DNA of 64,000 nucleotides from Escherichia coli (lineage in GTDB: Bacteria > Pseudomonadota > Gammaproteobacteria > Enterobacterales > Enterobacteriaceae). Below are positions 1 through 64,000 of the stretch, one piece after another. Positions within the stretch are counted from its first letter, which is position 1. Each line of letters opens with the position of its first letter. The notes under the pieces are model-generated. The model had not been told where the DNA came from. It worked only from the letters and a program-made list of their open reading frames with translations, and did no database searches. A program made the position numbers and the translations under genes. The stretch is from the NCBI RefSeq assembly GCF_003019035.1, contig NZ_CP027447.1; one strand, written 5' to 3'.

Positions 1-2560
1 GTTCCGCGCGCGTCTGGAAAAAGGCGAAGTGCTGGATAACTTGATCCCGGAAGCCTTCGCTGTGGTGCGTGAAGCCAGTAAGCGTGTTTTTGGTATGCGT
101 CACTTCGACGTTCAGTTACTCGGCGGTATGGTTCTTAACGAACGCTGCATCGCCGAAATGCGTACCGGTGAAGGTAAAACCCTGACCGCAACGCTGCCTG
201 CTTACCTGAACGCACTAACCGGTAAAGGCGTGCATGTAGTTACCGTCAACGACTACCTGGCGCAACGTGACGCCGAAAACAACCGTCCGCTGTTTGAATT
301 CCTTGGCCTGACTGTTGGTATCAACCTGCCGGGCATGCCAGCACCGGCAAAGCGTGAAGCTTACGCAGCTGACATCACTTACGGTACGAACAACGAATAC
401 GGCTTTGACTACCTGCGCGACAACATGGCGTTCAGTCCTGAAGAACGTGTACAGCGTAAACTGCACTATGCGCTGGTGGACGAAGTGGACTCCATCCTGA
501 TCGATGAAGCGCGTACACCGCTGATCATTTCCGGCCCGGCAGAAGACAGCTCGGAAATGTATAAACGCGTGAATAAAATTATTCCGCACCTGATCCGTCA
601 GGAAAAAGAAGACTCCGAAACCTTCCAGGGCGAAGGCCACTTCTCGGTGGATGAAAAATCTCGCCAGGTGAACCTGACCGAACGTGGTCTGGTCCTGATT
701 GAAGAACTGCTGGTTAAAGAAGGCATCATGGATGAAGGAGAGTCTCTGTACTCTCCGGCCAACATCATGCTGATGCACCACGTAACGGCGGCGCTGCGCG
801 CTCATGCGCTGTTTACCCGAGACGTCGACTACATCGTTAAAGATGGTGAAGTTATCATCGTTGACGAACACACCGGTCGTACCATGCAGGGGCGTCGCTG
901 GTCCGATGGTCTGCACCAGGCAGTGGAAGCGAAAGAAGGTGTACAGATCCAGAACGAAAACCAGACGCTGGCGTCGATCACCTTCCAGAACTACTTCCGT
1001 CTGTATGAAAAACTGGCGGGGATGACCGGTACTGCTGATACCGAAGCTTTCGAATTCAGCTCCATCTATAAGCTGGATACCGTCGTTGTTCCGACCAACC
1101 GTCCAATGATTCGTAAAGATCTGCCGGACCTGGTCTACATGACTGAAGCGGAAAAAATTCAGGCGATCATTGAAGATATCAAAGAACGTACTGCGAAAGG
1201 CCAGCCGGTGCTGGTGGGTACTATCTCCATCGAAAAATCGGAGCTGGTATCAAACGAACTGACCAAAGCCGGTATTAAGCACAACGTCCTGAACGCCAAA
1301 TTCCACGCCAACGAAGCGGCGATTGTTGCTCAGGCAGGTTATCCGGCAGCGGTGACTATCGCGACCAACATGGCGGGTCGTGGTACCGATATTGTGCTCG
1401 GTGGTAGCTGGCAGGCAGAAGTTGCCGCGCTGGAAAATCCGACCGCAGAGCAAATTGAAAAAATTAAAGCCGACTGGCAGGTACGTCACGATGCGGTACT
1501 GGCAGCAGGTGGCCTGCATATCATCGGTACCGAGCGTCACGAATCCCGTCGTATCGATAACCAGTTGCGCGGTCGTTCTGGTCGTCAGGGGGATGCTGGT
1601 TCTTCCCGTTTCTACCTGTCGATGGAAGATGCGCTGATGCGTATTTTTGCTTCCGACCGAGTATCCGGCATGATGCGTAAACTGGGTATGAAGCCAGGCG
1701 AAGCCATTGAGCACCCGTGGGTGACCAAAGCGATTGCCAACGCCCAGCGTAAAGTTGAAAGCCGTAACTTCGACATTCGTAAGCAACTGCTGGAATATGA
1801 TGATGTGGCTAACGATCAGCGTCGCGCCATTTACTCCCAGCGTAACGAACTGCTGGATGTCAGCGATGTGAGCGAAACCATCAACAGCATTCGTGAAGAT
1901 GTGTTCAAAGCGACCATTGATGCCTACATTCCGCCACAATCGCTGGAAGAAATGTGGGATATTCCGGGACTGCAGGAACGTCTGAAGAACGATTTCGACC
2001 TCGATTTGCCAATTGCCGAGTGGCTGGATAAAGAACCAGAACTGCATGAAGAGACGCTGCGTGAGCGCATTCTGGCGCAGTCCATCGAAGTGTATCAGCG
2101 TAAAGAAGAAGTGGTTGGTGCTGAGATGATGCGTCACTTCGAGAAAGGCGTCATGCTGCAAACGCTTGACTCCCTGTGGAAAGAGCACCTGGCAGCGATG
2201 GACTATCTGCGTCAGGGTATCCACCTGCGTGGCTATGCACAGAAAGATCCGAAGCAGGAATACAAACGTGAATCGTTCTCCATGTTTGCAGCGATGCTGG
2301 AGTCGTTAAAATATGAAGTTATCAGCACGCTGAGCAAAGTTCAGGTACGTATGCCTGAAGAGGTTGAGGAGCTGGAACAACAGCGTCGTATGGAAGCCGA
2401 GCGTTTAGCGCAAATGCAGCAGCTTAGCCATCAGGATGACGACTCTGCAGCTGCAGCTGCACTGGCGGCGCAAACCGGTGAGCGCAAAGTAGGACGTAAC
2501 GATCCTTGCCCGTGCGGTTCTGGTAAAAAATACAAGCAGTGCCATGGTCGCCTGCAATGA
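1..2560 (+). CDS. secA: Preprotein translocase ATPase SecA (5' end truncated by window edge)
   Basis: Open frame continues from position 2 with no start; translated product matches SecA including the C-terminal zinc-binding tail [14 protein letters not shown]; stop at 2558-2560. Confidence 0.97.
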
Positions 2561-2579
2561 AAGCTAACAGTTGAAGTAA

Positions 2580-2606
2580 AAGGCGCAGGATTCTGCGCCT
2601 TTTTTA
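2580..2606 (+). terminator. Intrinsic terminator-like hairpin downstream of secA
   Basis: GC stem ggcgcag / tgcgcc with short loop followed by a 6-T run, 20 nt after the secA stop. Confidence 0.6.
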
Positions 2607-2619
2607 TAGGTTTAAGACA

Positions 2620-3018
2620 ATGAAAAAGCTGCAAATTGCGGTAGGTATTATTCGCAACGAGAACAATGAAATCTTTATAACCCGTCGCGCAGCAGATGCG
2701 CACATGGCGAATAAACTGGAGTTTCCTGGCGGTAAAATTGAAATGAGCGAAACGCCGGAACAGGCGGTGGTGCGTGAACTTCAGGAAGAGGTCGGGATTA
2801 CCCCACAACATTTTTCGCTATTTGAAAAACTGGAATATGAATTCCCGGACAGGCATATAACTCTGTGGTTCTGGCTGGTCGAAAGCTGGGAAGGGGAGCC
2901 GTGGGGTAAAGAAGGGCAACCCGGTGAGTGGATGTCGCTGGTCGGTCTGAATGCCGATGATTTTCCGCCAGCCAATGAACCGGTAATTGCGAAGCTTAAG
3001 CGCGTGTACGTCGGATAG
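2620..3018 (+). CDS. mutT: 8-oxo-dGTP diphosphatase MutT (Nudix hydrolase)
   Basis: 132-aa ORF; Nudix box GGKIEMSETPEQAVVRELQEEVGI; RBS-like aagaca upstream of ATG. Confidence 0.95.
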   Translation: MKKLQIAVGIIRNENNEIFITRRAADAHMANKLEFPGGKIEMSETPEQAVVRELQEEVGITPQHFSLFEKLEYEFPDRHITLWFWLVESWEGEPWGKEGQPGEWMSLVGLNADDFPPANEPVIAKLKRVYVG

Positions 3019-3044
3019 GTGTTTATGCCGCATCCGACATTTGC

Positions 3045-3100
3045 ACACGATGCCTGATGCGACGCTGCCCGCGTCTTATCAGGCCAGCGTCGCATCAGAC
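3045..3100. repeat. REP-like extragenic palindromic element(s)
   Basis: gcctgatgcgacgctg...cgcgtcttatcaggcc plus inverted copy cagcgtcgcatcag; typical enterobacterial REP palindromic unit between mutT and yacG. Confidence 0.7.
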
Positions 3101-3106
3101 AAAATG

Positions 3107-3304
3107 TCACTGCTTTGGCTCTTCGCTCCAGTCATCGCTTTCGGAAAGATCGCCACTGCTGGGGATTCGTTTTTCTTCAGCAGCCCATTCTCCGAGGTCG
3201 ATCAGCTGACAACGTTTGGAGCAAAATGGCCGAAACGGGCTGATTTCACCCCACACCACCGTTTTCCCGCAGGTTGGGCAATTCACCGTAATAGTTTCTG
3301 ACAT
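3107..3304 (-). CDS. yacG: DNA gyrase inhibitor YacG (zinc-finger protein)
   Basis: 65-aa ORF with CPTCGK...CSKRC zinc-ribbon motif. Confidence 0.93.
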
Positions 3305-3313
3305 TTTTACTCC

Positions 3314-4057
3314 TTAGCAACAGGCCAGTTCGAAATCCAGACGTTCCGGTACCTGTCCGTTTTCACTGTCCAGCGGCATAAAACGAATGGCAAAACGGCT
3401 CTTATGACCGGAAATTTGCGGATAAAGCTGTGAATCGAGTGACAGATTCAGGCGCAGCAAGTCGGCATCGCCACCGTTATCCTGATAAAAACCATTCAGG
3501 CTGGTTTGTTTACGGAAGGGGGCCGACTGGCGAATTAAATCCAGCACCATGGTAAGTGCCTGGGTGAGCGGGTTCAGGCTGGCAATCCAGGTTTCTACCT
3601 GGCTGTCGCGCTGCGCCTGGGGTAGATGCAGCCAAATGTGCAATGTAGGTAAATCAAAGCTACAACAGCCGCCTGGGATGCTCAGTCGCTGACGCACCAG
3701 AGCAATCAAACGATCTTCACGCAGAAATTGCCCGATACGCGGCGCGGAAATTAATACGCTCCCCGCCGCTTTTAACTGCTGAATTAATGCTTCAATACGG
3801 CTCTGGTCCACGCCAGGCACGCCAATCCAGGTCTGGAGTTTACGTTGCTGCCGGTCAAGTTCTTTCAACAGCTCAGTGCGGACTTCGCCGCGCTCGAAAA
3901 CATCCAGTAATTCACTGACATTACGGAAGAAATGCAGCGCGCCAGCGTGGTCAACGATGGGTAAATTAACGGTAAGTTGCTGAATCAAAAACTCAATGCG
4001 CAGCCATGTACGCATTTTTTCATTTAGTGGATGTTCAAAAAGGACCTGGGTCTGCAT
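3314..4057 (-). CDS. zapD: Cell division factor ZapD (YacF)
   Basis: 247-aa ORF recognised as ZapD; start overlaps coaE stop (TAATG). Confidence 0.93.
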
Positions 4058-4677
4058 TACGGTTTTTCCTGTGAGACAAACTGCGACGCAAGCTGCAAAT
4101 AGTGTGCGTGCAGGCGGGCAACATCCGATGCGATAGCATCCGGTGCGCCGTTATTATCAATGACGTCATCTGCCACGGCAAGGCGAGCTTCGCGCGTTGC
4201 CTGAGCAGCAAGGATTTGTTCGACATGCTCGCGAGTTACATCGTCGCGCTGCATGGTGCGCTTAAGTTGCGTTTCTGGGCTGACATCCACCACCAGCACT
4301 CGATTCGCTTTTTTATACAGTGAGTTTTCTACCAGCAATGGCACAACCCATAGTACATAGGGGGAAGTAGCTTGCTGGATCTGGTGTTGCGTCTCTTGCT
4401 GAATCAGCGGATGCAGCAGGGCGTTAAGCCAGTTTTTCTCTTCCGGGTTGGCGAAGATCCGCTCGCGCAAGGCCCGGCGCTGCAATGTTCCATCAGCAGC
4501 AATCATGTTAGCGCCAAAGTGATCAGCAATGGCATGTAGCGCAGGTGCACCTGGTTCAACCACCTGACGCGCAATAATATCGGCATCAATGACGTTAATT
4601 CCGAGATCAGCAAACGCATTGGCAACGGTACTCTTGCCACTGCCAATGCCTCCCGTTAAGGCAACTATATACCTCAT
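4057..4677 (-). CDS. coaE: Dephospho-CoA kinase
   Basis: 206-aa ORF; N-terminal P-loop GGIGSGKST. Confidence 0.95.
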
Positions 4678-4901
4678 AATTTATATTCCCGGGAATTCAT
4701 CATGATTATCAAAACGTTAAAAATGAGCGCACGAAAGCGAAATTGATGAAACGTTCGCTCACTATTTACCAGGTAAATTTATGGGATTGTAGCGTAAAAA
4801 AAGACAATTTCGCAGTCTTGCGCCGCATTGATTAGTGCGTATGATAACGTCACTGGAGTTGCGCTCTTACCCTTATAGCCATTAACCCCAGGAATCCGCA
4901 C

Positions 4902-5945
4902 ATGCGTATTGAAGAAGATCTGAAGTTAGGTTTTAAAGACGTTCTCATCCGCCCTAAACGCTCCACTCTTAAAAGCCGTTCCGATGTTGAACTGGAACGT
5001 CAATTCACCTTCAAACATTCAGGTCAGAGCTGGTCCGGCGTGCCGATTATCGCCGCCAATATGGACACCGTAGGCACATTTTCTATGGCCTCTGCGCTGG
5101 CTTCTTTTGATATTCTGACTGCTGTGCATAAACACTATTCTGTCGAAGAGTGGCAAGCGTTTATCAACAATTCTTCCGCTGATGTGCTGAAACATGTGAT
5201 GGTTTCTACCGGCACGTCTGATGCGGATTTCGAAAAAACTAAACAGATTCTCGACCTGAACCCGGCATTAAATTTCGTTTGTATTGACGTGGCGAATGGT
5301 TATTCCGAACACTTCGTGCAGTTCGTTGCGAAAGCGCGTGAAGCGTGGCCGACCAAAACCATTTGTGCAGGCAACTTAGTGACTGGTGAAATGTGTGAGG
5401 AGCTTATCCTCTCCGGTGCCGATATCGTTAAAGTTGGCATTGGCCCAGGTTCTGTTTGTACAACTCGCGTCAAAACAGGCGTCGGTTATCCGCAACTTTC
5501 TGCGGTGATCGAATGTGCCGATGCTGCGCACGGTCTGGGCGGAATGATCGTCAGCGATGGCGGCTGCACCACGCCGGGCGATGTCGCGAAAGCCTTTGGC
5601 GGCGGTGCCGATTTCGTAATGCTTGGCGGCATGCTGGCGGGCCACGAAGAGAGCGGCGGTCGCATCGTTGAGGAGAACGGCGAGAAATTTATGCTGTTCT
5701 ACGGCATGAGCTCAGAGTCTGCGATGAAACGTCACGTTGGCGGCGTTGCGGAATATCGCGCAGCAGAAGGTAAAACCGTTAAGCTGCCGCTGCGAGGCCC
5801 GGTTGAAAATACCGCGCGTGATATTTTGGGCGGCCTGCGTTCAGCTTGTACATACGTTGGGGCTTCACGCCTGAAAGAACTGACCAAGCGCACCACGTTT
5901 ATCCGTGTGCAGGAACAAGAAAACCGCATCTTCAACAACCTGTAA
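4902..5945 (+). CDS. guaC: GMP reductase
   Basis: 347-aa ORF; IMPDH/GMPR TIM-barrel signature [11 protein letters not shown]. Confidence 0.96.
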
Positions 5946-5951
5946 TATACC

Positions 5952-5981
5952 AACGCTGGCGTGGAGCAACACGCCAGCGTT
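5952..5981. terminator. Bidirectional terminator-like hairpin between convergent guaC and hofC
   Basis: Perfect 12-bp stem aacgctggcgtg / cacgccagcgtt with 6-nt loop immediately after the guaC stop. Confidence 0.6.
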
Positions 5982-7182
5982 ATCCCATTCCACTCATCGC
6001 ATCGCCTAAATGGAAAATTGGCAGATACATTGCCACCACCAGCGTACCGATAATTCCTCCCGTTATGATCAGCAACGCCGGTTCCAGTAAGGCTGCGAGG
6101 TTATCCGCCAGCGCCATTGTGTTATCCCGATGATGATGGGCGAGGTTGTCTAACATGAGATCCAGCGAGCCGGATGCCTCTCCTGTTCTCACTAATTGCA
6201 AACAGAGCGGGCTAAACTCACCGGCATTTTTTAGCGCCAGCCAGATGGGGTGACCGTTACTGATATCGTGCTGGATTTGTGTCAGAAGTTGCACCCAGTA
6301 CGGGCAGCGCATTGTTTCTCTGACGCTCTCAACGCCCTGTAAAAAAGTAATGCCTGCACTTTGTGTCAGCGCCAGAATCGTAAAGATCTGCGTGAGTTTT
6401 TGTCCCCGCATCAGTGAACCCATAATCGGGATGCGTAACAGCAATTTCTGCCGTGCGATAAGCCTGGTTGGGTGGCGCATCAGCAGCTTATTGGCTATCG
6501 CCAGCAGAAAGCCGAATAGCACCAGCAACCAACCCCATTCGCCACTAAAGCTTGCCAGCGTCATGATCCCCTGCGTTAGCGCCGGTAGCGGAGTGTTAAA
6601 GGTCTTATAGATAGCGGCAAACTCCGGCAGAACAAAATGCAGCATTGCCACAACCACCATGATTGCCATCGCTAAAATGATAATGGGATAACGTAACGCT
6701 GATTTCACTTTGTCGGTCAACTGACGCTGGGCTTTTTGTTGACGCGCCAGTTCAAAGCAGCATTCATCCAGCTTACCGGTCAGTTCACCCGTGCGGATCA
6801 TCGCCTGATAGAGCGGCGGAAATACCTCTGACCAGGGTAATAAGGCATTGGAAAAGGCAATGCCCTGTTCGAGATCGTGTGCCAGCGATTGCAGCAACGC
6901 TTGCCATTGCTTACTGGGATGCTGTTCCGCCAGCAGTGCCAGCCCTTCAGAAAGCGTTAACCCGGCTTTGAGTAGCGTCGCCAGTTGATGAATGACTTCC
7001 GCGCTTTTATCTCCTCGCCACTGCGCAGAATTGATGGCGATTCGCTTCAGGCTAAGTGGGGTAACCATCTGTTGCTGTAGTGCCATAAGCAGTAAAGCAC
7101 GACTCTCTGCCCATAGCATCCCATCTTGCGCATTACCGTCGCCGGTTATGCCATGCCAGCGCCAGAGTTGCTTACTCGCCAT
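5980..7182 (-). CDS. hofC: Type IV pilus assembly inner-membrane platform protein (GspF/PilC family)
   Basis: 400-aa ORF with GspF-like duplicated domain architecture; overlaps hofB stop by 11 nt. Confidence 0.92.
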   Translation of the reverse strand: MASKQLWRWHGITGDGNAQDGMLWAESRALLLMALQQQMVTPLSLKRIAINSAQWRGDKSAEVIHQLATLLKAGLTLSEGLALLAEQHPSKQWQALLQSLAHDLEQGIAFSNALLPWSEVFPPLYQAMIRTGELTGKLDECCFELARQQKAQRQLTDKVKSALRYPIIILAMAIMVVVAMLHFVLPEFAAIYKTFNTPLPALTQGIMTLASFSGEWGWLLVLFGFLLAIANKLLMRHPTRLIARQKLLLRIPIMGSLMRGQKLTQIFTILALTQSAGITFLQGVESVRETMRCPYWVQLLTQIQHDISNGHPIWLALKNAGEFSPLCLQLVRTGEASGSLDLMLDNLAHHHRDNTMALADNLAALLEPALLIITGGIIGTLVVAMYLPIFHLGDAMSGMG

Positions 7183-8557
7183 GCGGCATCCCCAATACGC
7201 GGATTAACTCTTCAAAGGTGGTTAAGCCTTGCTCCACGGCCAGGCAGCCGTTTTCAAAAAGCGTATGCATACCCGCCTGTCGGGCGTGCATTTCCAGCGA
7301 TTCAACGTCGGTATTAGCGGAAATAAGCTGACGTATGACCGGTGTTATGGGCAGAACTTCAAATAAGGCCGTGCGACCATAAAAACCGTGGTAGCAATGT
7401 ACACAACCGGGTGCCTGCCAGTGGGGCAGCGGCGACGGCCATACATTGTCTGGAATATGGATGGGCTCCTCTTGCTGTCGGCGACAATGTGGGCAAAGTT
7501 TACGTACCAGACGCTGGGCTATTACCAGCGTAAGTGCCGATGAAAGCATCCAGCGAGCAACGCCCATTTGCTGTAAACGCACCAGCGTTTCGCAGGTGGA
7601 ATTGGTGTGTAGCGTGGACAACACCAGGTGACCGGTTTGCGCGGCTTTTATGGCAATTTCTGCCGTTTCGCCATCGCGGATCTCTCCGATCATGATGACG
7701 TCAGGGTCCTGGCGCAATAACGCACGCAAAACGCCCTGAAAGGTGAGTCCGGCACGCGGATGGATTTGCGTCTGGTTTAGTCCGGCTATGGGGATCTCAA
7801 CCGGATCTTCGACGCTACAAATATTAATGTCAGCGGTATTCAGCGTTTGCAGGGCACTATAAAGCGTGACCGTTTTGCCGCTGCCTGTAGGGCCAGTTAC
7901 CAGCACCAATCCCTGTGGTTGTTGCAATGCATGAGCAAAGTCCGCCAGTTGTAACGGCTGCATTCCCAGCGTGTTAACATCCAGTGCCTGGCTCACCTGC
8001 TGTAACAACCTTAATACCACCTTTTCACCACCCCGACATGGTAAGGTCGCAATACGAAATGAGACGGCGTTTCCTGCCAGTTCGACAGTGAATTGCCCGT
8101 CCTGCGGCAGGCGATGTTCCGCAATATCCAGATTTCCCAGCACTTTTAATCTGGCGGTTAATGCGACTCCGGCATCCGGTGAAACGTCCGGTAAAGGATG
8201 CAATACGCCGTCGATACGCAAGCGGATGCGGTAGGCATTGTCCGCTGGTTCGATATGAATATCAGACGCGCGTTGTTCCAGCGCAGACTGTAACGTTCTA
8301 GTCAGCAACTCTGCTTTGGGCTGATGCTTCTCCTGAACAGCTACGGGCAATGTCTGTTGTGTGCGACTGGCGTGACCTTCCATTTGTTGGCGCGTCCAGC
8401 AGGTGATCTCAATACGTTTGGTGGTAGCGAAATGCAATGCGTCCAGTAGCTCATGCGAAGGTGCATCGACTACCGCAACATGAACCACCTCTTCGCTGGC
8501 ATCCAGCAAGACTCCCTGATAACGCAGACACAGGGCGGTGAGCTGTGGAATATTCAT
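7172..8557 (-). CDS. hofB: Type IV pilus assembly ATPase (GspE/PilB family)
   Basis: 461-aa ORF; Walker A GPTGSGKT; C-terminal tetracysteine CPHC...CVHC. Confidence 0.93.
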   Translation of the reverse strand: MNIPQLTALCLRYQGVLLDASEEVVHVAVVDAPSHELLDALHFATTKRIEITCWTRQQMEGHASRTQQTLPVAVQEKHQPKAELLTRTLQSALEQRASDIHIEPADNAYRIRLRIDGVLHPLPDVSPDAGVALTARLKVLGNLDIAEHRLPQDGQFTVELAGNAVSFRIATLPCRGGEKVVLRLLQQVSQALDVNTLGMQPLQLADFAHALQQPQGLVLVTGPTGSGKTVTLYSALQTLNTADINICSVEDPVEIPIAGLNQTQIHPRAGLTFQGVLRALLRQDPDVIMIGEIRDGETAEIAIKAAQTGHLVLSTLHTNSTCETLVRLQQMGVARWMLSSALTLVIAQRLVRKLCPHCRRQQEEPIHIPDNVWPSPLPHWQAPGCVHCYHGFYGRTALFEVLPITPVIRQLISANTDVESLEMHARQAGMHTLFENGCLAVEQGLTTFEELIRVLGMPHGE

Positions 8558-8566
8558 TGCCGCTCC

Positions 8567-9007
8567 TTAGTTGGCGTCATCAAAGCGGAAGACATCTTCG
8601 CAGGCTTGCTGCAATGCGCTGTCACTTTGAATATTGCAGTTGCGCGTCCAGCCGGTGACGCCGTTTGCGTTATCCCAACCCGGCGTCATGACGACGCTTA
8701 GCCCATTGAGACTTTCTTGCCCGGTCAGCGACACCACGCCCTTTGCCACACTCATGGCTGAAACATAGCGGGTGGTGGTAGGCGAAGGAATACCATTGCT
8801 GCCACCGTCGCAGGTATTTAATCCACCATGTTCCAGCGCGCACAACTCTACGGCGGTACGGTAAGGCACAAAGGTTTGTAGCATGTCGGTGAGTGCGGCT
8901 TTGCGCAGGTAGTTTTGATAAGCGGGAATACCAATGGCGCTTAAAATGGCAATGATGCCAATAACCACCATCAGTTCGATAAGTGTAAAACCGCGTTGCT
9001 TGTCCAT
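8567..9007 (-). CDS. ppdD: Prepilin peptidase-dependent pilin PpdD (type IV major pilin)
   Basis: 146-aa ORF; class III signal and conserved N-terminus GFTLIELMVVIGIIAILSAIGIP. Confidence 0.93.
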   Translation of the reverse strand: MDKQRGFTLIELMVVIGIIAILSAIGIPAYQNYLRKAALTDMLQTFVPYRTAVELCALEHGGLNTCDGGSNGIPSPTTTRYVSAMSVAKGVVSLTGQESLNGLSVVMTPGWDNANGVTGWTRNCNIQSDSALQQACEDVFRFDDAN

Positions 9008-9210
9008 TTGTTTCGCTCCTTGATTTGGTTGGCGCTACTTTGGCAAACGCCATCAGCACAAGCGAGGGGCAAAAAACGAAACGGGAAAGCAGCTTCCGGA
9101 GTTTTTTATTACGTTGCAGCGAAAGACAAGAAATTTGCGAGGCGTTACGAAGAAAGTTGGGAAAGGGGAGATTTATCCGCCCGCGATGGAGCGGATAAAT
9201 CTGTCAGCAA

Positions 9211-10164
<954 letters not shown>

Positions 10165-10191
10165 TTAGCACCACATATAAGGAGATCCTGC

Positions 10192-10743
10192 ATGTTGTTA
10201 GAACAGGGGTGGCTGGTTGGCGCGCGCCGCGTTCCCTCACCACATTACGATTGCCGCCCGGATGACGAAACACCCACCCTGCTGGTGGTGCACAATATTA
10301 GCCTGCCGCCAGGCGAGTTTGGCGGTCCGTGGATCGACGCATTATTCACTGGAACTATTGATCCGCAGGCACATCCTTTCTTTGCTGAGATCGCCCATTT
10401 GCGCGTCTCCGCTCACTGTTTGATTCGCCGCGATGGTGAAATAGTCCAGTATGTTCCTTTCGATAAACGTGCCTGGCATGCGGGAGTCTCTCAGTATCAG
10501 GGGCGTGAACGCTGCAATGATTTTTCTATTGGGATTGAGCTGGAAGGCACCGATACGCTGGCGTATACCGATGCGCAGTATCAACAGCTTGCGGTGGTTA
10601 CGCGGGCACTGATTGATCGCTATCCGGATATCGCTAATAACATGACGGGCCATTGTGATATTGCGCCGGATCGGAAAACCGATCCCGGTCCTGCATTTGA
10701 TTGGGCACGGTTTCGTGCGCTGGTCAGCAAGGAGACAACATGA
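10192..10743 (+). CDS. ampD: 1,6-anhydro-N-acetylmuramyl-L-alanine amidase AmpD
   Basis: 183-aa ORF recognised as AmpD (amidase_2 fold). Confidence 0.95.
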
Positions 10744-11594
10744 CGCTATTTACAACCTTACTGGTGTTAATTTTCGAGCGCCTGTTTAAGTTGGGCGAGC
10801 ACTGGCAGCTTGATCATCGTCTTGAAGCGTTCTTTCGGCGGGTGAAACATTTTTCTCTCGGGCGCACATTAGGCATGACCATTATTGCGATGGGCGTGAC
10901 TTTTTTACTGTTACGCACATTGCAGGGAGTATTATTCAACGTTCCCACGCTGCTGGTGTGGCTGCTGATTGGTTTGCTGTGTATTGGCGCAGGTAAAGTT
11001 CGTCTTCATTATCATGCTTATCTGACAGCTGCTTCACGTAATGATAGCCATGCCCGTGCCACGATGGCTGGCGAACTCACCATGATTCACGGCGTCCCGG
11101 CAGGCTGCGATGAACGTGAGTATTTGCGTGAGCTGCAAAATGCATTGCTGTGGATTAACTTTCGTTTTTATCTTGCACCGCTGTTCTGGCTGATTGTGGG
11201 GGGAACCTGGGGACCCGTTACGCTGATGGGGTATGCGTTTTTGCGTGCATGGCAATACTGGCTGGCGCGTTACCAGACGCCGCATCATCGTTTACAGTCC
11301 GGCATTGATGCCGTGCTTCATGTACTGGATTGGGTGCCGGTTCGTCTTGCGGGTGTGGTATATGCCTTGATCGGTCATGGGGAGAAAGCGTTACCGGCCT
11401 GGTTTGCTTCGCTGGGTGATTTCCATACTTCGCAATATCAGGTATTAACGCGTCTGGCGCAGTTCTCTCTGGCGCGTGAACCGCATGTCGATAAGGTGGA
11501 GACGCCGAAGGCAGCGGTTTCCATGGCGAAGAAAACCTCGTTCGTGGTCGTGGTGGTAATTGCGCTACTGACGATTTACGGGGCGTTGGTGTAA
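10740..11594 (+). CDS. ampE: Inner membrane protein AmpE
   Basis: Start at [16 protein letters not shown]; ATG overlaps ampD stop (ATGA); hydrophobic membrane protein. Confidence 0.92.
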
Positions 11595-11602
11595 AGATTA
11601 TT

Positions 11603-11630
11603 GCCCTCACCCTGCACGGGTGAGGGCGTA
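11603..11630. terminator. Palindromic hairpin between convergent ampE and aroP
   Basis: ccctcaccc-tgca-cgggtgaggg perfect inverted repeat in the 42-bp gap. Confidence 0.6.
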
Positions 11631-11636
11631 GAGAGA

Positions 11637-34891: not shown

Positions 34892-35658
34892 TGCATCTTT
34901 ACTGGGTGGCGCTAAAAAGCATCTGGGCGAAAGAGATCCATCGCTTTATGCGTATCTGGGTGCAGACGCTGGTGCCACCGGTCATCACCATGACCCTTTA
35001 TTTTATTATCTTCGGTAACCTGATTGGTTCGCGCATCGGCGATATGCATGGCTTCAGCTATATGCAGTTCATCGTGCCGGGGCTGATCATGATGTCGGTA
35101 ATCACCAATGCCTACGCCAACGTCGCTTCATCATTTTTTGGTGCCAAGTTCCAGCGTAATATTGAAGAGCTGCTGGTAGCGCCGGTTCCGACTCATGTCA
35201 TTATTGCCGGATATGTCGGTGGTGGCGTGGCGCGTGGTCTGCTTGTTGGCATGCTGGTGACAGCAATTTCGCTGTTCTTTGTGCCGTTTCAGGTGCATTC
35301 GTGGGTATTCGTTGCCTTAACCCTGGTGCTCACTGCGGTGCTATTCTCCCTTGCGGGTTTGCTGAACGGCGTGTTTGCCAAAACGTTCGATGACATCAGC
35401 CTGGTGCCAACCTTTGTGTTAACGCCACTTACGTATTTGGGCGGGGTCTTTTACTCCCTGACTTTGCTGCCGCCGTTCTGGCAGGGACTGTCGCACCTGA
35501 ACCCGATCGTTTATATGATCAGTGGTTTCCGCTACGGCTTCCTCGGTATCAATGATGTTCCGCTGGTCACTACCTTTGGCGTACTGGTGGTCTTTATTGT
35601 GGCGTTTTATTTGATCTGTTGGTCGCTGATCCAACGTGGACGTGGTTTGCGTAGCTAA
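34888..35658 (+). CDS. yadH: ABC-2 type transporter permease YadH
   Basis: 256-aa hydrophobic ORF; ATG overlaps yadG stop (ATGA). Confidence 0.93.
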   Translation: MMHLYWVALKSIWAKEIHRFMRIWVQTLVPPVITMTLYFIIFGNLIGSRIGDMHGFSYMQFIVPGLIMMSVITNAYANVASSFFGAKFQRNIEELLVAPVPTHVIIAGYVGGGVARGLLVGMLVTAISLFFVPFQVHSWVFVALTLVLTAVLFSLAGLLNGVFAKTFDDISLVPTFVLTPLTYLGGVFYSLTLLPPFWQGLSHLNPIVYMISGFRYGFLGINDVPLVTTFGVLVVFIVAFYLICWSLIQRGRGLRS

Positions 35659-35664
35659 GGCTAT

Positions 35665-35698
35665 TTCCTCTCCTCTGGATTTGGGGGAGAGGAGTTTT
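35665..35698 (+). terminator. Terminator-like hairpin after yadH
   Basis: cctctcc...ggagagg stem followed by GTTTTGA. Confidence 0.5.
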
Positions 35699-35762
35699 GA
35701 CGGCTATCACCCTTTATCAACAATGGTCAGGGTAGACTGATTTTCGGCTAAGGAGGAAGGCG

Positions 35763-36203
35763 ATGTTAGGTTGGGTAATTACCTGTCACGATGACCGGGC
35801 GCAAGAGATACTGGATGCGCTGGAGAAAAAACATGGGGCACTTCTTCAGTGCCGGGCCGTGAATTTCTGGCGCGGATTAAGCTCTAATATGCTCAGCCGC
35901 ATGATGTGCGATGCTCTGCATGAAGCGGACTCTGGTGAAGGTGTCATCTTCTTAACCGATATAGCCGGAGCGCCACCGTACCGCGTGGCTTCGCTATTAA
36001 GCCATAAACATTCCCGCTGCGAAGTGATTTCTGGCGTCACGTTACCGTTAATTGAGCAGATGCTGGCCTACCGTGAAACGTTATCCAGCGCAGAGTTTCG
36101 CGAGCGTATTGTCGAACTGGGTGCGCCGGAGGTGAGTAGTCTTTGGCACCAGCAACAAAAAAATCCGCCTTTCGTCCTCAAACATAATTTGTATGAGTAT
36201 TAA
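35763..36203 (+). CDS. yadI: PTS EIIA(Man)-like protein YadI
   Basis: 146-aa ORF recognised as YadI (mannose-family EIIA fold). Confidence 0.88.
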   Translation: MLGWVITCHDDRAQEILDALEKKHGALLQCRAVNFWRGLSSNMLSRMMCDALHEADSGEGVIFLTDIAGAPPYRVASLLSHKHSRCEVISGVTLPLIEQMLAYRETLSSAEFRERIVELGAPEVSSLWHQQQKNPPFVLKHNLYEY

Positions 36204-36266
36204 CCCGCGATTCTGATGGCGCTTTTGCTACAATAAAAGCGTTGTTTCACCCTCGGTTATTTTTTC

Positions 36267-37496
36267 ATGTACAAACAAGCTGTTATTCTCCTGCTGATGC
36301 TGTTTACCGCAAGCGTCAGTGCCGCATTACCTGCCCGTTATATGCAAACCATCGAAAATGCCGCGGTCTGGGCGCAAATTGGCGACAAGATGGTGACCGT
36401 GGGGAATATTCGGGCCGGGCAAATCATTGCCGTGGAGCCCACTGACGCAAGTTATTACGCATTTAATTTTGGCTTTGGTAAAGGGTTTATCGATAAAGGG
36501 CATCTCGAGCCGGTTCAGGGGCGACAAAAAGTTGAAGATGGTTTGGGTGACCTCAACAAGCCGCTGAGTAATCAGAACTTAATTACCTGGAAAGATACGC
36601 CGGTCTACAACGCGCCGAGTGCGGGCAGTGCGCCGTTTGGGGTACTGGCGGACAATTTGCGCTACCCAATTTTGCATAAACTGAAAGACAGGTTAAATCA
36701 AACCTGGTATCAGGTCCGTATTGGCGATCGACTGGCCTATATCAGTGCGCTGGATGCCCAACCCGATAATGGCCTGCCGGTGCTAACCTATCACCATATT
36801 CTGCGCGACGAAGAAAACACCCGTTTTCGCCATACTTCGACGACCACCTCGGTACGCGCTTTCAATAACCAGATGGCCTGGCTGCGCGACAGGGGATACG
36901 CGACACTGAGCATGGCGCAACTGGAAGGTTACGTGAAGAATAAGATCAACCTCCCTGCGCGAGCGGTGGTGATTACCTTTGATGATGGCCTAAAGTCGGT
37001 GAGCCGCTATGCGTATCCTGTGTTGAAACAATATGGTATGAAGGCGACGGCGTTTATTGTTACCTCGCGCATCAAACGTCACCCGCAGAAGTGGGACCCA
37101 AAATCGCTGCAATTTATGAGCGTTTCTGAACTTAACGAAATTCGCGATGTATTTGATTTCCAGTCACATACCCATTTTTTGCATCGGGTGGATGGTTATC
37201 GCCGACCCATATTACTGAGCCGTAGTGAGCACAATATTCTGTTTGATTTTGCACGTTCACGCCGCGCTCTGGCGCAATTTAATCCGCATGTCTGGTATCT
37301 TTCGTATCCGTTTGGCGGATTTAATGACAAAGCCGTGAAGGCAGCAAAAGAAGCCGGATTTCACCTGGCGGTGACAACCATGAAAGGCAAAGTAAAACCG
37401 GGGGATAATCCGTTGTTACTAAAACGACTTTATATCTTAAGAACGGATTCGCTGGAGACGATGTCGCGGCTGGTGAGTAACCAGCCGCAGGGATAA
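36267..37496 (+). CDS. yadE: Polysaccharide deacetylase family protein YadE (signal peptide)
   Basis: 409-aa ORF with N-terminal signal sequence and NodB-type deacetylase region (VITFDDG). Confidence 0.9.
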
Positions 37497-37499
37497 CAA

Positions 37500-37880
37500 T
37501 CAGGCAACCTGTACCGGAATCGCTTTCGCGGTACGTTTCATTTCATTGTCGCCTTCAAAATAGGCGACGTTGGGCCGCCAGGTGCGAGCTTCTTCATCTG
37601 GCATGGTAACGAAGCTGGCGATGATGATAATATCGCCGACGCTGGCGCAGTGGGCCGCCGCACCGTTAACAGAAATAATTCTCGAACCGCGTTCTGCCGC
37701 GATGGCATAAGTGGAGAAACGCTTGCCGTTGGTGACATTCCAGATATCAATGGCTTCGTTTTCGAGAATACCAGCTGCGTCAAGAAAATCCTGGTCAATG
37801 GCGCAAGAACCTTCATAGTGCAGGTCCGCATGAGTCACTTTCACGCGGTGGAGTTTGCCCTGCAGCATCGTGCGAATCAT
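37500..37880 (-). CDS. panD: Aspartate 1-decarboxylase proenzyme
   Basis: 126-aa ORF; self-processing site ...EGS-CAID; stop lies 3 nt from yadE stop. Confidence 0.96.
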
Positions 37881-38153
37881 AACTTCTACCTTTCTACCCT
37901 GTCGTTAACGAAGCAGGCGATGCCTGCTTTGAGGAAATTCTCACGCAGTATTGCCCGATTTTTGTTTAGTGTCTACTCATCTGACGGCATTTGCATCAGC
38001 AGTTTGCGTACCGTGCCGGAGCGTGCCATGTAACGCCTGTAACGAATTGATATTTCTCTGAACGCTGCTCGGTAAACACTAAAGAGGTGGCTGACGACGG
38101 CGCGCCTTGACTGGATACTGCCTTCACGCAAGACAACACGGAAGGCAGGGAAG

Positions 38154-39086
38154 ATGGATGCACCGAGTACCACACCGCATGATGCGGTATTTAAACAATT
38201 TTTAATGCATGCGGAAACGGCTCGCGACTTTCTGGATATTCATTTGCCAGCGGAGCTACGCGAACTGTGTGACCTCGACACGCTGCATCTTGAGTCGGGG
38301 AGTTTTATTGAGGAAAGCCTGAAAGGACACAGCACGGACGTACTCTATTCCGTGCAAATGCAGGGCAATCCCGGTTATTTGCATGTGGTGATTGAACATC
38401 AAAGCAAGCCGGATAAGAAAATGACCTTTCGCATGATGCGCTATGCCATTGCCGCCATGCACCGGCATCTGGAGGCGGATCACGATAAGCTGCCGCTGGT
38501 GGTGCCGATTCTGTTTTATCAGGGCGAGGCCACACCTTATCCGCTCTCAATGTGCTGGTTTGATATGTTTTACTCGCCGGAGCTGGCGCGACGCGTTTAC
38601 AACAACCCTTTCCCGCTGGTGGATATCACCATCACACCGGATGACGAAATCATGCAACATCGGCGGATTGCGATTCTCGAACTACTGCAAAAACATATTC
38701 GCCAGCGCGACTTAATGTTATTGCTGGAGCAACTGGTCACGCTGATTGACGAAGGGTACACTAGCGGAAGTCAGTTAGTTGCCATGCAAAACTATATGCT
38801 GCAACGCGGTCATACTGAACAAGCGGATTTGTTTTATGGTGTGCTGAGAGACAGGGAAACGGGAGGGGAGTCTATGATGACGCTGGCGCAGTGGTTTGAA
38901 GAGAGGGGAAGACAGGAGGAAAGGCAGGAGGTAAGACAGGAGGTAAGACAGGAGGTAATACAAGAGGTTAGACAGGAAGTAAGACAGGAATTCGCCCTGC
39001 GTTTTCTGAGTAAAGGGATGTCTCGGGAAGACGTTGCAGAGATGGCAAATTTACCTCTTGCTGAGGTTGATAAGCTGATTAGCTAA
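38154..39086 (+). CDS. rpnC: Recombination-promoting nuclease RpnC (YadD; PD-(D/E)XK, transposase_31 / YhgA-like family)
   Basis: 310-aa ORF; N-terminal nuclease region with candidate catalytic D62, E81, Q83 (TDVLYSV...VIEHQSK); C-terminal tail with (R/I)QEV repeats. Confidence 0.9.
   Translation: MDAPSTTPHDAVFKQFLMHAETARDFLDIHLPAELRELCDLDTLHLESGSFIEESLKGHSTDVLYSVQMQGNPGYLHVVIEHQSKPDKKMTFRMMRYAIAAMHRHLEADHDKLPLVVPILFYQGEATPYPLSMCWFDMFYSPELARRVYNNPFPLVDITITPDDEIMQHRRIAILELLQKHIRQRDLMLLLEQLVTLIDEGYTSGSQLVAMQNYMLQRGHTEQADLFYGVLRDRETGGESMMTLAQWFEERGRQEERQEVRQEVRQEVIQEVRQEVRQEFALRFLSKGMSREDVAEMANLPLAEVDKLIS
38874..39086 (+). CDS. Putative intragenic small protein (RpnS-like antitoxin) from internal in-frame start within rpnC
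   Basis: Strong internal SD gggaggggag 4-13 nt upstream of in-frame ATGATG at 38874; would yield a 70-aa protein equal to the RpnC C-terminal tail. Confidence 0.5.
   Translation: MMTLAQWFEERGRQEERQEVRQEVRQEVIQEVRQEVRQEFALRFLSKGMSREDVAEMANLPLAEVDKLIS
38910..38990 (+). repeat. 12-nt tandem codon repeat (AGACAGGAGGTA-like, about 7 units) in rpnC tail
   Basis: AGACAGGAGGAA AGGCAGGAGGTA AGACAGGAGGTA AGACAGGAGGTA ATACAAGAGGTT AGACAGGAAGTA AGACAGGAA read directly; encodes RQEE/RQEV repeats. Confidence 0.9.
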
Positions 39087-39154
39087 GTTATCTGCATTAT
39101 CAGTTATAGCCAGATAATTGTTATTGTTAACTGACCAGATAATCAAGGGAACAT

Positions 39155-39388
39155 ATGGAAATAAAGACACGGAGAGAAACCAGGCAGACGTTAGCGCAGT
39201 GGTTTGAAGAGAAGGGATTTCAGAAGGCGTATCAGGAGGCGTTTCAGAAGGGATATCAAGAGGAACTCCAGAAGGTAAGACAGGAATTCGCCCAGCGTTT
39301 TCTAAGTAAAGGGATGTCTCGGGAAGACGTTGCAGAGGTGACAACTTTACCTCTTACAGAGATTGATAAGCTAATTAACTCTAACTAA
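39155..39388 (+). CDS. Stand-alone Rpn C-terminal tail-domain paralog (77 aa), putative RpnS-like protein or tail cassette
   Basis: RBS aaggga 6 nt upstream of ATG; product MEIKTRRETRQTLAQWFEE...EFAQRFLSKGMSREDVAEVTTLPLTEIDKLINSN parallels the RpnC tail TLAQWFEE...EFALRFLSKGMSREDVAEMANLPLAEVDKLIS; about 90% nucleotide identity over 39275-39382 versus 38979-39086. Confidence 0.6.
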   Translation: MEIKTRRETRQTLAQWFEEKGFQKAYQEAFQKGYQEELQKVRQEFAQRFLSKGMSREDVAEVTTLPLTEIDKLINSN

Positions 39389-39483
39389 ATTGCCAGCGAT
39401 ATGAATAATCACTTACAGACGTCATCGCCATGACGTAGGGCAAATGAATAACTGGCGCCATTAGCCGTAGCGCCAGTTAAGTA

Positions 39484-40335
39484 TTACGCCAGCTCGACCA
39501 TTTTGTTGTCGATCAGGCGAGCATCGCCAAGCCAGGCGGCTACCAGAATCACCGCTCGTTTGCTGTTTTCAGAGATTTCCAGCAAGGTGTCGGCATCGCG
39601 AATCTGAATATCATCGGAACGGAAACCTTTTTCATTCAGTTCTTGCCCGGCAATAGCAATAATTTCATCGAGATCCCGTTCGCCAGCCTGCAATTTGTCG
39701 GCAATTGAACTTAAGACTTTGTAGAGACCCGGCGCAATTTTACGTTGTTCCGCCGTCAGATAGCCGTTACGGGAACTGAGCGCCAGACCGTCTTTCGCGC
39801 GCATAATCGGCACTCCGACAATCTCAATATCGAAGCCCATATCGGCAACCATTTTGCGGATCAGTGCCAGTTGCTGAAAATCCTTTTCACCGAAGCAGGC
39901 GATGTCCGGCTGGACCAGGTTGAACAGTTTGCTGACAATAGTCGAAACGCCGCGAAAATGTCCCGGACGGCTGGCACCTTCCAGCATGGTGGAAAGACCA
40001 GGAACATCAACATAGGTGTGGGTTTCAGTACCGTTCGGGTAGATCTCTTTTACCGAAGGCGCGAAAACTAAATCCACTTTACGTTTGTTCAGCTTTTCGC
40101 AGTCCTCTTGCAAGGTCCGTGGATAACGTGCCAGATCTTCCGGGCGGTCAAACTGCATTGGGTTAACGAAAATACTGACGACGACCACATCGGCGCGGGC
40201 TTTGGCTTCGTCGACCAGCTTCATATGGCCGTCGTGCAGGTTACCCATGGTGGGCACCAGCGCCACGCGCTTACCTTCCATACGCAGGCGGCGGATTTGC
40301 TGACGCAGCAGCGGCAGGGTTTCGATAATTAACAC
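39484..40335 (-). CDS. panC: Pantothenate synthetase
   Basis: 283-aa ORF; HIGH-like motif [10 protein letters not shown]. Confidence 0.96.
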
Positions 40336-40346
40336 AACGTCACTCC

Positions 40347-41141
40347 TTAATGGAAACTGTGTTCTTCGCCCGGGTAAACGCCGGACTCCACTTCAGCCAT
40401 ATACTGCCGCACAGCCGCGCGGATGTCGCCCGTTTCGGCGAGGAAATTTTTGGCGAATTTAGGAATATGACCGCCGGTAATGCCGAACGCGTCGTGCATC
40501 ACGAGGATTTGCCCGTCAGTGACGTTGCCTGCGCCAATACCGATAACCGGGATCGCCAGTGCTTCGGTAATGCGTTTTGCCAGCTCAACCGGCACGCACT
40601 CCAGTACCAGCAGTTGTGCCCCAGCAGCTTCTAATGCCAATGCATCGCTGAGCAGTCGATCGCCCGCTTCATCGCCGCGCCCCTGGACTTTGTAGCCACC
40701 GAAAATATTTACTGACTGTGGGGTTAGGCCTAAATGACCACAAACTGGAACGGCACGTTCGGTCAGCATTTGTACGGTTTCTACCAGCCACTCACCGCCT
40801 TCAATTTTGACCATGTTGGCTCCGGCACGCATTACCGTTGCGGCGTTTTCAAAGGCTTGTTCCGGCGTGGCATACGCCATAAATGGCAGGTCAGCCAGCA
40901 GAAGGCTGTTTGGCGCGCCGCGACGCACAGCGGCGGTGTGATAGGCGATATCGGCAACGGTAACCGGTAGCGTGGAGTCATGCCCCTGAACCGTCATCCC
41001 TAACGAATCGCCTACCAGCATGACGTTAAGTCCTTCTTCGGCAAACAGTTTCGCGAAGCTGTAGTCGTAAGCGGTGATGGTCGCGAAGCGTTTTTTTTCT
41101 TGCTTACATTTCTGAAGTGAAGCAATGGTGGTTGGTTTCAT
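40347..41141 (-). CDS. panB: 3-methyl-2-oxobutanoate hydroxymethyltransferase
   Basis: 264-aa ORF recognised as PanB; 11-bp gap to panC. Confidence 0.96.
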
Positions 41142-41253
41142 AACGAATCCTGATAAATGATGTTGTGCTGTCTCGCATTTTATCAGTCACATTGGTGGGG
41201 GCAATGATTTCTCTGTTGTGGCACCGCCATTACCAGACGGCACCACAATGTTA

Positions 41254-42525
41254 TCAGGGATAGGTAACCTGGAAAGTACTGGTGGCTTTAAATTCGCCGG
41301 GTTCAATAGCAATATTCCCGTCTTGTTTTAATGTAGCCTGGAAATGAAGTGGATACGTTATACCGTCATCTTCCGGGTAAATCGCATCTGAATCGTTATT
41401 CTGCGTCTGGCCCGTATTATCTTTATAAACAGAAGTTGAATCATTAGGTTTCAGTATCATGAGGGCACTTTTACTGTTTGCTAATCCTTCAATCAATACC
41501 CCAACGCCTTTTGCTGCGCCATTTCCTGTGAGAGTGTTACCAAGGAGTTGCCTGTTTTCAGTACCAACCTTTGTTGAAACTAATTTTGTCTCGATATTAG
41601 TCACACGAACGCAGTTTTGAAGTGAAATATCAAAAGGAACCGGTGTGGCACCGTTTCTTATTTGTGCTTCACTATACTCGCCCATTTTTACCGTAGAACC
41701 AGTAACAGATGTTCCACTTAACATAGCTGTAAAACAAGTGGGATTACTTAATTTAATATTTAGTAGGTCAAAATCAACTCGAAGAAAATAGCTGTGTTCG
41801 TTAATGCCGATACCAGCACCATAAGCTTTAAATGAATATAAATAGTTTGATGAGCGCGATAATGAAACTTGTTGAGTTACTGTTGGATCAAAGTTGGTAT
41901 CTGTATAAAATTCGATGGTAAGATTTTGATAAATACCGCCTACAGCCCAATATTTGCTGGATGTGTTGGCATTGTTACAACTTTGGTATAATATGCTTTC
42001 GCTTGGGTTGTACCATGAAAAATATTGTTCTGCAGAATCACCAATATATATTCCTGGTGAACTAACGTTAGTTACAGTACCGTAAGCTGACCACATATTT
42101 GAAATTAATATTGTATAATACAAACCGGGAACAGATGTATTGAATAGTTTATGGTTACCATATCTTTTTCCAGAGTCAACCATTGCATTTTCGATACGCA
42201 TTGCCCCGCCACTGGTGTTATTGCTTCTGTTACAATAAAGAAAGCCTCCGCCAGAAGCAGTATCTAACTGACTCCAATGTAATTTCACCCCTGTTGGACC
42301 CAGTTGTGTTGGTTTATAAAATACTAAATTATTTGTACTGGTACCATACCTGAACACGACTGTCACATCTCCATTTGGCCCGGTTTCTCTCCATTTTTGA
42401 TCTGACGGACCAACGCCGTAGTTATTCCCAACAACATATCCTACGAAATCATCAGTGCCAGCACTCGCGGTATAACAACTCAAGCACAGAATTAAAAAAA
42501 GAAAATATCTGAAGAATGTCTTCAT
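41254..42525 (-). CDS. yadC: Fimbrial tip adhesin-like protein YadC
   Basis: Start at [22 protein letters not shown] (signal peptide); last gene of the yad chaperone-usher operon; length differs slightly from what I recall for K-12. Confidence 0.85.
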
Positions 42526-42578
42526 TTTCACTCCACCATCCACTGCTGTAATAGTCGCAGTAATTTGTTTTTGGTATG

Positions 42579-43175
42579 TTACTCGTAGTAAATATCAATT
42601 AATACATGGCTTATGATTTGGCCGGGCATGACATTTAATACAGGGTTGATTTTTTGCATCCGTGTATAGAATTTCCAGGATGAATTGTTTAAATCAGCAG
42701 TCATCACCGGATAAATTGAACGAGAACTGCCCGCTGGGGTAAGAACATTAAATATATTAGCCGGGTCCTGAGTGGAAAATATTACTACACCTACGTTTTG
42801 AGCGCCGGCGACATTTTCATTTGCAAAAATTTGCTGAGAGCCTGTCGCCATCACGCCATTAAGCGGTTTAAAGTTAATATGTAACTGATTTAACACATTT
42901 CCAGAACCCTGGATGGCGCAGTCAGTCACAGTGATAGTGAACTCTCTCCCACCCGGATAATCATCTTCAGGTGCGACGTTACCAGAAAAATAATCCACAC
43001 CAACCACACCAAGGTCGATATTACCAAGGTTACTGAGGCCACTTTTACATGTACTGTTCTTGATATTGGCAACCATATCCACATCCAGCCCTGCATATAC
43101 AGGACTGGATGTGGCAAACAATAATGCCAGGAACAGACTTGTTTTTATCTTAATTTTTAGTTGAGAGGAAAGCAT
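42579..43175 (-). CDS. yadK: Fimbrial-like subunit YadK
   Basis: 198-aa ORF with signal peptide and fimbrial subunit C-terminal beta-strand. Confidence 0.88.
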
Positions 43176-43201
43176 AATCGGTCCCTGACTTTAATGGCCT
43201 G

Positions 43202-43807
43202 TTAGTTATAGGTGATAGAAAATGTTGCAGGTGCGGAAAACGGACCGGCAGTGATGTCGGTTTTGCTTTTATTTTTCTCTACCACCAGGCGTGCACTCAT
43301 AGGATGATATACTGACGTAGTTCCTGTTGCAGTGGAGATATTCACTTCCTGAGCGACTGGTGTTACGCAGCTAAATTGAGTCTTGCCGTCTGTACCAGGT
43401 GTCGTGGTATTCCATACTTCAACCGCAACAGCATTTGCTTTATCAGCAGCGGCGGAGCCGTTTGCAAAACCAGGCCCATCGTTGGCTGCTCCTTCACAAG
43501 TTGCGCGTTTAGTTAATTTTACGAGTGCTTTTTTATTAGGAATACCAGCACAATCCTTAAACTGTAACTTAAATATTTTAATTTTTGTTTTGGCATCAAT
43601 TTCAGGAATGTAAGCATCCCCAAATGCAATAACAGAAATAGGCTGATCATTGTCATCCACCAGGCTGGCGGTACAGGTTCCCGTCTCTACGGTTGCTTTA
43701 ACATTCAGCTTAACGCTATCGGTAGCTGCAAACAATTGGCTGGTGAATAGGGATGCCGCAAAAAAAACACCAGCGGGTAGTCCATAACATAATGTTTTAG
43801 ATTTCAT
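43202..43807 (-). CDS. yadL: Fimbrial-like subunit YadL
   Basis: Start at MKSKTLCYGLPAGVFFAASLFTSQLFA; 201 aa. Confidence 0.85.
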   Translation of the reverse strand: MKSKTLCYGLPAGVFFAASLFTSQLFAATDSVKLNVKATVETGTCTASLVDDNDQPISVIAFGDAYIPEIDAKTKIKIFKLQFKDCAGIPNKKALVKLTKRATCEGAANDGPGFANGSAAADKANAVAVEVWNTTTPGTDGKTQFSCVTPVAQEVNISTATGTTSVYHPMSARLVVEKNKSKTDITAGPFSAPATFSITYN

Positions 43808-43821
43808 TATTATCATCCCTG

Positions 43822-44388
43822 TTATTCATAAATGAAATTGAAAGTTGCCTGGGCGCGGAAATCGCCAGGAACACCACTGCCAGCCGTGGTTTCGCGCAGT
43901 GCAACGGTCAGTTCAAGAGTTTTGTCTGTATCACTAATTTCCCATGGAATAAAACTCGGCGCACTGTTTGGGATTAAGAATGTCGAATCATCTTCACCAA
44001 GTGCTTTTATACCCATACCAATATAATTAGTTGTTGATGTAGTGTCAGAAGAGAGTGGAACAATTAATGCGGGAGTAGTTCCGGAAGCATTCCCACTGAG
44101 CCTGGTATTGATTTTGCTGACGCCTGTGGTACAACCGCTGGCAACCAGATTAAAATTCGCCTGTGCTTGAGTCGTTTTATTTGCAATTTTGTCCAGACCA
44201 ATAGTTCCTGGGAAAGTTAATGTGTAGGTGTCACTCCCATCAGGGGTGACATTGTCGCCTGATAACGTAATGTTACAAGTTGATGCTTTTACGGTTGCTG
44301 TAAAATCAACATTAATGTCTGTTGCAAGTACAGAGGATGATAAAAATAATCCAGTCAGTATTGCCAATTTATGCAGTGTTATTCTCAT
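43822..44388 (-). CDS. yadM: Fimbrial-like subunit YadM
   Basis: Start at MRITLHKLAILTGLFLSSSVLA (signal peptide); upstream in-frame start at 44433 would overlap htrE. Confidence 0.82.
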   Translation of the reverse strand: MRITLHKLAILTGLFLSSSVLATDINVDFTATVKASTCNITLSGDNVTPDGSDTYTLTFPGTIGLDKIANKTTQAQANFNLVASGCTTGVSKINTRLSGNASGTTPALIVPLSSDTTSTTNYIGMGIKALGEDDSTFLIPNSAPSFIPWEISDTDKTLELTVALRETTAGSGVPGDFRAQATFNFIYE

Positions 44389-44407
44389 TATGTGAAATTC
44401 CCTGTTG

Positions 44408-47008
44408 TTACTGAATCTGACAACTAATTCCATTCAGAATAATAGTTTGCGCTATTTTTTCTGGTGCTGCGCTCTGCTGGTAATGAGCAAGGCAAGTGAC
44501 AGGTTTACCGTCGTCAAGCCAGTTGATACGTATGTTACCTTGTTGTTCTATACCTCGAACAAAGGCCTGACCACCTTGCCCTACATTGCCAATAATATTT
44601 CCGTTCTCGTCATAAATATCTGCGGCAAACGGAATGTTTTTACCGTCAGTTCGCTTGATGTTCATAATCGCTGATTGTCCCTGAACTGTTTCAAAACCAG
44701 CAAAGACAACAGACCCTTGGCGGGGGACAGTAATAGCACTGGTACTTTTCAATTCAACGTCATTTTCCAGACCGTTAATATCGAGTGCAATTCGGTTTTC
44801 ATGATAAGGGGAGAGCGCGTTAGTAACACCATATCCCCAACGATCTATCGTACTATTACCATAGTTAATACGCGCCCCTTTAGCTCCTGGCGCTTGTACA
44901 ACGGCCAGAGTGTCTGAGTCGCTAAAGCTGTCATTACTGAAGGTCAGGCCGCCGCTATGTAAAACAAATCCGCCGTCGGTATTAAATGAGATTTGACGGC
45001 TATTATCACTGCTTGCGGAAACTGAACTGGAAAGAGTTCCCCAGGGAGATTCATAGCTTGCATATCCGCCGATATAGCCCAAATCATCACTGGATTTCAT
45101 CATCGAATAGCCTGTATTGACGCTATAACTGATATGGTTTTCGGTGCTATAACCACTACTGCTGATACTGAGTTGATTGCTGCCGTTGAAATCACTATTT
45201 AACTGAGTATCAATGCTCTGAAAACCAGAGTCGCGATGTTCTGAACCCAGTAACTTTTCGATAGGAATGCTAAAGCTTAGATAGATGCTGTCTTCATTAC
45301 CGCCGTCCTGGCTCCAGGACCGTTGGGCACTAATGCTGTAGCTTCCCCACGATGCGCTGTTACTATAACCAATGGAGTAGTTAGTATTATTTTGTCCGTC
45401 CGCCCAATAGTCAGACCAACTTCCGGCAAGATAGAATGAGCCATAGTCTTTCTTTTCAAACTTGAGGGGTTGGTTAATACTAACCGTAACCTGATTTTTC
45501 ATGCGTGAATAGTTACGCATATTTTTAGGTTCCAGGTCCTGTTCCGGATGTTTTACTTCATCGATCAATGTCAGTGCATCGTTAAGCCCCAGATAATTCT
45601 GGGTTGAATAACGGTAAGCGGCGATATTGAGCGAGGTTCTTGTATCTTCAAATAACTTATTCCAGGAGATGCGATAGCTTTGCCCGCGGTAGGTTTTATC
45701 GTCCGGAATTTGCACATCCGAGTGGGTTACATCGACTGAAAACGCACCGTACGCGGTATTCAGGCCAAGGCCCAACAGCCCGGCAGTATAGTTATTATCG
45801 GTAATTTGAATACCGGTATAACCTGTAAGATAGTTGTTCAGACCATAGTAGTAGCTGGCCTGGAACAAATTTGGCTCATTTTGAATATCGTCTTTTAATA
45901 CCTGACCAGCACTGATGTCCCATCTTCCAACACCAGGGCGTTGCATCTGAATTACCGAAGAAAATGGCTGGGAAAAAGTTCGTTTTGTGCCATCAGATTC
46001 TTCGATAGTGATAATGAGATCGCTGCCGTAGCCTGATGGGCTTAAATCATCAATAACAAATGCTCCCGGCGGCACGGTAGTTTCATAGATTTTATAACCA
46101 CCCTGGGTAATGGTGACTTTTGCGTTGGTGTTAGCGACACCATGAATAATAGGCGCAAAACTAGCTAACGCAGGCGGTAGCATTCGGCTGTCGCTGTATA
46201 AACGAATACCGCGAATACTGACAGCATCAAAGGTTTCCCCAGTTGTGTATGACTCACCCACTATTAACTGTGAACGCAAAGAGGCCAGGTCGCGCTGCAA
46301 ATAGCGATTCTGAAAATCGTAATCACTGCCTACATTGGTCATCCAGTTGTAGTTGCCGGTTGCGCGAAGCCGCCATGCCCCCAGATTTATACCGCCGTTA
46401 AATGCCGCATAAACACTGTCGTTTTTTCTGTCTGGAATTTCGCTGTGATATGCGTTCACATTGTAGGCCAGCATTGCGGCGTTAATACCGTTTTCCCACA
46501 ATGACGGATCAACATAGTTTTGGTAATTCTTCATTATCCAGGCTTGAGGAACGTTGATATCCAGCCGTTGATCGTTGACGTCATAATGAACTGAAGCCTG
46601 GGGAATGATATTCGCCAAATCTAGACAATCTCCGAGTTCGCCTTCGCGCTGTAGAAGGATGGAATTCTCGGCATTTATATCTGGTCTATTAATGTGAAAC
46701 TGCAATAAATTCTTCAGGGTGATACAAGCCTGCGCATTCTTCTTACCTTCGAGGGTAATAAAGGAAATGCTTTGGTTGATAACCGGTTGATCATTGATAT
46801 AAACACTGACGTCATACACGCCGGGCAAGGTAGGGTTACCTTCGGTATACCGACTAAGGTCGATGTTAGAAGCATCTTGCCCCATCAAAAAGGTATTATC
46901 ATATTCAACGTGTTCAGCGCTTATGGCACAGGGGCTTAATAGCAATGCGCAAAACGAGGCTATATATGTAAGTTTGTTATTATGCGTTTTTATGATTTTT
47001 CTGGACAC
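44408..47008 (-). CDS. htrE: Outer membrane fimbrial usher HtrE
   Basis: 866-aa ORF, usher family; N-terminus differs from the K-12 sequence as I remember it, suggesting an allelic variant. Confidence 0.9.
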   Translation of the reverse strand: MSRKIIKTHNNKLTYIASFCALLLSPCAISAEHVEYDNTFLMGQDASNIDLSRYTEGNPTLPGVYDVSVYINDQPVINQSISFITLEGKKNAQACITLKNLLQFHINRPDINAENSILLQREGELGDCLDLANIIPQASVHYDVNDQRLDINVPQAWIMKNYQNYVDPSLWENGINAAMLAYNVNAYHSEIPDRKNDSVYAAFNGGINLGAWRLRATGNYNWMTNVGSDYDFQNRYLQRDLASLRSQLIVGESYTTGETFDAVSIRGIRLYSDSRMLPPALASFAPIIHGVANTNAKVTITQGGYKIYETTVPPGAFVIDDLSPSGYGSDLIITIEESDGTKRTFSQPFSSVIQMQRPGVGRWDISAGQVLKDDIQNEPNLFQASYYYGLNNYLTGYTGIQITDNNYTAGLLGLGLNTAYGAFSVDVTHSDVQIPDDKTYRGQSYRISWNKLFEDTRTSLNIAAYRYSTQNYLGLNDALTLIDEVKHPEQDLEPKNMRNYSRMKNQVTVSINQPLKFEKKDYGSFYLAGSWSDYWADGQNNTNYSIGYSNSASWGSYSISAQRSWSQDGGNEDSIYLSFSIPIEKLLGSEHRDSGFQSIDTQLNSDFNGSNQLSISSSGYSTENHISYSVNTGYSMMKSSDDLGYIGGYASYESPWGTLSSSVSASSDNSRQISFNTDGGFVLHSGGLTFSNDSFSDSDTLAVVQAPGAKGARINYGNSTIDRWGYGVTNALSPYHENRIALDINGLENDVELKSTSAITVPRQGSVVFAGFETVQGQSAIMNIKRTDGKNIPFAADIYDENGNIIGNVGQGGQAFVRGIEQQGNIRINWLDDGKPVTCLAHYQQSAAPEKIAQTIILNGISCQIQ

Positions 47009-47042
47009 GTTGTGCTTCCTGCTGCGTTTATTCCTGATTTAG

Positions 47043-47783
47043 TTACAGGCTGGCATTGCCTTCAATTGCACCACCAAAGTCATTTATGGCGAAGAAATGC
47101 ACTTTGGCAGAACTTGCTTTACCACTCATGCCTTTTATGTAGAAGGTTTCTTCACTCAGCGGGGCTACCATTTTTACATCCAGGGGGTAGGTTTTGCCAT
47201 TGGCGACTAAATCACCACTACTGAATGAGACGTGATACGGTGTCGGATTTGCGACGCGCAATGCAGTTTTTCCAGCAGAGGTTGCCCATGACCATTTCAG
47301 TGCTGCGGGTGCATCTGATGGCAGTCCGTTTAAACCTTCCGGGCGATAAAATAATTTGATACGCGTACGGAATGCCAATTGCAGAAGACTCTGGTTGGCG
47401 ACTTTATCTGCGTCAGGTTTGGGTGGAACCTCGAGTACGTTAAACCAGAAAACACTTTCTCGGTCTTTTGGCAGCGGTGAGGAAGCCGTGTACATCAATT
47501 TAATAGTTTGACCACGTTTGGCATCAATTCGCGAAACAGGAGGGGTGGCGGTAAATGGGACAGTAATACTCCCTGGTTCAGCACTATCGTCGCCAGTATC
47601 CAGCCAGCTCTGAACGAGTAACGGATTATTCCCCTTATTTTCCAGCCGAACATTAACGCTTTTTTCATTACTTTTATAAATTACGCGAGTTCCTGAAATT
47701 ACGATATCTGCTATTGCCGATGCGCTTAAGCTCATACAAGTGGCGAAGCATACAGCTGCAGTATGTTTAGCGTTTAAAAACAT
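47043..47783 (-). CDS. yadV: Periplasmic fimbrial chaperone YadV (EcpD)
   Basis: 246-aa ORF, PapD-like chaperone with signal peptide. Confidence 0.92.
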   Translation of the reverse strand: MFLNAKHTAAVCFATCMSLSASAIADIVISGTRVIYKSNEKSVNVRLENKGNNPLLVQSWLDTGDDSAEPGSITVPFTATPPVSRIDAKRGQTIKLMYTASSPLPKDRESVFWFNVLEVPPKPDADKVANQSLLQLAFRTRIKLFYRPEGLNGLPSDAPAALKWSWATSAGKTALRVANPTPYHVSFSSGDLVANGKTYPLDVKMVAPLSEETFYIKGMSGKASSAKVHFFAINDFGGAIEGNASL

Positions 47784-47880
47784 AAACCATTCCCGACAGA
47801 GTTAATTAAAATAGGGAGTAACATTCCACTATTAAGAAAGTTACTCCCATAGATATTCAGTTTATGAATCTAACGAAGGA

Positions 47881-48465
47881 TTACTGGTAAGTAATGGTAT
47901 ATGCAGTGTTGGTTTTAACATAACCAGCAGTTGGTGCCTGGCTTGCTTCAGCACGGACATAGGATGCTTTAAAATCATAGGTTGCAGATTTAGTCGTAGC
48001 GTCCAGCGTTTTTGTGTAAATATCGCCTGGGTTGTTAATTTGAACCTGTTTGATAGTGGAACCATCAATATTGTGCAGGGCAATATTTACGCCGTCAGAA
48101 GGCGTGTTAATAGACATATCGTTGTTCAGAGTCCCTTTGCTGTTGCCAAAGAACACGGAACCGAAGGTCATTTTTGCGGTGCTACCAGGATTCGGGTTTG
48201 CATTGCTGCAGTCAACGGTGATGCTGAAAGGTTTAGCTTTAGCACCTACGGTGTCATTCAGTACGCCAGCACTGATTTCAGCAACAGTTGCAGTTTGCAG
48301 AAGCACCAGGCCATCTTTGTTGCCACCATCAACACGGGTTTCACAGGTGTTATCAACTACCAGACCACTGATATTTAATTGGCCACCGTCCAGTGCAGCA
48401 GAAGCATTACCAGCAACCATTGCTAACATCAAGCTGGACAGCGCAAAACCTAATTTTTTAGACAT
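47881..48465 (-). CDS. yadN: Major fimbrial subunit YadN
   Basis: Start at [23 protein letters not shown]; first gene of yad operon, followed upstream by about 300 bp of AT-rich DNA. Confidence 0.88.
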
Positions 48466-48772
48466 AATAATCCTTGAATAATATTCCATGAGTTTAACTT
48501 TAATCAGCCCCCCTCAAGCAGGAAGTCCCGAGAAAGAAAAGGTGAATGGTTTGTTAATGATGGATGTTTGGATTTACCGAATGTAACATCTGTTCATCAT
48601 TAGGGGAGTATTGTGCACATTTAATATTAAATATCCACTTAATTCAATTTTAAGTAAAACTAAATATATAATGTGACGATAATGGTGTATATGGGCGGGG
48701 CTGCCAAGTGGGGTAAAATATTATATGTTTATGATTATATTCTGGGGCGAATTAATTGCAATTGTGGGAAGG

Positions 48773-49291
48773 CTATTTTCGGAATTTATTTATATTTGCA
48801 ACACTATTGTATTGCCATTTATTTAATTCATCGAATTTATTTATTCGTAAAAAGTTGTCTAATACTGTCCCATCAGGAAACACTAACTTCGGCGCAATTT
48901 CAAACAGTGGCCACAGCATAAAGCCACGATTTTTCATATCGTAGTGCGGAACGGTCAGACGTTCGGTATTTATTACTTCATTACCAAACAGCATGATGTC
49001 GAGATCCAGCGTGCGCGGTCCCCAGCGTTCAGCTTTACGGACGCGACCTTGCTGCAATTCGATACGTTGTGTGTGATTGAGTAGCTCTTCAGGGGCAAGA
49101 GTGGTTTCCAGCGCGACGGCGGCATTTAAGTAATCGGGTTGATCTTGCGGCCCCAGCGGTGGGGTGCGGTAAAACGAAGAAACAGCAAGAATGCGGCTTT
49201 CTGGAATATCGCCTAATGCTTTCAGGGCAGCATTGACCTGCTCCAGCGGAGAGGCCAGATTGCTGCCTATGGCAATATACGCCACTGTCAT
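48773..49291 (-). CDS. folK: 2-amino-4-hydroxy-6-hydroxymethyldihydropteridine pyrophosphokinase
   Basis: 172-aa ORF starting [12 protein letters not shown]; start overlaps pcnB stop (ATGA); 3' end extends into AT-rich DNA. Confidence 0.92.
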
Positions 49292-50685
49292 GCGGTACCC
49301 TCACGACGCGGTGCGCGTTTGCGTGGACGACGAGTACGACGACGCGGTGACGGTTCTTCATCCAGTTCGTTAAGCATCCCTTTTTGGTCTGGCGGCGCGG
49401 AAACCTGGAACTCACCCCACCATTTCACCAGACGTTGCAGTTCAGCGTTACGCTCAACTTCGGCTCGTAAGGCCAACAGGTCGTATGCCGCACGGAACTT
49501 AGGATGCTCCAGCAGTTTCCATGCGCGTTTTCCCTGACGACGGGACATACGCAACTGCAACTGCCAGATATCGCGAGTTAGCGTAGTCAGACGTTTCGGG
49601 ATCGCCAGTGAACGGCAGGCTTCGTCCAGCACGTCGTTCATCGCCAGTGCGAAAGCGTCGTGATAGGTCAGGCCGCTCTCCTGAGCAATTTTCTGTGCCG
49701 TCTCCAGCAGTGGATACCAGAACATGGCGGCAAACAGGAACGCCGGGTTCACGCGCATATCGTTATGGATACGCGTATCGGTATTCTTCAGCACCTGTTC
49801 AATGATCCGCTCCATCGGGCTGTCGCCATTTTCCGTGAAGTAGCGGGTAATGGTCGGGAACAGCGGCTGGAACAGATGATATTCACACAGCAGCTTATAA
49901 GTTTCGTAACCGTAGCCCGCTTGCAACAGTTTCAGCGATTCTTCAAACAGACGTGCCGGTGGGATATCGTTCAGTAAGGTTGCCAGGCGTGGGATCGGCT
50001 CGGCGGTTTCCGGGCTGATGCGCATGCCCAATTTGGCGGCAAAACGAACCGCGCGAAGCATCCGTACCGGATCTTCACGGTAGCGCGTTTCCGGGTTACC
50101 AATCAGACGGATAACGCCGTCTTTCAGATCCTTCATGCCGCCAACGTAATCACGGACGGTAAAATCTGCCACGCTGTAATACAGGCTGTTGATAGTGAAA
50201 TCGCGGCGCTGGGCGTCTTCTTCGATGGAGCCGAAAATGTTGTCGCGCAGCAACATACCGTTTTGCCCGCGTTGGGAGGTCGTGCGGTCGCTGACGTTAC
50301 CTTCGTGATGTCCACGGAAGGTCGCAACTTCGATAATCTCCGGGCCAAACATCACATGAGCCAGACGGAAACGGCGACCCACCAGGCGGCAGTTACGGAA
50401 CAGTTTGCGCACCTGCTCTGGCGTGGCGTTGGTGGTCACGTCAAAATCTTTCGGCTTTTTGCCAAGTAACAGGTCGCGCACGCCGCCGCCAACCAGCCAG
50501 GCTTCGTATCCCGCTTTATTGAGCCTGTACATTACCTTCAGGGCATTTTCACTGATATCTTTGCGGGAAATAGCATGCTGCTCACGCGGGATCACCGTCA
50601 CCTGTGGACGGGCGACTGCCTGTTCAGCCTCGCTTTCCTCGCGGCTTAGCACCTTGCGGCAAAAATTAGCGACTCGGGTAAAAAT
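49288..50685 (-). CDS. pcnB: Poly(A) polymerase I
   Basis: Start assigned to the AUU codon encoding the I of ...[10 protein letters not shown] (established non-canonical start), 465 aa; ORF-track frame extends 7 codons further upstream. Confidence 0.9.
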
Positions 50686-50744
50686 AGTACACCTCGGTAG
50701 TGTCAAACATCATTCAGGACAAAAAAATAGCGGCTAATCATAGC

Positions 50745-51641
50745 TCAGCATGACGCATTTGAGAATGTTGAATTTACAATTGCCGACTCAGGCACGGCAG
50801 TCAGCGTCCAGTTTTTGACGGCTGACTGAAGGATTTGCTCGACGCTGAAATCCTGCCAGTGTGTTTCTACCTGCTGACCCAGAAAATGAAGTGCCGCGAT
50901 TAACACCGGGCGCGGATCGCCTTTCGGCAACGCAGGCGCATGATTCTGCTTGGAAAGTTTAGCGCCTTGTGTGTTAAGCGCCAGCGGTAAATGAATGTAA
51001 TCTGGCACTTTCCAGCCAAAAAGCTGGTACAGCGAGATTTGTCGCACTGTCGGTTCAATCAAATCTGCCCCACGAACAATTTCTGTGACGTCCTGGAAGT
51101 GATCATCGACCACCACCGCCAGGTTATAGGCAAACAAACCATCACGACGATGAATAATAAAATCTTCTTGCGCCAGTTTTTCGTCGGCGTGAATAATTCC
51201 GCGTAGTTGATCAGTAAACTGCGTGACCGGATGCAACTGCCGAATTCGCACAGCCGCGTTGTCTGGTCCATGATGCAAATCCCGGCAATGACCGTCGTAA
51301 ATACCGCCAATGCTTTGAATACGCGCACGCGTGCAGGTGCAGTAATAACTTAGTCCTTGCTCATATAACCAGGCGAGTGCTTCGCGATAGGCGTGGTGAC
51401 GTTGCGATTGCCAGAGAACGTCGCCGTCCCAGTGCAGGCCGTAATGTTCCAGCTGGCGCAGGATAGTCTCTGCGGCACCGGGAACTTCACGAGGCGGGTC
51501 GATATCTTCTATGCGTACCAGCCAGCGACCTTGCCGGGCGCGAGCCTGTAAATAGCTGCCAAGCGCGGCAATCAGAGAGCCAAAATGAAGCTCGCCGGAA
51601 GGAGAGGGGGCGAAGCGACCAATATAGTGTGTGTCTGTCAT
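50745..51641 (-). CDS. gluQ: Glutamyl-Q tRNA(Asp) synthetase
   Basis: Start placed at [22 protein letters not shown] (298 aa) because the dksA terminator hairpin lies just upstream; a 308-aa form starting at 51671 is the alternative. Confidence 0.85.
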
Positions 51642-51650
51642 CTCTTTGAA

Positions 51651-51680
51651 CAAAAAATAAGGCGGGAGCATTTCCCGCCT
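51651..51680 (-). terminator. Intrinsic terminator downstream of dksA, upstream of gluQ
   Basis: On minus strand: ggcgggaaatgctcccgcc hairpin followed by TTATTTTTTG. Confidence 0.8.
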
Positions 51681-51707
51681 GTGGTAAACGTGATGGAACG
51701 GCTGTAA

Positions 51708-52163
51708 TTAGCCAGCCATCTGTTTTTCGCGAATTTCAGCCAGCGTTTTGCAGTCGATGCACAGATCGGCTGTCGGGCGCGCTTCCAGACGGCGAATACC
51801 AATTTCAACACCGCAGGATTCGCAGTAGCCGAAATCTTCGTCTTCCACTTTTTTCAGCGTCTTCTCGATCTTTTTGATCAGCTTACGCTCGCGATCGCGG
51901 TTACGCAGTTCGAGGCTGAACTCTTCTTCCTGGGCTGCACGGTCTACCGGGTCCGGGAAGTTGGCTGCTTCATCCTGCATATGTGTAACGGTGCGATCGA
52001 CTTCATCCCTGAGTTGATTACGCCATGCTTCCAGAATACGACGGAAGTGCGCCAGCTGGGCTTCGTTCATATACTCTTCGCCCGGCTTCTCCTGATATGG
52101 CTCCACCCCAGCGATGGCGAGAATACTCAGGGACGATGTTTTACGGTTTTGCCCTTCTTGCAT
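51708..52163 (-). CDS. dksA: RNA polymerase-binding transcription factor DksA
   Basis: Start at [15 protein letters not shown]; 151 aa; C4 zinc finger [25 protein letters not shown]. Confidence 0.96.
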
Positions 52164-52340
52164 GTTGCTTCTCCTTAACACGCACTATCGATCCCCATGT
52201 TCGGGGGAAAAATGAGGCCGCTATAAATAGCAGATGCTTTTCCGGATAGCAATTATCTAAACGTAACACTTGACAACTGTGTGAGGAAAAGCGTATTTGC
52301 GCACGCGACCAGAATGTAAATTAACCAGTTACTTACTCTA

Positions 52341-53590
<1,250 letters not shown>

Positions 53591-53663
53591 GTGAGGCACT
53601 CGGTTATGAATTACCGCGATGCTACAATGTGGCGCGAAGAATGTTAACCCTCTGGAGCGTTTT

Positions 53664-56093
53664 GTGTCGTCGTTGCCCGTTGCTGCCGTCTTACCTGAGT
53701 TACTTGCTGCCCTCGATGGTGCACCGCAGGTGTTATTAAGTGCGCCGACCGGGGCCGGGAAATCAACCTGGCTGCCGCTGCAACTGCTGGCGCATCCCGG
53801 CATTAACGGAAAAATTATCCTGCTGGAGCCGCGTCGTCTGGCGGCGCGTAACGTCGCGCAACGGCTGGCGGAGCTGCTTAACGAAAAGCCAGGCGATACC
53901 GTTGGCTACCGGATGCGTGCGCAAAACTGCGTCGGCCCGAATACCCGCCTGGAAGTGGTTACCGAAGGCGTGCTGACGCGCATGATCCAGCGTGACCCGG
54001 AACTGAGCGGTGTTGGATTGGTGATCCTCGATGAGTTTCATGAGCGCAGTTTGCAGGCGGATTTGGCGTTGGCGCTGTTACTCGATGTGCAACAAGGTCT
54101 GCGTGATGACCTTAAACTGCTGATTATGTCGGCTACGCTGGACAACGACCGCTTGCAGCAAATGCTGCCAGAAGCGCCCGTCATCATCTCAGAAGGGCGC
54201 TCGTTTCCGGTTGAACTCCGTTATTTACCGCTGCCCGCGCATCAGCGTTTTGACGAAGCCGTTGCGGTAGCCACCGCCGAAATGCTGCGTCAGGAAAGCG
54301 GATCATTACTGTTATTTTTACCTGGCGTCGGAGAAATTCAGCGTGTGCAGGAACAACTGGCTTCGCGCATCGGCAGTGATGTGTTGCTCTGCCCGCTGTA
54401 TGGCGCGTTGTCGCTGAACGATCAGCGAAAAGCGATCCTCCCGGCACCGCAAGGGATGCGCAAAGTGGTGCTGGCGACCAATATTGCTGAAACCAGTTTA
54501 ACCATTGAAGGTATTCGTCTGGTGGTGGATTGTGCCCAGGAGAGGGTGGCGCGTTTTGATCCGCGTACAGGGCTTACGCGGTTGATTACTCAACGCGTTA
54601 GTCAGGCGTCGATGACGCAACGTGCCGGGCGTGCCGGGCGTCTGGAGCCGGGTATCTGCCTGCATTTAATCGCCAAAGAACAAGCAGAACGCGCTGCCGC
54701 GCAAAGTGAACCGGAGATCTTACAAAGCGATCTTTCCGGTTTGCTGATGGAATTACTGCAATGGGGATGCAGCGATCCGGCGCAGATGAGCTGGCTGGAT
54801 CAACCGCCAACGGTGAATCTACTGGCCGCGAAACGCCTGTTACGGATGCTGGGGGCGCTGGACGGTGAACGGCTTAGTGCGCAAGGGCAAAAAATGGCAG
54901 CGCTGGGTAACGATCCGCGTTTAGCGGCAATGCTGGTTAGCGCGAAGAACGACGACGAAGCTGCTACCGCGGCAAAAATTGCCGCCATTCTCGAAGAGCC
55001 GCCACGGATGGGCAATAGTGACCTGGGCGTGGCGTTTTCGCGCAATCAACCCGCCTGGCAGCAACGTAGTCAGCAACTGTTAAAACGCTTAAACGTACGC
55101 GGCGGTGAGGCAGACAGTTCGCTTATCGCGCCGCTACTTGCCAGAGCGTATGCCGATCGCATTGCTCGTCGCCGTGGGCAAGATGGACGCTATCAACTGG
55201 CAAACGGCATGGGGGCGATGCTCGATGCCGACGATGCGCTAAGCCGCCACGAATGGTTGATCGCACCGTTATTATTGCAGGGCAGCGCCTCGCCGGATGC
55301 GCGGATTTTACTGGCGCTGCCGGTCGATATTGATGAGTTAGTACAACGCTGCCCGCAGCTGGTACAGCAATCGGACACCGTGGAGTGGGATGACGCGCAA
55401 GGTACGCTGAAAGCCTGGCGTCGGCTGCAAATCGGTCAGTTGATGGTGAAAGTGCAGCCACTGGCGAAACCCTCGGAAGACGAGTTGCATCAGGCGATGC
55501 TTAACGGCATTCGTGATAAAGGTTTAAGCGTGCTCAACTGGACGGCGGAAGCGGAACAGCTACGCTTGCGTTTGTTATGCGCCGCAAAGTGGTTGCCGGA
55601 ATATGACTGGCCAGCGGTTGATGATGAAAGTTTGTTGGCGACGCTGGAAACGTGGCTACTGCCGCATATGACAGGCGTACATTCGCTACGCGGCCTGAAA
55701 TCACTCGATATTTATCAGGCACTGCGTGGATTACTTGATTGGGTAATGCAGCAACGTCTGGATAGTGAATTGCCTGCGCATTACACTGTGCCGACGGGAA
55801 GCCGGATCGCCATTCGTTACCATGAAGATAACCCGCCCGCGCTGGCGGTGAGAATGCAGGAGATGTTTGGTGAGGCCACTAATCCGACTATCGCCCAGGG
55901 GCGCGTACCGTTGGTGCTGGAGTTGCTTTCCCCTGCCCAAAGGCCGCTGCAAATCACGCGTGATTTGAGCGCCTTCTGGAAAGGAGCGTACCGTGAGGTG
56001 CAAAAAGAGATGAAAGGGCGTTATCCCAAACATGTCTGGCCGGACGACCCGGCAAACACCGCACCGACGCGACGAACGAAAAAGTATTCGTGA
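53664..56093 (+). CDS. hrpB: ATP-dependent RNA helicase HrpB (DEAH-box)
   Basis: GTG start giving MSSLPVAAVLPELL...; Walker A APTGAGKST, DEFH box ILDEFHERS; 809 aa. Confidence 0.92.
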   Translation: MSSLPVAAVLPELLAALDGAPQVLLSAPTGAGKSTWLPLQLLAHPGINGKIILLEPRRLAARNVAQRLAELLNEKPGDTVGYRMRAQNCVGPNTRLEVVTEGVLTRMIQRDPELSGVGLVILDEFHERSLQADLALALLLDVQQGLRDDLKLLIMSATLDNDRLQQMLPEAPVIISEGRSFPVELRYLPLPAHQRFDEAVAVATAEMLRQESGSLLLFLPGVGEIQRVQEQLASRIGSDVLLCPLYGALSLNDQRKAILPAPQGMRKVVLATNIAETSLTIEGIRLVVDCAQERVARFDPRTGLTRLITQRVSQASMTQRAGRAGRLEPGICLHLIAKEQAERAAAQSEPEILQSDLSGLLMELLQWGCSDPAQMSWLDQPPTVNLLAAKRLLRMLGALDGERLSAQGQKMAALGNDPRLAAMLVSAKNDDEAATAAKIAAILEEPPRMGNSDLGVAFSRNQPAWQQRSQQLLKRLNVRGGEADSSLIAPLLARAYADRIARRRGQDGRYQLANGMGAMLDADDALSRHEWLIAPLLLQGSASPDARILLALPVDIDELVQRCPQLVQQSDTVEWDDAQGTLKAWRRLQIGQLMVKVQPLAKPSEDELHQAMLNGIRDKGLSVLNWTAEAEQLRLRLLCAAKWLPEYDWPAVDDESLLATLETWLLPHMTGVHSLRGLKSLDIYQALRGLLDWVMQQRLDSELPAHYTVPTGSRIAIRYHEDNPPALAVRMQEMFGEATNPTIAQGRVPLVLELLSPAQRPLQITRDLSAFWKGAYREVQKEMKGRYPKHVWPDDPANTAPTRRTKKYS

Positions 56094-56186
56094 AGACCAA
56101 AGCAAATTTGAGAGATATCTTCTTCTGTCTTGCAACAGAAGAACAGAAAATCGGGCTTTTGCGCCTGAATATTGCGGAGAAAAAGC

Positions 56187-58721
56187 ATGGCCGGGAATGA
56201 CCGCGAGCCAATTGGACGCAAAGGGAAACCGACGCGTCCGGTCAAACAAAAGGTAAGCCGTCGTCGTTACGAAGATGACGATGATTACGACGATTATGAT
56301 GACTATGAGGATGAAGAACCGATGCCGCGCAAAGGTAAGGGCAAAGGCAAAGGGCGTAAGCCTCGTGGCAAACGCGGCTGGCTATGGCTGCTGCTAAAAC
56401 TGGCTATCGTTTTTGCCGTGCTGATCGCCATTTACGGCGTTTATCTCGATCAAAAAATTCGCAGCCGTATTGATGGCAAGGTCTGGCAATTGCCCGCGGC
56501 AGTTTATGGTCGAATGGTCAACCTTGAGCCAGACATGACCATCAGCAAGAACGAGATGGTGAAGCTGCTGGAGGCGACCCAGTATCGCCAGGTGTCGAAA
56601 ATGACCCGTCCTGGTGAGTTTACCGTACAGGCCAACAGCATTGAGATGATCCGCCGTCCGTTTGATTTCCCGGACAGCAAAGAAGGGCAGGTGCGCGCGC
56701 GTCTGACCTTTGATGGCGATCATCTGGCGACGATCGTCAATATGGAGAACAACCGTCAGTTCGGTTTCTTCCGTCTTGATCCGCGCCTGATCACTATGAT
56801 CTCTTCACCAAACGGTGAGCAGCGTCTGTTTGTGCCGCGCAGTGGTTTCCCGGATTTGCTGGTGGATACTTTGCTGGCGACAGAAGACCGTCATTTCTAC
56901 GAGCATGATGGGATCAGTCTCTACTCAATCGGACGTGCGGTGCTGGCAAACCTGACTGCCGGACGCACGGTGCAGGGGGCGAGTACGCTGACGCAACAGT
57001 TGGTTAAAAACCTGTTCCTCTCCAGCGAGCGTTCTTACTGGCGTAAAGCGAACGAAGCCTACATGGCGCTGATCATGGACGCGCGTTACAGCAAAGACCG
57101 TATTCTTGAGCTGTATATGAACGAGGTGTATCTCGGTCAGAGCGGCGACAACGAAATCCGCGGCTTCCCGCTGGCGAGCTTGTATTACTTTGGTCGCCCG
57201 GTAGAAGAATTGAGCCTCGATCAGCAGGCGCTGTTGGTGGGTATGGTGAAAGGGGCGTCCATCTACAACCCGTGGCGTAACCCGAAACTGGCGCTGGAGC
57301 GACGTAACCTGGTACTGCGTCTGCTGCAACAGCAACAGATTATTGATCAAGAACTCTATGACATGTTGAGTGCACGTCCGCTGGGTGTTCAGCCGCGCGG
57401 TGGGGTGATCTCTCCTCAGCCAGCCTTTATGCAACTGGTGCGTCAGGAGCTGCAGGCGAAATTAGGCGATAAGGTAAAAGATCTCTCCGGCGTGAAGATC
57501 TTCACTACCTTTGACTCGGTGGCCCAGGACGCGGCAGAAAAAGCCGCCGTGGAAGGCATTCCGGCACTGAAAAAACAGCGTAAGTTGAGCGATCTTGAAA
57601 CCGCGATTGTGGTTGTTGACCGCTTTAGCGGTGAAGTTCGTGCGATGGTCGGTGGTTCTGAGCCGCAGTTTGCGGGCTACAACCGTGCGATGCAGGCGCG
57701 TCGTTCGATTGGTTCCCTTGCAAAACCAGCGACTTATCTGACTGCCTTAAGCCAGCCGAAAATCTATCGTTTGAATACGTGGATTGCCGATGCGCCAATC
57801 GCGCTGCGTCAGCCGAATGGCCAGGTCTGGTCACCGCAGAACGATGACCGTCGTTATAGCGAAAGTGGCAGAGTGATGCTGGTGGATGCGTTGACCCGTT
57901 CGATGAACGTGCCGACGGTGAATCTGGGGATGGCGCTGGGGCTGCCTGCGGTTACGGAGACCTGGATTAAACTGGGCGTACCGAAAGATCAGCTGCATCC
58001 GGTTCCGGCGATGCTGCTGGGGGCGTTGAACTTAACGCCAATCGAAGTGGCGCAGGCATTCCAGACTATCGCCAGCGGCGGTAACCGTGCACCGCTTTCT
58101 GCGCTGCGTTCGGTAATTGCGGAAGATGGCAAAGTGCTGTATCAGAGCTTCCCGCAGGCGGAACGCGCGGTTCCGGCGCAGGCGGCGTATCTGACACTAT
58201 GGACCATGCAGCAGGTGGTACAACGTGGTACGGGGCGTCAGCTTGGGGCGAAATACCCGAACCTGCATCTGGCAGGGAAAACAGGAACTACCAACAATAA
58301 CGTAGATACCTGGTTTGCGGGCATTGACGGCAGCACGGTGACCATCACCTGGGTAGGCCGTGATAACAACCAACCGACCAAACTGTATGGAGCCAGCGGG
58401 GCAATGTCGATTTATCAGCGTTATCTGGCTAACCAGACGCCAACACCGCTGAATCTTGTTCCGCCGGAAGATATTGCAGATATGGGCGTGGACTACGACG
58501 GCAACTTTGTTTGCAGCGGTGGTATGCGTGTCTTGCCGGTCTGGACCAGCGATCCGCAATCGCTGTGCCAGCAGAGTGAGATGCAGCAGCAGCCGTCAGG
58601 CAATCCGTTTGATCAGTCTTCTCAGCCGCAGCAACAGCCGCAACAGCAACCTGCTCAGCAAGAGCAGAAAGACAGCGACGGTGTAGCCGGTTGGATCAAG
58701 GATATGTTTGGTAGTAATTAA
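56187..58721 (+). CDS. mrcB: Penicillin-binding protein 1B (bifunctional glycosyltransferase/transpeptidase)
   Basis: Start at [18 protein letters not shown]; 844 aa; acidic [15 protein letters not shown] tract, TM segment, Gln/Pro-rich C-terminus. Confidence 0.96.
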
Positions 58722-58879
58722 CGTCTAAGCGTGACATACCGGATGGCGAGTAGCCATCCGGTAAAATAACATCCCACCTAAAGTATTAACCCTTTCTTTT
58801 CATCTGGTTGTTTATTAACCCTTCAGGAACGCTCAGATTGCGTACCGCTTGCGAACCCGCCAGCGTTTCGAATATTATC

Positions 58880-58905
58880 TTATCTTTATAATAATCATTC
58901 TCGTT
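58880..58905 (+). promoter_or_regulatory. Fur-box-like element in fhuA promoter
   Basis: cttatctttATAATAATCATTCTCgtt resembles GATAATGATAATCATTATC; about 40 bp upstream of fhuA start. Confidence 0.6.
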
Positions 58906-58940
58906 TACGTTATCATTCACTTTACATCAGAGATATACCA

Positions 58941-61184
58941 ATGGCGCGTTCCAAAACTGCTCAGCCAAAACACTCACTGCGTAAAATCGCAGTTGTAGTA
59001 GCCACAGCGGTTAGCGGCATGTCTGTTTATGCACAGGCAGCGGTTGAACCGAAAGAAGACACTATCACCGTTACCGCTGCACCTGCGCCGCAAGAAAGCG
59101 CATGGGGGCCAGCTGCAACTATTGCGGCGCGACAGTCCGCTACCGGCACCAAAACAGATACACCGATTCAAAAAGTGCCACAGTCTATTTCTGTTGTGAC
59201 CGCCGAAGAGATGGCGCTGCATCAGCCGAAGTCAGTAAAAGAGGCGCTTAGCTACACGCCGGGTGTCTCTGTTGGTACGCGTGGCGCATCCAACACCTAT
59301 GACCACCTGATCATTCGCGGCTTTGCAGCAGAAGGCCAAAGTCAGAATAACTATCTGAATGGCCTAAAGTTGCAGGGCAACTTCTATAACGATGCGGTCA
59401 TCGACCCGTATATGCTGGAACGTGCTGAAATCATGCGTGGTCCGGTATCCGTGCTGTACGGGAAAAGCAGCCCTGGCGGCCTGTTGAACATGGTCAGCAA
59501 GCGCCCGACTACAGAACCGCTGAAAGAAATTCAGTTTAAAGCCGGTACTGACAGCCTGTTCCAGACTGGTTTTGACTTTAGCGATGCGCTGGATGATGAC
59601 GGCGTTTATTCTTATCGCCTGACCGGTCTTGCGCGTTCTGCCAATGCCCAGCAGAAAGGGTCAGAAGAGCAGCGTTATGCTATTGCACCGGCGTTCACCT
59701 GGCGTCCGGATGATAAAACCAATTTCACCTTCCTTTCTTACTTCCAGAACGAGCCGGAAACTGGTTATTACGGCTGGTTGCCGAAAGAGGGAACCGTTGA
59801 GCCGCTGCCGAACGGTAAGCGTCTGCCGACAGACTTTAACGAAGGGGCGAAGAACAACACCTATTCTCGTAACGAGAAGATGGTCGGCTACAGCTTCGAT
59901 CACGAATTTAACGATACCTTTACTGTGCGTCAGAACCTGCGCTTTGCTGAAAACAAAACCTCGCAAAACAGCGTTTATGGTTACGGCGTCTGCTCCGATC
60001 CGGCGAATGCTTACAGCAAACAGTGTGCGGCATTAGCGCCAGCGGATAAAGGCCATTATCTGGCACGTAAATACGTCGTTGATGATGAGAAGCTGCAAAA
60101 CTTCTCCGTTGATACCCAGTTGCAGAGCAAGTTTGCCACTGGCGATATCGACCACACTCTGCTGACCGGTGTCGACTTTATGCGTATGCGTAATGACATC
60201 AACGCCTGGTTTGGTTACGACGACTCTGTGCCACTGCTCGATCTGTACAATCCGGTGAATACCGATTTCGACTTCAATGCGAAAGACCCGGATAACTCCG
60301 GTCCGTACCGCATTCTGAATAAGCAGAAGCAAACGGGCGTTTATGTTCAGGATCAGGCGCAGTGGGATAAAGTGCTGGTCACCCTGGGCGGTCGTTACGA
60401 CTGGGCAGATCAAGAATCTCTTAACCGCGTAGCGGGAACGACCGATAAACGTGATGACAAACAGTTTACCTGGCGTGGTGGTGTTAACTACCTGTTTGAT
60501 AATGGTGTAACACCATACTTCAGCTATAGCGAATCGTTTGAACCTTCTTCGCAAGTTGGGAAGGATGGTAATATTTTCGCACCGTCTAAAGGTAAGCAGT
60601 ATGAAGTCGGCGTGAAATATGTACCGGAAGATCGTCCAATTGTAGTTACTGGTGCCGTGTATAATCTCACTAAAACCAACAACCTGATGGCGGACCCTGA
60701 GGGTTCCTTCTTCTCGGTTGAAGGTGGCGAGATCCGCGCTCGTGGCGTAGAAATTGAAGCGAAAGCGGCGCTGTCGGCGAGTGTTAACGTAGTCGGTTCT
60801 TATACTTACACCGATGCGGAATACACTACCGATACTACCTACAAAGGAAATACGCCTGCACAGGTGCCAAAACACATGGCTTCGCTGTGGGCTGACTATA
60901 CCTTCTTTGACGGTCCGCTTTCAGGTCTGACGCTGGGCACCGGTGGTCGTTATACTGGCTCCAGCTATGGTGATCCGGCTAACTCCTTTAAAGTGGGAAG
61001 TTATACGGTCGTGGATGCGTTAGTGCGTTATGATCTGGCGCGAGTCGGCATGGCGGGCTCCAACGTGGCGCTGCATGTTAACAACCTGTTCGATCGTGAA
61101 TACGTCGCCAGCTGCTTTAACACTTATGGCTGTTTCTGGGGCGCAGAACGTCAGGTCGTTGCAACCGCAACCTTCCGTTTCTAA
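58941..61184 (+). CDS. fhuA: Ferrichrome outer membrane transporter FhuA (TonB-dependent)
   Basis: 747-aa ORF; signal peptide, TonB box EDTITVTA, C-terminal ...ATFRF. Confidence 0.97.
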   Translation: MARSKTAQPKHSLRKIAVVVATAVSGMSVYAQAAVEPKEDTITVTAAPAPQESAWGPAATIAARQSATGTKTDTPIQKVPQSISVVTAEEMALHQPKSVKEALSYTPGVSVGTRGASNTYDHLIIRGFAAEGQSQNNYLNGLKLQGNFYNDAVIDPYMLERAEIMRGPVSVLYGKSSPGGLLNMVSKRPTTEPLKEIQFKAGTDSLFQTGFDFSDALDDDGVYSYRLTGLARSANAQQKGSEEQRYAIAPAFTWRPDDKTNFTFLSYFQNEPETGYYGWLPKEGTVEPLPNGKRLPTDFNEGAKNNTYSRNEKMVGYSFDHEFNDTFTVRQNLRFAENKTSQNSVYGYGVCSDPANAYSKQCAALAPADKGHYLARKYVVDDEKLQNFSVDTQLQSKFATGDIDHTLLTGVDFMRMRNDINAWFGYDDSVPLLDLYNPVNTDFDFNAKDPDNSGPYRILNKQKQTGVYVQDQAQWDKVLVTLGGRYDWADQESLNRVAGTTDKRDDKQFTWRGGVNYLFDNGVTPYFSYSESFEPSSQVGKDGNIFAPSKGKQYEVGVKYVPEDRPIVVTGAVYNLTKTNNLMADPEGSFFSVEGGEIRARGVEIEAKAALSASVNVVGSYTYTDAEYTTDTTYKGNTPAQVPKHMASLWADYTFFDGPLSGLTLGTGGRYTGSSYGDPANSFKVGSYTVVDALVRYDLARVGMAGSNVALHVNNLFDREYVASCFNTYGCFWGAERQVVATATFRF

Positions 61185-61234
61185 TTTCTCTTTTGGGGCA
61201 CGGATTTCCGTGCCCGTTTCACAAGTTGGCTGTT

Positions 61235-62032
61235 ATGCAGGAATACACGAATCATTCCGATACCACTTTTGCACTGCGTAATATCTCCTTTCGTGTGCCC
61301 GGGCGCACGCTTTTGCATCCGCTGTCGTTAACCTTTCCTGCCGGGAAAGTGACCGGTCTGATTGGTCACAACGGTTCTGGTAAATCCACTCTGCTCAAAA
61401 TGCTTGGTCGTCACCAGCCGCCGTCGGAAGGGGAGATTCTTCTTGATGCCCAGCCGCTGGAAAGCTGGAGCAGCAAAGCGTTTGCCCGCAAAGTGGCTTA
61501 TTTGCCGCAGCAGCTTCCTCCGGCAGAAGGGATGACGGTGCGTGAACTGGTGGCGATTGGTCGTTACCCGTGGCATGGCGCACTAGGGCGCTTTGGTGCG
61601 GCAGATCGCGAAAAGGTCGAGGAAGCTATCTCGCTGGTTGGCTTAAAACCGCTGGCGCATCGGCTGGTCGATAGTCTCTCTGGCGGCGAACGTCAGCGGG
61701 CGTGGATCGCCATGCTGGTGGCGCAGGATAGCCGTTGTCTGTTGCTCGACGAACCGACCTCGGCGCTGGATATCGCCCACCAGGTTGATGTGCTGGCGCT
61801 GGTGCATCGTTTAAGTCAGGAGCGTGGCCTGACGGTCATTGCCGTGCTGCACGATATCAATATGGCTGCGCGTTACTGTGATTATCTGGTCGCCCTGCGC
61901 GGCGGTGAAATGATTGCTCAGGGAACGCCTGCGGAAATTATGCGCGGCGAAACCCTTGAAATGATTTATGGCATCCCGATGGGTATTTTGCCGCATCCGG
62001 CGGGTGCTGCACCTGTGAGTTTTGTTTATTGA
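61235..62032 (+). CDS. fhuC: Ferric hydroxamate ABC transporter ATP-binding protein
   Basis: Start at MQEYTNHSDTTF; Walker A GHNGSGKST, signature LSGGERQR; 265 aa. Confidence 0.95.
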   Translation: MQEYTNHSDTTFALRNISFRVPGRTLLHPLSLTFPAGKVTGLIGHNGSGKSTLLKMLGRHQPPSEGEILLDAQPLESWSSKAFARKVAYLPQQLPPAEGMTVRELVAIGRYPWHGALGRFGAADREKVEEAISLVGLKPLAHRLVDSLSGGERQRAWIAMLVAQDSRCLLLDEPTSALDIAHQVDVLALVHRLSQERGLTVIAVLHDINMAARYCDYLVALRGGEMIAQGTPAEIMRGETLEMIYGIPMGILPHPAGAAPVSFVY

Positions 62033-62922
62033 TGAGCGGCTTACCTCTTATTTCGCGCCGTCGACTGTTAACGGCGATGGCGCTTTCTCCGTTGTTATGG
62101 CAGATGAATACCGCCCACGCGGCGGCTATTGATCCCAATCGTATTGTGGCGCTGGAGTGGTTGCCGGTGGAATTACTGCTGGCGCTCGGCATCGTGCCTT
62201 ACGGCGTGGCGGATACCATCAACTATCGCCTGTGGGTCAGCGAACCACCATTGCCGGACTCAGTGATCGACGTCGGTTTGCGCACAGAACCTAACCTTGA
62301 ACTGCTGACCGAAATGAAACCATCGTTTATGGTCTGGTCGGCAGGATATGGCCCTTCACCAGAAATGCTGGCACGCATTGCGCCGGGTCGCGGATTTAAC
62401 TTCAGTGACGGCAAACAGCCGCTGGCGATGGCGCGTAAATCACTGACGGAAATGGCAGATTTACTTAACCTGCAAAGCGCAGCAGAAACGCATTTAGCGC
62501 ACTATGAAGACTTTATCCGCAGCATGAAACCCCGCTTTGTGAAGCGTGGTGCACGCCCGTTATTGCTGACGACACTTATCGATCCGCGCCATATGTTGGT
62601 CTTCGGTCCAAACAGCCTGTTCCAGGAAATTCTTGATGAGTACGGCATCCCAAATGCCTGGCAAGGGGAAACCAACTTCTGGGGCAGTACCGCTGTCAGT
62701 ATCGATCGTCTGGCAGCGTATAAAGACGTTGATGTGCTCTGTTTTGATCACGACAACAGCAAAGACATGGACACCCTAATGGCGACGCCGCTGTGGCAGG
62801 CTATGCCGTTTGTCCGCGCCGGACGCTTTCAGCGCGTACCTGCAGTCTGGTTTTATGGTGCGACGCTCTCGGCAATGCACTTTGTGCGTATTCTGGATAA
62901 CGCCATTGGAGGTAAAGCGTGA
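62032..62922 (+). CDS. fhuD: Ferric hydroxamate periplasmic binding protein
   Basis: ATG at 62032 overlapping fhuC stop by 1 nt (TGATG); 296 aa; twin-arginine-like signal SRRRLLTAMAL. Confidence 0.94.
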   Translation: MSGLPLISRRRLLTAMALSPLLWQMNTAHAAAIDPNRIVALEWLPVELLLALGIVPYGVADTINYRLWVSEPPLPDSVIDVGLRTEPNLELLTEMKPSFMVWSAGYGPSPEMLARIAPGRGFNFSDGKQPLAMARKSLTEMADLLNLQSAAETHLAHYEDFIRSMKPRFVKRGARPLLLTTLIDPRHMLVFGPNSLFQEILDEYGIPNAWQGETNFWGSTAVSIDRLAAYKDVDVLCFDHDNSKDMDTLMATPLWQAMPFVRAGRFQRVPAVWFYGATLSAMHFVRILDNAIGGKA

Positions 62923-64000
62923 GTAAACGAATTGCGCTTTTTCCGGCGTTATTGCTGGCGCTGTTAGTGATTGTCGCTACGGCGCTCACGTGGATGAACT
63001 TCTCGCAGGCGCTGCCGCGCAGCCAGTGGGCGCAGGCCGCCTGGTCGCCGGATATTGACGTCATCGAGCAGATGATTTTTCACTACAGCTTGTTGCCGCG
63101 TCTGGCGATTTCGCTGCTGGTGGGCGCGGGCCTGGGGCAGGTGGGCGTGCTGTTTCAGCAAGTGCTGCGTAACCCGCTGGCGGAACCGACGACGTTGGGC
63201 GTTGCAACAGGCGCGCAACTGGGGATTACCGTCACCACGCTCTGGGCGATCCCAGGTGCTATGGCGAGCCAGTTTGCTGCGCTGGCAGGGGCTTGTGTTG
63301 TTGGCTTAATCGTCTTTGGCGTCGCGTGGGGGAAACGGCTTTCGCCGGTAACGCTGATCCTCGCGGGGCTGGTAGTGAGCCTTTATTGCGGCGCAATCAA
63401 TCAGTTACTGGTTATCTTCCATCATGACCAGTTGCAAAGCATGTTCCTGTGGAGCACCGGAACGCTGACGCAAACCGACTGGGGCGGCGTTGAGCGTTTA
63501 TGGCCGCAGCTGCTGGGCGGCGTGATGCTGACGTTATTGCTACTTCGCCCGTTAACCCTGATGGGGCTTGATGATGGCGTGGCGCGCAATCTCGGGCTGG
63601 CCTTGTCGCTCGCGCGTCTGGCGGCGTTGTCGCTGGCGATTGTCATCAGTGCGCTGCTGGTGAACGCGGTGGGGATTATCGGCTTTATCGGGTTGTTCGC
63701 GCCACTGCTGGCGAAAATGCTGGGGGCGCGGCGTTTGTTGCCACGGTTGATGCTGGCATCGCTGATTGGTGCGTTAATTCTGTGGCTTTCTGATCAAATC
63801 ATCCTCTGGCTGACTCGCGTGTGGATGGAAGTGTCTACCGGTTCGGTCACTGCGTTGATCGGTGCGCCGCTGCTACTGTGGCTGCTGCCGCGTTTACGCA
63901 GCATTAGCGCGCCGGATATGAAGGTCAACGATCGTGTCGCGACTGAACGCCAACACGTGCTGGCGTTTGCTCTCGCGGGCGGCGTGCTGCTGTTGATGGC
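62919..64000 (+). CDS. fhuB: Ferric hydroxamate ABC transporter permease FhuB (3' end beyond window)
   Basis: GTG start overlapping fhuD stop (GTGA); translation VSKRIALFPALLLALLVIVATALTWMNF...; hydrophobic; no stop before window end. Confidence 0.92.
   Translation, partial: MSKRIALFPALLLALLVIVATALTWMNFSQALPRSQWAQAAWSPDIDVIEQMIFHYSLLPRLAISLLVGAGLGQVGVLFQQVLRNPLAEPTTLGVATGAQLGITVTTLWAIPGAMASQFAALAGACVVGLIVFGVAWGKRLSPVTLILAGLVVSLYCGAINQLLVIFHHDQLQSMFLWSTGTLTQTDWGGVERLWPQLLGGVMLTLLLLRPLTLMGLDDGVARNLGLALSLARLAALSLAIVISALLVNAVGIIGFIGLFAPLLAKMLGARRLLPRLMLASLIGALILWLSDQIILWLTRVWMEVSTGSVTALIGAPLLLWLLPRLRSISAPDMKVNDRVATERQHVLAFALAGGVLLLM

Follow-up and report, generated by a model that had tools for sequence, protein, structure and literature searches.

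The hairpins of canonical REPs are preceded by a conserved tetranucleotide, GTAG, in which the E. coli transposase TnpAREP accepts no substitution (PMC8266576). [quoted passage not shown] 2013, PMC3733652). With respect to genomic location, about 60% of REPs sit between convergent genes, where their presence goes together with higher expression of the two neighbors and where a role as bidirectional terminators or decay blocks has been put forward; in the same work, the role of naRNA4 in chromosome compaction is questioned (bioRxiv 10.64898/2026.03.23.713779). Moreover, REPs located less than 16 nt from a stop codon are reported to be able to stall ribosomes and to down-regulate translation (Liang et al. 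2015, via PMC12306157).

The locus considered here belongs to a stretch of 64,000 nt of E. coli DNA from contig NZ_CP027447.1, referred to below as the window. In the window, secA (29-2560) is followed by mutT (2620-3018, + strand) and then, in convergent orientation, by yacG, zapD and coaE, which corresponds to the arrangement of the K-12 locus (secA-mutT // yacG-zapD-coaE); both the ORFs and the annotated loci show that mutT keeps its conserved place in the genome, with secA upstream and yacG converging on it. According to the ORF list, mutT consists of 132 codons and a TAG stop, and translation of the ORF yields a protein of 132 aa with the C-terminal end ...PVIAKLKRVYVG (KRVYVG). The complete genome of strain SCU-301 is 100% identical to the window over 2900-3200 (301 nt), and at this identical locus RefSeq annotates a mutT of 399 nt, whose product is named MutT. 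Both sources bear out the initial annotation, which had read a 132-aa MutT ending in ...AKLKRVYVG. Its statement that K-12 MutT has 129 aa and other last residues was also correct: mutT of DH5alpha (K-12) measures 390 nt, and the MutT of the crystal and NMR structures in the PDB (1mut and 22 other entries) has 129 aa with the final residues KRL.

In a phmmer search of the PDB, the window protein retrieved 1mut with 286 bits (E 4e-85), residues 1-129 aligning onto 1-129 with only three differences, G43S, R89S and L129V, and this full-length homology to the experimentally characterized E. coli protein establishes its membership in the MutT (Nudix) family, with 8-oxo-dGTP diphosphatase and antimutator activity as the predicted functions of the 132-aa form. 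In other words, the window and K-12 (NudA; PDB 1mut, 3a6s-3a6t) carry the same gene at the same locus, with G43S and R89S as the only differences in residues 1-128. The divergence at the very end consists of L129V and a YVG extension, which brings the stop codon 9 nt further downstream. Upstream of the gene, positions 2536-2605 (+) give a full-length match to the Salmonella sRNA family STnc40 of Rfam (RF02057; 79.4 bits, gathering 45), spanning the last codons of secA and a GC-rich hairpin with a T-run (~2580-2607) just before the mutT start; the source of this match is probably the terminator at the 3′ end of secA or an RNA derived from the 3′-UTR.

The stop codons of mutT and yacG (3107-3304, - strand, stop codon 3107-3109; annotated as DNA gyrase inhibitor in RefSeq at the identical locus) are separated by 88 nt, almost wholly composed of REP sequence. 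The array starts at about 3006-3010, overlapping the final codons and the stop of mutT. Its first element, REP1 (3010-3038, +), is a Y-type palindromic unit in the orientation opposite to the published consensus, defined by its fold and by the Rfam structure line, with an outer stem at 3010-3016/3032-3038 and an inner one at 3018-3021/3026-3029. The second, REP2 (3052-3085, +; GCCTGATGCGACGCTGCCCGCGTCTTATCAGGCC), is a Z2-type unit. The opposite orientation of the two units and the 13-nt linker between them correspond to the BIME architecture, and tandem copies of the Y+Z2 unit are found in other strains. The complete BIME unit, made of REP1, linker and REP2 (3009-3085, +), matches the Rfam naRNA4 family (RF02564) from end to end (61.2 bits, gathering 59.5, E 3e-10, model positions 1-77/77). 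naRNA4 is a processed two-hairpin HU-binding RNA from REP325, and RF02564 models one Y+Z2 unit; in the window, the match reflects the shared BIME sequence and not the function of an HU-binding RNA.

When compared with the published REP consensus (GCCGGATGCGGCGTGAACGCCTTATCCGGCCTACGA), REP1 agrees with its reverse complement at 25/32 positions, and REP2 aligns in the opposite orientation. The array folds with z-scores of -4.55 (+ strand) and -7.29 (- strand), none of 200 shuffles being as stable, and REP1 folded alone reaches -19.1 kcal/mol (z = -4.1). A partial inverted REP arm, or half-REP (3086-3101, no strand assigned), complementary to the 5′ half of REP2, completes the array. Specifically, 3082-3101 is 90% complementary to 3051-3070, defining an alternative 20-bp hairpin that is most stable on the yacG mRNA strand. 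On the - strand, a fold with this stem of ~20 bp (3051-3070/3082-3101) has a total of -62.8 kcal/mol (z = -7.3) and competes with the hairpin of REP2 itself; K-12-type right ends (...GGCCTACGTGCGGCATCAGACA) are without most of the pairing between the half-REP and 3051-3070. The initial annotation was thus right in seeing REP-like palindromes here, as folds and naRNA4 match indicate, and wrong in their extent: it had them run from 3045 to 3100 and abut the yacG stop, but the array begins about 40 nt earlier, within mutT, and ends 5 nt from the yacG stop codon.

With at most 3 mismatches allowed, a search of the 64-kb window for further copies retrieved nothing but the query copy with the Z2 pattern and no copy with the Y pattern. 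A terminator/promoter scan covering 2500-3400 gave no intrinsic terminator in the mutT-yacG gap, where the REPs have no T-run behind them. The identification of the two units as REPs rests on the full-length naRNA4 match, the match to the published consensus and the fold z-scores. The window array shares with the REP/BIMEs of E. coli the two-hairpin model, the consensus and the location between convergent genes. Unlike a typical REP/BIME, however, it is not strictly extragenic, as the mutT ORF takes in REP1 from its tetranucleotide through its 5′ arm (3006-3016), and both flanking tetranucleotides are degenerate. In particular, sequence and consensus match place GTAC (3006-3009, +) where the canonical GTAG is expected, and GCTG is found beside REP2 on the - strand, while K-12-type alleles have GTAG at both sites (comparison including K-12 and Z1002). 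Homologous in position and sequence, REP1 and REP2 of the window are degenerate copies of bona fide REPs. Because the E. coli REP transposase tolerates no substitution in GTAG (PMC8266576), they are predicted to be immobile relics and not substrates of TnpAREP.

The difference between the two forms of MutT resides in codons 129-130 (3004-3009, +), which alignments show as GTG TAC in the window and as CTG TAG (Leu-stop), or equivalent, in K-12 and other Escherichia. From codon 128 into REP1, K-12 reads CGT CTG TAG GTC AGA TAA GGCG... and the window CGC GTG TAC GTC GGA TAG GTG.... The stop codon of K-12-type mutT is the TAG of the REP tetranucleotide, so that these alleles resemble the GTAG-tagged, stop-donating REPs described previously (PMC3733652). 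In the window, in contrast, this TAG has been lost by mutation and its place is taken by another in-frame stop, within the stem of the REP, the single G to C change from GTAG to GTAC abolishing both the stop codon and the REP motif. The resulting extension, Tyr-Val-Gly (3007-3015, +), takes its last two residues (3010-3015) from the 5′ stem arm of REP1 and is followed by the stop in use, TAG (3016-3018, +), an in-frame back-up stop inside REP1 (GGATAAGG/GGATAGG) that is TAA in many strains.

This part of the locus was compared in 22 alleles, which are collinear base for base from codon 128 through REP1 and differ by substitutions and by one 1-nt indel inside the REP. The latter is a deletion converting GGATAAGG into GGATAGG, which leaves the back-up stop at its codon position. 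Likewise, 17 E. coli alleles can be aligned collinearly both at the C-terminus and in the DNA, with substitutions as their only differences, and all the stop-loss alleles examined end at one common back-up stop. The tails YVG, YVE, YAG, YVR and LVR follow the REP stem variants GTCGGA, GTCGAA, GCCGGA and GTCAGA, and because the added residues vary exactly with the REP stem, the MutT tail appears to evolve as REP DNA and not as a constrained protein. Taken together, these alignments argue strongly that the 132-aa form of MutT is an ordinary stop-loss polymorphism within a REP, with no rearrangement involved; it is also a common natural allele, as the counts given below show.

On the basis of this reading, the following course of events can be proposed. 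The mutT frame of Escherichia ends at the 5′ edge of the REP, the ancestral stop at codon 130 being in most strains the TAG of GTAG. In the lineage of this strain, two point substitutions, from CTG TAG to GTG TAC, then replaced Leu129 with Val and the stop with Tyr. As a consequence, ribosomes would read Tyr-Val-Gly, with the last two codons belonging to the 5′ arm of the hairpin stem, and would terminate at the next in-frame stop, the TAG or TAA that the conserved core of the REP, GGATA(A)GG, contains. Both stops are thus provided by the REP, the original one and, 9 nt further on, a tandem back-up that limits the effect of stop loss to three additional residues; it is because the REP carries two in-frame stops 9 nt apart that the loss of the first one costs exactly three residues.

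To estimate how common each allele is, exact 33-mers that reach to codon 130 or slightly beyond it were counted in 5,426 complete E. coli genomes; as megablast needs a 28-nt exact word, each 33-mer query selects one haplotype. Match length and identity in a spread sample do not reveal the allele class, O157:H7-type records with a 303-nt span carrying the 132-aa allele. The CTG-TAG class (129 aa) accounts for ~3,244 genomes (~1,376 + 1,793 + 75), or 60%, and the GTG/GTA-TAY class (132 aa) for 1,989 (207 + 565 + 937 + 280), or 37%, with ~3% of the genomes outside the classes caught by the queries. Among the counts of the longer form, 207 represents the exact CGC GTG TAC 33-mer of the window, 565 includes O157:H7 and 937 includes ST131 EC958. 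In addition, several exact 132-aa MutT proteins were each seen on 1,000 public contigs or more. The initial annotation would have given up its suggestion of an altered gene end if reference MutT sequences shared the C-terminus of the window, and on this point the outcome is divided: the K-12 reference differs, and about 37% of complete E. coli genomes share the 132-aa class, 207 of them down to the exact 33-mer.

Genomes with a mismatch at the stop on the CTG background number at most 37, and two of them were examined. The first has CTG TAT on a Leu129 background, with the tail LYVG, and may represent a recombinant or an intermediate. The second, of K-12-like haplotype, has CTG TTG and the tail LLVR; the change from TAG to TTG is clearly an independent event, in which the stop was lost at least once more. 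Overall, codon 130 has seen no fewer than two losses of the stop, and perhaps three. In ~2,000 genomes, L129V and the TAG to TAY change are tightly linked, which could reflect a single old haplotype, or could hint at co-selection. A further case is NZ_CP085842.1 (E. coli B95.deltaA), where the 33-mer match ends at ...CTGTA and the base after TA is not G. We take B95.deltaA to be an engineered RF1-free strain with recoded TAG stops; if so, its mutT stop was probably changed to TAA, an artificial change of the REP GTAG.

The polarity of the change can be deduced from the relatives of E. coli. E. albertii, E. whittamii, two further Escherichia species and a divergent representative labeled 'E. 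coli' all have a 129-aa MutT, with TAG or TAA at codon 130 followed directly by GTCGGATAAGG. Because all five carry a stop at this codon, the codon-130 stop is best regarded as ancestral; stop and abutting REP both date far back in Escherichia, which makes the 132-aa form the derived one. The opposite course, in which the 132-aa protein is ancestral and the K-12 form of 129 aa stems from a nonsense mutation of TAY to TAG that by chance made a GTAG, could draw on the presence of the longer allele in EC958, PMV-1, O157:H7 and O145:H28, of which we take the first two to belong to phylogroup B2 and the others to E, both presumably early-branching in E. coli. Nevertheless, it is improbable, because the residue-129 codons of the five Escherichia representatives differ (ATG, TTT, CTG, CTT), indicating long persistence of the stop, and because GTAG is the canonical REP tetranucleotide, which makes TAG the expected ancestral state. 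If the lineages with the 132-aa allele, presumably B2 and E, are indeed basal, ancestral polymorphism or recombination, as opposed to one simple loss, may have a part in the polarity inside E. coli.

Outside Escherichia, the last residues of MutT and its length (129-133 aa) are not conserved. Because of this, the extreme C-terminus of the protein would seem to be tolerant to change, as the comparison suggests. Other Enterobacteriaceae provide further examples of REP-like sequence at the gene end: MutT of Klebsiella spallanzanii ends in ...AKVG*, encoded by the REP-like GTCGGATAA, that of Citrobacter amalonaticus in ...QAG*, encoded by the REP-like GCAGGATAAGG, and among Citrobacter spp. (loci L036 and L025) some stop at a TAG adjoining GTAGGCCGGATA. 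REP-derived C-termini of MutT may thus have arisen repeatedly in this family. An enterobacterial-type mutT was also found in a Firmicutes assembly (QXHL01000193.1, 'Alicyclobacillaceae bacterium I2511'; 80% identity to the query, on a tiny 424-nt contig with a low coverage of 0.83), where it is almost certainly contamination.

As to function, the REP/BIME would serve as a hairpin block in the 3′-UTR shared by the convergent mutT and yacG mRNAs, by analogy with other REPs in this position. REP1 overlaps the mutT stop and the REP-like arm starts 5 nt past the yacG stop, so that both genes have the spacing of the REPs that lie less than 16 nt from a stop codon in the account of Liang et al. 2015 given in PMC12306157; unlike in those REPs, as described there, the mutT stop lies inside the hairpin and not upstream of it. 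Being within 16 nt of both stops, the REP/BIME may by the same analogy damp termination or translation of mutT and yacG. The three-residue tail is probably functionally neutral, because it varies freely with the REP and because enterobacterial tails, in proteins of 129-133 aa, have unrelated sequences.

These considerations bear on the idea that the shift of the stop is adaptive, that is, that a stop moved 9 nt into the stem of the REP, or the YVG residues themselves, would tune MutT abundance or activity and hence the mutation rate of a lineage. The loss of the stop at least twice, possibly three times, at one and the same codon speaks for it, and so do the reduced translation reported for REPs inside the 16-nt distance (Liang et al. 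2015, via PMC12306157) and the differences in REP1 stability among alleles (-13.4 to -20.5 kcal/mol). We nonetheless consider it very unlikely. None of the tail residues is conserved (G/E/R, V/A, Y/L), a point against selection acting on the peptide, and the stability of the hairpin varies as much within the 129- and 132-aa classes, whose ranges overlap, as between them. Furthermore, because a terminating ribosome must already melt REP1 in both alleles, the expected difference in stalling is small, and little functional difference between the alleles would be anticipated. Selection on the hairpin structure was addressed through covariation. REP1 is kept in all 22 alleles, with 91.7% of cells paired, and in two of them a pair has changed in a compensatory manner (YL3, C-G to U-A; FCI56, G-C to A-U); the covariation in these 22 alleles is no better than in shuffles (135/500) and provides no independent evidence of selection on structure. 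An extended version of the idea, equally doubtful, is that the REP 'double stop' lets the primary stop be lost repeatedly without harm, and that stop position and REP1 stability might set the MutT level of a lineage via ribosome stalling or trans-translation, so that lineages such as ST131 and O157:H7 would differ heritably from K-12-like strains in their A:T to C:G mutation rates.

The initial annotation had proposed that a REP-associated rearrangement altered the 3′ end of mutT, and the array is in fact structurally polymorphic. In E. coli it contains one BIME unit (intergenic 87-99 nt) or two (201-215 nt), with two distinct right-hand ends, ...GGCCAGCGTCGCATCAGACAAAA and ...GGCCTACGTGCGGCATCAGACAAA, and the extra residues of MutT are REP-encoded, as an insertion, excision or recombination of a REP/BIME replacing the gene end would lead one to expect. 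In other Escherichia species (loci L013, from E. albertii, L015 and L017), at least three tandem BIME units separate mutT from yacG; the BIME copy number at mutT-yacG is evolutionarily labile. None of this variation reaches the gene, however. Either C-terminus occurs with both array lengths and with both right ends, as exemplified by allele L006, with 129 aa and the right end of the window, and by allele L010, with 132 aa and two BIMEs. Because every array combination occurs with either C-terminus, array dynamics are not the source of the C-terminal difference. In addition, REP1 has the same position in other Escherichia species, and the collinear stretch from codon 128 through REP1, in 22/22 alleles, contains no junction, only substitutions, among them those from CTG TAG to GTG TAC, and the 1-nt indel inside the REP. 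A rearrangement is therefore highly improbable and, for the gene end, refuted. Thus, the alignment of mutT 3′ ends and REP array that the initial annotation had put forward as a check supports a structurally variable array and REP-encoded residues, and it leaves the gene end untouched by that variation. Finally, a sequencing or assembly error creating an apparent read-through can be dismissed, since the exact 33-mer with GTG TAC is found in 207 complete genomes, a 301-nt stretch is 100% identical in one genome and the exact protein occurs on 312 public contigs.

We are thus left with the stop-loss polymorphism, a variant that is real and ordinary, as REP termini supplying TAG stops are an already published phenomenon. 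If the two 3′ ends gave different levels of MutT, they would represent a natural variation of mutation rate tied to a REP, of which there is no indication here. Present in about 37% of complete E. coli genomes, the 132-aa MutT is to be considered a legitimate and widespread allele that stems neither from an error nor from a rearrangement. Moreover, the locus offers a clean example of a REP that provides a gene with its stop codon and with an in-frame back-up stop, the value of which is mainly for annotation.

Follow-up and report, generated by a model that had tools for sequence, protein, structure and literature searches.

The 64,000-nucleotide stretch of Escherichia coli DNA analysed here (the window) carries an intact ppdD-hofB-hofC cluster, and we are highly confident that it is a type IV pilus operon under Sxy/CRP-S control, an explanation that takes in the predicted geometry of its promoter. 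The operon is a well-known one in E. coli, where it is normally silent, and the finding itself is already known. Its practical value is that of a correctly annotated landmark, and it indicates that a divergent lineage retains an intact pilus and competence module that can be controlled by Sxy. The three genes encode the major pilin (type IVa), a hexameric assembly ATPase and the inner-membrane platform protein of E. coli's single chromosomal type IV pilus system. The genes and the structures that delimit them are:

8567 to 9007, minus strand: ppdD (hcpA), type IVa major prepilin of 146 aa, with a leader of six residues (MDKQRG) followed by FTLIE
7172 to 8557, minus strand: hofB, GspE/PilB-type assembly ATPase of 461 aa, Pfam T2SSE at 488.6 bits
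5980 to 7182, minus strand: hofC, GspF/PilC-type inner-membrane platform protein of 400 aa, with Pfam T2SSF in two stretches
5952 to 5981, no strand assigned: hairpin at the convergent guaC/hofC junction, with a stem of 12-13 bp, overlapping the hofC stop codon
9016 to 9021, minus strand: ppdD Shine-Dalgarno sequence AAGGAG, its GGAG invariant in 16 Enterobacteriaceae
9169 to 9202, minus strand: terminator hairpin of nadC, with a stem of 14 bp (dG -21.7 kcal/mol, z -4.4)

The cluster is flanked by nadC on one side and guaC on the other. A preliminary description of this DNA had read it as a contiguous minus-strand operon with overlapping or closely spaced frames, and the measured junctions agree, with an overlap of 11 nt between hofB and hofC (ATGGCGAGTAA) and a gap of 9 nt, containing GGAG, between ppdD and hofB. 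The RefSeq gene boundaries of strain SCU-301, which is 100% identical to the window, match as well. The convergent guaC lies 34 bp past hofC, and the hairpin at this junction (dG -23.9 kcal/mol on the plus strand and -26.5 kcal/mol on the minus strand, z -5.4 and -4.7), which has no U-tract on either strand, is likely the transcript end shared by guaC and hofC. The genes, their order, junctions and neighbours are the same in K-12 (b0108-b0106), where the operon also belongs to the CRP-S/Sxy regulon. K-12 is nevertheless a different lineage (ca. 97% identity to the window, and ca. 97% at the nucleotide level in hofB/hofC), with a total of 16 amino-acid substitutions and with a 203-bp intergenic region that differs by eight substitutions and one 1-bp indel. 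At the amino-acid level the identities to K-12 are 99.3% for PpdD, 98.7% for HofB and 97.8% for HofC.

The identification of PpdD as a type IV pilin, proposed before from the motif GFTLIELM (residues 6-13), is backed by several lines. The class III signal is complete (MDKQRG|FTLIELMVVIGIIAILSAIG): a Gly closes the short, basic leader, and Phe at +1, Glu at +5 and a hydrophobic alpha-1 helix come after it. Pfam N_methyl is found at 39.9 bits (cut-off 21.2), the Pfam Pilin domain is marginal (21.9 bits vs. a cut-off of 22), and the NCBIfam equivalog for the prepilin peptidase-dependent pilin scores 269.1 bits (cut-off 138). In phmmer searches PpdD matched the solved pilus filament 6GV9 (E 1.5e-90) and also 6GMS (E 6e-75), so that a globular pilin domain of a kind that assembles into filaments is present; the chain in 6GV9 begins at PpdD residue 7, pointing to cleavage after G6.

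HofB had been described as a GspE-type ATPase on the basis of its Walker A box GPTGSGKT, which we place at residues 222-229. It also has a Walker B-like box (VIMIGE at 287), the His-box motifs TGH at 308 and TLH at 315 and a tetracysteine motif (CPHC at 355, CVHC at 385), making up together with the T2SSE domain the full signature of a secretion ATPase. The assignment of HofC as a GspF-type platform likewise holds, with T2SSF (192 bits) matched twice and its own NCBIfam equivalog at 657 bits (cut-off 401). Given that the RefSeq product name is "type II secretion system protein GspE" and that the partial scores on the GspE and GspF models are strong, the three proteins could be taken for a type II secretion module. 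We consider this very improbable. HofB passes only one equivalog among PRK10436, GspE and PilB, namely PRK10436 (824.5 bits, cut-off 617), and stays below the cut-offs of GspE (457.5 vs. 630.25 bits) and PilB (488.8 vs. 675.65 bits); HofC is under that of GspF (264 vs. 424 bits). Besides, PpdD matches solved type IV pilus filaments and gspC, gspD and gspG-M were not found nearby.

The preliminary description called these genes cryptic, which is right for their expression in the laboratory and wrong if decay is meant. A silent, decaying remnant retained solely through its linkage to nadC, guaC and coaE could be suspected from the lack of expression in standard media and of a prepilin peptidase gene at the locus. 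This reading is refuted by selection and conservation and we give it practically no credence, and the prevalence and selection data likewise reject a pseudogene reading. The three frames are intact, with zero internal stops, the locus is carried by 5424 of the 5426 complete E. coli genomes, and dN/dS values against E. albertii (0.033 for ppdD, 0.082 for hofB and 0.063 for hofC) indicate strong purifying selection. Both synteny and the regulatory blocks of the locus have been kept across Enterobacterales, the pilus has been assembled and its structure solved, and the pilin is made when Sxy is induced.

The operon is not a complete one of the pilABCD type, as no pilD follows hofC here, and none of the 12 Enterobacterales loci with listed ORFs has a pilD-sized ORF 3' of hofC. 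In the Enterobacterales examined a convergent guaC separates hofC from coaE, and in Erwinia psidii coaE comes directly after hofC. The operon is not self-sufficient: in K-12, other loci supply the minor pilins (ppdAB-ygdB-ppdC), the alignment complex with the secretin (hofMNOPQ) and a prepilin peptidase (gspO or pppA). In the pilA / pilBCD-coaE arrangement of Pseudomonas aeruginosa, the pilin gene adjoins pilB and pilC, coaE lies further downstream, and regulation is by PilSR and sigma-54. The location of the pilin gene beside the ATPase and platform genes is thus common to both, whereas the operon described here has no pilD and is under CRP-Sxy control. The pilABCD operon of Haemophilus influenzae also has the order pilin, ATPase, platform and a CRP-S (CRE) site, with activation that requires CRP and Sxy at a site having C6 and G17 (PMC1635313). 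However, that operon includes pilD and its site is the palindromic TGCGA-N6-TCGCA, while here pilD is absent and the site is the asymmetric TTCGT-N6-TCGCA.

The heptamer TTTGCGA had been noticed before at 9134-9140, together with a caution that no full CRP-S site could be named with confidence and a proposal to scan the region with a CRP-S matrix. The heptamer is indeed there, on the plus strand, and forms the strong and conserved half of a 22-bp site, asymmetric in form, that the scan recovered and two independent matrices single out:

9133 to 9154, minus strand: CRP-S site TTCTTCGTAACGCCTCGCAAAT (TTC TTCGT AACGCC TCGCA AAT), with TCGCA as the strong half

The TCGCA half corresponds to TGCGA at 9136-9140 of the plus strand, and 136 bp separate the centre of the site from the ppdD ATG downstream. 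C6 and G17 are present, one half is perfect and all 22 bp are identical in K-12. This asymmetry agrees with the form of E. coli CRP-S sites, which pair a TGCGA half with a degenerate one, in either orientation (PMC6728893). With a matrix built from orthologues the site ranks first in the 64-kb window (21.1 vs. 11.0 bits), and with an independent matrix from four K-12 sites it is seventh among ca. 128,000 positions. In at least 15 of 23 Enterobacterales lineages a half-site occurs 130-146 bp before the start codon of the pilin gene, so its position is conserved, while the N6 spacer varies freely and is different in every lineage. On the other hand, the bare core TGCGA-N6-TCGCA, with up to two mismatches, has 24 matches in the window where 44 are expected and is not rarer than chance, which justifies the earlier caution; it is only by position, conservation and flanking bases that 9133-9154 is significant.

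The membership in the Sxy/CRP-S regulon, already claimed for this locus, has direct support in K-12, where a fragment containing the identical site bound CRP in gel shifts, the operon transcript (measured with hofB primers) increased 90-fold upon Sxy induction and this induction was abolished in crp and cyaA mutants (PMC1635313). Induction of sxy also leads to processed PpdD pilin (PMC3330819). By analogy, weak CRP binding and CRP- and cAMP-dependent induction by Sxy, as published for K-12, would be expected at the identical site of the window. The promoter would be silent without the joint action of cAMP-CRP and the co-activator Sxy (TfoX) at 9133-9154, and this dependence would be the reason why laboratory cultures have no pilin.

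The role of the pilus in nature is a different question. DNA uptake, the function given in the preliminary description, stands as a published role but not as the only one, the second being that of an adhesive pilus in enterohemorrhagic E. coli (PMC2920817). The hemorrhagic coli pilus of EHEC O157:H7 is the same locus under a second name (hcpA = ppdD) and forms type IVa filaments, for which a solved structure exists (PMC2920817; 6GV9). One could propose that the main natural role is that of an adhesive or twitching surface pilus for host colonisation and that the competence label is a by-product of shared regulation. That report describes HcpA pili made by strain EDL933 in Minca minimal medium (ca. 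35% of the cells positive, an hcpA mutant negative), with adherence, invasion, biofilm formation and twitching motility (PMC2920817). However, the Sxy-induced regulon leads to DNA uptake, with transformants detectable when lambda Red is supplied, and the same type of promoter site is present at comEA (ybaV), dprA (smf), comM (yifB) and sxy. Furthermore, a comparison of E. coli with E. cloacae shows a higher identity for the pilin (82%) than for the ATPase (65%) or the platform (55%), which is unusual for an adhesin exposed to immunity. An adhesive main role is possible, although we would not bet on it, and the two roles are compatible rather than exclusive. Natural transformation of E. coli has gone unobserved and no natural inducer of sxy has been reported. 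The phenotype described for EHEC is one of adhesion and inflammation on Minca medium (PMC2920817).

The upstream boundary of the ppdD control region is the nadC terminator hairpin, and equivalent hairpins adjoin the CRP-S site in other genera. Aligned across 16 genera, the 165-bp control region has an architecture of blocks at fixed spacing, almost free of indels, and K-12 differs within it by a few substitutions outside the conserved blocks. Apart from the CRP-S site, the elements are:

9113 to 9119, minus strand: conserved block CTGCAAC, 13 nt past the CRP-S site
9103 to 9108, minus strand: A-rich hexamer TAAAAA, likewise conserved, with its start 35.5 bp past the CRP-S centre
9080 to 9101, minus strand: putative second, weak CRP-S-like site (CTC CGGAA GCTGCT TTCCC GTT), its centre 53 bp downstream from that of the main site
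9062 to 9076, minus strand: conserved block TTTTTTGCCCCTCGC, at ca. -46 to -32 of the predicted start, its spacing fixed across genera
9037 to 9045, minus strand: predicted extended -10 element TGCCAAAGT, with TG at -15/-14 and the hexamer CAAAGT

In all 16 genera the motif TGnCAnAnT is fixed at its T, G, C, A and T positions, its middle A varying very little, and in CTGCAAC the T, G and A are invariant and the second A nearly so. We infer that TGCCAAAGT is an extended -10, which would drive transcription from a start at ca. 9030 (117,572 in K-12) and give a leader of 23 nt. The promoter has no usable -35 element, and a scan of 5800-9400 for the sigma-70 consensus gave no promoter-like sites. 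The literature searched yielded no mapped ppdD transcription start, and the accessible part of a Cappable-seq supplement has only plus-strand sites near the locus. With this start, the main CRP-S site would be centred near -113.5, and the segment 9080-9101, which its bases suggest to be a second CRP-S-like site, near -60.5, five helical turns away. It is the proximal site that, in our model, would contact RNA polymerase in class-I fashion. A published commentary has CRP-S sites at class-I distances from the start, with which a main site at -113.5 acting alone would not agree. The independent K-12 CRP-S matrix ranks the offset of the second site among the best 4% of offsets, or higher, in 17 of the 18 lineages, and in Yersinia this site has a perfect TCGCA half. 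The absolute scores are nevertheless poor (-4 to +5.8 bits vs. 10-20 bits for most main sites), and a sxy promoter construct with two weak halves was inactive (PMC6728893). The fragment used in the published gel shifts stops at ca. 9091 and contains just half of the second site.

The same layout is found upstream of K-12 ppdA and, in part, of hofM. At ppdA, where it extends across 9 genera, the offset of TTTTTTGCCCCTCGC is occupied by GGCCCTCGTC; CATACT lies at a ppdD-like distance from the CRP-S site (CA.ACT invariant in 9 genera), and TGCAA is conserved upstream in 9 genera, its G, A and A invariant. CTGCAAC has an identical offset in K-12 ppdA and is shifted by one nt in hofM, and at the offset where ppdD has TAAAAA, ppdA has TAAATA and sxy has TAAATT. 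We tentatively propose, as a model with somewhat less than even chances, that the pilus operons are controlled by a fixed-spacing module made of the CRP-S site, CTGCAAC, the A-rich hexamer, the second site and a CAnAnT -10 lacking a -35, shared across Enterobacteriaceae genera by ppdD and ppdA and, for the first four elements, by hofM, with a leaderless ppdA mRNA.

A simpler view is that the main CRP-S site acts alone as a class-I site at ca. -61.5, with the start at ca. 9082 and with GCCCCTCGC and TGCCAAAGT inside a 75-nt mRNA leader. It has in its favour a published commentary that places CRP-S sites at class-I distances, with AR1 needed and AR2 not, the H. influenzae sites near -62, -73 and -100, and the single site predicted at ppdD by Cameron and Redfield (PMC1635313). 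We consider it unlikely. The -10 that it predicts (9094-9089, AAGCTG) lacks a final T in every genus, its invariant bases being GAA, and the putative leader has no Rfam match, an unstable local hairpin and not a single conserved pair by RNAalifold in 16 sequences, the latter also speaking against any conserved leader RNA structure. Moreover, ppdA retains the block order with CATACT 6-7 nt before its ATG and no Shine-Dalgarno sequence, which makes sense only if CATACT is a -10 element.

Other readings of these blocks were discarded. A leader attenuator (a CGGAAGC...TTTCCCG hairpin plus T-run) has a dG of only -3.7 kcal/mol (z +1.15), so that the second site does not correspond to a stable RNA hairpin, and the sole Rfam hit, tpke11, was below threshold (20.3 vs. 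43 bits). Sigma-54 or sigma-32 promoters, considered by eye for GGAA...TTCC and CCCCTCGC, do not comply with the spacing and the GG/GC dinucleotide rule. TAAAAA is disfavoured as a -10, as the T at the last position is missing in most genera, and GCCCCTCGC/TTGCCC as a -35, as no genus has a -10 located 17 bp downstream.

The proposed module with two sites is reminiscent of class III tandem-site CRP promoters such as acsP2, which have sites ca. 53 bp apart and a weak core promoter. Conservation suggests a similar pair of CRP-type sites for ppdD, ca. five helical turns apart, although here, unlike in acsP2, both would be of the CRP-S type and the proximal one is very degenerate. If the module is real, it bears on how Sxy makes CRP function at CRP-S sites, and the blocks with no assigned role (CTGCAAC, TAAAAA and GCCCCTCGC) would be candidate contacts for Sxy or a further factor. 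A study of 2019 noted that conservation beyond the CRP site had not been described at E. coli CRP-S promoters (PMC6728893). The alignments presented here reveal further conserved blocks at fixed spacing in at least two pilus operons and partly in a third, which are targets for mutagenesis aimed at how Sxy and CRP turn on competence genes and at why E. coli holds these genes so tightly silent.

The ppdD-hofB-hofC operon is already known, and the gene coordinates and identities given in the preliminary description were borne out by the RefSeq annotation of strains SCU-301 and K-12 and by curated models (HofC equivalog model, 657 bits with the cut-off at 401; HofB, PRK10436, 824.5 against 617; PpdD, 269 against 138). 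Pfam matched T2SSF twice, T2SSE and N_methyl in the three products. The genes are:

5980-7182, minus strand, hofC
7172-8557, minus strand, hofB
8567-9007, minus strand, ppdD
9211-10104, minus strand, nadC

guaC is convergent with hofC. A 311-aa version of nadC from 10146 was rejected, its 14 codons beyond the annotated 297-aa gene (starting at 10104) being an ORF-calling artefact. The motifs quoted earlier, GFTLIELM and GPTGSGKT, lie at PpdD residues 6-13 and HofB residues 222-229; other motifs in HofB are VIMIGE at 287 and a CxxC pair at each of 355 and 385. The first residue of the solved PpdD pilus chain (6GV9) is query residue 7, implying cleavage after Gly6. The overlapping and closely spaced frames already described amount to an 11-nt overlap of hofB and hofC and a 9-nt gap, containing GGAG, between ppdD and hofB, so that translation of the three genes is coupled. 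A strong hairpin between the convergent guaC and hofC (5952-5981, 12-13-bp stem, dG -24 to -26.5 kcal/mol) overlaps the stop codon of hofC and lacks a U-tract on both sides.

The full CRP-S site (a CRP-type site needing the co-activator Sxy) that the preliminary description could not find is at 9133-9154, and the TTTGCGA noticed then at 9134-9140 belongs to it:

9154-9133, coding (minus) strand, CRP-S site, 22-mer TTC TTCGT AACGCC TCGCA AAT

It combines a perfect half, TCGCA, with a degenerate one, TTCGT, and has C6 and G17, the two hallmark bases. The bare core TGCGA-N6-TCGCA is not enriched in the 64 kb (24 matches against 44 expected, not rarer than chance) and is thus uninformative by frequency, so that the call needed other evidence, of which we found five lines. 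The 22-mer is identical in K-12, where it holds the only TGCGA/TCGCA within 300 bp upstream of ppdD; the published ppdDF/ppdDR fragment, which lies within these 300 bp (window equivalent 9222-9091), shows weak but specific CRP binding (PMC1635313). The K-12 operon transcript, measured by primers inside hofB, rises 90-fold with Sxy induction, an effect abolished in crp and cyaA mutants (PMC1635313), and processed PpdD pilin is detected after sxy induction (PMC3330819). In published work E. coli CRP-S sites are described as asymmetric, pairing a conserved half with a weak one in either orientation, both being required (PMC6728893); the site here has this form.

Among 23 Enterobacterales loci retrieved using HofB, all had a pilin gene immediately upstream of hofB, and in at least 15 an exact TCGCA or TGCGA had its centre 130-146 bp upstream of the pilin ATG. 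The N6 spacer differed in every lineage compared; a half-site that keeps its position while the six bases vary is characteristic of sites bound by protein. A matrix built from non-Escherichia orthologous sites alone ranked 9133 first in the whole window (21.1 bits, runner-up 11.0). The same matrix located the K-12 sxy, ybaV and yifB sites, coinciding with exact TGCGA/TCGCA half-sites, and picked best sites upstream of K-12 hofM and ppdA. With a second matrix, made from the four independent sites at K-12 sxy, ybaV, smf and yifB, the site was 7th of about 128,000 positions, and in the scan of 9008-9210 proposed earlier it scored 12.7 bits, the next 5.6. The ppdD and sxy CRP-S sites of K-12 have the 11-mer GCCTCGCAAAT in common. 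Each is centred 136 bp upstream of its own start codon and followed by a TAAAnn hexamer beginning 35.5 bp past the site centre.

What is added here, modest but testable, is the conserved promoter architecture of ppdD. On its upstream side the 165-bp control region, which ends at the ATG, is bounded by the terminator hairpin of nadC (9169-9202, dG -21.7 kcal/mol). Aligned across 16 Enterobacteriaceae genera, the region resolves into a series of conserved blocks, nearly indel-free between them:

9119-9113, minus strand, CTGCAAC
9108-9103, minus strand, TAAAAA
9098-9083, minus strand, CGGAA-N6-TTCCC
9076-9062, minus strand, T-run and GCCCCTCGC
9045-9037, minus strand, TGCCAAAGT

The blocks were rejected as an RNA element: RNAalifold found no conserved pairs in them, Rfam gave no match to the region, and the local hairpin was unstable. 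In the block TGCCAAAGT, the T, G, C, A and T of TGnCAnAnT are invariant in 16/16 genera. They coincide with the positions important for an extended -10 element (TG at -15/-14, A at -11 and T at -7). We therefore predict such an element at 9045-9037, which would place the start near 9030 and give a leader of 23 nt that includes AAGGAG. Counted from this predicted start, the main site would have its centre near -113.5 and the CGGAA-N6-TTCCC block, a candidate weak CRP-S-like site, near -60.5, the two being 53 bp (about five helical turns) apart. With an independent K-12 CRP-S matrix, offsets of 52-54 bp were in the top 4% or better in 17/18 lineages, at low absolute scores; in Yersinia nurmii the second block has a perfect TCGCA half. 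In published commentary, CRP-S sites are put at class-I distances and shown to depend on AR1 but not AR2 of CRP. A lone class-I site at ppdD would put the start near 9082, for which no genus in the alignment has a -10-like sequence, and we consider it unlikely. Two CRP-S-type sites with a start near 9030 would fit the class-I distance and AR1 dependence only with the weak proximal site occupied.

This layout has independent support from ppdA and hofM. K-12 ppdA has the ppdD blocks in the same order and at the same offsets (TTCGA-N6-TTCCC, CTGCAAC 13 nt on, TAAATA, CGGAA-N6-CCGAA, GGCCCTCGTC and CATACT), and its CATACT and the ppdD CAAAGT are equidistant from their respective CRP-S sites. Across nine genera the thyA-ppdA spacer (K-12 L084 6179-6365; L089-L096) keeps TTCC, TGCAA and CA.ACT, the last 6-7 nt ahead of an invariant ATG, and has no Shine-Dalgarno sequence before ppdA. 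Such a hexamer is sensible only as the -10 of a leaderless transcript, which suggests that the minor-pilin operon may be transcribed as leaderless mRNA. At K-12 hofM, ATCGA-N6-TCCCA is paired with TACGA-N6-CTGGA 53 bp downstream, and CTGCAAG is at the offset matching the ppdD CTGCAAC.

The window is E. coli, with 5900-9300 100% identical to strain SCU-301. The lineage carrying it is unusual, judged by the few close matches to this segment: of the 5424 complete E. coli genomes that match, only 4 reach at least 99% identity, the remainder, K-12 included, being at 95-99%. SMS-3-5 and wild-mammal isolates are among the next-best matches (98.7-99.5%), and three matches fell on records labelled plasmid. 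The locus was found in 5424/5426 complete genomes, its three frames are intact here (protein identity to K-12 97.8-99.3%) and dN/dS against E. albertii is low (ppdD 0.033, hofB 0.082, hofC 0.063). The earlier term "cryptic" thus stands as laboratory non-expression and fails as decay. The fastest-evolving type IV pilus component is usually the major pilin. Of the three proteins here, PpdD has changed least (identity between E. coli and E. cloacae 82%, HofB 65%, HofC 55%; dN 0.13, 0.26 and 0.39), which argues against immune-driven diversification. The preliminary observation is confirmed and its interpretation of the operon supported. Published work describes two roles, which do not exclude each other: Sxy-induced DNA uptake, with transformants only when lambda Red is supplied (PMC3330819), and, in EHEC on Minca medium, the adhesive hemorrhagic coli pilus (PMC2920817).

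The order ampE-ampD / nadC > ppdD > hofB > hofC < guaC / coaE is retained from Escherichia through Yersinia and Edwardsiella, with no prepilin peptidase gene (pilD) downstream of hofC in any Enterobacterales locus examined. In Erwinia psidii (L019, 4834-6978) coaE directly follows hofC, the convergent guaC being there in all others examined; this order is consistent with an ancestral pilBC(D)-coaE cluster that gained guaC and lost pilD early. Serratia silvae (L020, 1268-2821) has three extra ORFs (159, 224 and 139 aa) between nadC and the pilin gene, an interval that in other genera is the control region of roughly 200 bp alone.

Follow-up and report, generated by a model that had tools for sequence, protein, structure and literature searches.

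The rpnC locus of Escherichia coli: a nuclease gene with an internal start for its putative antitoxin and a second, free-standing tail copy

The gene analyzed here is the chromosomal rpnC (yadD) of E. coli, and it very probably encodes a toxin–antitoxin pair, in which the nuclease toxin RpnC-L is held in check by RpnC-S, an antitoxin translated from an internal start codon of the same gene and matched to its toxin by the number of four-residue repeats in their shared tail. This reading is correct but not new: a gene-within-gene antitoxin was established for this same gene in 2023, and the DNA studied here adds no new kind of system. What we can add to the published work is a small extra observation. 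Downstream of rpnC lies a second copy of the tail, rpnCSs, whose repeat core differs in length from that of RpnC-S in every two-gene locus that we compared.

Identity, setting and family of rpnC

The window, by which we mean the whole stretch of DNA analyzed (64 kb), extends from secA to fhuB and belongs to the ordinary core chromosome of E. coli. The listing of open reading frames and their translation place a 310-aa ORF between panD and a 77-aa ORF, the local order being yadE, panD, rpnC, the 77-aa ORF, panC and panB. K-12-type genomes carry rpnC at the same panD-rpnC-panC position, and K-12 RpnC and the RpnC of the window share 94% of their amino acids. By position and sequence, the window gene is the ortholog of K-12 rpnC. 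The 1.6-kb rpnC region is 100% identical to that of E. coli strain SCU-301, and of 5426 complete E. coli genomes all but two (5424) contain a match to it. The features that define the full-length gene are as follows.

38154–39086, + strand: rpnC (yadD), full-length ORF for the RpnC-L toxin, a PD-(D/E)XK nuclease (ORF listing, K-12 identity, synteny, RefSeq)
38172–38774, + strand: PF04754 domain, residues 7–207 (Pfam hmmscan and TIGR01784)
38337–38402, + strand: catalytic core codons D62/E81/Q83 (BLASTP alignment to K-12 RpnA)

An earlier, sequence-based reading of this DNA (the original prediction) had proposed a 310-aa ORF with candidate catalytic residues D62, E81 and Q83 and an N-terminal match to the Rpn/Transposase_31 family. 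The coordinates and residues are as claimed, and the family assignment is borne out by two profile searches. With Pfam hmmscan, PF04754 (Transposase_31/YhgA-like) covers residues 7–207 (model positions 1–201 of 203, i-Evalue 9.1e-87), and the Rpn family model TIGR01784, whose cut-off is 52.1 bits, gives a score of 272.4 bits, with profile positions 218–273 matching the RpnC tail. When RpnC is aligned to K-12 RpnA by BLASTP, D10, D62 (38337–38339), E81 (38394–38396) and Q83 (38400–38402) lie opposite D11, D63, E82 and Q84 of RpnA, and the RpnA substitutions D11A, D63A, E82A and Q84K abolish or alter its phenotypes (Kingston et al., PMC5350276). On one point of biochemistry the original prediction has to be corrected. 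It described the family as Ca2+-dependent nucleases, whereas purified RpnA is a Mg2+-dependent DNA endonuclease that is stimulated by Ca2+ (PMC5350276).

The RefSeq record of this strain (SCU-301) names RpnC a ‘putative transposase’, leaves the internal RpnC-S without annotation, and lists the downstream 77-aa product as a ‘hypothetical protein’. Taken at face value, such names (‘putative transposase’, ‘ISNCY family transposase’) would have rpnC code for a transposase belonging to an element akin to an insertion sequence. This view is favored by the Pfam and NCBIfam names and by the two independent rpnC insertions between panC and panD inferred by Kingston et al. (PMC5350276). However, the NCBIfam ‘ISNCY transposase’ model reaches 332 bits, below its cut-off of 583; terminal inverted repeats, target-site duplications and defined ends are lacking, and autonomous PD-(D/E)XK transposases are unknown (Zhong et al., PMC10400941). 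In addition, the gene's place on the chromosome is the same in 5424 of the 5426 E. coli genomes. Given the score below cut-off, the missing element ends and the fixed position, we rejected the transposase reading, whose chance of being right we regard as negligible, and treat RpnC as an Rpn-family nuclease. The only practical value of the present DNA is in annotation: RpnC, RpnC-S and rpnCSs could all be given correct names.

The internal start and the repeat tail

Inside rpnC, toward its 3′ end, the following features bear on the production of RpnC-S.

38734–38762, + strand: weak candidate internal promoter, speculative (liberal scan, 8/12 matches)
38861–38870, + strand: internal Shine-Dalgarno (SD) GGGAGGGGAG (sequence; same in K-12; GGAGG invariant in 21 loci)
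38874–38879, + strand: internal translation start ATG ATG, M241 and M242 (frame check, 21 loci, RpnA alignment, K-12 iTIS)
38874–39086, + strand: rpnCS, intragenic antitoxin ORF, 70 aa (69 aa from M242; translation)
38909–38989, + strand: 12-bp tandem repeat AAGACAGGAGGT, giving (R/I)QEV four-residue repeats in helix 1 (Tandem Repeats Finder)

The original prediction held that a near-consensus SD precedes an in-frame ATG ATG from which a 70-aa tail would be read, and positions and frame were confirmed. The two ATGs are codons 241 and 242 of rpnC, with 70 aa left before the stop, and the GGAGG core of the SD (38862–38866) lies 7 nt from the first ATG and 10 nt from the second. The gap between the SD element and the first ATG, given originally as 4 nt, is really 3 nt (tct, directly after 38870). 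This configuration is more than a chance occurrence, being unique in the window. In a scan of 19,069 internal codons, taken from every ORF of ≥200 aa on either strand, the only in-frame ATGs with a GGAGG 4–10 nt upstream were these two, at 38874 and 38877.

The start is also conserved. In all 21 of the E. coli rpnC loci compared, ATGATG and the GGAGG core are unchanged, and variation in the SD region is confined to one position, 38868, where codon 239 begins with G, A or C. Between ∼95 bases before and ∼30 bases after the internal ATG, the window differs from K-12 at 2 positions, with SD and ATGATG identical. Moreover, BLASTP sets RpnC M242 opposite M244 of RpnA, the RpnA-S start that has been validated by mutation and whose ribosome-binding site occupies codons 240–241 (PMC10400941). 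Those RpnA codons (AAGGAG) fall opposite codons 238–239 of RpnC (GGGGAG). As RpnA M244 aligns with RpnC M242, the internal start is positionally homologous in the two genes; and since it aligns with M242 and not with M241, RpnC-S may have a length of 69 aa instead of 70 aa.

Direct evidence of translation comes from K-12. Ribosome profiling with Onc112 and with retapamulin gives peaks at the internal start of K-12 rpnC, and both RpnC-S and RpnC-L are detected when SPA-tagged on the chromosome (Zhong et al., PNAS 2023, PMC10400941). yadD is also among the genes with a conserved in-frame iTIS and raised local synonymous-site conservation (Meydan et al., bioRxiv 10.1101/520783). One could nevertheless suppose that the SD and ATGATG do no more than code, incidentally, for Gly-Gly-Glu-Ser-Met-Met, and that the 310-aa protein is the only product, given that SD-like sequences arise by chance within genes and that the translation data come from K-12 rather than from the window's strain. 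Several observations argue against this. The site is the sole one of its kind among the codons scanned; K-12, where the initiation peaks and the tagged small protein were seen, has the identical SD and ATGATG; none of the 21 loci departs from this start, despite hypervariable sequence directly downstream; it corresponds in position to a mutationally validated RpnA start; and published work shows loss of the small protein on start mutation for rpnA and detection of RpnC-S in K-12. We therefore consider an incidental origin highly unlikely, and RpnC-S to be, very probably, a genuine product of the internal start.

Internal transcription start sites have been mapped in all rpn genes by dRNA-seq (PMC10400941). 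In the window, a stricter consensus promoter scan returned no + strand site within rpnC, and a liberal scan returned one weak candidate, comprising TGGTCA and TACACT separated by a 17-nt spacer.

Downstream of the internal start, the tail is repetitive, as had been predicted. Tandem Repeats Finder reports 6.8 copies of the 12-bp unit, which encode the four-residue units RQEE/RQEV/IQEV, starting near residue 11 of the 70-aa RpnC-S. A hallmark of the RpnL-RpnS family is a run of repeats 8–20 residues past the internal Met, varying in number by strain, and rpnC shows it: in the sampled E. coli strains, RpnC tail lengths are 50, 54, 58, 60, 66, 70 and 74 aa, with 4-aa steps.

To what extent does the tail resemble RpnA-S, whose structure is known? 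RpnA-S crystallizes as a three-helix bundle, with its repeats in the long first helix (PMC10400941). An AlphaFold2 model of RpnC-S, which rests on a shallow alignment of 14 tails and is of moderate confidence (mean pLDDT 71, pTM 0.47), has helices at residues 4–46, 51–57 and 62–69. This predicted topology fits the description of RpnA-S, the agreement being limited to topology. Foldseek comparison of the model with the PDB gave only non-significant, HTH-like matches over the last ∼33 residues (E ≥0.55), and RpnA-S was absent among the 50 matches listed. The HTH-like matches are in line with the comment of the RpnS authors that RpnS shows a relationship to HTH motifs in HHpred (PMC10400941), without amounting to a fold-level confirmation of the RpnS fold. 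PDB sequence searches with full-length RpnC and with the 70-aa tail yielded nothing significant and no Rpn structure, the short and highly divergent chain of RpnA-S being beyond the reach of such a search.

When RpnL inhibits growth, induces SOS and cleaves DNA, a matching RpnS blocks all three effects (PMC10400941). For RpnC, RpnC-S blocks the SOS response induced by RpnC-L, as read from an SOS reporter, only when the numbers of four-residue repeats match; one extra repeat in one partner abolishes protection, and the same addition in both restores it (PMC10400941). In the case of RpnA, the complex of RpnA-L with RpnA-S has the composition L2S2 (PMC10400941). Ribosome profiling, tagging and antitoxin activity have thus all been published for K-12 rpnC, whose SD and ATGATG are identical to those of the window, and they uphold the central claim of the original prediction, a toxin with an internally started tail antitoxin. 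Indeed, the tests of internal initiation and antitoxin action that accompanied that prediction have been done on the K-12 ortholog with the predicted outcome, and hence the interpretation is right and already known. Searching the literature for work on RpnC after 2023 brought up nothing beyond the 2023 paper and its commentary.

Putting these elements together, we envisage the following. rpnC is inserted between panD and panC. Left unchecked, RpnC-L, an Rpn/YhgA-like PD-(D/E)XK DNA endonuclease, would damage DNA. Ribosomes would also initiate at the internal SD and ATG ATG (38874/38877), on what is probably a shorter transcript made from an internal promoter, to yield RpnC-S, a predicted three-helix protein of 69–70 aa with the same sequence as the tail of RpnC-L. 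RpnC-S would then pair with the same helix of RpnC-L, in the manner of the RpnA L2S2 complex, and so block the nuclease, with the number of four-residue repeats in the long first helix setting which S pairs with which L. Repeat number could shift by slippage or by recombination, and because the L and S reading frames overlap, toxin and antitoxin would always change together. As regards the stoichiometry of the RpnC complex and the trigger that would release the toxin, we extrapolate from the family.

The second tail copy, rpnCSs

The 77-aa ORF between rpnC and panC is the free-standing tail gene published as rpnCSs (PMC10400941 Fig. 2I).

39155–39388, + strand: rpnCSs, free-standing tail gene, 77 aa (ORF; 63% identity to the RpnC tail; PMC10400941 Fig. 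2I)
39210–39263, + strand: 12/24-bp tandem repeats within rpnCSs (Tandem Repeats Finder)

It begins 68 bp past the rpnC stop and has its own upstream ATG, preceded by an SD-like AAGGGAA at 39145–39151. Residues 12–77 are 63% identical to the RpnC tail, and at the DNA level 38879–39084 is homologous to 39187–39380. Judging from the sequence, the ancestral SD and ATGATG have been lost in rpnCSs and the new upstream ATG is used as the start. The tandem repeats encode KGFQ/KAYQ/EAFQ-type units, which also vary in number by strain. RefSeq calls the product either ‘hypothetical protein’ or ‘RpnC/YadD family protein’. Pfam gave nothing significant for the 77-aa protein, including no DUF4351, which in some species has been linked to RpnS genes that stand alone (PMC10400941). 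By eye, we also noted a short direct repeat, CCAGATAAT, with two copies in the 68 bp that separate rpnC from rpnCSs (39111–39119 and 39135–39143); the pair could be due to chance, a regulatory site or a duplication scar.

With a second, free-standing RpnS-like gene only 68 bp downstream, the locus is not quite self-contained. In the original prediction it was termed a self-contained toxin–antitoxin defense module. The second tail gene had been overlooked there; the toxin–antitoxin arrangement stands and the self-containment has to be qualified, while the defense role is a matter of extension from the family, to which we return below.

rpnCSs is present in ∼1,540–1,910 of the 5,426 complete E. 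coli genomes (∼28–35%). Its absence from K-12 is due to a clean deletion that runs from shortly past the rpnC stop to ∼70 bp before panC (73 bp in locus L002). In O157:H7-type genomes (L008), the rpnC tail matches the 3′ half of rpnCSs together with its downstream flank; these are therefore rpnC-rpnCSs fusion alleles. Both routes of loss, deletion and fusion, are mentioned in PMC10400941. In one further genome, E. coli Nissle 1917 (NZ_CP007799.1, L024:1648–2500), the panC gene beside rpnCSs is annotated as a frameshifted pseudogene, which may be a sequencing error.

We then compared the repeat cores of the two tail copies within each locus. In a small sample of 18 two-gene E. coli loci (L003–L024), counted without phylogenetic correction, the RpnCSs core was never equal in length to that of the co-resident RpnC-S (0/18 loci, 13 distinct pairs), and the differences ranged from 4 to 20 aa. 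In the window, the cores measure 35 aa in RpnC-S and 31 aa in RpnCSs, a difference of one repeat. Allele pairing varies as well: the RpnC protein WP_000339917.1 has a 77-aa RpnCSs partner here and a 67-aa partner elsewhere. Repeat types have also changed places between the two positions: in locus L004 (1295–1821), rpnC has the KGIE type and rpnCSs the QEVR type, opposite to what is seen in the window. This exchange of repeat types and varied pairing of alleles suggests that the two tail copies recombine with each other.

Given that a mismatch of one repeat abolishes neutralization and that the lengths never matched in this sample, it becomes questionable whether RpnCSs acts on the neighboring RpnC-L. 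It follows that rpnCSs might not be a spare antitoxin for that toxin at all, a proposal that we raise while rating it as unlikely. Were it true, rpnCSs could be a silent donor cassette that swaps the toxin tail by recombination, an idea that fits both the O157:H7 fusion alleles and the repeat types swapped between the two positions. Another possibility is that it serves as a decoy or sensor for some other partner. The length mismatch thus offers a small lead on the role of the second copy.

Biological role and comparison with known systems

Within this family, phage protection has been shown for the plasmid-encoded RpnP2, which protects against T2, T4 and T-even phages of the BASEL collection, and not for RpnC (PMC10400941). 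Because the antiphage activity is known for RpnP2 and not for RpnC, a defense role can be ascribed to RpnC only by family membership: RpnC may contribute to defense.

The surroundings of rpnC do not themselves point to defense. Its neighbors are core genes (pan, the yad fimbrial genes, fhu and ace), and it sits in the pan operon rather than in a defense island. PADLOC v2, which has no Rpn model, gave no significant match for RpnC; neither a defense island nor a curated model thus marks the locus as a defense system. PADLOC did report a match of rpnCSs to RmrA (E 7e-5, 19.6 bits), located at the HTH-like end, which we set aside as probably a generic HTH resemblance.

These considerations leave room for RpnC being a toxin–antitoxin pair with a role other than phage defense, either as a housekeeping or transfer-related recombination nuclease or as a selfish, addiction-like module. 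In keeping with such a role, overexpressed RpnC raises RecA-independent recombination 2.9-fold (PMC5350276), the gene is embedded among core metabolic genes, no PADLOC model matches it, and the authors who found phage protection for RpnP2 alone allow housekeeping roles for Rpn proteins (PMC10400941). On the other hand, tail repeats vary to an extreme degree within the species, a pattern suggestive of the diversifying selection that typifies defense genes; rpn genes are enriched near defense genes across genomes (PMC10400941), and the homolog RpnP2 does protect against T-even phages. We regard a non-defense role as a genuine possibility, though on the doubtful side. The reading of rpnC as a repeat-matched pair of RpnC-L toxin and RpnC-S antitoxin is shared by both accounts of its role.

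The closest known system is RpnC/RpnC-S of K-12. Besides the panD-rpnC-panC position, the 94% protein identity and the identical SD and ATGATG, the two have in common their domain order and an HTH-like C-terminal end. They differ mainly in the tail. The window RpnC has three extra four-residue repeats (a core of 35 aa, compared to 23 aa in K-12), and the repeats are of another type: seven (R/I)QEx/(R/I)QEV-type units in the window versus KGIE-type units in K-12. The C-terminal residues are …DKLIS in the window and …DKVINLI in K-12. Finally, the window strain retains the downstream rpnCSs, which K-12 has lost by deletion.

K-12 RpnA is more distant, with 53% identity over residues 5–256, yet the catalytic D/E/Q residues and the position of the internal start are conserved. 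Past that start, the RpnA and RpnC tails are unrelated in sequence; K-12 RpnA-S is 49 aa in length, and has a marked insertion point rather than a run of repeats (PMC10400941). Between the RpnA and RpnB antitoxins, there was no cross-protection in the case tested (PMC10400941).

The pairing of rpnC with rpnCSs also has a counterpart. In rpnE-ypaA (rpnESs), a free-standing copy of the tail likewise lies directly downstream of the rpn gene, and the rpnC-rpnCSs layout of the window does not differ from the published one (PMC10400941). The plasmid-encoded RpnP2-LS belongs to the same family and follows the same gene-within-gene toxin–antitoxin logic; what sets it apart is that RpnP2 is the sole member with demonstrated phage protection (PMC10400941).

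Follow-up and report, generated by a model that had tools for sequence, protein, structure and literature searches.

The toxin-antitoxin systems of Rpn genes are built as a gene within a gene (Zhong, Storz et al., PNAS 2023; PMC10400941). The C-terminal domain of the full-length nuclease, RpnL, is also translated separately from an internal start, and the resulting small protein, RpnS, blocks RpnL (PMC10400941). What the authors describe as "four amino acid / dodecamer repeats" sit in helix 1 of this C-terminal domain, 8–20 residues after the RpnS start (PMC10400941). The crystal structure of RpnA_S (PDB 7TH0) is a dimeric three-helix bundle, with the repeat insertion point in helix 1 at the dimer interface (PMC10400941).

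For rpnC of Escherichia coli K-12, internal initiation was detected by Onc112/retapamulin profiling and SPA tagging, and neutralization of the long protein by RpnC_S was followed with a dinD-lacZ assay (PMC10400941). Neutralization was lost when one repeat was added to either RpnC_S or RpnC_LS and regained when both carried it. In this assay, which used K-12 RpnC with an added KGIE unit, the toxin was blocked only by an antitoxin whose repeat number equaled its own (PMC10400941). Similar repeat variation recurs in the Rpn tails of distant phyla, and some strains carry a further gene, rpnC_Ss, downstream of rpnC and derived from rpnC itself (PMC10400941). Anti-phage activity has been demonstrated for RpnP2, which is plasmid-borne, and not for RpnC (PMC10400941). 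Here we describe an rpnC locus with an expanded repeat tract, found in a stretch of 64,000 nucleotides of an E. coli genome (hereafter the window, to which all coordinates refer), and compare it with the published system.

The rpnC locus and its dodecamer tract

The full-length rpnC gene (yadD) occupies 38154–39086 on the plus strand as a 933-bp open reading frame of 310 codons for amino acids. It encodes RpnC_L, the toxin, a PD-(D/E)XK-type recombination-promoting nuclease of the Rpn family. Residues 7–207 match Pfam PF04754 (Transposase_31/YhgA-like) with an E value of 9e-87, and the protein scores 272 bits against NCBIfam TIGR01784, for which the cutoff is 52. By both models, RpnC_L has the N-terminal PD-(D/E)XK-type domain that marks the Rpn (YhgA-like) family. 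PADLOC had no model matching RpnC.

Two minus-strand genes, panD (37500–37880) and panC (39484–40335), flank rpnC. Orthology with K-12 rpnC is supported by this setting, as the K-12 strain DH1 also has rpnC and then panC; over the N-terminal 717 nt, identity to K-12 is 95%. Annotations of homologous loci in the panD–panC interval name the gene rpnC or Rpn family. All three genes are annotated in the order panD-rpnC-panC in E. coli SCU-301, an isolate from the human rectum; its rpnC (annotated Rpn family) and rpnC–panC spacer are 100% identical to 38154–39483 of the window. A minus-strand open reading frame at 38775–38963 was dismissed as an artefact that mirrors the repeat.

Like other RpnL/RpnS pairs, rpnC contains an internal start, in frame and preceded by a ribosome-binding site, ahead of the C-terminal domain. 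A Shine-Dalgarno core, GGAGG (38862–38866, plus strand), is separated by 7 nt from the in-frame ATG that follows it at 38874, and this core is invariant in all 21 of the alleles checked. The ATG at 38874 is probably the published rpnC_S start. From it, a gene within the gene runs in frame to 39086 on the plus strand and would encode the 70-aa RpnC_S, whose function as an antitoxin we take from PMC10400941. The protein begins with MMTLAQWFEERG, continues through the repeats and ends with ...LSKGMSREDVAEMANLPLAEVDKLIS; C-terminal positions 218–273 of TIGR01784 match it. A sigma-70 consensus scan inside rpnC gave no plus-strand promoter for the published short transcript, and we treated the scan as uninformative.

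The repeat tract spans 38910–38993 on the plus strand and is common to RpnC_L and RpnC_S. It consists of seven 12-nt units, in order AGACAGGAGGAA, AGGCAGGAGGTA, AGACAGGAGGTA, AGACAGGAGGTA, ATACAAGAGGTT, AGACAGGAAGTA and AGACAGGAATTC, which read in the frame of the gene as RQEE RQEV RQEV RQEV IQEV RQEV RQEF. A preliminary description of this DNA had reported about seven consecutive 12-nt units in the tail, or antitoxin part, of the gene. Tandem Repeats Finder (TRF) and the reading frame confirm the units, and the tract indeed falls within rpnC_S. TRF places the repeat at 38909–38989 (6.8 copies, 85% matches, 0 indels, score 120), and this is one of only five distinct arrays scoring at least 50 in the 64-kb window. 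The best 70-nt segment of the open reading frame has 60 period-12 self-matches; 2000 codon shuffles gave 28 on average and never more than 38. A signal so far above the shuffle maximum confirms the repeat.

The units fit, approximately, the Rpn rule of one hydrophobic residue and three that are charged or glycine: in RQEV, V is hydrophobic, R and E are charged, and Q is polar. The two identical AGACAGGAGGTA units at 38934–38957 (plus strand) probably mark the place where units are gained and lost: among natural alleles that match at 100% elsewhere, this exact unit is present in one, two or three copies. No perfect tandem in the window allele extends beyond ~34 nt.

The first repeat unit begins at residue 13 of RpnC_S, 12 residues after the start and within the published range of 8–20 (PMC10400941). 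Although the tract had been described as a linker, the RpnA_S crystal structure and AlphaFold models of PMC10400941 put the repeats inside the long first helix, at the dimer interface. Our own AlphaFold2 model of RpnC_S, built on a shallow alignment of 16 sequences, has a mean pLDDT of 66.6. Residues 23–46 are helical in this model, and residues 13–26, which are the first repeat units, fall below 50 and are not helix. A Foldseek search of the model against the PDB gave no match with E <0.6; its top hits were helix-turn-helix fragments of ~33 residues, which we did not use as evidence. A PDB sequence search with RpnC_S returned insignificant matches only and did not retrieve RpnA_S (7TH0). Because the model is weak and the PDB searches were null, the helix placement of the repeat rests on the published work.

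Downstream of rpnC, at 39155–39388 on the plus strand, is a stand-alone second copy of the tail, rpnC_Ss, annotated as a coding sequence of 77 aa (WP_096986651.1) and homologous to the RpnC tail. It has its own 12/24-nt repeat at 39210–39263 on the plus strand (TRF periods 12 and 24), reading FQKA YQEA FQKG YQEE and onward. This repeat also varies between strains, with variable segments of 14–26 aa. At all 11 loci compared, the length of rpnC_Ss differs from that of the in-gene tail, and at two loci (L014 and L015), a deletion has fused rpnC_Ss to the main gene. Approximately 1843 of 5426 genomes cover at least 80% of a query made of rpnC and rpnC_Ss. As a separate observation, PADLOC returned a weak RmrA match for rpnC_Ss (E 7e-5).

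Unit number across E. coli and how it changes

To count units at this locus across E. coli genomes, a check named in the preliminary description, we read 25 alleles from complete genomes, the window included, bounding the tract by LAQWFEE(K/R)G and (A/V)(L/Q)R. The number is variable: 2, 3, 4, 5, 6, 7, 8 and 9 units were all seen, which is the between-strain copy-number variation that characterizes the hypervariable Rpn repeats. The corresponding gene lengths are 873, 885, 897, 909, 921, 933, 945 and 957 bp, with a second series offset by 6 bp through a longer C-terminus. We also drew a rank-stratified sample of 60 of the 5423 matching genomes, in which rows that were not fetched were assigned by span length and by statistics identical to those of a fetched row. 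Four units were most common (~37 of the 60 rows), followed by six (7), seven (5), three (4), eight (4), two (2) and nine (1). At 99% identity or more, 337 genomes, ST131 included, have exactly the same 7-unit tail as the window.

Two families of units have expanded independently. One is the RQEV type (AGACAGGAGGTA, or AGACAAGAGGTA in other lineages) and the other the IEKG type (ATTGAGAAGGGA), so that different lineages have multiplied AGACAGGAGGTA, AGACAAGAGGTA or ATTGAGAAGGGA. The K-12 (DH1) gene, at 903 bp, has four units, IEKG IQQG RQEV SQEF. Relative to the window it has three fewer units (−36 bp) and two more C-terminal codons (+6 bp; ...KVINLI compared with ...KLIS), and these two changes account for the difference between 903 and 933 bp. 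The earlier reading of this difference as copy-number variation is therefore right about the lengths and about K-12 having fewer units, but 30 bp is not a whole number of units. Over the N-terminal 717 nt, the window and the ST131 allele differ at 15 sites, all synonymous, and share the same protein accession.

Close relatives show how the number changes. ATCC 25922/Seattle 1946 has nine units and SSGw1, derived from Nissle 1917, has eight; apart from this one 12-nt unit, a single SNP separates them over the 40 kb centered on rpnC. The extra unit of ATCC 25922 sits within a run of identical ATTGAGAAGGGA units. For the window allele, we predicted the products of a one-unit slip in the pair at 38934–38957 and searched for them as queries of 225 or 249 nt. 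Each query had full-length matches at 100% identity, and at a threshold of 99% identity the +1 allele was present in 13 genomes and the −1 allele in 63. Reading three loci (L025, L026 and L027) confirmed them. A further candidate for a pair differing by a unit only, the alleles of ZH063/KE50 (6 units) and ST131 (7 units), was ruled out, as 20 substitutions and a 6-nt indel also separate them.

The tract thus gains or loses single units, and its changes can locally outpace point mutation. Since the changes occurred in situ, one unit at a time and within identical runs, slippage-type events are favored over import, and units are most likely gained and lost by replication slippage or unequal exchange. 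The slippage-like variation proposed earlier agrees with this pattern of stepwise gain and loss of whole units, both between ATCC 25922 and SSGw1 and in the +1 and −1 alleles. A literature search for later papers on the mechanism of repeat expansion found none in the library covered.

Readings of the tract

We consider it very probable that the tract corresponds to the dodecamer repeat already described for the Rpn C-terminal domain, here in an rpnC allele of the SCU-301/ST131 type, and that it serves as a helix-length specificity code whose units change by slippage-type events. That repeat number is polymorphic, and that this has a functional consequence, have both been published before (PMC10400941). 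From the sequence, we infer that separate translation, antitoxin activity and same-number specificity hold for the RQEV-type allele of the window as well. One piece of DNA would then be read twice in the same frame, as the tail of RpnC_L and as most of the first helix of RpnC_S, the latter starting at the internal ATG at 38874. Each unit would lengthen this helix by four residues. Four residues of a standard α-helix correspond to ~6 Å and to ~40 degrees of twist. Because the helix is the presumed interface that pairs the small protein with the toxin tail, unit number would act as a specificity code in which only partners of the same number neutralize. Units would be gained or lost singly within runs of identical units, by slippage or unequal exchange. 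Because toxin and antitoxin share their DNA, any such event would alter both together and the pair would stay matched.

On this interpretation the feature is a rediscovery: the length-variable specificity helix of a gene-within-gene toxin-antitoxin system proposed for phage defense. The value that remains is small, in that the in situ one-unit changes bear on the expansion mechanism that was left open in PMC10400941.

The same shared coding can be read in another way. If any slip is compensated because toxin and antitoxin use the same DNA, unit number would be free to wander, and the length variation could be neutral drift without phage or other selection. Sequence and published work agree that the pair stays matched after a slip (PMC10400941). 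The spread of two to nine units is wide and unstructured, with several independent expansions, and the evidence for phage defense comes from RpnP2 and not from RpnC itself (PMC10400941). Against this, the tail varies beside an N-terminal domain under purifying selection, where 15 of the 15 differences between the window and ST131 are synonymous. The recurrence of repeat variation in the Rpn tails of distant phyla (PMC10400941) suggests more than accident. A second tail copy of differing length has also been kept, so length likely matters for cross-talk, though none of these points proves positive selection. On balance, we regard drift as unlikely.

The preliminary description had called the repeat contingency-like. 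Taken in full, this would make the tract a true contingency locus, hypermutable, switching length at high frequency and heterogeneous at any time within a clonal population. Unit number does vary between strains, the 9- and 8-unit ST73 strains differ by a single SNP in 40 kb, and exact +1 and −1 neighbors of the window allele exist. However, contingency loci switch genes on and off by shifting the frame or the promoter spacing, and here the units are 12 nt and in frame, so that every allele read keeps its frame and no such switching results. The perfect tandem in the window allele is short (~34 nt), and an identical 7-unit tail is common to 337 genomes, including ST131. Nine units are present in all the listed assemblies of ATCC 25922/Seattle 1946 and its laboratory derivatives, and eight in all those of Nissle 1917, CFT073 and ABU 83972, laboratory-evolved lines included. 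These assemblies show no change within a strain, with the proviso that they are consensus sequences, which would hide any rare minority variants. Because the strains checked show a constant count across their listed assemblies, the term is only partly apt, and we think a true contingency locus quite improbable here.

A more ambitious proposal would treat the repeat and rpnC_Ss together as a self-diversifying module, in which RpnC_L, through its nuclease and recombination-promoting activity, makes its own gene gain and lose units and swap tails. If it were true, a defense gene would be actively making new toxin and antitoxin specificities. Self-diversification by Rpn was raised as speculation by Zhong et al. 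(PMC10400941). Mosaic alleles, fusion alleles, the exact +1 and −1 neighbors and the unmatched length of rpnC_Ss are all compatible with it but do not test it, and we hold it to be very improbable.

Finally, the tract might act in translation, its AGGAGG motifs pairing with the anti-Shine-Dalgarno sequence of 16S rRNA so that pausing or internal starts tune the output of RpnC_L and RpnC_S. Four exact AGGAGG motifs do lie 12 nt apart at 38914–38955 (starting at 38914, 38926, 38938 and 38950), and they are four of only 11 such sites in the 64-kb window, counting both strands. Such a cluster is unusual, since coding regions tend to be poor in Shine-Dalgarno-like motifs (PMC5100845). However, the exact hexamer is present in units 1–4 only, and not in each unit as first reported; units 5–7 carry AAGAGG, AGGAAG and AGGAAT instead. 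ATG, GTG and TTG are absent from every frame in 38905–39000, so no AGGAGG there is followed at 4–12 nt by a start codon or can serve a canonical start. The spurious internal initiation suggested earlier is thus not supported, and the probable true start, the ATG at 38874, lies upstream.

Nor are the motifs conserved. Alleles have between zero and four AGGAGG, with none in the IEKG type, K-12, ATCC 25922 and Nissle included. Two 8-unit alleles (L003 and L010) encode the same RQEV peptide through CAA-GAG and retain a single AGGAGG, which speaks against a selected Shine-Dalgarno-like function. As the same peptide written with CAA-GAG has only one such hexamer, AGGAGG follows from CAG-GAG-G codons and unit duplication, and the motifs look like a by-product of codon choice. 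Elongation pausing at Shine-Dalgarno-like sequences is itself disputed as an artefact of footprint size (Mohammad et al. 2016, as cited in a passage of PMC5100845; PMC6377232). Slow decoding in the tract would also be confounded by rare codons: 7 of its 28 codons are AGA, AGG or ATA, each of which occurs at no more than 3.4 per 1000 codons in the long open reading frames of the window. The AGGAGG load of RQEV-type alleles may alter the RpnL:RpnS ratio, but a translational role for the repeat is hardly credible, and dropping it avoids a fruitless follow-up by ribosome profiling.

Comparison with known systems

The rpnC tract resembles several described systems to different degrees. It shares with the contingency loci of Haemophilus and Neisseria an intragenic tandem repeat, slippage-like change in copy number and differences between close relatives. 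Those loci use units of 1–7 nt and high-frequency shifts of frame or promoter, whereas the rpnC tract is in frame, has few identical units and is constant within the listed assemblies of the strains checked. The displaced ("orphan") toxin-tip/immunity cassettes of rhs and cdi loci are alike in layout, with a diverged copy of the C-terminal module just downstream that can be fused by deletion, as at L014 and L015. This is a resemblance of layout only, with no homology, and rpnC_Ss derives from rpnC (PMC10400941).

A closer functional parallel, drawn in PMC10400941, is the HsdS subunit of EcoR124I and EcoR124II (TAEL twice and three times, respectively), in which an in-frame 12-nt/4-aa repeat in a helical spacer also alters specificity through its length. 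Helix length in EcoR124I/II sets the spacer of the DNA target (N6 or N7), whereas that of RpnC would set the pairing of toxin tail and antitoxin, and the proteins are not homologous.

The match is to the RpnC_L/RpnC_S system of E. coli itself (PMC10400941), with which the window shares the gene, the panD-panC locus, the context of the internal start, the helix 1 repeats, the variation between strains and rpnC_Ss. The alleles differ: the published experiments used the 4-unit K-12 allele with an added KGIE unit, whereas the window carries an RQEV-expanded 7-unit allele, as in ST131.

Mosaic structure of the rpnC locus

Judged by sequence comparison, the rpnC locus (38154-39483) is a mosaic. Over its N-terminal 717 nt, rpnC is nearest to two homologous loci from other genomes, L014 and L015 (E. 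coli E21 and PEC011), with 3 mismatches; its tail matches the ST131 tail at 100% identity. In the N-terminal part, rpnC differs from the ST131 gene at 15 sites; because both genes carry the same protein accession, WP_000339917.1, all of these differences are synonymous. Across the 1330-nt stretch comprising rpnC and its stand-alone tail copy, rpnC_Ss, only SCU-301 reaches at least 99% identity.

Repeat length in rpnC_Ss and same-number neutralization

The tail copy rpnC_Ss (39155-39388) contains its own 4-aa repeat tract at 39210-39263, in which the window strain has an extra 24-nt duplication (FQKA YQEA). This brings its variable segment to 26 aa; in 10 other strains the segment measures 14-20 aa. 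The corresponding RpnC segment spans 10-38 aa, and the two proteins have segments of unequal length in every locus that contains both genes (11/11). For K-12 RpnC, only an antitoxin with an equal repeat number blocked the toxin in the published assay (PMC10400941). If this rule holds, the downstream RpnC_Ss may fail to neutralize the neighboring RpnC.

Other repeats in the window

A 62-aa minus-strand ORF with LLSY repeats (38775-38963) is the reverse-complement image of the rpnC repeat; we regard it as a mechanical artifact of that repeat and rejected it as a gene candidate. Elsewhere, a tandem repeat with a period of 303 (2.8 copies, 17175-18037) probably corresponds to the lipoyl domains of aceF, and one with a period of 96 (3.6 copies, 20866-21213) probably lies in yacH. 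We guessed these two gene names from the aceF-lpdA-yacH order annotated in another homologous locus, L021. The third has a period of 18 (2.7 copies, 56267-56314).

Insertions, apparent fusions and defense-model matches

Two insertion sequences lie directly after the rpnC stop codon, where rpnC_Ss or the panC-proximal spacer would be: IS1A in strain 1217KP (L013, 1169-1866) and an IS3-family element in AF14 (L024, 1228-2013). No PADLOC model matched RpnC itself. The RpnC_Ss protein (39155-39385) weakly matches RmrA (E 7.4e-5), with residues 23-75 aligned to profile positions 284-336 of 357.

In L014 and L015, rpnC (205-1095) has an Ss-type tail ending in ...ATLSLTEVDKLINSN, and no separate rpnC_Ss gene occurs 3' of it. 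From their sequences, these alleles appear to stem from a 296-nt deletion that left the rpnC_Ss tail fused to the N-terminal domain; events of this kind are mentioned in PMC10400941.

Follow-up and report, generated by a model that had tools for sequence, protein, structure and literature searches.

A divergent lineage of the Yad chaperone-usher fimbrial operon between panB and folK in Escherichia coli

The 64,000-nt stretch of E. coli DNA analysed here (hereafter the window) carries, between panB and folK, seven full-length genes on the minus strand in the order yadN-yadV-htrE-yadM-yadL-yadK-yadC (41254-48465; ORF spans 41254-48489; Table 1), as a first-pass annotation made from the letters alone had proposed, and the Pfam domains of their products and the PanB and FolK identity of the flanks confirmed it. 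HtrE presented the full usher domain set (PapC_N, 148.9 bits; Usher, 519.2 bits; PapC_C, 67.3 bits) and YadV both chaperone domains above their gathering scores (PapD_N, 150.6 bits; PapD_C, 67.1 bits). The Fimbrial domain (PF00419) exceeded its gathering score in YadN, YadM (69.2 bits), YadL and the C-terminal part of YadC, to which it was limited in that protein, while YadK stayed below it (22.2 against 25.6 bits). The NCBIfam equivalog cutoffs were cleared by five of the seven products, namely HtrE (NF007337, 1644 bits, cutoff 830), YadV (NF007398, 444 bits, cutoff 285), YadC (NF007267 'fimbrial-like adhesin', 888.7 bits, cutoff 391), YadL (NF011797 'YadL', 371.7 bits, cutoff 206) and YadK (NF011794, 297 bits, cutoff 132). 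The best models of YadN and YadM were StaA (132.9, cutoff 230) and StaD (112, cutoff 228), both below cutoff; their amino acid identity to the K-12 proteins is 92% (YadN) and 64% (YadM). N-terminal signal peptides could be read from the translations of all seven products. Translation of htrE probably begins at the GTG given in Table 1, which has AGGAAG just before it; the RefSeq annotation of htrE spans 44408-46996 (862 aa).

Table 1. Features of the panB-folK region (window positions, except for YadC residues)
Feature	Position	Strand	Description
panB (flank)	40347..41141	-	PanB
Stem-loop	41216..41248	-	13 bp, 6 nt past the yadC stop
yadC	41254..42525	-	423 aa, predicted two-domain tip adhesin
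YadC domains (residues)	lectin ~23-255; pilin ~256-423		signal peptide, then predicted lectin and pilin domains
yadK	42579..43175	-	198 aa, minor fimbrial subunit
yadL	43202..43807	-	201 aa, minor fimbrial subunit
yadM	43822..44391	-	189 aa, minor fimbrial subunit
htrE	44408..47008	-	outer-membrane usher, 866 aa from probable GTG start at 47008
yadV (ecpD)	47043..47783	-	246 aa, PapD-like periplasmic chaperone
yadN	47881..48465	-	194 aa, major fimbrial subunit
yadN upstream regulatory region	48466..48772	-	307 bp, presumed promoter and H-NS target
Recombinant patch, rare	48494..48870	-	most of the upstream region and last ~18 folK codons
folK (flank)	48773..49291	-	FolK/HPPK, 172 aa

The site and the gene order are those of Yad, and HtrE is 84% identical in amino acids, over its full length, to the ushers of K-12 and of AVS0713 (the stand-in for the EC958 type in our comparisons), which places it within the Yad usher threshold of PMC13245861 (at least 80% identity over at least 80% of the length to EC958 HtrE). 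We read the region, with a probability of about 0.88, as an intact operon of the already known Yad family of chaperone-usher fimbriae, present here in an ancient and cassette-exchanged copy that we call lineage III. Apart from the divergence of this lineage and the caveats on transferring results to it, the operon is an ordinary and annotated one.

The AlphaFold2 model of YadC (pLDDT 84.9, pTM 0.73) presented a two-domain adhesin fold, and its top Foldseek matches were FimH, CupB6, PapG, FocH and CfaE, so that YadC is modelled as a two-domain tip adhesin with an N-terminal receptor-binding domain and, at the C terminus, a pilin domain. The only hits of a PDB sequence search with YadC were marginal ones to PapK in the pilin domain, and the search detected no solved-structure relative of the N-terminal domain. 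The lectin domain is 58% identical to those of K-12 and the EC958 type, and the pilin domain 87% identical to that of the EC958 type. Since the lectin domain shares only 58-74% identity with characterised YadC proteins, the published ligands, D-xylose and annexin A2 (the latter bound by YadC in PMC6921372), are not transferable to this allele.

The operon had been described as visibly more AT-rich than its flanks, and both windowed GC content and GC3 bore this out. It has 42.8% GC against 52.5% in the rest of the window, where none of 415 other 7.5-kb windows fell below 0.494, and GC3 ranged from 0.30 to 0.44 in the seven yad genes against 0.57-0.62 in panC, panB and pcnB, being lower in every yad gene than in each of the 40 other window ORFs that encode 150 aa or more (Mann-Whitney U = 0, p = 1.5e-5). 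Codon adaptation, referred to aceE, aceF and lpdA of the window, also differed from the surroundings (median index 0.317 in the operon, 0.410 outside; p = 0.013), with the exception of yadN, whose 0.544 is the top value in the operon. Neither GC content and codon usage like those of core genes nor alleles identical to K-12 were found.

The roughly 300 bp of AT-rich DNA reported before yadN proved to be exactly the yadN-folK intergenic region, whose 34.2% GC is under the 41.4% that marks the first percentile of windows of its length (307 nt) elsewhere. Among nine yad upstream alleles compared, this one has the highest GC, the others ranging from 25.6% to 31.6%; as the allele is also rare, the regulation of this operon may differ from that of the tested alleles. 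The scanned region contained 22 matches to the sigma-70 consensus against 20.1 expected and, on the minus strand, 5 of the 22 promoter-like matches cluster at 48663-48861; because such matches are no more frequent than chance, the promoter could not be placed. Upstream blocks conserved across haplotypes include TTTTACTTAA..TTGAATTAAGT (~48637-48658), TGCACAATA (48609-48617) and CCTAATGA (48597-48604), and the fold of the 5′ UTR at 48466-48560 was no better than that of shuffled sequence (z = +0.42). The H-NS motif TCGATAAATT, allowing up to two mismatches, gave 75 matches window-wide against 58.9 expected, with modest enrichment in the operon; the excess is not a decisive one. In K-12, yadN was bound by H-NS in three ChIP data sets and yad is activated by SlyA (PMC5797941), and in CFT073 and EC958 yad is repressed by H-NS, according to PMC13245861, which also describes induction of Yad by serum and a role in virulence. 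By analogy with these strains, the lineage III operon is probably silenced by H-NS. The statement that yad is cryptic in K-12 in the laboratory agrees with the passage of PMC5797941 that cites Korea et al. for its poor expression under laboratory conditions.

Past yadC, a stem-loop (fold z = -2.7) is shared by all five operon lineages described below: 96.6% of cells remain paired across eight haplotypes, with compensatory changes at 7 of 11 pairs. Neither its pairing percentage nor its covariation score was reached in any of 500 shuffles, and the pairing collapses once the partners are slid. The G-U pairs favour the yad-sense strand, and these features point to a probable 3′-end or terminator hairpin of the yad transcript; the hairpin has no U-tract, and none of the matches of a terminator-pattern scan coincided with it. 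An Rfam scan of 38000-52000 returned no family at gathering score. The part of the intergenic region next to panB is also conserved across all lineages.

The first-pass annotation had spoken of variant alleles, noting an HtrE N-terminus and a YadC length unlike those of K-12. Both differences were verified (VSRKIIKTHNNKLTYIASFCALLLSPCAISA in the window and VTIEYTKNYHHLTRIATFCALLYCNTAFSA in K-12; 423 aa against 416 aa in the RefSeq K-12 annotation), but the term is a large understatement, since the operon belongs to a separate deep lineage. Its htrE shares 78% nucleotide identity with that of K-12, synonymous sites being saturated (pS 0.747, dN/dS 0.02), and this pS exceeds the 0.60-0.62 of the flanking genes compared between E. 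coli and Salmonella. Amino acid identity to K-12, besides that of YadN, YadM and HtrE given above, is 82% for YadV, 65% for YadC, 70% for YadL and 68% for YadK, and per-gene nucleotide identity to Yad of the K-12/EC958/CFT073 type is 65-86%. Identity is 60-80% across the operon against 93-100% in the flanks, which are 96-99% identical to A, B2, E and F references alike and leave the phylogroup ambiguous. On the left, identity to K-12 starts at ~0.95, drops to 0.865 across 40942-41141 and declines further to ~0.7, the edge of the divergent segment lying at the panB 5′ end and promoter region (41142-~41205). Comparison with K-12 gave the yad genes dN/dS values of 0.02-0.17, which indicate purifying selection, and comparison with the sister sub-lineage gave 0.04-0.26.

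At least five operon lineages were distinguished in E. coli at the panB-folK site, lineage I including K-12 MG1655 and EC958, lineage II including CFT073, and lineage III being the window copy. Lineage III was found in 204 of 5,426 complete E. coli genomes (about 4%), and htrE identity to it is discrete: these 204 genomes show at least 90%, none falls between 80% and 90%, and 5,019 lie at 60-80%, with no intermediates. A chaperone-usher operon occupies the same site in the same orientation in all E. coli lineages examined and in Salmonella enterica, the number of genes being six in lineage IV and seven, identically ordered, in most of the rest, and yad has been described as core-associated and equivalent to Salmonella Sta (PMC3559732). 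Taken together, the sequence comparisons describe a rare and apparently very old lineage. The usher of the O157 lineage is only 60% identical, which may be why phylogroup E was scored Yad-negative in PMC13245861.

The locus is also mosaic. A patch of ~380 bp covers the promoter region and the final ~18 codons of folK, whose stop is lost; a 521-nt query containing it (48440-48960) was matched at 99% or more in one of the 5,426 complete genomes, SCU-301, which belongs to phylogroup F, ST967 (PMC11251922), an assignment that settled the phylogroup left ambiguous by the flanks. The next best full-length match was ~80%, to an EC958-type upstream region, and in the rest of the type-III genomes listed, 59 out of 157 at 99% or more, the match stops at 48493. 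In folK the usual TAA stop reads CAA, adding 13 residues to the usual 159, and the exact protein was found on 130 contigs in public assemblies; its Pfam HPPK domain (residues 5-134) is intact, and the C-terminal tail differs by lineage, E. albertii in the same 90% cluster having another tail. The adhesin gene is uncoupled from the usher backbone: the window yadC shares 85% nucleotide identity with one that sits on a lineage-I backbone, but its product is only 59% identical in amino acids to YadC of the sister sub-lineage CP53. The unequal identity of its pilin and lectin domains to the EC958 type (87% and 58%) belongs to the same mosaic pattern.

A fairly recent import of lineage III from another Escherichia or enterobacterium, through homologous recombination in the conserved flanks, would account for saturated synonymous sites beside ordinary E. 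coli flanks, for the raised divergence of adjoining panB and folK, as around a recombination tract, and for a lineage-specific FolK tail of which E. albertii cluster members have another version. It is nevertheless unlikely, though the best placed of the alternatives. The named proteins more than 73% identical to the window HtrE are all labelled E. coli, and the next named relatives are from Leminorella (63%) and Salmonella (61%). A scan of one genome per species with two peptide patterns yielded no donor species, a negative that is weak because only those two patterns were used; it confirmed three HtrE loci, one in the E. coli representative (85% identical), one on a short contig of a MAG (88%) and one on a contig of 243 nt from a Pseudomonas assembly.

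That the operon is a decaying relic, a cryptic locus turning into pseudogenes, is very improbable. Its poor laboratory expression, as cited from Korea et al. in PMC5797941, is compatible with decay, and so are the damaged copies of other strains, such as IAI39 (IS3 in yadC, frameshifted yadM, stop in htrE), 7_14_50A (stop in yadC) and ETEC4070 (frameshifted minor subunit). However, the seven window ORFs are full length, their dN/dS is low, codon adaptation of yadN is still high, compensatory changes maintain the 3′ hairpin, and deletion of yad, in another allele, attenuated ExPEC in mice (PMC13245861).

A recent AT-rich genomic island placed by a mobile element, the weakest alternative, finds some agreement in the low GC and GC3, in the patchy distribution of lineage III and in the K-12 yadN lying within a predicted genomic island ('GIST', PMC5797941), but is highly improbable given the empty tRNA scan, the absence of integrase or transposase genes inside 41142-48772, a repeat search that gave only chance-like short matches and no flanking direct or inverted repeats, the operons at the same site in all five E. 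coli lineages and Salmonella, and divergence boundaries within panB and folK, as expected of homologous replacement and not of site-specific insertion. The region was accordingly not classed as a mobile island. The operon had been called inserted in the first-pass annotation, a word that holds only in an ancient sense and not for a recent event. An RpnC-like gene (38154-39086) lies 2 kb off and was found in all strains compared.

The reading preferred here, an intact Yad operon of an ancient lineage, suggests how the locus would work and evolve. Following the established chaperone-usher pathway, the seven products would be exported by Sec via their signal peptides, donor-strand complementation by YadV would cap every subunit in the periplasm, and HtrE would polymerise them at the outer membrane by donor-strand exchange, starting from the adhesin YadC, continuing with the tip or adaptor subunits YadK, YadL and YadM and ending with the YadN shaft. 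Transcription would begin in the AT-rich region upstream of yadN, where silencing, probably by H-NS, could be lifted by antagonists (SlyA, for example) or by cues from the host, serum among them, and would stop at the conserved stem-loop. On this reading the lineages are exchanged as cassettes via homologous recombination in the flanking housekeeping genes, and inside the cassette independent reshuffling affects the adhesin, its lectin domain and the promoter region. A more speculative and rather doubtful extension holds that panB-folK is a long-lived cassette polymorphism whose five or more lineages, probably predating the species, are kept because hosts, immunity or phage impose balancing or frequency-dependent selection. 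The modules reshuffled would then extend to the last helix of FolK, an essential enzyme, and in the ST967-type strain H-NS silencing would be weakened by the unique promoter patch with its lower AT content, giving a fimbria that is normally cryptic a different expression.

Recent work has linked Yad fimbriae to virulence in the bloodstream and urinary tract and put YadC forward as a drug target (PMC13245861, PMC6921372). The minor subunits and the lectin domain of lineage III share no more than 58-75% identity with the tested alleles, and the transfer of results from K-12, CFT073 and EC958 to this lineage should not be assumed. Moreover, gene-presence surveys based on identity thresholds will mislabel more distant lineages.

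In comparison with known systems, the operon is closest to the Yad of K-12 MG1655, EC958 and CFT073, which has the same site and the same seven genes, arranged and oriented alike; gene lengths are almost equal, GC is comparable (42-43%) and the DNA upstream is AT-rich there too, while the upstream region and FolK tail of the window are a different, rare allele. The Salmonella enterica operon (Sta, according to PMC3559732) has seven genes in identical layout between folK and panB, an upstream region of 29% GC and a hairpin past the adhesin gene, as in the window, and among secondary NCBIfam matches YadN, YadM and YadL score best against StaA, StaD and StaE; however, its usher and adhesin share only 61% and 29% amino acid identity with those of the window, and its coding region lacks the AT-richness of the yad operon, its 52.5% GC matching that of its own flanks. 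Type 1 fimbriae (FimA, FimC, FimD, FimF, FimG, FimH) share the assembly pathway and the two-domain tip adhesin, and FimH is the best structural match of the YadC model, yet whole-chain TM-scores are 0.24-0.28 at 11-12% sequence identity, and the lectin domain of YadC (~230 aa) is larger than that of FimH. The repeat search found no inverted repeats suitable for an invertible promoter switch like that of type 1 fimbriae. The O-antigen rfb cluster and fliC are polymorphic surface-antigen loci in which cassettes are swapped between conserved flanks. By contrast, we know of no serological or selective agent that acts on Yad, and how its lineages are maintained can only be inferred. Like rfb and fliC, the Yad locus has a fixed site with discrete and deeply divergent classes of allele, neighbouring housekeeping genes whose divergence is raised, and exposed components that vary the most.

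The seven complete ORFs found on the minus strand at 41254-48489, between panB and folK, constitute an already known operon, and its assignment to the Yad fimbriae in the first-pass annotation was borne out by Pfam and NCBIfam matches and by the panB and folK flanks. Of the five pilin-like products, all but YadK, which scored slightly under the gathering threshold, were given a Fimbrial domain by Pfam. The Yad usher, chaperone and adhesin, YadL and YadK were all far over the cutoff of their NCBIfam equivalog models, and the best models for YadN and YadM were Salmonella StaA and StaD, both with scores under cutoff. By analogy with the established chaperone-usher model, the fimbriae would be assembled via this pathway. 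The window matched E. coli SCU-301 (NZ_CP051751), in which these genes are annotated as fimbrial; a 7.6-kb query was 100% identical, and a single base difference, at 45641, was observed in the 19.6 kb compared. SCU-301 belongs to phylogroup F, ST967 (PMC11251922). The additions made here are incremental: the allele is placed in a deep, discrete lineage carried by a minority of genomes, its synonymous divergence being saturated; the site is found to be common with Salmonella; the operon is described as mosaic, with a promoter and FolK-tail patch that is nearly unique; and a covarying 3′ hairpin is identified.

Features of the panB-folK region in the window, with amino-acid identity of the products to K-12
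Feature	Position	Strand	Description	Identity to K-12
PanB (flank)	40347-41141		Pfam match	98%
Stem-loop	41216-41248		13 bp, 6 nt past the yadC stop
YadC		minus	adhesin	65%
YadK		minus		68%
YadL		minus		70%
YadM		minus		64%
HtrE		minus	usher, 866 aa; Pfam PapC_N, Usher, PapC_C	84%
YadV		minus	chaperone, 246 aa; Pfam PapD_N, PapD_C	82%
YadN	47881-48465	minus	major subunit	92%
yadN-folK intergenic region	48466-48772		307 bp, 34.2% GC
Patch	about 48494-48870		~380 bp
Conserved block	48776-48796	minus	AATATAAATA..TTC.GAAAA
FolK (flank)	48773-49291		HPPK enzyme, Pfam match
PcnB (flank)				100%

Alignment with MG1655 revealed flanks that were 93-100% identical and a sharp drop to 50-80% in the 200-nt bins from ~40950 to ~48940. 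The synonymous difference (pS) between htrE of the window and that of K-12 was 0.747, indicating saturated synonymous sites, with a dN of 0.089 and a dN/dS of 0.02 (0.05-0.15 for the other yad genes), and the earlier claim of variant alleles was thereby upheld. Since this pS exceeded the yardstick values of 0.60-0.62 obtained for panB, panC, pcnB and folK between the window and Salmonella, the split between the window and K-12 operons far predates the E. coli phylogroups, with purifying selection acting on the yad genes ever since. A second hypervariable stretch of the window was observed at 59000-61000, with 81-92% identity to CFT073 in two 1-kb bins versus 96-99% in most others; by synteny with CFT073 and O157 Sakai, it lies within fhuA, the ferrichrome and phage receptor gene. 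On the panB side, in the stretch 38154-39400, an RpnC-like gene (PF04754, 310 aa) presented a C-terminal QEVR-type tandem repeat and a strain-dependent annotated length of 290-318 aa. It was followed by an insertion or deletion of ~300 nt relative to K-12 (39142-39341, 0% aligned), a segment with strong GC skew whose 234-nt ORF is listed in SCU-301 as encoding a hypothetical protein.

A sensitive htrE search of 5,426 complete E. coli genomes recovered 85 genomes with at least 99% identity to the window gene, 75 with 95-99%, 44 with 90-95%, none with 80-90% and 5,019 with 60-80%; the lineage of the window is a discrete minority of 204 genomes (3.8%). Representative loci revealed at least five lineages, all placed between panB and folK in identical orientation, with numbers assigned in this analysis. 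Lineages I (K-12, 7_14_50A, and AVS0713 and G749 as stand-ins for the EC958/ST131 type), II (CFT073, JCM5491) and III (the window, AR_0077, and CP53 as a 91%-nucleotide sub-lineage) shared 84-88% HtrE amino-acid identity, the six-gene lineage IV (ETEC4070) had 73-75% identity to these three, and lineage V (O157 Sakai, EC28) had 60%. The existence of Yad variation is therefore not new, having been reported as 60-100% for the minor subunits and 45-100% for YadC, with two subtypes in phylogroup B2 (PMC13245861). The same survey applied an 80% usher threshold and scored phylogroup E as Yad-negative (PMC13245861). The site was nevertheless occupied in this phylogroup, both in O157:H7 Sakai (L014, 24329-31293) and in EC28 (L016), by an operon whose usher was 60% identical to those of K-12, EC958 and CFT073, a value under that threshold that may explain the negative score. 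An operon-free panB-folK site was observed in E. coli HS-01 (L019, 6001-6638), as a 638-nt gap of 68% overall GC in which ~100 nt of panB-side and 73 nt of folK-side intergenic DNA surrounded ~460 nt that matched none of the compared yad loci.

The lineage III operon was itself mosaic. The window yadC was identical to that of AR_0077, whereas amino-acid identity to that of the CP53 sub-lineage was only 59%, and the nearest other allele (85% nucleotide identity) was carried on a lineage I backbone. Relative to the EC958-type protein, the pilin domain of YadC was 87% identical versus 58% for the lectin domain, which suggests an exchange inside the gene. Identity to AR_0077 fell to 97.2% in the 1-kb bin 46001-47000 versus 99.8-100% in the adjoining bins, suggesting that another short tract, near the 5′ end of htrE, has recombined within lineage III. 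Among the lineage III matches listed, the others agreed with the window only as far as 48493; a 521-nt query spanning the patch (48440-48960) was matched at 99% or more in one complete genome, SCU-301, the next best match being the EC958-type upstream region at ~80%. Within the patch, at the folK 3′ end (48773-48811), the folK stop was changed from TAA to CAA, extending FolK from 159 to 172 aa by a 13-residue tail, and the exact 172-aa protein was present on 130 public contigs and is therefore a real allele. The last ~18 FolK residues were different in each of the compared yad lineages, and also in E. albertii, so that this part of an essential enzyme appears to travel with the fimbrial cassette.

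At the other end of the operon, the YadC model (pLDDT 84.9) presented a two-domain adhesin with FimH, CupB6, PapG and FocH as best structural matches; for its lectin domain (residues ~23-255), the sequence search gave no detectable relative with a solved structure. The stem-loop past yadC was kept in all five lineages, with compensatory changes in 7 of 11 pairs and 96.6% of cells paired; neither the paired-cell percentage nor the covariation score was reached in any of 500 shuffles. The G-U pairs in the stem favour the yad-sense RNA. As the stem-loop has no U-tract, it may act as a 3′-end stabiliser or as an atypical terminator.

The AT-richness previously described for the yad genes and for about 300 bp upstream was reproduced. 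GC content was 42.8% in the operon versus 52.5% in the remaining window, and never below 49.4% in other 7.5-kb windows. GC3 was 30-44% versus 57-62% in panC, panB and pcnB, being lower in all seven yad genes than in all 40 other ORFs (p = 1.5e-5). The median codon adaptation, referred to aceE, aceF and lpdA of the window, was 0.317 versus 0.410 outside (p = 0.013). Base composition and codon use were thus distinguishable from the flanks, and the alleles were not those of K-12. With a similarly low GC3, yadN reached a codon adaptation of 0.544 versus 0.25-0.34 for the other six genes, consistent with strong expression once the operon is switched on. In GC content, the yadN-folK intergenic region ranked under the first percentile of the remaining 307-nt windows. 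Strong AT-richness recurred at a single further spot (13000-13600, GC 0.31-0.37), which mapped to the IAI39 aroP-pdhR intergenic region at 99.8% identity.

In K-12, H-NS was found at yadN in three ChIP data sets, and yadN rose 2.4-fold on SlyA overproduction (PMC5797941). In CFT073 and EC958, H-NS regulation was demonstrated by reporter, qRT-PCR, Western blot and ELISA, and the same study described induction by serum and attenuation in a mouse model (PMC13245861). Judged from its AT-richness, the window allele is probably also regulated by H-NS, the confidence being no higher because the allele upstream of yadN is a distinct one and has the lowest AT content in the comparison. Short blocks of this region were kept across very divergent haplotypes. 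A block at 48776-48796, invariant in seven haplotypes amid highly divergent surroundings, lies directly past the usual folK stop, within the extended folK frame in the window, and could serve the promoter or bind a regulator. Consensus matches in a promoter scan were not above chance, so that the promoter was not placed, and the fold of the yad 5′ UTR was not significant.

The operon does sit between panB and folK, as the first-pass annotation had stated in calling it inserted, but a recent insertion was not sustained: scanning of the yad segment gave no tRNA, flanking repeats or mobility gene, and a Salmonella enterica contig (L017, 7509-14620) carried seven genes between folK and panB, coding for a major subunit, a chaperone, an usher, three further subunits of the minor type and an adhesin of ~404 aa. 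That Yad and the Salmonella Sta fimbriae occupy an identical site, a statement published without the underlying data (PMC3559732), is thereby confirmed, and the occupation of the site is accordingly ancient. The moving unit appears to be the allele, via homologous recombination; the divergence edges lay inside the panB 5′ end and the last ~18 folK codons, and synonymous divergence was raised in both genes. A hairpin was also found at the equivalent place after the Salmonella adhesin gene. In contrast, the Salmonella coding region had 52.5% GC, equal to its flanks, with 29% upstream, whereas all E. coli lineages had 42-47% in the operon and 26-34% upstream. AT-richness is therefore common to E. 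coli and Salmonella only in the upstream region, and that of the coding region was either not ancestral to the locus or lost in Salmonella.

Follow-up and report, generated by a model that had tools for sequence, protein, structure and literature searches.

A probable stop-loss allele of folK (HPPK) within an AT-rich block exchanged between Escherichia coli strains beside the yad fimbrial locus

The closest described counterpart of the protein studied here is FolK of E. coli K-12, a 159-aa HPPK (PDB 1HKA, 1DY3, 8SIF) that is encoded at the same pcnB-folK-yadN locus and is nearly identical over residues 1-141. Residues 142-159 of the K-12 protein read EMLRQILHTRAFDKLNKW, whereas the FolK encoded in the window, i.e., the whole 64,000-nt stretch of E. 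coli DNA analysed, has a different tail allele and 13 extra residues after W159. Additions behind this fold are known from natural HPPK-DHPS fusions, which continue past the last HPPK helix with a linker and an entire further domain, the active site not being altered (PMC2994781). The fusions of Francisella tularensis (3MCM/4PZV), plants and fungi likewise demonstrate that the HPPK fold tolerates polypeptide added after its last helix, but their additions are conserved structured linkers plus an enzyme domain, in contrast to the unconserved 13-residue tail, predicted to be disordered, of the window's FolK. At the gene level, stop-codon shift in prokaryotic genes (Vakhrusheva et al. 2011, as relayed in PMC7246954 and PMC4465819) is likewise a process in which a point mutation recruits adjacent non-coding DNA, and the cases summarized in these two accounts share with ours the 3′ end of a conserved gene and an extension that is short, intergenic in composition and unconserved. 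The folK case differs from them in that it lies inside a recombining hypervariable block and in that the recruited DNA holds a conserved non-coding motif.

Described relatives could also be found for the DNA downstream of folK. The concept of switched intergenic regions, or horizontal regulatory switching, is that of Oren et al. (2014, PNAS), as relayed with the Piggy tool (Thorpe et al. 2018, PMC5890482). A yadN/folK "promoter island" bound by H-NS was reported in K-12 (start 156927, 379 bp; Panyukov & Ozoline 2013, PMC3661553 Table 1), and repression of the yadN promoter by H-NS was established experimentally in ExPEC for alleles other than the one in the window (PMC13245861). These promoter-island and H-NS studies concern the same locus in K-12, CFT073 and EC958 and were not directed at allelic variation of the block or at its consequences for the C-terminus of FolK, and the block in the window belongs to a different allele family from that of the K-12 promoter island. 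Set against these systems, the window very probably holds an ordinary folK gene with a rare stop-loss allele, situated within an AT-rich block exchanged by homologous recombination; the enzyme should still work, and the extension is most likely near-neutral. The features of folK that underlie this reading are as follows.

48773..49291, minus strand: folK (HPPK) CDS, 172 codons plus TAG, with an ATG start; identical DNA is annotated in RefSeq, and the protein matches NF007595 and PF01288.
48872..49291, minus strand: conserved part of folK, nt 1-420, codons 1-140, with the whole HPPK domain (residues 5-134); GC 0.51, identity 0.87-1.0.
48815..48871, minus strand: variable canonical tail, codons 141-159; GC 0.26, identity 0.58-0.61; groups genealogically with the spacer block.
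48812..48814, minus strand: codon 160, CAA (Gln), at the ancestral stop position according to alignments and a per-allele codon table.
48776..48814, minus strand: 13-codon read-through extension made of former intergenic DNA; GC 0.24, predicted disordered.
48776..48796, minus strand: conserved 21-nt motif AATATAAATAAATTCCGAAAA at a fixed offset from the canonical stop; 0 matches expected in the window by chance.
48773..48775, minus strand: TAG, the new stop codon; the nearest 159-aa allele also has this triplet in frame, where it lies beyond the translated part.

The first-pass annotation had described this ORF as encoding 172 aa, and the ATG-to-TAG reading frame at 48773..49291 on the minus strand confirms it; the ATG overlaps the stop codon of pcnB (ATGA). 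Its assignment to the family is supported by full-length profile matches. PF01288 scored 133 bits (cutoff 25.7) with profile positions 1-116 of 116 on residues 5-134, TIGR01498 scored 158 bits (cutoff 54.1) with 128 of 128 profile positions on residues 4-134, and the NCBIfam equivalog NF007595 scored 333 bits (cutoff 252) with 159 of 159 positions on residues 1-159. Twelve residues (G9, S38, N56, R93, D96, D98, L112, P115, H116, R122, F124 and P128), defined as columns showing no variation across 104 diverse HPPKs, are all present, and all of them lie upstream of residue 141. Over 159 residues the protein is about 92% identical to the solved E. coli HPPK structures (E = 2.5e-95), whose chains (8sif, 1hka/1dy3 family) align with residues 1-159 and end in ...LNKW. 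The length of 159 aa given for K-12 FolK in the first-pass annotation was right, since the PDB chains and the RefSeq alleles agree on it: of the eight other alleles fetched first, seven have a folK of 480 nt, which corresponds to 159 aa, and the allele L007 has one of 477 nt. The longer C-terminus is lacking in K-12, the PDB chains and most RefSeq entries, but not in all of them, as the identical 172-aa form is already in RefSeq. Every genome having folK carries one copy.

Composition and conservation both change inside the gene. The GC content is 0.51 over folK nt 1-420, 0.26 over nt 421-477, 0.24 over nt 478-519 and 0.35 in the spacer up to yadN. The AT-richness of the 3′ end noted in the first-pass annotation is therefore real according to the GC profile, but it covers 31 codons (142-172) rather than the last ~25, and only the last 13 of these are extra, codons 142-159 being a diverged form of the normal tail. 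Among 11 alleles compared in 30-nt windows, mean pairwise nucleotide identity is 0.87-1.0 throughout pcnB and folK nt 1-420 and 0.58-0.61 at nt 421-480; the drop among E. coli alleles, from about 0.93 to about 0.58, starts at nt ~421 (codon 141). In the protein, residues 1-141 hardly vary among Escherichia, Salmonella and Citrobacter, and residues 142-159 are strain-variable, with L144 and L148 kept and the terminal W usually kept. The alignment of FolK proteins that had been proposed at first pass thus places the end of conservation at nt ~421 / P139, so that variable DNA begins inside folK. With the boundary between core and variable DNA lying inside the gene, the last 18 canonical codons vary by strain and travel with the AT-rich spacer. 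Pairwise identities of the tail correlate with those of the spacer (Spearman 0.92) and those of the folK core with those of pcnB (0.86), and the correlation between tail and core is 0.50.

The 13 extra residues have a different origin. Eight sampled alleles (L002-L006, L008, L010 and L011) have TAA or TGA at codon 160, and the 158-aa allele L007 already ends at codon 159. In the nearest allele, that of strain 2013C-4282 (L010), the site reads AAA TGG TAA GGC AAT AGT TTT GCA AAT ATA AAT AAA TTC CGA AAA TAG, and the window reads AAA TGG CAA TAC AAT AGT GTT GCA AAT ATA AAT AAA TTC CGA AAA TAG. Across the extension 38 of 42 nt are identical, with four differences and no gaps, and one of the differences is a T-to-C change at the first position of the stop. 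Orthologues thus terminate at the homologous codon, and the sister allele carries colinear, homologous non-coding DNA behind it. A single-base difference in the stop together with colinear sister DNA argues for stop-loss read-through, and on this comparison the extra residues are best read as the product of a point mutation (TAA to CAA) opening into homologous, formerly intergenic DNA. Within the rare block type, one T-to-C change has converted the ancestral TAA into CAA, upon which ribosomes continue for 13 codons through former intergenic DNA up to the next in-frame TAG. Hypothetical loss of the stop in the other alleles would give read-through of 9-24 codons, and read-through of at least 13 codons occurs in 41% of composition-matched shuffles of the spacer (P = 0.41), so the length of the extension carries no signal.

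The same comparison bears on the proposal, made at first pass, that the C-terminus was remodelled by the boundary of an adjacent island. It stands for about codons 142-159, which travel with the spacer beyond a boundary at nt ~421, but it fails for the 13 residues of the extension, which are colinear with sister non-coding DNA in which the stop differs by one base. In its strongest form the proposal would be a junction fusion, i.e., that insertion or replacement of an island removed the 3′ end of folK with its stop and fused foreign DNA open for at least 13 codons. The core/variable boundary truly lies in folK at nt ~421, the tail is AT-rich like the spacer, and tails differ completely between types of fimbrial locus (L007 and L008 versus the Yad types), all of which such a fusion would account for. 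However, the stop at codon 160 is kept in eight of nine other alleles and comes only one codon earlier in the very different L007, the extension is colinear with the sister allele save for the single-base change, and the hallmarks of a mobile element (tRNA, integrase, flanking repeats) are absent. We consider a junction fusion quite unlikely and retain stop loss as the origin of the extension.

No tRNA gene could be found in 38000-52000, no direct repeats pair two boundaries of the locus, and the interval from folK to panB holds fimbrial genes only, with no integrase. A mobile genomic island with an insertion junction was accordingly ruled out, as it would come here with no tRNA, integrase or flanking repeats. 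Yad is a core-associated, ancient fimbrial locus common to Salmonella, where it is called Sta (PMC3559732). Given the lack of island hallmarks and the core-associated status of Yad, the region is therefore allelic and homologously recombining, and strains differ at the Yad locus because one allele has replaced another by homologous recombination, not through insertion of an island.

A sequencing or assembly error, or an ORF call over-extended into AT-rich DNA, would be a trivial explanation of the longer protein. Errors are frequent in AT-rich, low-complexity DNA, and a break at this point leaves partial FolK at the contig ends of many draft assemblies, but the same sequence recurs in complete as well as draft assemblies that are independent of one another, and the CAA codon is shared by a second, diverged haplotype, so that we give an artefact next to no credence. 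E. coli SCU-301 has 100% identical DNA with a 519-nt folK in RefSeq (WP_096986647.1), and four further NCBI assemblies are 100% identical to the window over 3.5 kb. GF131 (WP_089582842.1) represents the second 172-aa haplotype, with the same CAA, one F-to-L change in the tail, and a YadN and chaperone different from those of the window haplotype. This change is the only substitution in the extension between the two haplotypes; it is non-synonymous and also alters the 21-nt motif. A megablast search with the 131-nt tail region matched SCU-301 only, as an exact 28-nt word is required and the DNA is AT-rich, and a blastn "distant" search recovered GF131 and the sister alleles. The 172-aa form occurs in two of 5,426 complete E. 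coli genomes (SCU-301 and GF131), and the exact protein is present on 130 contigs and that of GF131 on 53, ~180 together; the window-type allele is identical over 3.5 kb at all four places compared (23 contigs), so much of its count may represent one clone.

The wider block in which folK ends comprises three further features.

48466..48772, minus strand: folK-yadN spacer (yad promoter region); AT-rich and hyper-diverged, mean pairwise identity 0.66.
48379..49067, minus strand: recombination tract relative to S1-IND-02-A (L005), from folK nt 225 to yadN nt 87; holds all differences.
47881..48465, minus strand: yadN, major subunit of Yad chaperone-usher fimbriae (RefSeq); its first 87 nt (signal peptide) are in the exchanged tract.

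The comparison with S1-IND-02-A covered pcnB-folK-yadN and the start of the chaperone gene. The left flank shows no difference in 1,724 nt (1,500 nt of pcnB plus folK nt 1-224) and the right flank none over 986 nt from yadN nt 88. Between them, identity is 40-65% from folK nt 421 to ~25 nt upstream of the yadN ATG, and a few further SNPs stretch the tract to folK nt 225 and yadN nt 87. By segment, identity is 100% for pcnB, 99% for the folK core, 57% for the spacer and, in amino acids, 98% for YadN. The same flanking pair is hence near-identical with intergenic identity well below 90%, and a ~0.7-kb tract between identical flanks fits a switched intergenic region. As in the switched intergenic regions outlined in PMC5890482, the flanks are 99-100% identical, the intergenic part ~57% and the tract discrete. 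It is unlike them in that its left edge lies in an essential gene, where it takes 18 codons, and its right edge takes the YadN signal peptide.

From these results we read the following course of events. One short AT-rich block, which exists in several deeply diverged E. coli forms, runs from the last 18 canonical codons of folK across the entire spacer into the first ~90 nt of yadN and is swapped between strains by homologous recombination; one crossover falls within conserved folK sequence, and the second in yadN or immediately before it. The window genome carries a ~0.7-kb tract of a rare block type within an otherwise common haplotype. Among the 5,426 complete genomes, the K-12 type of the block occurs in 3,062, the ST131 type in 554, the ATCC 8739 type in 175, the L007 type in 15 and the type of the window in 2, and other types are found in about 1,600 further genomes.

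A more specific reading, which we put forward as a tentative possibility that falls well short of an even chance, is that the C-terminal helix of FolK, the yad promoter region silenced by H-NS and the signal peptide of YadN constitute a repeatedly exchanged cassette, in which selection on yad regulation or antigenic variation keeps ancient promoter alleles and drags the FolK C-terminus along. Such a cassette would be roughly 0.4-0.7 kb long, comprise no fewer than five or six highly divergent E. coli allele families, and have its left edge pinned at the end of the HPPK domain (VFPDG motif). A near-invariant housekeeping protein would then bear a hypervariable and occasionally length-variable tail, and the conserved patches, the 21-nt motif and GTGCACAATA, would be the functional regulatory core of the cassette.

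The yad locus as a whole is a mosaic: the segment 40700-41500 (panB/yadC side) matches 53 complete genomes at ≥99%, whereas 48700-48900 on the folK side matches only 2. The chaperone protein of the window is identical to that of S1-IND-02-A. An in-frame ATG (48463-48489, minus strand; 202 aa) precedes the RefSeq start of yadN (MSKKLG, 194 aa) by eight codons, and it is kept in most, not all, alleles.

As regards the enzyme, the Pfam/TIGRFAM HPPK domain ends at P134, and conservation across 104 diverse HPPKs, once aligned, does not extend beyond P139. Among the 150 best HPPK cluster representatives, only a single alignment extends past residue 160, reaching residue 162. The tail after the domain measures 18-52 residues (median 31) in 109 homologues of monofunctional size, 25 in K-12 and 38 in the window allele, and 14% of the 109 have at least 38. 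The AF2 model built from the 104-sequence alignment has a mean pLDDT of 93, a pTM of 0.88 and the canonical HPPK alpha-beta-alpha order of strands and helices; it predicts a helix at 144-151 and a short strand at 157-158, with pLDDT below 50 only for residues 163-172. An earlier model from a shallow enterobacterial alignment (pLDDT 62.8) was set aside. The structural tolerance that the first-pass annotation had proposed to check is supported to this extent: the extension is predicted to be disordered and outside the domain, and HPPK-DHPS fusions tolerate C-terminal addition.

The folate pathway to which folK belongs is essential in E. coli. Given this, the single gene copy and the persistence of the allele on ~180 contigs, we infer that the 172-aa FolK is functional, and it would be expected to retain HPPK activity, the ATP-dependent pyrophosphorylation of 6-hydroxymethyl-7,8-dihydropterin. 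The enzyme would still work, as the extension begins behind the final structured elements (helix 144-151, strand 157-158) and is not part of the catalytic HPPK domain, and as no other folK copy is present. Further variants in tail length exist in Escherichia and Salmonella (P0003, P0037, P0071, P0100 and P0121), including a frameshifted protein of 155 aa (99 contigs), a 171-aa read-through due to a frameshift, and forms of 160-163 aa; these independent variants point to weak constraint on the C-terminus of FolK. The extension is most likely a floppy tail, neutral or nearly so, and it may have arisen as a by-product of that weak constraint combined with hitch-hiking on the variable yad regulatory region. 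The terminal Trp159, which most Escherichia tail types share, has lost its C-terminal position in the window's FolK, and this could have an effect.

The DNA recruited into the extension has features of its own. In every Yad-type allele examined, the 21-nt motif AATATAAATAWWTTCYGAAAA lies 16 nt after the canonical folK stop; it is non-coding in all 159-aa Yad-type alleles and encodes the last seven FolK residues in the window. Its conservation stands out against the surrounding spacer, which shows only ~57% identity between allele families, and it could be a candidate regulatory or H-NS nucleation site. A second conserved spacer patch, GTGCACAATA, lies at ~48606-48638 and overlaps an AT-rich palindrome at 48613-48638. 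The K-12 promoter island spans the spacer and reaches ~53 nt into folK (157253-157732), and therefore the AT-rich silenced region and the variable FolK tail coincide. Promoter-like sites are not enriched (4 versus 2.8 expected), and an Rfam scan of 48300-49100 (E <= 1) returned no RNA family. Between the folK stop and yadN the scan revealed no intrinsic terminator, both terminator-like matches lying inside folK. The sense strand 3′ of folK (48570-48772, minus strand, and likewise in L002-L010) is C-rich and G-poor, with C:G ~2:1 over 200 nt. Judging from this strand composition and the missing intrinsic terminator, Rho-dependent termination of the pcnB-folK transcript is suggested, speculatively.

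These features are also what might speak for an extension that is functional and under selection, either as a basic tail (...NKFRK) altering the stability, expression or interactions of FolK, or because translation through the motif and H-NS region alters termination or yad silencing. At least two haplotypes and ~180 contigs retain the allele, the motif that its last seven codons cover is common to all Yad-type spacers, the promoter island of K-12 extends 53 nt into folK, the DNA that follows folK is C-rich and G-poor on the sense strand, with no intrinsic terminator found, and Lys/Arg C-termini are enriched in bacteria and raise protein levels there (PMC7246954). Nevertheless, the allele is rare (2/5,426 complete genomes), the length of the extension is chance-like, the added residues are predicted to be disordered and match no family, and the sole tail substitution between the 172-aa haplotypes is non-synonymous and alters the motif too. 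Selection for the extension is thus improbable in our judgement, and a near-neutral tail is the preferred reading.

With such a tail, the allele would show by natural example that 13 residues added at the C-terminus are tolerated by E. coli HPPK, an antibacterial drug target for which many crystal structures exist. That FolK residues 142-159 are free to vary could be useful for tagging, construct design and the interpretation of variant calls. For annotation, core genes may truly differ in 3′ length, and such a difference may flag where a recombining block ends. In E. coli, the variable yad regulatory region runs into the coding sequence of the neighbouring essential gene, and therefore pan-genome tools that treat genes and intergenic regions separately will mis-place the boundary. 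A 172-aa FolK in RefSeq and stop-codon shift in a well-known gene are already known. In the literature on folK and yadN we found no description of a FolK tail polymorphism, and what is mildly new is that the left end of the variable cassette around the yad promoter falls within an essential gene, giving FolK a hypervariable C-terminus.

Two observations concern the surroundings of the block. Short-read assemblies often break exactly within the AT-rich FolK tail and spacer, and partial FolK proteins of 149-157 aa (P0004, P0007, P0010, P0076, P0081 and P0082) lie at the ends of ~65-70-kb contigs. A gene for an Rpn-family recombination-promoting nuclease and a small hypothetical gene are situated between panC and panD (~38150-39090; 12604-13536 in L012), a few kb from the variable yad locus, at a position that we take to be that of K-12 rpnC/yadD.

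Follow-up and report, generated by a model that had tools for sequence, protein, structure and literature searches.

Translation of pcnB, the gene for poly(A) polymerase I (PAP I), almost certainly begins at an AUU codon (50685..50683, minus strand), and not at the upstream UUG reported by an ORF finder, within the 64,000-nucleotide stretch of Escherichia coli DNA analyzed here (the window). This start is already known, having been published in 2002, and is reflected in RefSeq. The first-pass annotation had proposed AUU initiation from the sequence, and the proposal is supported by four independent lines: the RefSeq annotation, the Shine-Dalgarno (SD) sequence, comparative data and the literature. 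AUU is the first codon of the conserved protein, no canonical in-frame start is able to encode its N-terminus, an SD sequence lies at a working distance, and the start is more strongly conserved than an isoleucine codon would have to be. The case matters only as a check on annotation: ATT is not a permitted start for ORF finders or for most gene callers, with the result that pcnB receives a wrong start (the TTG at 50706 here, other codons elsewhere).

Gene identity and annotated start

Of 5426 complete E. coli genomes, 5424 contain the pcnB region (1701 nt), and many of these match it with 100% identity. Gene order, taken from the RefSeq annotation of identical and nearest genomes, is sfsA-dksA-gluQRS-pcnB-folK-yadN, so that pcnB is flanked by gluQRS upstream and by folK immediately downstream, the folK start overlapping the pcnB stop. 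The 465-aa product scores 997.1 bits against the NCBIfam PcnB equivalog NF008634, for which the curated cut-off is 702 bits, and the alignment covers positions 1-468 of the 469-position profile with residues 1-464 of the protein. RefSeq/PGAP annotates a pcnB of 1398 nt and 465 aa (WP_010723084.1) that begins exactly at the ATT (50685), a start that was checked both in FDAARGOS_497, which is 100% identical over the region, and in the K-12 derivative GM4792. The PAP I structures 3AQK, 3AQL, 3AQM and 3AQN derive from truncated constructs that begin at residue 28 or 29 of 465, and are silent on the native N-terminus.

The mechanically generated ORF list gives a single ORF for this gene, 49288..50706 on the minus strand, with a TTG start and 472 aa. 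In gene orientation, the sequence around the start reads ...cctgaa TGA tgt TTG ACA CTA CCG AGG TGT ACT ATT TTT ACC CGA GTC GCT AAT TTT TGC CGC AAG GTG CTA... (Table 1). The first-pass annotation, whose interval 50665..50706 spans the mechanical TTG through codon 7 of the real CDS, had described a conserved N-terminus opening at ATT, no in-frame ATG nearby, and an ORF running seven codons upstream to a non-ATG start. All three descriptions hold. The frame contains no ATG between the upstream TGA and codon 52, and to this account should be added the strand, which is minus, and a downstream in-frame GTG at codon 12 (hereafter GTG12, with ATG52 for the codon 52 ATG). Within the same operon, the ORF track and RefSeq also differ on the start of gluQRS, which the former places at an ATG at 51671 (308 aa) and the latter at 51641 (298 aa), both on the minus strand.

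Table 1. Features around the pcnB start, in window coordinates
Feature	Position	Strand	Basis or remark
pcnB CDS, correct annotation	49288..50685	-	Encodes poly(A) polymerase I in 465 codons, stop not counted; RefSeq CDS of a 100%-identical genome maps here
ATT initiation codon of pcnB (probable)	50683..50685	-	Sequence and cross-species invariance
Shine-Dalgarno GAGGTG, 4 nt 5' of ATT	50690..50695	-	Perfect 6-nt complement of 5'-CACCUC-3' (16S rRNA 3' end)
TTG opening the mechanical ORF; not the start codon	50704..50706	-	7 codons 5' of ATT; within TTGACA hexamer 50706..50701
In-frame TGA closing the pcnB frame upstream	50710..50712	-	Sequence; ATT lies 9 codons after TGA
In-frame GTG, codon 12; rejected rival start	50650..50652	-	Its use would drop conserved N-terminal residues
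First in-frame ATG, codon 52	50530..50532	-	Start proposed by Liu & Parkinson 1989; possible minor short isoform from pS1
Sigma-70-like promoter TTCTCA-17-TATGAT	50737..50765	-	Consensus scan; straddles gluQRS stop codon
gluQRS, upstream neighbor	50745..51641	-	RefSeq annotation mapped to window; stop codon 50747..50745, 59 nt before pcnB ATT

Promoter, ribosome-binding site and leader

A promoter consensus scan of the region found only the upstream TTCTCA/TATGAT pair, and a terminator scan between gluQRS and pcnB found none. The pair is probably the pB promoter of Binns and Masters, described as the major sigma-70 promoter of pcnB (PMC2939334). Proteus and 70 of the 80 Enterobacteriaceae species compared below preserve its TATGAT(T)AGCCGC block, for which Aeromonas has the variant TATGATAGGCCGC, and the G+C-rich discriminator that follows TATGAT would fit the inhibition of pB by ppGpp/DksA reported in PMC2939334. 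As this promoter lies upstream of both the TTG and the ATT, both would be on the transcript, and the promoter cannot tell them apart. The TTGACA hexamer that contains the TTG was also considered as a -35 box and was rejected by inspection, there being no acceptable -10 box at 16-18 nt.

The sequence just past the gluQRS stop is itself conserved as a block, GCTATGATTAGCCGCTATTTTTTTG (50719..50743, minus strand), which comprises the -10 TATGAT, a G+C-rich stretch and a T run. Of the 80 Enterobacteriaceae species, 70 share it, as does Proteus, while Aeromonas carries the variant GCTATGATAGGCCGCTATTTTTTTG; the sequence between this block and the SD varies freely in length.

Candidate starts were compared by pairing the 20 nt upstream of each with the 3' end of 16S rRNA. 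The predicted duplex energies are -9.8 kcal/mol for ATT, -2.3 for TTG, -0.1 for GTG12 and -4.0 for ATG52. Only the ATT, among the four, has a real Shine-Dalgarno sequence, its value ranking among the best 4% for the region, and the pairing upstream of TTG is no better than that at 68% of positions. This strong pairing of GAGGUG with the anti-SD differs from the description of the pcnB ribosome-binding site as 'poor' in PMC3561954. A GTG inside the SD (50692..50690) opens an out-of-frame ORF of eight codons (VYYFYPSR, stop TAA; 50666..50692, minus strand) that overlaps the pcnB start. We judged it probably incidental: the GTG belongs to the SD, and the ORF is without an SD of its own.

The leader and first 18 codons are predicted to form no stable RNA structure (z = +1.09; 177 of 200 shuffles fold at least equally well), and given this value a regulatory hairpin masking the start is unsupported. 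An Rfam scan of the whole window at gathering thresholds gave no match near pcnB. Elsewhere in the window, gathering-level matches were obtained to the tp2 sRNA (14360..14473, minus strand, 103 bits), to STnc40 (2536..2605, plus strand, 79 bits) and to naRNA4/CssrE (3009..3085, plus strand, 61 bits).

Conservation of the start codon in Enterobacteriaceae

The comparison covers 80 Enterobacteriaceae loci from one scan of species-representative genomes, with protein identities of 86-100%. The codon aligned to the ATT is ATT in every one of the 80 species, and GAGGTG occupies positions -10 to -5 in all of them. The 4-nt spacer between the two takes 10 different sequences, so the invariance of the start site does not merely reflect a lack of divergence. 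Moreover, each of the 13 other invariant isoleucine columns uses two or three isoleucine codons, as against ATT only at the start, and the neighboring folK starts with ATG in 38 of these species and with GTG in 30, which argues that start codons are able to vary at this evolutionary depth. These comparisons point to a constraint on the ATT beyond the need to encode isoleucine.

The same alignments bear on the upstream UUG, translation from which would yield a protein of 472 aa with the extra residues MTLPRCT. This UUG is the first canonical start past the in-frame stop, it lies downstream of the predicted promoter and hence within the transcript, and the introduction of PMC3561954 gives UUG as the codon at which pcnB initiates. 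However, it lacks an SD, a TTG at -7 codons is found in only 26 of the 80 species, and in 43 of 80 there is no in-frame ATG, GTG or TTG at all from the nearest upstream stop to the ATT. The distance from the TATGAT block to the ATT also ranges from 36 to 72 nt across species, in all three phases, and leader indels of this kind argue that the upstream extension is not coding. RefSeq does not start at the UUG, and the later literature settles on AUU. Initiation at the UUG is thus very improbable. In Salmonella enterica subsp. diarizonae and arizonae (loci L021 and L022; locus 1480..1482), an in-frame ATG replaces the E. coli TTG (GTATGACACTACCGAGGTGCGCT ATT); it is without a visible purine-rich SD-like sequence upstream, and gene callers will choose that ATG.

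Downstream of the ATT, the alignment reads as coding sequence: residues 2-12 are invariant as protein across the 80 species, and where codons 2-11 vary at the nucleotide level, at five sites, the change is always a synonymous one at the third position.

Distant relatives

Loci from beyond the Enterobacteriaceae were drawn from chromosome records mislabelled as plasmids. These PLSDB entries (NZ_OL790812.1, NZ_AP026896.1, NZ_CP119142.1, NZ_OL790696.1 and others) are 'plasmids' of 2-5 Mb that are evidently whole chromosomes, including Proteus (4.09 Mb), Aeromonas (4.94 Mb), Neisseria (2.17 Mb) and E. coli (4.8 Mb), and they form a trap for plasmid statistics.

The Proteus mirabilis gene, whose PcnB has 64% amino acid identity, begins TTCGAGGTGTCAT ATT TTT AAC CGA GTA GCG CAT, and that of Aeromonas caviae (60% identity) begins AACGAGGTGTACC ATT TTT TCC CAG ATC GCA AAC, so that GAGGTG-N4-ATT-TTT is retained in both. 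In codons 2-11 they have changed chiefly at third positions, with a few amino acid replacements, one double change (CGA to CAG), and neither indels nor stops, a pattern that coding sequence should show; codon 12 in Proteus is TTG, not GTG. In more distant Proteobacteria, PcnB is orthologous and folK lies downstream, as in E. coli, but the start differs: pcnB has an ATG start in Amphritea and Neisseria, a TTG with an AGGAG SD in Acinetobacter, and an annotated TTG in Legionella. The AUU arrangement is therefore specific to a lineage, represented in this sample by Enterobacterales and Aeromonas, and is not shared by all pcnB genes. Overall, the comparative data are a clean confirmation of the start, with ATT and GAGGTG-N4 invariant in the Enterobacteriaceae, kept in Proteus and Aeromonas, and absent in the four more distant genera.

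These relatives also help to weigh a second canonical rival, GTG12, use of which would give a protein of 454 aa and turn the conserved stretch upstream of it into non-coding regulatory sequence. GTG12 is kept in 80 of 80 Enterobacteriaceae species, and codons 1-9 are near-invariant even at synonymous sites, a pattern readable as non-coding conservation. Against this, GTG12 has no SD, and the confinement of five out of five variable sites in codons 2-11 to synonymous third positions has a chance of ~(1/3)^5 = 0.004. The codon is not kept in Proteus, the Proteus and Aeromonas changes follow a mostly third-position pattern, and the PcnB equivalog model includes residues upstream of it. A start at GTG12 is exceedingly improbable, and AUU is preferred on this comparison as well.

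Synonymous constraint at the 5' end

The block from the SD to codon 9 (~50695..50659) has a mean synonymous codon entropy of 0.15 across the 80 species, against a gene mean of 0.96 (sd 0.19), and is the lowest window in the gene. No such 5' synonymous constraint is found in gluQRS or folK; dksA has one. This conservation exceeds what an AUU and an SD should require, and it is conceivable, if doubtful, that it marks an undescribed cis-acting element on the pcnB mRNA, either a sequence context that AUU initiation needs or a site to which a trans-acting regulator binds. A likelier cause is ordinary selection to keep the initiation region unstructured and A/U-rich in a gene whose output depends on so marginal a start, since no stable RNA structure is predicted in the block and Proteus and Aeromonas vary in codons 2-9.

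A second synonymous trough lies at codons 33-41 (50563..50589, minus strand; ~0.31 against the gene mean of 0.96), a short way 5' of ATG52 and within the stretch to which PMC2939334 assigns pS1, the promoter proposed by Liu and Parkinson, which that paper locates downstream of the AUU codon. The trough and the weak SD before ATG52 would suit the production of an additional, shorter PAP I from ATG52 via pS1 as an internal sigma-S promoter, an arrangement compatible with full-length protein from the AUU. pS1 is active in vitro and under special conditions in vivo, anti-PAP I Western blots give two bands, and the PS1.rev primer of the same study covers ATG52 (PMC2939334). The authors of that study nevertheless regard the short isoform as unproven and unlikely under normal growth, and ATG52 is not conserved across the 80 species. 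We consider such an isoform unlikely, and in any case an addition to the AUU-initiated product.

AUU initiation and PAP I levels

The first-pass annotation had also stated that the AUU start keeps PAP I levels low, and this is supported by literature citing Binns and Masters (2002). PMC2939334, PMC3561954, PMC5499595, PMC4245954 and bioRxiv 10.1101/063800, all of which cite that paper, state that E. coli pcnB has an AUU start and that this limits PAP I synthesis. Binns and Masters (2002; Mol Microbiol 44:1287), as cited in PMC2939334, PMC3561954 and PMC5499595, are reported to have proved experimentally, in K-12, both the N-terminus and the effect of changing the start codon. PAP I is present at ~30-50 molecules per cell (PMC3561954).

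A route from start codon to low PAP I can be proposed. The transcript probably starts a few bases past the conserved TATGAT box, just downstream of gluQRS, which would leave a leader of ~45 nt. The strong GAGGUG SD, 4 nt upstream, would then position the 30S subunit on the AUU, with which the initiator tRNA would pair imperfectly. According to the literature, AUU is a near-cognate codon that supports roughly 1-2% of the initiation of AUG and is discriminated against by IF3. So weak a start keeps PAP I scarce, and the cell is spared the toxicity that comes with PAP I overproduction and excess polyadenylation.

On the E. coli chromosome, AUU initiation is confirmed for one other gene, infC, which encodes IF3, and its near-cognate start likewise makes expression IF3-sensitive (PMC5499595; bioRxiv 10.1101/063800). 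The two are the only confirmed non-canonical starts in E. coli according to bioRxiv 10.1101/063800, which puts AUU at 1-2% of AUG; PMC5499595 and PMC4245954 make the same statement on infC and pcnB as the two genes with non-canonical starts, and PMC5499595 treats IF3-dependent discrimination as a general property of such starts. The systems differ in that infC is autoregulated, its product being IF3, whereas the role ascribed to the AUU of pcnB is to limit a toxic enzyme constitutively. The TIR sequences of infC and pcnB are not known to be related.

On conservation, PMC3561954 holds that phylogenetic evidence suggests AUU starts in many Proteobacteria, and the original paper reportedly noted the conservation too. 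PMC3561954 is inconsistent on the codon itself, its introduction naming UUG and its discussion AUU. The UUG is a trace of an older assignment, and shows that the upstream codon was once entertained.

Variation within E. coli

The 31-mer TACCGAGGTGTACTATTTTTACCCGAGTCGC, which covers the SD, the ATT and codons 2-5, occurs exactly in 5420 of the 5426 complete E. coli genomes, and four genomes with pcnB differ from it; the feature is thus neither a product of chance nor peculiar to one strain. Versions of the 31-mer with ATG, GTG, ATC or ATA at the start have zero matches in the 5426 genomes. Identity over the 101 nt centered on the ATT is 99% or higher in every one of the 5424 genomes with pcnB, whereas over the gene region as a whole most genomes reach only 95-99%. 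A sequencing error or a pseudogene could be invoked to explain why a canonical start is missing, but nothing beyond the unusual codon favors this reading. The exact 31-mer is near-universal in E. coli, the ATT is found in 80 other species, and the reading frame is unbroken, with a score of 997 bits for its product in the PcnB equivalog model. We give this reading no credence.

In K-12, pcnB (b0143) is 100% identical over the 101 nt at the start, encodes the same protein (WP_010723084.1) and lies in the same synteny, dksA-gluQRS-pcnB-folK. The strain sequenced here shares this start site without being K-12; among complete genomes SCU-301 is the closest to it, and its folK 3' end is a rare allele. 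At the 3' end of folK and in the folK-yadN spacer (48600..48900, minus strand), the last ~25 codons depart from the allele usual in E. coli, and the folK ORF encodes 172 aa in place of 159 aa, a gain of 13 codons. Only two of the 5426 complete E. coli genomes, SCU-301 (100%) and GF131 (98%), have this 301-nt stretch, which looks like the result of a recombination breakpoint inside folK, beside the variable yad fimbrial operon.

Follow-up and report, generated by a model that had tools for sequence, protein, structure and literature searches.

The junction between dksA and gluQ has been studied experimentally in Shigella flexneri, where RT-PCR revealed co-transcription of dksA with gluQ-rs (Caballero et al. 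2012, BMC Microbiol 12:226, PMC3542578). In the same study a lacZ fusion without the dksA promoters gave baseline activity only, so that gluQ has no promoter of its own, and a fusion stopping at the dksA stop codon was about 10-fold more active than one containing the spacer. Point mutations that disrupt the predicted stem in this spacer raised the reporter more than 2-fold. The gain of the stem mutant is little over 2-fold against the roughly 10-fold of the whole-spacer deletion, and another part of the spacer may contribute.

Here we describe the same locus and the same element in E. coli, a sister lineage, within a stretch of 64 kb that we refer to as the window. As in S. flexneri (PMC3542578), the window holds a hairpin with an AUG in its loop (the 'bulge') and a second AUG separated from it by 27 nt; the product has 298 aa, and its true start lacks an obvious Shine-Dalgarno (SD) sequence. 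Nothing in the window is mechanistically different; GluQ carries His5 instead of Gln5 (MTDTHY vs MTDTQY), and the hairpin energies are -14.7 kcal/mol (Mfold) in PMC3542578 and -14.5 kcal/mol (ViennaRNA) in the window.

The terminator between dksA and gluQ

The genes in this neighbourhood follow the order thpR-sfsA-dksA-gluQRS-pcnB-folK. The 1.55-kb dksA-gluQ region is 100% identical to that of E. coli strain SCU-301 and is present as a single copy in 5424 of 5426 complete E. coli genomes. The 77-nt spacer, which includes the first of the two ATG codons (ATG1), is the same in 4453 of these 5424 genomes, and the remainder carry 1-3 differences. From the dksA stop to the second ATG (ATG2) the spacer of the window measures 66 nt. 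The features, listed in the direction of transcription, are as follows:

51708..52163, minus strand: dksA coding sequence, 151 aa, stop TAA at 51710-51708; from the open reading frame list and RefSeq dksA of the 100%-identical SCU-301 record (1588-2043)
51692..51720, minus strand: weaker predicted hairpin across the dksA stop codon, from the minimum free energy (MFE) fold
51681..51707, minus strand: variable spacer from the dksA stop to the hairpin, 27 nt, sequence not conserved
51660..51680, minus strand: terminator stem-loop AGGCGGGA-AATGC-TCCCGCCT, 8 bp with 6 G-C, 5-nt loop, -14.5 kcal/mol
51669..51671, minus strand: ATG1, pseudo-start in the hairpin loop, in frame, yielding the 308-aa database form
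51650..51659, minus strand: T-run (U-tract) TATTTTTTGT, published Term-seq 3' end at about 51656
51639..51641, minus strand: ATG2, true gluQ start, 298 aa, 10 codons downstream of ATG1 and in frame, no Shine-Dalgarno
50745..51641, minus strand: gluQ (gluQRS/yadB) coding sequence, tRNA glutamyl-Q34 synthetase, 298 aa plus stop, PF00749, match to 1NZJ

The gluQ product has the properties expected of a GluQRS: a GluRS-like class I catalytic domain of about 300 aa with the HXGS signature (ELHFGS in the translation) and without an anticodon-binding domain, and its homologues carry PF00749 only. The N-terminus of such enzymes lies about 7-9 residues before the RFAPSPSG strand, and ATG2 is found 8 codons ahead of the R.

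The first-pass annotation of the window had placed an intrinsic terminator between the dksA stop and the ATG at 51641. We could confirm these coordinates on the minus strand, with the hairpin at 51680-51660 and the T-run at 51659-51650. It had also described the terminator as lying inside the longer reading frame that opens at 51671; this is true from the loop through the 3' arm to the T-run (51671-51650), but the 5' arm (51680-51673) is located upstream of ATG1. The element has the canonical anatomy of an intrinsic terminator: a G+C-rich stem in the range of 5-12 bp with a short loop, directly followed on its 3' side by a U-rich tract (TATTTTTTG, T in 7 of 9 nt). While the hairpin folded alone reaches the -14.5 kcal/mol given above (ViennaRNA), the 91-nt spacer folds at -30.9 kcal/mol (z = -5.0 vs 200 dinucleotide shuffles). 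When both strands of the 64-kb window were scanned under strict settings (a stem of 7 bp or more with 6 or more G-C pairs, and 6 or more T among the 9 nt that follow), three sites were found against 0.2 +/- 0.4 in shuffled sequence, and the dksA-gluQ hairpin is among the three. The terminator hairpin thus exceeds chance expectation; a permissive scan (4 sites vs 4.2 expected) is uninformative by itself. The weaker hairpin at 51692..51720 has no covariation support in an alignment of 68 species and would be melted by translating ribosomes.

Published data place the end of the dksA transcript at this element. The first-pass annotation had asked for transcript 3' ends at the hairpin as a check, and the Term-seq data of Adams et al. 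(2021, PMC7815308, supplementary files 1 and 3) contain such an end in MG1655, at 160097(-), supported by 3.1 million reads (LB, OD 0.4). Its Rho score is 1.16 (not Rho-dependent; bicyclomycin-insensitive) and its intrinsic-terminator score is 7.47 with a threshold of 3 (PMC7815308). The position is 15 nt from the annotated ATG1 start and corresponds to 51656 in the window, within the T-run and 4 nt past the stem. In the Term-seq table the end is classed as 'internal' to gluQ (PMC7815308), a label that the dksA terminator received because of the wrong 308-aa gene model. DirectRNA coverage at the site is 250 upstream and 62 downstream (PMC7815308), which suggests that roughly a quarter of transcription reads through to gluQ, a rough figure since it derives from 800-nt windows. 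For this terminator we found no published experiment in which purified RNA polymerase was assayed for termination in vitro.

An independent gluQ promoter was considered and rejected: the only sigma-70-like match near gluQ, at 51650-51621, is misplaced and would initiate transcription inside the coding sequence, and no promoter activity was seen in PMC3542578. The claim of the first-pass annotation that gluQ is co-transcribed with dksA and depends on terminator read-through agrees with the RT-PCR and reporter data (PMC3542578). It is highly probable that the element is a Rho-independent (intrinsic) terminator between dksA and gluQ, that gluQ is expressed through read-through only and translated from ATG2, and that ATG1 is no start.

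Hairpin conservation and the question of regulated read-through

In order to compare the junction between species we took the gluQ locus from 80 Enterobacteriaceae species representatives and searched every locus for its dksA stop and RFAPSPSG motif. One locus without dksA in the fetched stretch (L042) and one with dksA but without an ATG at the ATG2 position (L081) were left out, giving a set of 79 species that consists of 78 fetched loci and the window. The best 120 matches of the protein search all belong to Enterobacteriaceae, and the hairpin comparison is confined to that family.

The hairpin is the sole conserved block between the dksA stop and ATG2 in the 68-species alignment. Its stem core GGCGGG/CCCGCC (GGCGGGAG core) shows no variation in 77 of the 79 species. 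Covariation is seen in the pairs on either side of the core (A-T, AA-TT, CAA-TTG, TAT-ATA, CAG-CTG), and the first inner stem pair has changed from A-T to G-C in four species. The distance from the dksA stop to GGCGGG is 16-29 nt in 68/77 species, and in every case the hairpin lies 12-29 nt upstream of a gluQ AUG without SD. At least 6 T within the 10 nt after CCCGCC were found in 67 of 77 species. The other ten have a weak U-tract (at most 5 T in 10 nt) and still retain the hairpin: the Enterobacter hormaechei/cloacae group, Yokenella, Superficieibacter, Klebsiella oxytoca and Escherichia sp. ESNIH1. The U-tracts in the Enterobacter and Klebsiella versions of the spacer read TTGTTACCGT and TGGTTCTGTT. 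The dksA promoter/leader region is conserved to a similar degree as the stem core, and the invariance of the core is therefore not exceptional for functional non-coding DNA at this locus.

Is this terminator a fixed leak, or is it a regulated attenuator whose read-through responds to growth phase, stress, a protein or a small ligand? Some observations point towards regulation. In S. flexneri the RT-PCR signal of the spacer rose about 20-fold in stationary phase while dksA and gluQ changed about 1.3-fold, in a semi-quantitative assay, and a riboswitch-like or protein-binding mechanism was raised as a possibility by the authors (PMC3542578). The Term-seq counts at the 3' end differ 12-fold between two growth conditions, although these counts are unnormalised (PMC7815308), and the 6-bp core has been retained even where the U-tract is poor. 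We found no replication of the semi-quantitative RT-PCR by another method in the literature, however, and the structural hallmarks of such a device did not appear. RNAalifold on 68 species returned the terminator as the only helix outside coding sequence; the upstream sequence could not be aligned and no alternative helix covaries. The terminator is present in the MFE structure of 75/77 species. The Rfam scan of 50600-52500 (E <= 1) gave nothing relevant, only a chance snoRNA match in dksA, and there is no leader ORF. Taken together, RNAalifold on 68 species, Rfam and the ORF list yielded no antiterminator, aptamer or leader peptide that is conserved and mutually exclusive with the terminator. 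Regulated read-through at this site is thus unlikely. Of the suggestion in the first-pass annotation that the terminator is an attenuator tying gluQ to dksA, the leaky terminator stands, whereas the conserved alternative structure, leader peptide or riboswitch that would make it an attenuator was not found.

When the nascent RNA is folded without the 3' arm, the G-rich 5' arm pairs upstream in most species; we do not take this as an antiterminator because such pairing is expected of any G-rich segment. A conserved antiterminator was looked for and rejected: the predicted partner of the 5' arm in E. coli lies in the dksA coding sequence, involves the non-conserved CACAGG flank and is itself not conserved, and the helix is absent from the RNAalifold result.

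A related idea, suggested by the invariance of the core, its retention next to decayed U-tracts and its constant place ahead of an SD-less AUG, is that the stem core could also be a sequence-specific site. It could, for example, bind a protein that adjusts read-through during stationary phase or osmotic stress, or be an operator for SD-independent initiation of gluQ. We regard this as quite unlikely. If it were true, the dksA-gluQ junction might be a regulated checkpoint joining the stringent response to tRNA-Asp modification.

The hairpin might instead be mainly an element of RNA stability or processing, with transcription ending further downstream and 3' exonucleases trimming back to the stem, which would protect the dksA mRNA. 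Term-seq by itself does not separate termination from 3'-exonuclease trimming back to a stable hairpin, and Adams et al. ascribe to processing the majority of the 3' ends that Supplementary file 3 lists in 5' UTRs and inside ORFs (PMC7815308). The end is found just 4 nt past the stem, which is below the typical U-tail of 7-9 nt and suggests at least some trimming, and the hairpin is retained in the species with weak U-tracts. Against this stand the intrinsic score above threshold, the canonical anatomy with 7 T in 9 nt and the 4-fold drop of DirectRNA coverage across the site. In addition, the lacZ fusions are transcriptional, reporting downstream transcription and not the stability of the upstream mRNA, and they rise on mutation or deletion of the stem. 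These data argue that termination is the primary event, and a mainly processing role is very unlikely; the two roles are compatible with each other.

The start codon of gluQ

Intrinsic termination with read-through into gluQ leaves two in-frame ATG codons as candidates for the start. The sequence around ATG1 resembles a start site: the SD-like AGGCGGGA precedes it and the predicted anti-SD duplex amounts to -6.3 kcal/mol for ATG1 vs -1.7 kcal/mol for ATG2. The same SD-like sequence is the 5' arm of the terminator stem, however, and the first four codons from ATG1 form its 3' arm, the hairpin covering positions -9 to +12 relative to ATG1. It is probably this occlusion by the hairpin that leaves ATG1 unused. 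The N-terminus of the 308-aa form reads MLPPYFLFK..., and the alignment with GluRS homologues begins at residue 17-19 of the 308-aa form, leaving the ATG1 extension without a match in GluRS. The structures in the PDB (1NZJ/4A91) comprise 298 residues, which match residues 11-308 of the 308-aa ORF over their full length (E = 7e-198). The 298-aa form is likewise the one used by RefSeq/PGAP (897 nt), whereas K-12 GenBank/UniProt still carry 308.

The species comparison separates the two codons clearly. An ATG 7-9 codons ahead of RFAPSPSG is present in all 79 species, while an in-frame ATG in the loop occurs in two only, the window (E. coli) and E. albertii. The loop is the most variable part of the hairpin; the position of the loop ATG is taken by ATA in E. 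whittamii and by TTA in AF16, an 'E. coli' isolate of only 94% identity, and other genera carry TCT, TTT, CTT, CAT, TCA, ACT and others. Escherichia sp. MOD1-EC7003 has kept the loop ATG, and its T-run is 1 nt shorter, which puts the ATG out of the gluQ frame. According to PMC3542578 the first AUG is also missing from E. fergusonii. In 12 of the 79 species a stop codon interrupts the frame less than eleven codons ahead of ATG2.

Initiation at 51671 in N-terminal protein data would have spoken against the first-pass annotation by its own standard; the direct protein evidence, which comes from two sources, favours it instead. Edman sequencing of S. flexneri GluQ-RS, made by T7-driven overexpression, gave TDTQYIGRFAP, the residues that follow the second Met of the 298-aa form (PMC3542578). 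In N-terminomics of E. coli K-12, b0144/gluQ is among the matches listed with an 'N-terminal truncation (10aa)', 308 -> 298 aa, and the initiator-Met peptide MTDTQYIGR (TRAINSPOTTER, NAR 2026, PMC13245402 Table S1). The Ribo-seq and Ribo-RET columns are blank in the b0144/gluQ row of that table.

That the 308-aa ORF from ATG1 (51671) is the real gluQ and the hairpin merely coding sequence is extremely improbable: in spite of its frame, its SD-like sequence with the stronger anti-SD duplex, its automatic calling in thousands of E. coli sequences (P0001, P0002) and the uniformity of the ATG1-containing spacer among E. coli genomes, both Edman and N-terminomics data give the second Met, ATG1 is missing or out of frame in AF16 and, overall, in 77/79 species (and missing from E. 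fergusonii according to PMC3542578), 12 species have stop codons inside the would-be extension, the dominant transcript 3' end lies 15 nt into the ORF, the SD-like sequence and first codons are locked in the -14.5 kcal/mol stem and the extension has no counterpart in GluRS. A minor 308-aa GluQ form may conceivably accompany the 298-aa form. The 298-aa ATG2 start is the real start of gluQ, as the first-pass annotation had proposed and as the Edman data (PMC3542578), the peptide MTDTQYIGR (PMC13245402) and the 79 species agree. ATG1 is an Escherichia-specific variant of a hypervariable terminator loop and no start codon.

In the read-through RNA the U-tract can pair with AAAGAGAUG, and the predicted probability of ATG2 being unpaired is 0.08. 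The weak helices involved contribute only about -3 kcal/mol, as obtained by difference from the total of the spacer fold, and we treat sequestration of the ATG2 start codon by U-tract pairing as unproven.

Expression by read-through and comparison with known systems

The published and present data show that most dksA transcripts end at the terminator, that gluQ depends on read-through and that ATG2 is its start, and the most probable mechanism is as follows. RNA polymerase coming from the dksA promoters transcribes the G+C-rich hairpin and the U-tract, where most complexes release, leaving abundant monocistronic dksA mRNA that ends in the U-tract. The minority that reads through is the sole source of gluQ mRNA, so that gluQ expression amounts to a fixed fraction of dksA transcription. 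On these read-through transcripts translation begins at ATG2 (51641). ATG2 has no SD and is found in A/U-rich sequence close behind the hairpin, which makes weak, SD-independent initiation probable; this fits a low-abundance enzyme. The spacing of 16-29 nt probably keeps the hairpin outside the footprint of the ribosome that terminates at the dksA stop, and translation of dksA should for this reason not suppress termination.

The terminator, the co-transcription and the true start have already been published, experimentally since 2012 and later backed by 3'-end mapping and N-terminomics, and the dksA-gluQ terminator as such has little discovery value. New are the confirmation in 79 species, the explanation of ATG1 as drift in the loop and the tracing of the 'gluQ-internal' Term-seq peak to a stale K-12 annotation. 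Our findings have value for annotation: the 308-aa model in K-12 GenBank/UniProt and in the automated calls for thousands of E. coli genomes is wrong. An in-frame ATG that arises by drift in a terminator loop can pass for a start codon, and conservation of the start across genera settles such false-start cases without experiments.

Beyond S. flexneri, the locus can be compared with two groups of known systems. In the trp, his and pyrBI leaders and in preQ1 riboswitches a terminator hairpin likewise precedes a coding sequence whose expression is governed by read-through, and preQ1 riboswitches are known in the queuosine-modification pathway, the pathway of gluQ itself. In contrast to these attenuators and riboswitches, dksA-gluQ lacks a leader peptide, a conserved antiterminator or aptamer and any Rfam match, and its hairpin follows a full-length gene and not a leader. 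The other group consists of the analogues cited in PMC3542578, T1 upstream of dnaG (rpsU-dnaG-rpoD) and the recA-recX terminator, where an intrinsic terminator also sits between co-transcribed genes. In both, the downstream gene lacks its own promoter and is expressed by read-through of roughly 10-25%, and dnaG also has a poor ribosome-binding site. The genes, however, are unrelated, and at dksA-gluQ the terminator loop carries a spurious in-frame ATG, which became the source of a long-lived database misannotation.

Gene models of GluQ and their effect on terminator calls

The 308-aa model of GluQ persists in large protein collections (the E. coli entries P0001 and P0002 of our protein search) as well as in the K-12 GenBank and UniProt entries; the form in RefSeq/PGAP and in the PDB is the 298-aa protein. 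The K-12 coordinates attached to this discrepancy are 160112 and 160082. Because the K-12 entries keep the 308-aa protein, Term-seq pipelines call the dksA terminator a ‘gluQ-internal’ 3' end.

In the read-through RNA the initiation codon of the 298-aa form, ATG2, is covered by predicted pairing with the U-tract of this terminator, with an unpaired probability of 0.08:

51639-51660, minus strand: predicted U-tract/ATG2 helix, UUAUUUUU with AAAGAGAU(G), from the fold of the read-through RNA

Estimated as the difference from the spacer fold total, its contribution together with that of the second weak helix comes to only about -3 kcal/mol.

Spacer variants in relatives

The dksA-gluQ spacers listed as variant among the Enterobacteriaceae species representatives are those of loci L012, L017, L020, L025, L054, L081 and L082. 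In several Citrobacter, Phytobacter and Buttiauxella species insertions of 25-130 nt separate the dksA stop from the conserved hairpin. These insertions carry strong additional hairpins, and some of them look REP-like (GCCGGATG...). A differing terminal hairpin, CGGGGAAAATTTCCCG, was found only in Phytobacter (L025) and in an Enterobacteriaceae MAG (L054).

Other terminator-like hairpins in the window

The dksA start is itself located downstream of a terminator-like hairpin, the second such hairpin besides that between dksA and gluQ:

52218-52233, minus strand: terminator-like hairpin CTGCTATTTATAGCGG followed by CCTCATTTTT (T-run to about 52209), sfsA-dksA intergenic region

By coordinate correspondence, the ‘orphan’ Term-seq 3' end reported at MG1655 160652(-) (Adams et al. 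2021, PMC7815308) falls at about window position 52211, directly after this hairpin. In a comparison of 77 Enterobacteriaceae species, conservation reaches 95% or more at most positions in the ∼130 nt 5' of the dksA ATG, the hairpin included. Two possible roles for the hairpin are termination of sfsA transcripts and attenuation in the dksA leader.

Under the strict terminator criteria only two sites pass in the whole 64-kb window besides the dksA-gluQ hairpin:

26097-26124, minus strand: terminator candidate, 12-bp stem TCTGGCGGAGCT...AGCTCCGCCAGA plus TTTATTTAC
19054-19073, minus strand: terminator candidate, 8-bp stem AGCCGGCC...GGCCGGCT plus CTTTTACTT

The start codon of pcnB

RefSeq annotates an ATT start for pcnB, whereas the mechanical ORF list offers a TTG at 50706 as an alternative:

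50683-50685, minus strand: pcnB (poly(A) polymerase I) start codon ATT, start at 50685

A non-canonical AUU start is known for pcnB.

Follow-up and report, generated by a model that had tools for sequence, protein, structure and literature searches.

The perfect inverted repeat between hrpB and mrcB is an RNA structure that is read in the sense of mrcB and is under selection as plus-strand RNA. The hairpin is very probably functional, judging from the compensating mutations that have kept its stem in 81 enterobacterial species. We consider it reasonably probable that the dyad is the apex of a conserved RNA stem-loop in the mrcB leader which acts in cis on mrcB expression, and that it is neither a terminator nor a DNA operator. 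For the hairpin itself, the following is established: the structure exists, it is transcribed within the leader, it is not a site of 3′ ends, and it is neither repeated nor coding.

Positions are those of the window, meaning the whole 64-kb stretch of DNA that was analysed, and the features of the locus are collected in Table 1. The repeat had been picked up in a first-pass annotation, which placed it exactly between the hrpB stop (56091-56093) and the mrcB start (ATG at 56187), a spacer of 56094-56186. The perfect dyad reported there is real; the extent given for it, about 56121-56146, is off by 1-3 nt, and the division into arms and loop is 9-6-9 and not 9-7-8. A repeat finder returns a left arm TTCTTCTGT (56120-56128) and a right arm ACAGAAGAA (56135-56143) that are 100% complementary, giving nine perfect pairs (three of the nine G-C) around a 6-nt loop, CTTGCA (56129-56134). 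The dyad lies upstream of the mrcB ATG at a distance of 44 nt.

Table 1. Features of the hrpB-mrcB junction and the mrcB leader, in window coordinates
Feature	Position	Strand	Basis or remark
-35 hexamer TGGATA, inside the hrpB coding sequence	55759-55764	+	17 nt upstream of the -10; codon freezing
-10 hexamer TACACT, intragenic	55782-55787	+	ends 7 nt before the start site
mrcB mRNA start site (an A)	55794	+	MG1655 164,235; Cappable-seq (PMC4782308)
mrcB 5′ leader, 393 nt in this strain	55794-56186	+	first 300 nt overlap the hrpB 3′ end
Conserved 79-nt leader module, TTGAGAGAT to the base before the ATG	56108-56186	+	near-invariance in 81 species
Invariant 9-mer TTGAGAGAT	56108-56116	+	column entropy 0 for TTGAGAGA
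Extended stem-loop	56116-56149	+	lower helix 56116-56120 / 56145-56149, 2-nt bulge, core register shifted by one pair
Core hairpin (the reported palindrome)	56120-56143	+	perfect inverted repeat, folding, cross-species pairing
Conserved GA(A/G)AATC motif	56146-56152	+	forms the lower helix 3′ strand; no other hexamer is consistently -10-like
Second hairpin, stem CGGGC / GCCTG, loop TTTTGC	56152-56167	+	pair probability 0.92
mrcB Shine-Dalgarno GGAG and start codon	56176-56179; ATG 56187-56189	+	sequence, ORF, annotation

Perfect 9-bp dyads with loops of 3-10 nt have 22 raw matches at 13 places in the 64-kb window, compared to 2.0 ± 1.3 expected from dinucleotide shuffles of the same window; by our own arithmetic, about 0.003 chance dyads are expected per 94-nt spacer. 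Because such dyads are not rare in the window, the sequence of a single genome is not decisive and the cross-species evidence is. One further dyad in the window, an 11-bp perfect repeat with CCGGATGGC (REP-like) at 58737-58763, sits just past the mrcB stop (58721) and before fhuA, and is probably the 3′ hairpin of mrcB.

In folding, the whole spacer (107 nt) does no better than its shuffles (z = -0.21). The 39-nt hairpin region reaches -10.1 kcal/mol in this strain, and the core hairpin forms both in isolation and in the fold of the full 437-nt leader, where its pairs have probabilities of 0.67-0.74. Strains such as SK1144 and HM670 match the 501 nt around the dyad at 100% identity, and this region, annotated as hrpB followed by mrcB, is present in 5424 of 5426 complete E. 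coli genomes.

Conservation and covariation of the stem

Using the translation of 56187-57686 as the query for MrcB, we scanned one genome per species and obtained 80 loci, in which MrcB is 84-100% identical over its first 500 residues. The resulting alignment holds 81 sequences (80 other Enterobacteriaceae species and this strain) and covers Escherichia, Salmonella, Citrobacter, Enterobacter, Klebsiella, Raoultella, Kosakonia, Leclercia, Lelliottia, Kluyvera and Buttiauxella.

Across this alignment, standard pairs fill 95% of the cells of the dyad, compared to 54-62% when the partners are slid against each other. Double changes are found at five dyad pairs (87 cells), and the observed covariation was reached by none of 500 shuffles. 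The four apical pairs covary, with at least five classes of apical stem (TGT/ACA, TGC/GCA, CAC/GTG, CTC/GAG and CGC/GTG), whereas the five basal pairs (UUCUU/AAGAA) hardly change; the loop sequence varies freely among species. Among 69 distinct hairpin variants, the cells that are not Watson-Crick on the plus strand comprise 56 G·U against 7 A·C. A DNA site has no strand preference, and this excess of G·U therefore points to selection on the plus-strand RNA. Folding agrees: the hairpin region has a mean of -12.9 kcal/mol and z = -3.5 across species, with z below -2 in 94% of them.

These results bear on two points that the first-pass annotation had raised. It had named a dyad unconserved in related species as the finding that would speak against it, and the stem is kept in 80 other species. 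It had also offered a protein-binding site or an RNA structure as alternatives: covariation and the G·U bias support the RNA structure, while complementary changes in the half-sites and strand-asymmetric mismatches argue against a protein site on DNA. Two properties of cis-acting leader RNAs are thus found at this locus, namely compensatory substitutions on the transcribed strand and a location between the start site and the start codon, the latter from one published dataset together with promoter conservation.

The dyad is part of a 79-nt module that is nearly invariant in the 81 Enterobacteriaceae species. Its 5′ conservation boundary is sharp: sequence 5′ of TTGAGAG differs throughout, and the distance back to the hrpB stop ranges from 1 nt to more than 500 nt. 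With a covariance model built for the module, 56108-56186 scores 100.8 bits and no second match appears in the window. Of 5426 E. coli genomes, 5424 have a single copy of the module, which carries no RefSeq annotation.

Within the module, the flanks of the dyad, GAU(U/A)UC and GA(G/A)AAUC, are complementary, which makes a bulged stem of 14 pairs possible. Over these 14 pairs, 89.7% of cells pair across species, and the junction pair 19-44 shows a compensatory double change from U-A to C-G in Buttiauxella. In E. coli the lower helix contains an A·A mismatch and is absent from the minimum-energy fold. The second hairpin, which is GC-rich, varies only at pair 52-72: 43 species have A-U there, 29 have G·U and none has A·C, again a sign of selection on the plus-strand RNA. 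We also observed that the 9-mer TTGAGAGAT, invariant in 81 species, marks the exact 5′ edge of conservation; neither a pairing partner nor a protein site could be assigned to it. Many genera have a similar sequence, (T/C)TGAGAATC, on the 3′ side of the hairpin.

A protein search with MrcB gave only relatives with about 90% identity to it. Beyond Enterobacteriaceae, a single more distant locus (L085) was obtained, in an AT-rich genome, where MrcB is 64% identical, polA lies upstream and arn-type genes lie downstream. There, the leader module is absent from the 53-nt spacer before mrcB (L085 2948-3000). To judge from these sequences, the presence of the module may be linked to hrpB lying upstream of mrcB.

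A putative promoter inside hrpB and the long mrcB leader

The start of the mrcB mRNA was taken from published Cappable-seq data for MG1655, whose start coordinate was transferred to the window through the K-12 locus (L001). Consecutive plus-strand starts among the entries listed are 164,015, 164,235 (score 29.15) and 167,428, the last belonging to fhuA (PMC4782308). Among those entries, obtained from one strain in one condition, no plus-strand start falls between 164,235 and 167,428, and hence none in the spacer (PMC4782308). With the start site at 55794, the hairpin sits at +327 to +350 of a leader of about 393 nt. Ends of the mrcB transcript were not found in the supplements of other transcriptome studies.

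The hexamers upstream of this start are embedded in hrpB codons that hardly change. TACACT is kept in 72 of 74 species; the -10 codons CAT TAC ACT GTG are frozen at their synonymous sites (0.97-0.99), compared to 0.3-0.8 in neighbouring codons, and where the amino acid is conserved, the -35 codons CTG GAT AGT are unchanged in 99-100% of species. Read from the alignment, such frozen codons are the signature of a selected intragenic σ70 promoter for mrcB. A public RNA-seq compendium scores hrpB and mrcB as not co-transcribed and as separate transcription units, and in Salmonella the expression of mrcB is higher than that of hrpB. The locus resembles the class of genes with an intragenic promoter and a long leader, as mrcB transcription starts 300 nt before the hrpB stop from hexamers lying within codons. 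Nonetheless this class describes the context of the hairpin and not the hairpin.

In Klebsiella and Raoultella the intragenic -10 has been lost, and downstream of the hairpin there is a strong proximal sequence that resembles a promoter, TTGAGA-17-GAAAGT. Since they keep the hairpin without the intragenic -10, the hairpin must be transcribed from elsewhere in these genera.

Two other observations concern the part of the leader that overlaps hrpB. The codons CAA AAA GAG ATG (56001-56012) hardly change at their synonymous sites (0.88-0.99), a hint of a further signal embedded in the mrcB leader or in the 3′ end of hrpB. A long-range pairing of 55807-55836 with the region of the Shine-Dalgarno and AUG (56174-56206), present in the minimum-energy fold, was rejected: synonymous changes in hrpB break its pairs without compensation (for example C-G 16, A·G 28).

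The gap between the hrpB stop and the module is a hot spot of insertion, having received REP elements, boxC/'HPGQ' elements and terminator-like hairpins in different lineages (L005-L084). In this strain the gap is short, at 14 nt (56094-56107); K-12 carries 101 bp more (a boxC pair, L001 495-610) and other E. coli strains 38 bp more.

Alternative readings of the palindrome

The absence of a T-run noted in the first pass is borne out, as the stem is directly followed by CAGAAAATCGGG, and so is its judgement that the dyad is not a terminator. An intrinsic terminator was rejected on a stem with 3/9 G-C pairs, a stem tail reading CAGAAAAUC and the lack of a U-tract, and a terminator scan found no plus-strand terminator-like site in 55600-56600. 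The term-seq comparison proposed in the same annotation was made through published K-12 tables, which contain no 3′ end at the dyad (PMC7815308). The only 3′ end upstream of mrcB in these data is a weak one at 164,636, which lies 15 nt before the module and just after boxC; there is no 3′ end in 164,680-164,719, at either hairpin, and neither hrpB nor mrcB has an entry in the Rho-region file (PMC7815308).

A REP/BIME or boxC element was also rejected: the module occurs only once in each of 5424 E. coli genomes, and its sequence is unlike the flanking REP and boxC copies found elsewhere. Intrinsic terminators, REP/BIME and boxC/'HPGQ' elements are likewise dyads in intergenic spacers, and in other strains and genera some lie only a few nucleotides upstream of the module. 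The mrcB dyad differs from them all in having no U-tract, only 3/9 G-C pairs, no 3′ end, a single copy and an unrelated sequence. A known RNA family was rejected as well, the spacer having no match in Rfam 15 at gathering score. The only Rfam match within 55500-56800 is a MicF-like one on the minus strand inside mrcB (56221-56307; 22 bits against a threshold of 79, E = 2.1), and this antisense match is most likely due to chance. Elsewhere in the window, Rfam matches above gathering score are tp2 (14360-14473, minus strand), STnc40 (2536-2605, plus strand), which overlaps a long dyad (2578-2603), and naRNA4 (3009-3085, plus strand, barely above the threshold).

Among rival explanations, we regard as improbable the reading of the palindrome as a DNA element, whether an operator for a dimeric regulator or part of a promoter in the spacer. 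Such a promoter could be TTGAGA-17-TG(T/C)AAC, or could use GA(A/G)AAT as its -10 with the dyad lying over the -35 and the spacer. A constitutive RpoD promoter 'hrpB>mrcB TTGAGA-17-TGTAAC' was indeed predicted by Shimada et al. 2014 (PMC3946193), with a -35 (56108-56113) and a -10 (56131-56136, in the loop) such that the promoter overlaps bases of the dyad, and RNA polymerase holoenzyme binds near 164,658 in vitro in genomic SELEX (PMC3946193, PMC5493296). TTGAGA matches the -35 consensus at 5/6 positions, is invariant and has A/T-rich DNA upstream. The published promoter was nevertheless assigned within the SELEX peak by pattern matching alone (PMC3946193), and the same position is bound by holoenzymes with four different sigma factors, which suggests non-specific affinity (PMC3946193, PMC5493296). 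Its -10 falls in the variable hairpin loop and is unrecognisable outside Escherichia; in this strain it reads TGCAAC (3 of 6) instead of TGTAAC, and this unconserved hexamer has no mapped start. GA(A/G)AAT is the only -10-like hexamer placed alike in most species, and is among the top three candidates in 59 of 82 scanned sequences, but a conserved σ70 spacer promoter built on it was rejected, as the -35 is weak in most species (2-3 of 6 in a position-weight scan) and no start has been mapped. A promoter scan finds 0 sites in the spacer, which also has no Cappable-seq start. As for an operator, the outer half-sites TTCTTC/GAAGAA are kept in sequence, whereas the inner half-sites co-vary complementarily with 56 G·U against 7 A·C, a pattern unexpected for a protein-DNA site; a palindromic transcription-factor operator is disfavoured on these grounds, its half-sites being unconserved in sequence inside and its mismatches strand-asymmetric. 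The LexA box is CTGT-N8-ACAG, and by inspection the dyad does not fit the LexA, CRP or RcsB boxes in spacing or sequence. Quite improbable, too, is that the hairpin belongs to the 3′ end of hrpB, where it would terminate transcription non-canonically or block 3′ exonucleases. Protecting or ending transcripts is a frequent role of intergenic dyads, and several genera have only 1-3 nt between the hrpB stop and the module, which makes the hairpin the first stable structure after hrpB. Against this reading, the hairpin lacks a U-tract, and Term-seq in K-12 gives no 3′ end at it or beyond it; the hairpin is kept equally well where REP, boxC or T-run terminator-like hairpins precede the module and would make it redundant, and conservation runs unbroken to the mrcB start codon.

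The conserved block could alternatively be a gene for a small protein, with the dyad incidental, and we hold this to be highly improbable. The frame TTG-AGA-GAT... encodes 30-36 aa here, is uninterrupted in most species and has its end 12 nt inside mrcB. In one K-12 record the same frame is annotated as the 68-aa D8B36_18480 (L001 497-703; window 56090-56200), a plus-strand frame running through boxC and the mrcB leader module, with the module as its C-terminal half. A phenotype has been reported for it, since overexpression of the K-12 ORF fragment affects curli: a multicopy fragment spanning exactly the mrcB leader (D8B36_18480) lowers csgA expression 18-fold (PMC10869245). Yet the frame meets in-frame stops in at least eight species, including K. 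pneumoniae and S. enterica subsp. arizonae, and is shifted by module lengths of 77, 78, 79, 80, 82, 83 and 86 nt. Its variability shows no 3-nt periodicity (0.57/0.61/0.59 bits by codon position), its TTG is not preceded by a Shine-Dalgarno, and substitutions in the region are pairwise-complementary. The curli phenotype may accordingly be an RNA effect, in view of a frame that has no coding signature across species. Finally, a palindrome that arose by chance and has no function retains next to no probability. Chance alone would produce about two 9-bp dyads in 64 kb, and the spacer fold has z = -0.21, but the dyad is kept across genera through compensatory change, which effectively refutes this reading.

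Possible roles in mrcB expression

The reading we prefer thus remains an RNA stem-loop acting in cis on mrcB. The fixed module by the start codon, the variable leader before it and the invariant base and flanks of the stem suggest that the hairpin is most likely a cis-acting post-transcriptional element, serving mRNA stability, the context of translation or the binding of a factor.

We propose that the mRNA starts at the σ70 promoter within hrpB (55794) and would run through the end of hrpB into the 79-nt module. Immediately before the ribosome-binding site, the module would present the hairpin 56120-56143 (extending to 56116-56149), the hairpin 56152-56167 and the Shine-Dalgarno at 56176. The hairpin would then give the translation start region of mrcB a fixed local fold, insulated from a long untranslated leader that varies by lineage through REP, boxC and terminator-like insertions. 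In addition, the invariant lower stem and its flanks may be read by a trans-acting ribonuclease or RNA-binding protein, which would set mRNA stability or the rate of translation. Insulation by itself fails to explain the invariance of the unpaired TTGAGAGAT. The 18-fold drop of csgA is compatible with titration of a factor, although it is no proof, and a peptide, or the boxC portion of the clone, could instead be the source of this trans phenotype (PMC10869245).

Direct effects on the ribosome-binding site were considered and rejected. Occlusion of the Shine-Dalgarno by the pyrimidine-rich left arm is slight in silico, accessibility falling only from 0.65 to 0.53 when the right arm is held open; complementing the right arm gives a large drop in accessibility that is an artefact of the second pyrimidine tract it creates. 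An RNA thermometer or a switch that sequesters the Shine-Dalgarno does not fit a Shine-Dalgarno located outside the stem, 33 nt downstream.

Known leader structures offer two comparisons. Like stem-loops of the ompA type, which stabilise enterobacterial mRNAs, the mrcB hairpin is a local, presumably cis-acting leader hairpin 5′ of the Shine-Dalgarno whose structure is more conserved than its loop sequence. Stabilising hairpins of this type sit within a few nucleotides of the mRNA 5′ end, whereas the mrcB hairpin is 326 nt from the primary 5′ end, and sequence conservation extends to its lower stem and flanks. It would be a classical 5′-terminal stabiliser only if the leader were processed; a processed end just upstream (GAGA/U) is conceivable. 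The second comparison is with leaders recognised by proteins, such as the thrS operator, ribosomal-protein leaders, CsrA-bound leaders and the RNase III sites in the pnp and rnc leaders. The mrcB module shares with these an invariant lower stem, a covarying top, a free loop, proximity to the translation start and a long leader, and possibly also the effect of an overexpressed fragment in trans. The mrcB loop has no conserved GGA, which argues against CsrA. A typical RNase III substrate has about 20 bp, or about two helical turns; the mrcB helix is shorter, with 14-16 bp and a 2-nt bulge, to which E. coli adds an A·A mismatch.

A more specific proposal, which we put forward tentatively as the less likely form of regulation, is that the module is an undescribed structured regulatory RNA through which a dedicated trans factor tunes the synthesis of PBP1b, and that this factor is titrated when the RNA is overproduced, which could account for the weaker curli gene expression reported with the plasmid-borne region. 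Candidate factors binding the module are an RNA-binding protein, a ribonuclease, or the product of hrpB, the always-adjacent gene for an RNA-dependent NTPase.

The hairpin is in any case an undescribed element of a familiar class, the conserved leader stem-loops. E. coli has two main peptidoglycan synthases; PBP1b, the product of mrcB, is one of them and is a target of β-lactams, and its control is understood almost wholly at the level of the protein, through LpoB, CpoB and FtsN. In the literature we searched, we found nothing on control of the mrcB mRNA. Three testable handles on this gene emerge from our analysis: a putative promoter hidden in hrpB, a long leader that tolerates insertions, and a compact covarying module by the start codon. 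If the hairpin sets mRNA stability or translation, it would provide a simple point at which the level of PBP1b could be coupled to the state of the envelope, and the phenotype of a 'conserved hypothetical protein' would have to be re-read as an effect of RNA. If the hairpin is only a structural insulator, it would still be a clean example of selection on local mRNA folding near a start codon.

Follow-up and report, generated by a model that had tools for sequence, protein, structure and literature searches.

Two in-frame start codons in Escherichia coli mrcB and codon-level retention of the internal start among Enterobacterales

In the stretch of Escherichia coli DNA analysed here (64,000 nt in full, referred to below as the window), a single mrcB mRNA is almost certainly translated from two in-frame start codons, giving rise to the alpha and gamma forms of the penicillin-binding protein PBP1b. 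The existence of this second start at Met46 is textbook and already known: alpha- and gamma-PBP1b have long been understood to originate from two in-frame starts 45 codons apart (PMC13423804, citing Kato 1984, Broome-Smith 1985 and Chalut 2001), and descriptions of the two mrcB start codons date to 1984-85. A major synthase of peptidoglycan, PBP1b is also targeted by beta-lactams, and the presence of two isoforms was a 40-year puzzle that has recently been resolved through FtsA-mediated recruitment of PBP1b to the divisome by the alpha tail (PMC13423804). What is mildly new here is a codon pattern at the internal site, where valine is always encoded by GTG and leucine by TTG, together with an apparent compensation in the upstream Shine-Dalgarno (SD) sequence and a possible gamma-only allele in Mixta. 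As a survey of start-codon and SD conservation across Enterobacteria has already been published (PMC11005335), any addition to it would be confined to the pattern at codon level and the compensation.

The mrcB (ponB) coding sequence spans 56187-58721 on the plus strand, stop codon included, and encodes the 844-aa alpha-PBP1b. Its product matched the NCBIfam equivalog model NF007061 (PRK09506) over residues 1-843 with 1734.8 bits against a cutoff of 1120, and TIGR02071 (PBP_1b) with 1247.6 bits against a cutoff of 717.75; this full-length, above-cutoff equivalog match identifies the protein as PBP1b, a bifunctional class A penicillin-binding protein with glycosyltransferase and transpeptidase activities. 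An 801-nt query across the Met46 site was 100% identical at the DNA level to many E. coli chromosomes annotated hrpB/mrcB and was matched in 5424 of 5426 complete E. coli genomes. The order of open reading frames in the window (sfsA, a ligT/thpR-like gene, hrpB, mrcB, fhuA) places mrcB in its orthologous position, with hrpB upstream and fhuA downstream. Both the equivalog score and the annotated E. coli identity bear out the preliminary description, which had read this region as the N-terminal part of mrcB. The open reading frame at 52341-53045 (minus strand) is presumably sfsA, judging from its protein sequence; for sfsA, a Ribo-RET study has reported an internal start that was validated (10.1101/520783). 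Elsewhere in the window, an Rfam scan gave matches above the gathering threshold for the tp2 sRNA (14360-14473, minus strand, 103 bits), STnc40 (2536-2605, plus strand, 79 bits) and naRNA4 (3009-3085, plus strand, 61 bits), and the same whole-window scan placed no RNA family at the Met46 site or close to it.

The alpha start, read directly from the sequence, is the ATG at 56187-56189 (plus strand, as are all features of the gene given below), which is also the RefSeq mrcB start in E. coli; a GGAG SD core at 56176-56179, 7 nt upstream, pairs with the anti-SD at -6.6 kcal/mol. A TTG at 56172, chosen by the open reading frame lister, was rejected as the true start in favour of 56187 on the basis of RefSeq and of the conserved N-terminus M[AS]G[ND]DREPIG, which in its longer form M[AS]G[ND]DREPIGRKG is kept across Enterobacterales. 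The 45 alpha-specific codons (56187-56321) translate into an N-terminal peptide, a basic stretch and a tract rich in Tyr, Asp and Glu. This acidic tract (residues 30-44) is encoded by a degenerate 9-nt tandem repeat (56267-56314), reported by Tandem Repeats Finder at period 9/18 and also as repeat family D1, and its length differs among strains. Inside its Glu41-Asp42 codons lies GAGGA (56307-56311), the SD-like core for the internal start, 10-11 nt upstream of the in-frame ATG of codon 46 (56322-56324), from which the 799-aa gamma-PBP1b would be made. The purine-rich string gaggatgaagaacc occupies 56307-56320, with its GAGG core at 56307-56310, 11 nt before ATG46. The gamma N-terminus then carries a basic, membrane-adjacent (KG)n tract (56329-56353), a 6-nt tandem repeat of variable length, followed by a transmembrane helix at approximately 56376-56444, placed by a hydropathy window from residue 63.

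The gene therefore has, downstream of its annotated start, an in-frame start-capable codon preceded by an SD-like sequence. Met46 stands exactly where the acidic tract gives way to the basic segment preceding the membrane helix, so a protein begun there retains a normal positive-inside membrane anchor. The position of Met46 at 56322 had been read correctly, as coordinates and translation agree to the base, and the purine-rich stretch with its SD-like GAGG(A) core and the acidic tract before Met46 are present as had been described. Support for the transmembrane region comes from Pfam PF14812, precomputed for homologous N-terminal fragments, and the helix is included in PBP1b crystal-structure constructs; residues 1-52 are absent from all solved PBP1b structures, in which native sequence begins at about residue 55-58. 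As a separate observation, a series of ATGs in the +1 frame relative to mrcB (56274-56400) arises from GAT GAN codons in the acidic tract, and some database proteins, P0185 and P0193, begin in this +1 frame before returning to the PBP1b frame; they look like frameshifted gene calls made on assemblies that contain errors.

On the proposed mechanism, initiation at GGAG-N7-ATG (56176, 56187) would yield the 844-aa alpha form, while independent binding of a 30S subunit at GAGGA-N10-ATG (56307, 56322) within the coding sequence would yield the 799-aa gamma form, the internal ribosome-binding site being encoded by the Glu/Asp codons that end the acidic tract in a predicted locally unstructured, purine-rich context. 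Gamma would thus be made without residues 1-45, and with them would lose the FtsA-binding peptide, the basic stretch and the acidic linker. The transmembrane helix and the UB2H, glycosyltransferase and transpeptidase domains would be common to both forms, which would differ in the cytoplasmic tail alone. Binding of the alpha-only N-terminal peptide to FtsA would then place alpha at the division site and gamma at the periphery.

Published experiments agree with this scheme. The gamma start has been placed 46 codons in, and an M46L substitution gives alpha alone and abolishes gamma (PMC13423804). At the division site it is alpha, not gamma, that accumulates and shows the higher activity (PMC13423804, 2026), the septal recruitment of alpha being attributed to a predicted interaction of the N-terminal peptide, in which R6 is critical, with FtsA at E303, and gamma remains peripheral in the cell (PMC13423804). 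Ribo-RET, which uses retapamulin, detected an initiation peak at the internal mrcB site in E. coli, and mrcB is listed there with infB and clpB among the internal starts known beforehand that this profiling recovered (bioRxiv 10.1101/520783). A Ribo-RET peak has also been found at the homologous mrcB site of Salmonella, where the extension is 42 residues (PMC11005335). The statement that PBP1b is made as alpha and gamma forms by alternative initiation is thus well supported by the published isoforms, by M46L (PMC13423804) and by Ribo-RET (10.1101/520783, PMC11005335), and this same body of work means that the two-band blot and the mutation of Met46 that could serve as checks have already been done.

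Considered within the gene, the Met46 site ranks high. Its anti-SD pairing of -6.1 kcal/mol is the second best of the 27 in-frame mrcB ATGs, behind only Met1 (-6.6), and the predicted local accessibility of its surroundings (-20 to +5) is likewise second among in-frame ATGs and falls at the 97th percentile of codon positions in mrcB. Within the window, pairing at or below -6.1 kcal/mol was found at 4.5% of internal in-frame ATGs of ATG-started open reading frames of at least 250 aa, and 12 of the 36 open reading frames of this size contain at least one internal in-frame ATG with equally strong pairing. When the peptide DYEDEEP was synonymously recoded, 54% of the versions paired with the anti-SD no less strongly than the native codons. 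The codons for Glu (GAR) and Asp (GAY) by their nature resemble an SD, which makes the purine-rich stretch weak evidence in a single sequence, and if E. coli is considered by itself the SD could simply follow from the acidic amino acids.

These figures are what one would point to in proposing that the shorter PBP1b is a proteolytic product of alpha, with Met46 and the purine stretch incidental to the acidic tract: in-frame ATGs preceded by SD-like sequence are common in long open reading frames, and acidic codons mimic the SD. There is in addition a third form of PBP1b, beta, that is attributed to proteolysis of alpha and is partly an OmpT artefact. We nevertheless consider proteolysis a very improbable source of gamma, since initiating ribosomes have been caught at the site in two species (10.1101/520783, PMC11005335) and M46L eliminates gamma (PMC13423804). 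To the question of whether Met46 and its SD-like stretch go beyond chance, the answer is no when they are taken alone and yes when they are taken together with their context.

Part of that context is how the site is kept in other species. A scan with a degenerate DNA pattern for DREPIGRKG, using one genome per species, returned at least 120 loci; among the matches listed, three chance loci outside the family and three that were too short were dropped to leave 114 Enterobacterales genomes, and 107 loci were fully parsed, with the Mixta locus parsed separately. Among the matches listed, the boundary codon was ATG in 74 of the 114 genomes, GTG in 32, TTG in four and not start-capable in four, such that 110/114 retain a start-capable codon at the homologous site. 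Where the residue was valine it was encoded by GTG in 31 of 31 cases (among the 107 fully parsed loci in the matches listed), with Mixta supplying the 32nd GTG, as compared with 47% GTG for the other valine codons in the first 170 codons of those genes among the same matches. Neighbouring valines near the site, again among the matches listed, are GTA or GTT. The GTG/Val lineages among the matches listed comprise a Klebsiella MAG, Leclercia, Kosakonia, Shimwellia, Superficieibacter, Serratia plymuthica and Hafnia, as well as the Erwinia/Pantoea/Winslowiella group, and Rosenbergiella and Tatumella morbirosei have leucine at the site, encoded by TTG. The species compared are related, and nominal probabilities for these counts overstate their independence; the GTG state spans roughly 8-10 separate genera or groups among the matches listed. 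A proteolytic origin of gamma needs no conservation of a start at the codon level, which is what is seen here (valine always as GTG, leucine as TTG).

The upstream sequence is also retained beyond what the protein sequence demands. SD-like pairing of -5.9 kcal/mol or stronger was present in 88% of 75 distinct Enterobacterales upstream contexts (among the matches listed), against 59% +/- 5% under a synonymous null, and 0 of 1000 simulations reached the observed enrichment when codons were synonymously resampled. Mean upstream pairing was -8.8 kcal/mol in GTG lineages versus -5.7 kcal/mol in ATG lineages among the matches listed; strong-SD GTG loci include L008, L018, L032, L034, L045, L065, L090, L099 and L121, among others, and one GTG-lineage upstream sequence, the Erwinia-type GAGGAGGTAA, pairs at -13.6 kcal/mol. 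The SD sequences of GTG lineages are also better placed, and their greater strength looks like compensation for the weaker start codon. At the other extreme, pairing is almost absent despite an ATG in Pectobacterium (-2.1 kcal/mol) and at loci L014 and L072 (-1.0 kcal/mol).

These last lineages bear on how the 30S subunit is recruited. Internal initiation might be driven mainly by low mRNA structure and an A/G-rich context, with GAGGA/anti-SD pairing playing little part, and the high predicted accessibility of the Met46 region fits such a reading, as do the few ATG lineages that manage nearly without an SD and the GAGG-ATG spacing of 11 nt, which is suboptimal (the 10-11 nt between GAGGA and ATG46 is at the long end of the workable range). 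We regard this as unlikely, because SD pairing in Enterobacterales is commoner than under the synonymous null and reaches its greatest strength upstream of GTG starts, suggesting that pairing matters. We infer instead that pairing at GAGGA, not accessibility alone, recruits the 30S subunit to the internal site.

That the alpha:gamma ratio is a selected trait, tuned across Enterobacterales, is a tentative but plausible reading of these patterns. It is based on the observation that the capacity to start is kept though the residue varies, from Met to Val (GTG only) and Leu (TTG), and as a corollary the final codons of the acidic tract may be dual-coding, specifying both peptide and ribosome-binding site. 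The GTG and TTG substitutions together with the SD compensation add modest support to the view that gamma is selected rather than leaky. In four genomes among the matches listed, namely those of Pseudescherichia vulneris, Escherichia sp. ESNIH1, Pseudenterobacter timonensis and Kluyvera genomosp. 3, the site has no start-capable codon, which indicates that gamma is not required universally; the acidic tract is kept in all four, implying that the role of the tract goes beyond hosting a ribosome-binding site.

In more distant PBP1b homologues, drawn as 50%-identity representatives from a search of 1.84 billion representative proteins, the tails are basic and very variable in length, and the same search found among them neither an acidic tract nor any segment that aligns with residues 1-45. 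These homologues are consequently uninformative about Met46 itself, and their lack of an alignable tail points to a two-start arrangement specific to Enterobacterales. One representative, P0001 (64% identical, 793 aa), has a tail of only 31 residues in which the acidic tract is absent, and carries the N-terminal sequence GHEPIGQKNKK, which resembles the FtsA-binding peptide of E. coli. The motif of this peptide may thus predate both the acidic tract and the use of two starts.

An unusual allele was encountered in Mixta sp. Marseille-Q2659 (L027), where an in-frame TAG lies inside the acidic tract, about 36 codons past the DREPIG match and five codons ahead of the internal start. The context of that start, TAGGAGGAAAGACCGGTG, has a strong AGGAGG SD followed by N7 and GTG. 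If the TAG is not a sequencing error, this organism could make only a gamma-like PBP1b, with about 40 N-terminal residues produced as a peptide of their own, and it is a possible natural gamma-only organism.

Within E. coli the site is nearly invariant, with the 65 nt around Met46 (56290-56354) identical in 5288 of 5424 genomes. The acidic and KG tracts differ in length among strains by whole repeat units, as is consistent with tandem-repeat DNA (9-nt in the acidic tract, 6-nt in the KG tract): locus L002 lacks one Asp codon of the acidic tract (-3 nt), and strain LR14 (L125) lacks an Asp codon (-3 nt) and a Gly-Lys unit (-6 nt) and has a D42E substitution in addition. GAGGA and ATG46 are kept in every E. 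coli variant inspected, including LR14 with its D42E.

The spacer between hrpB and mrcB is more variable. In K-12/BW25113 and in an O22:H8 strain, a palindromic, GC-rich repeat roughly 100 nt long (containing CTCCCTCTCCCTGTGGGAGAGGGCCGGGGTGAGGG) lies between the hrpB stop codon and mrcB, whereas the spacer of the window (56094-56186) is without this K-12 element (compared with L001, L003 and L004), and no copy of the K-12 intergenic repeat core was found anywhere in the window. Strain 11899A has a third spacer allele, in which part of the repeat element stands in place of the spacer hairpin. This hairpin, at 56120-56143 in the window, is a perfect 9-bp inverted repeat, TTCTTCTGT / ACAGAAGAA, with a 6-nt loop; it is not followed by a T-run and so is not an obvious terminator. 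A scan of 55700-56500 for sigma-70 promoters and terminators gave no promoter-like site, either near this inverted repeat or elsewhere in the range, and no signal of either kind above chance level.

Finally, the arrangement in the window can be set beside systems that have been characterised experimentally. It is the same gene as ponB/mrcB of E. coli K-12, with the same two starts, Met1 and Met46. The first 60 residues agree with the sequence printed in PMC13423804, and the 5' coding DNA is identical to that of BW25113 over codons 1-48, and the aligned 5' stretch differs only in one Leu codon of the transmembrane segment, where the change (CTG/CTA) is synonymous. In Salmonella Typhimurium, the long and short MrcB proteoforms rely on a homologous internal start in a conserved context (P0155, L095), the extension being 42 residues in place of 45 because the acidic repeat is shorter. 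Like mrcB, infB (IF2-alpha/beta) and clpB (93/79 kDa) each produce two proteins from one mRNA by means of an internal SD-like sequence and an in-frame start, and their shorter forms are missing an N-terminal module, as is gamma-PBP1b. Unlike infB and clpB, however, mrcB removes no folded domain by starting internally, but a 45-residue disordered cytoplasmic tail that serves localisation through FtsA binding.
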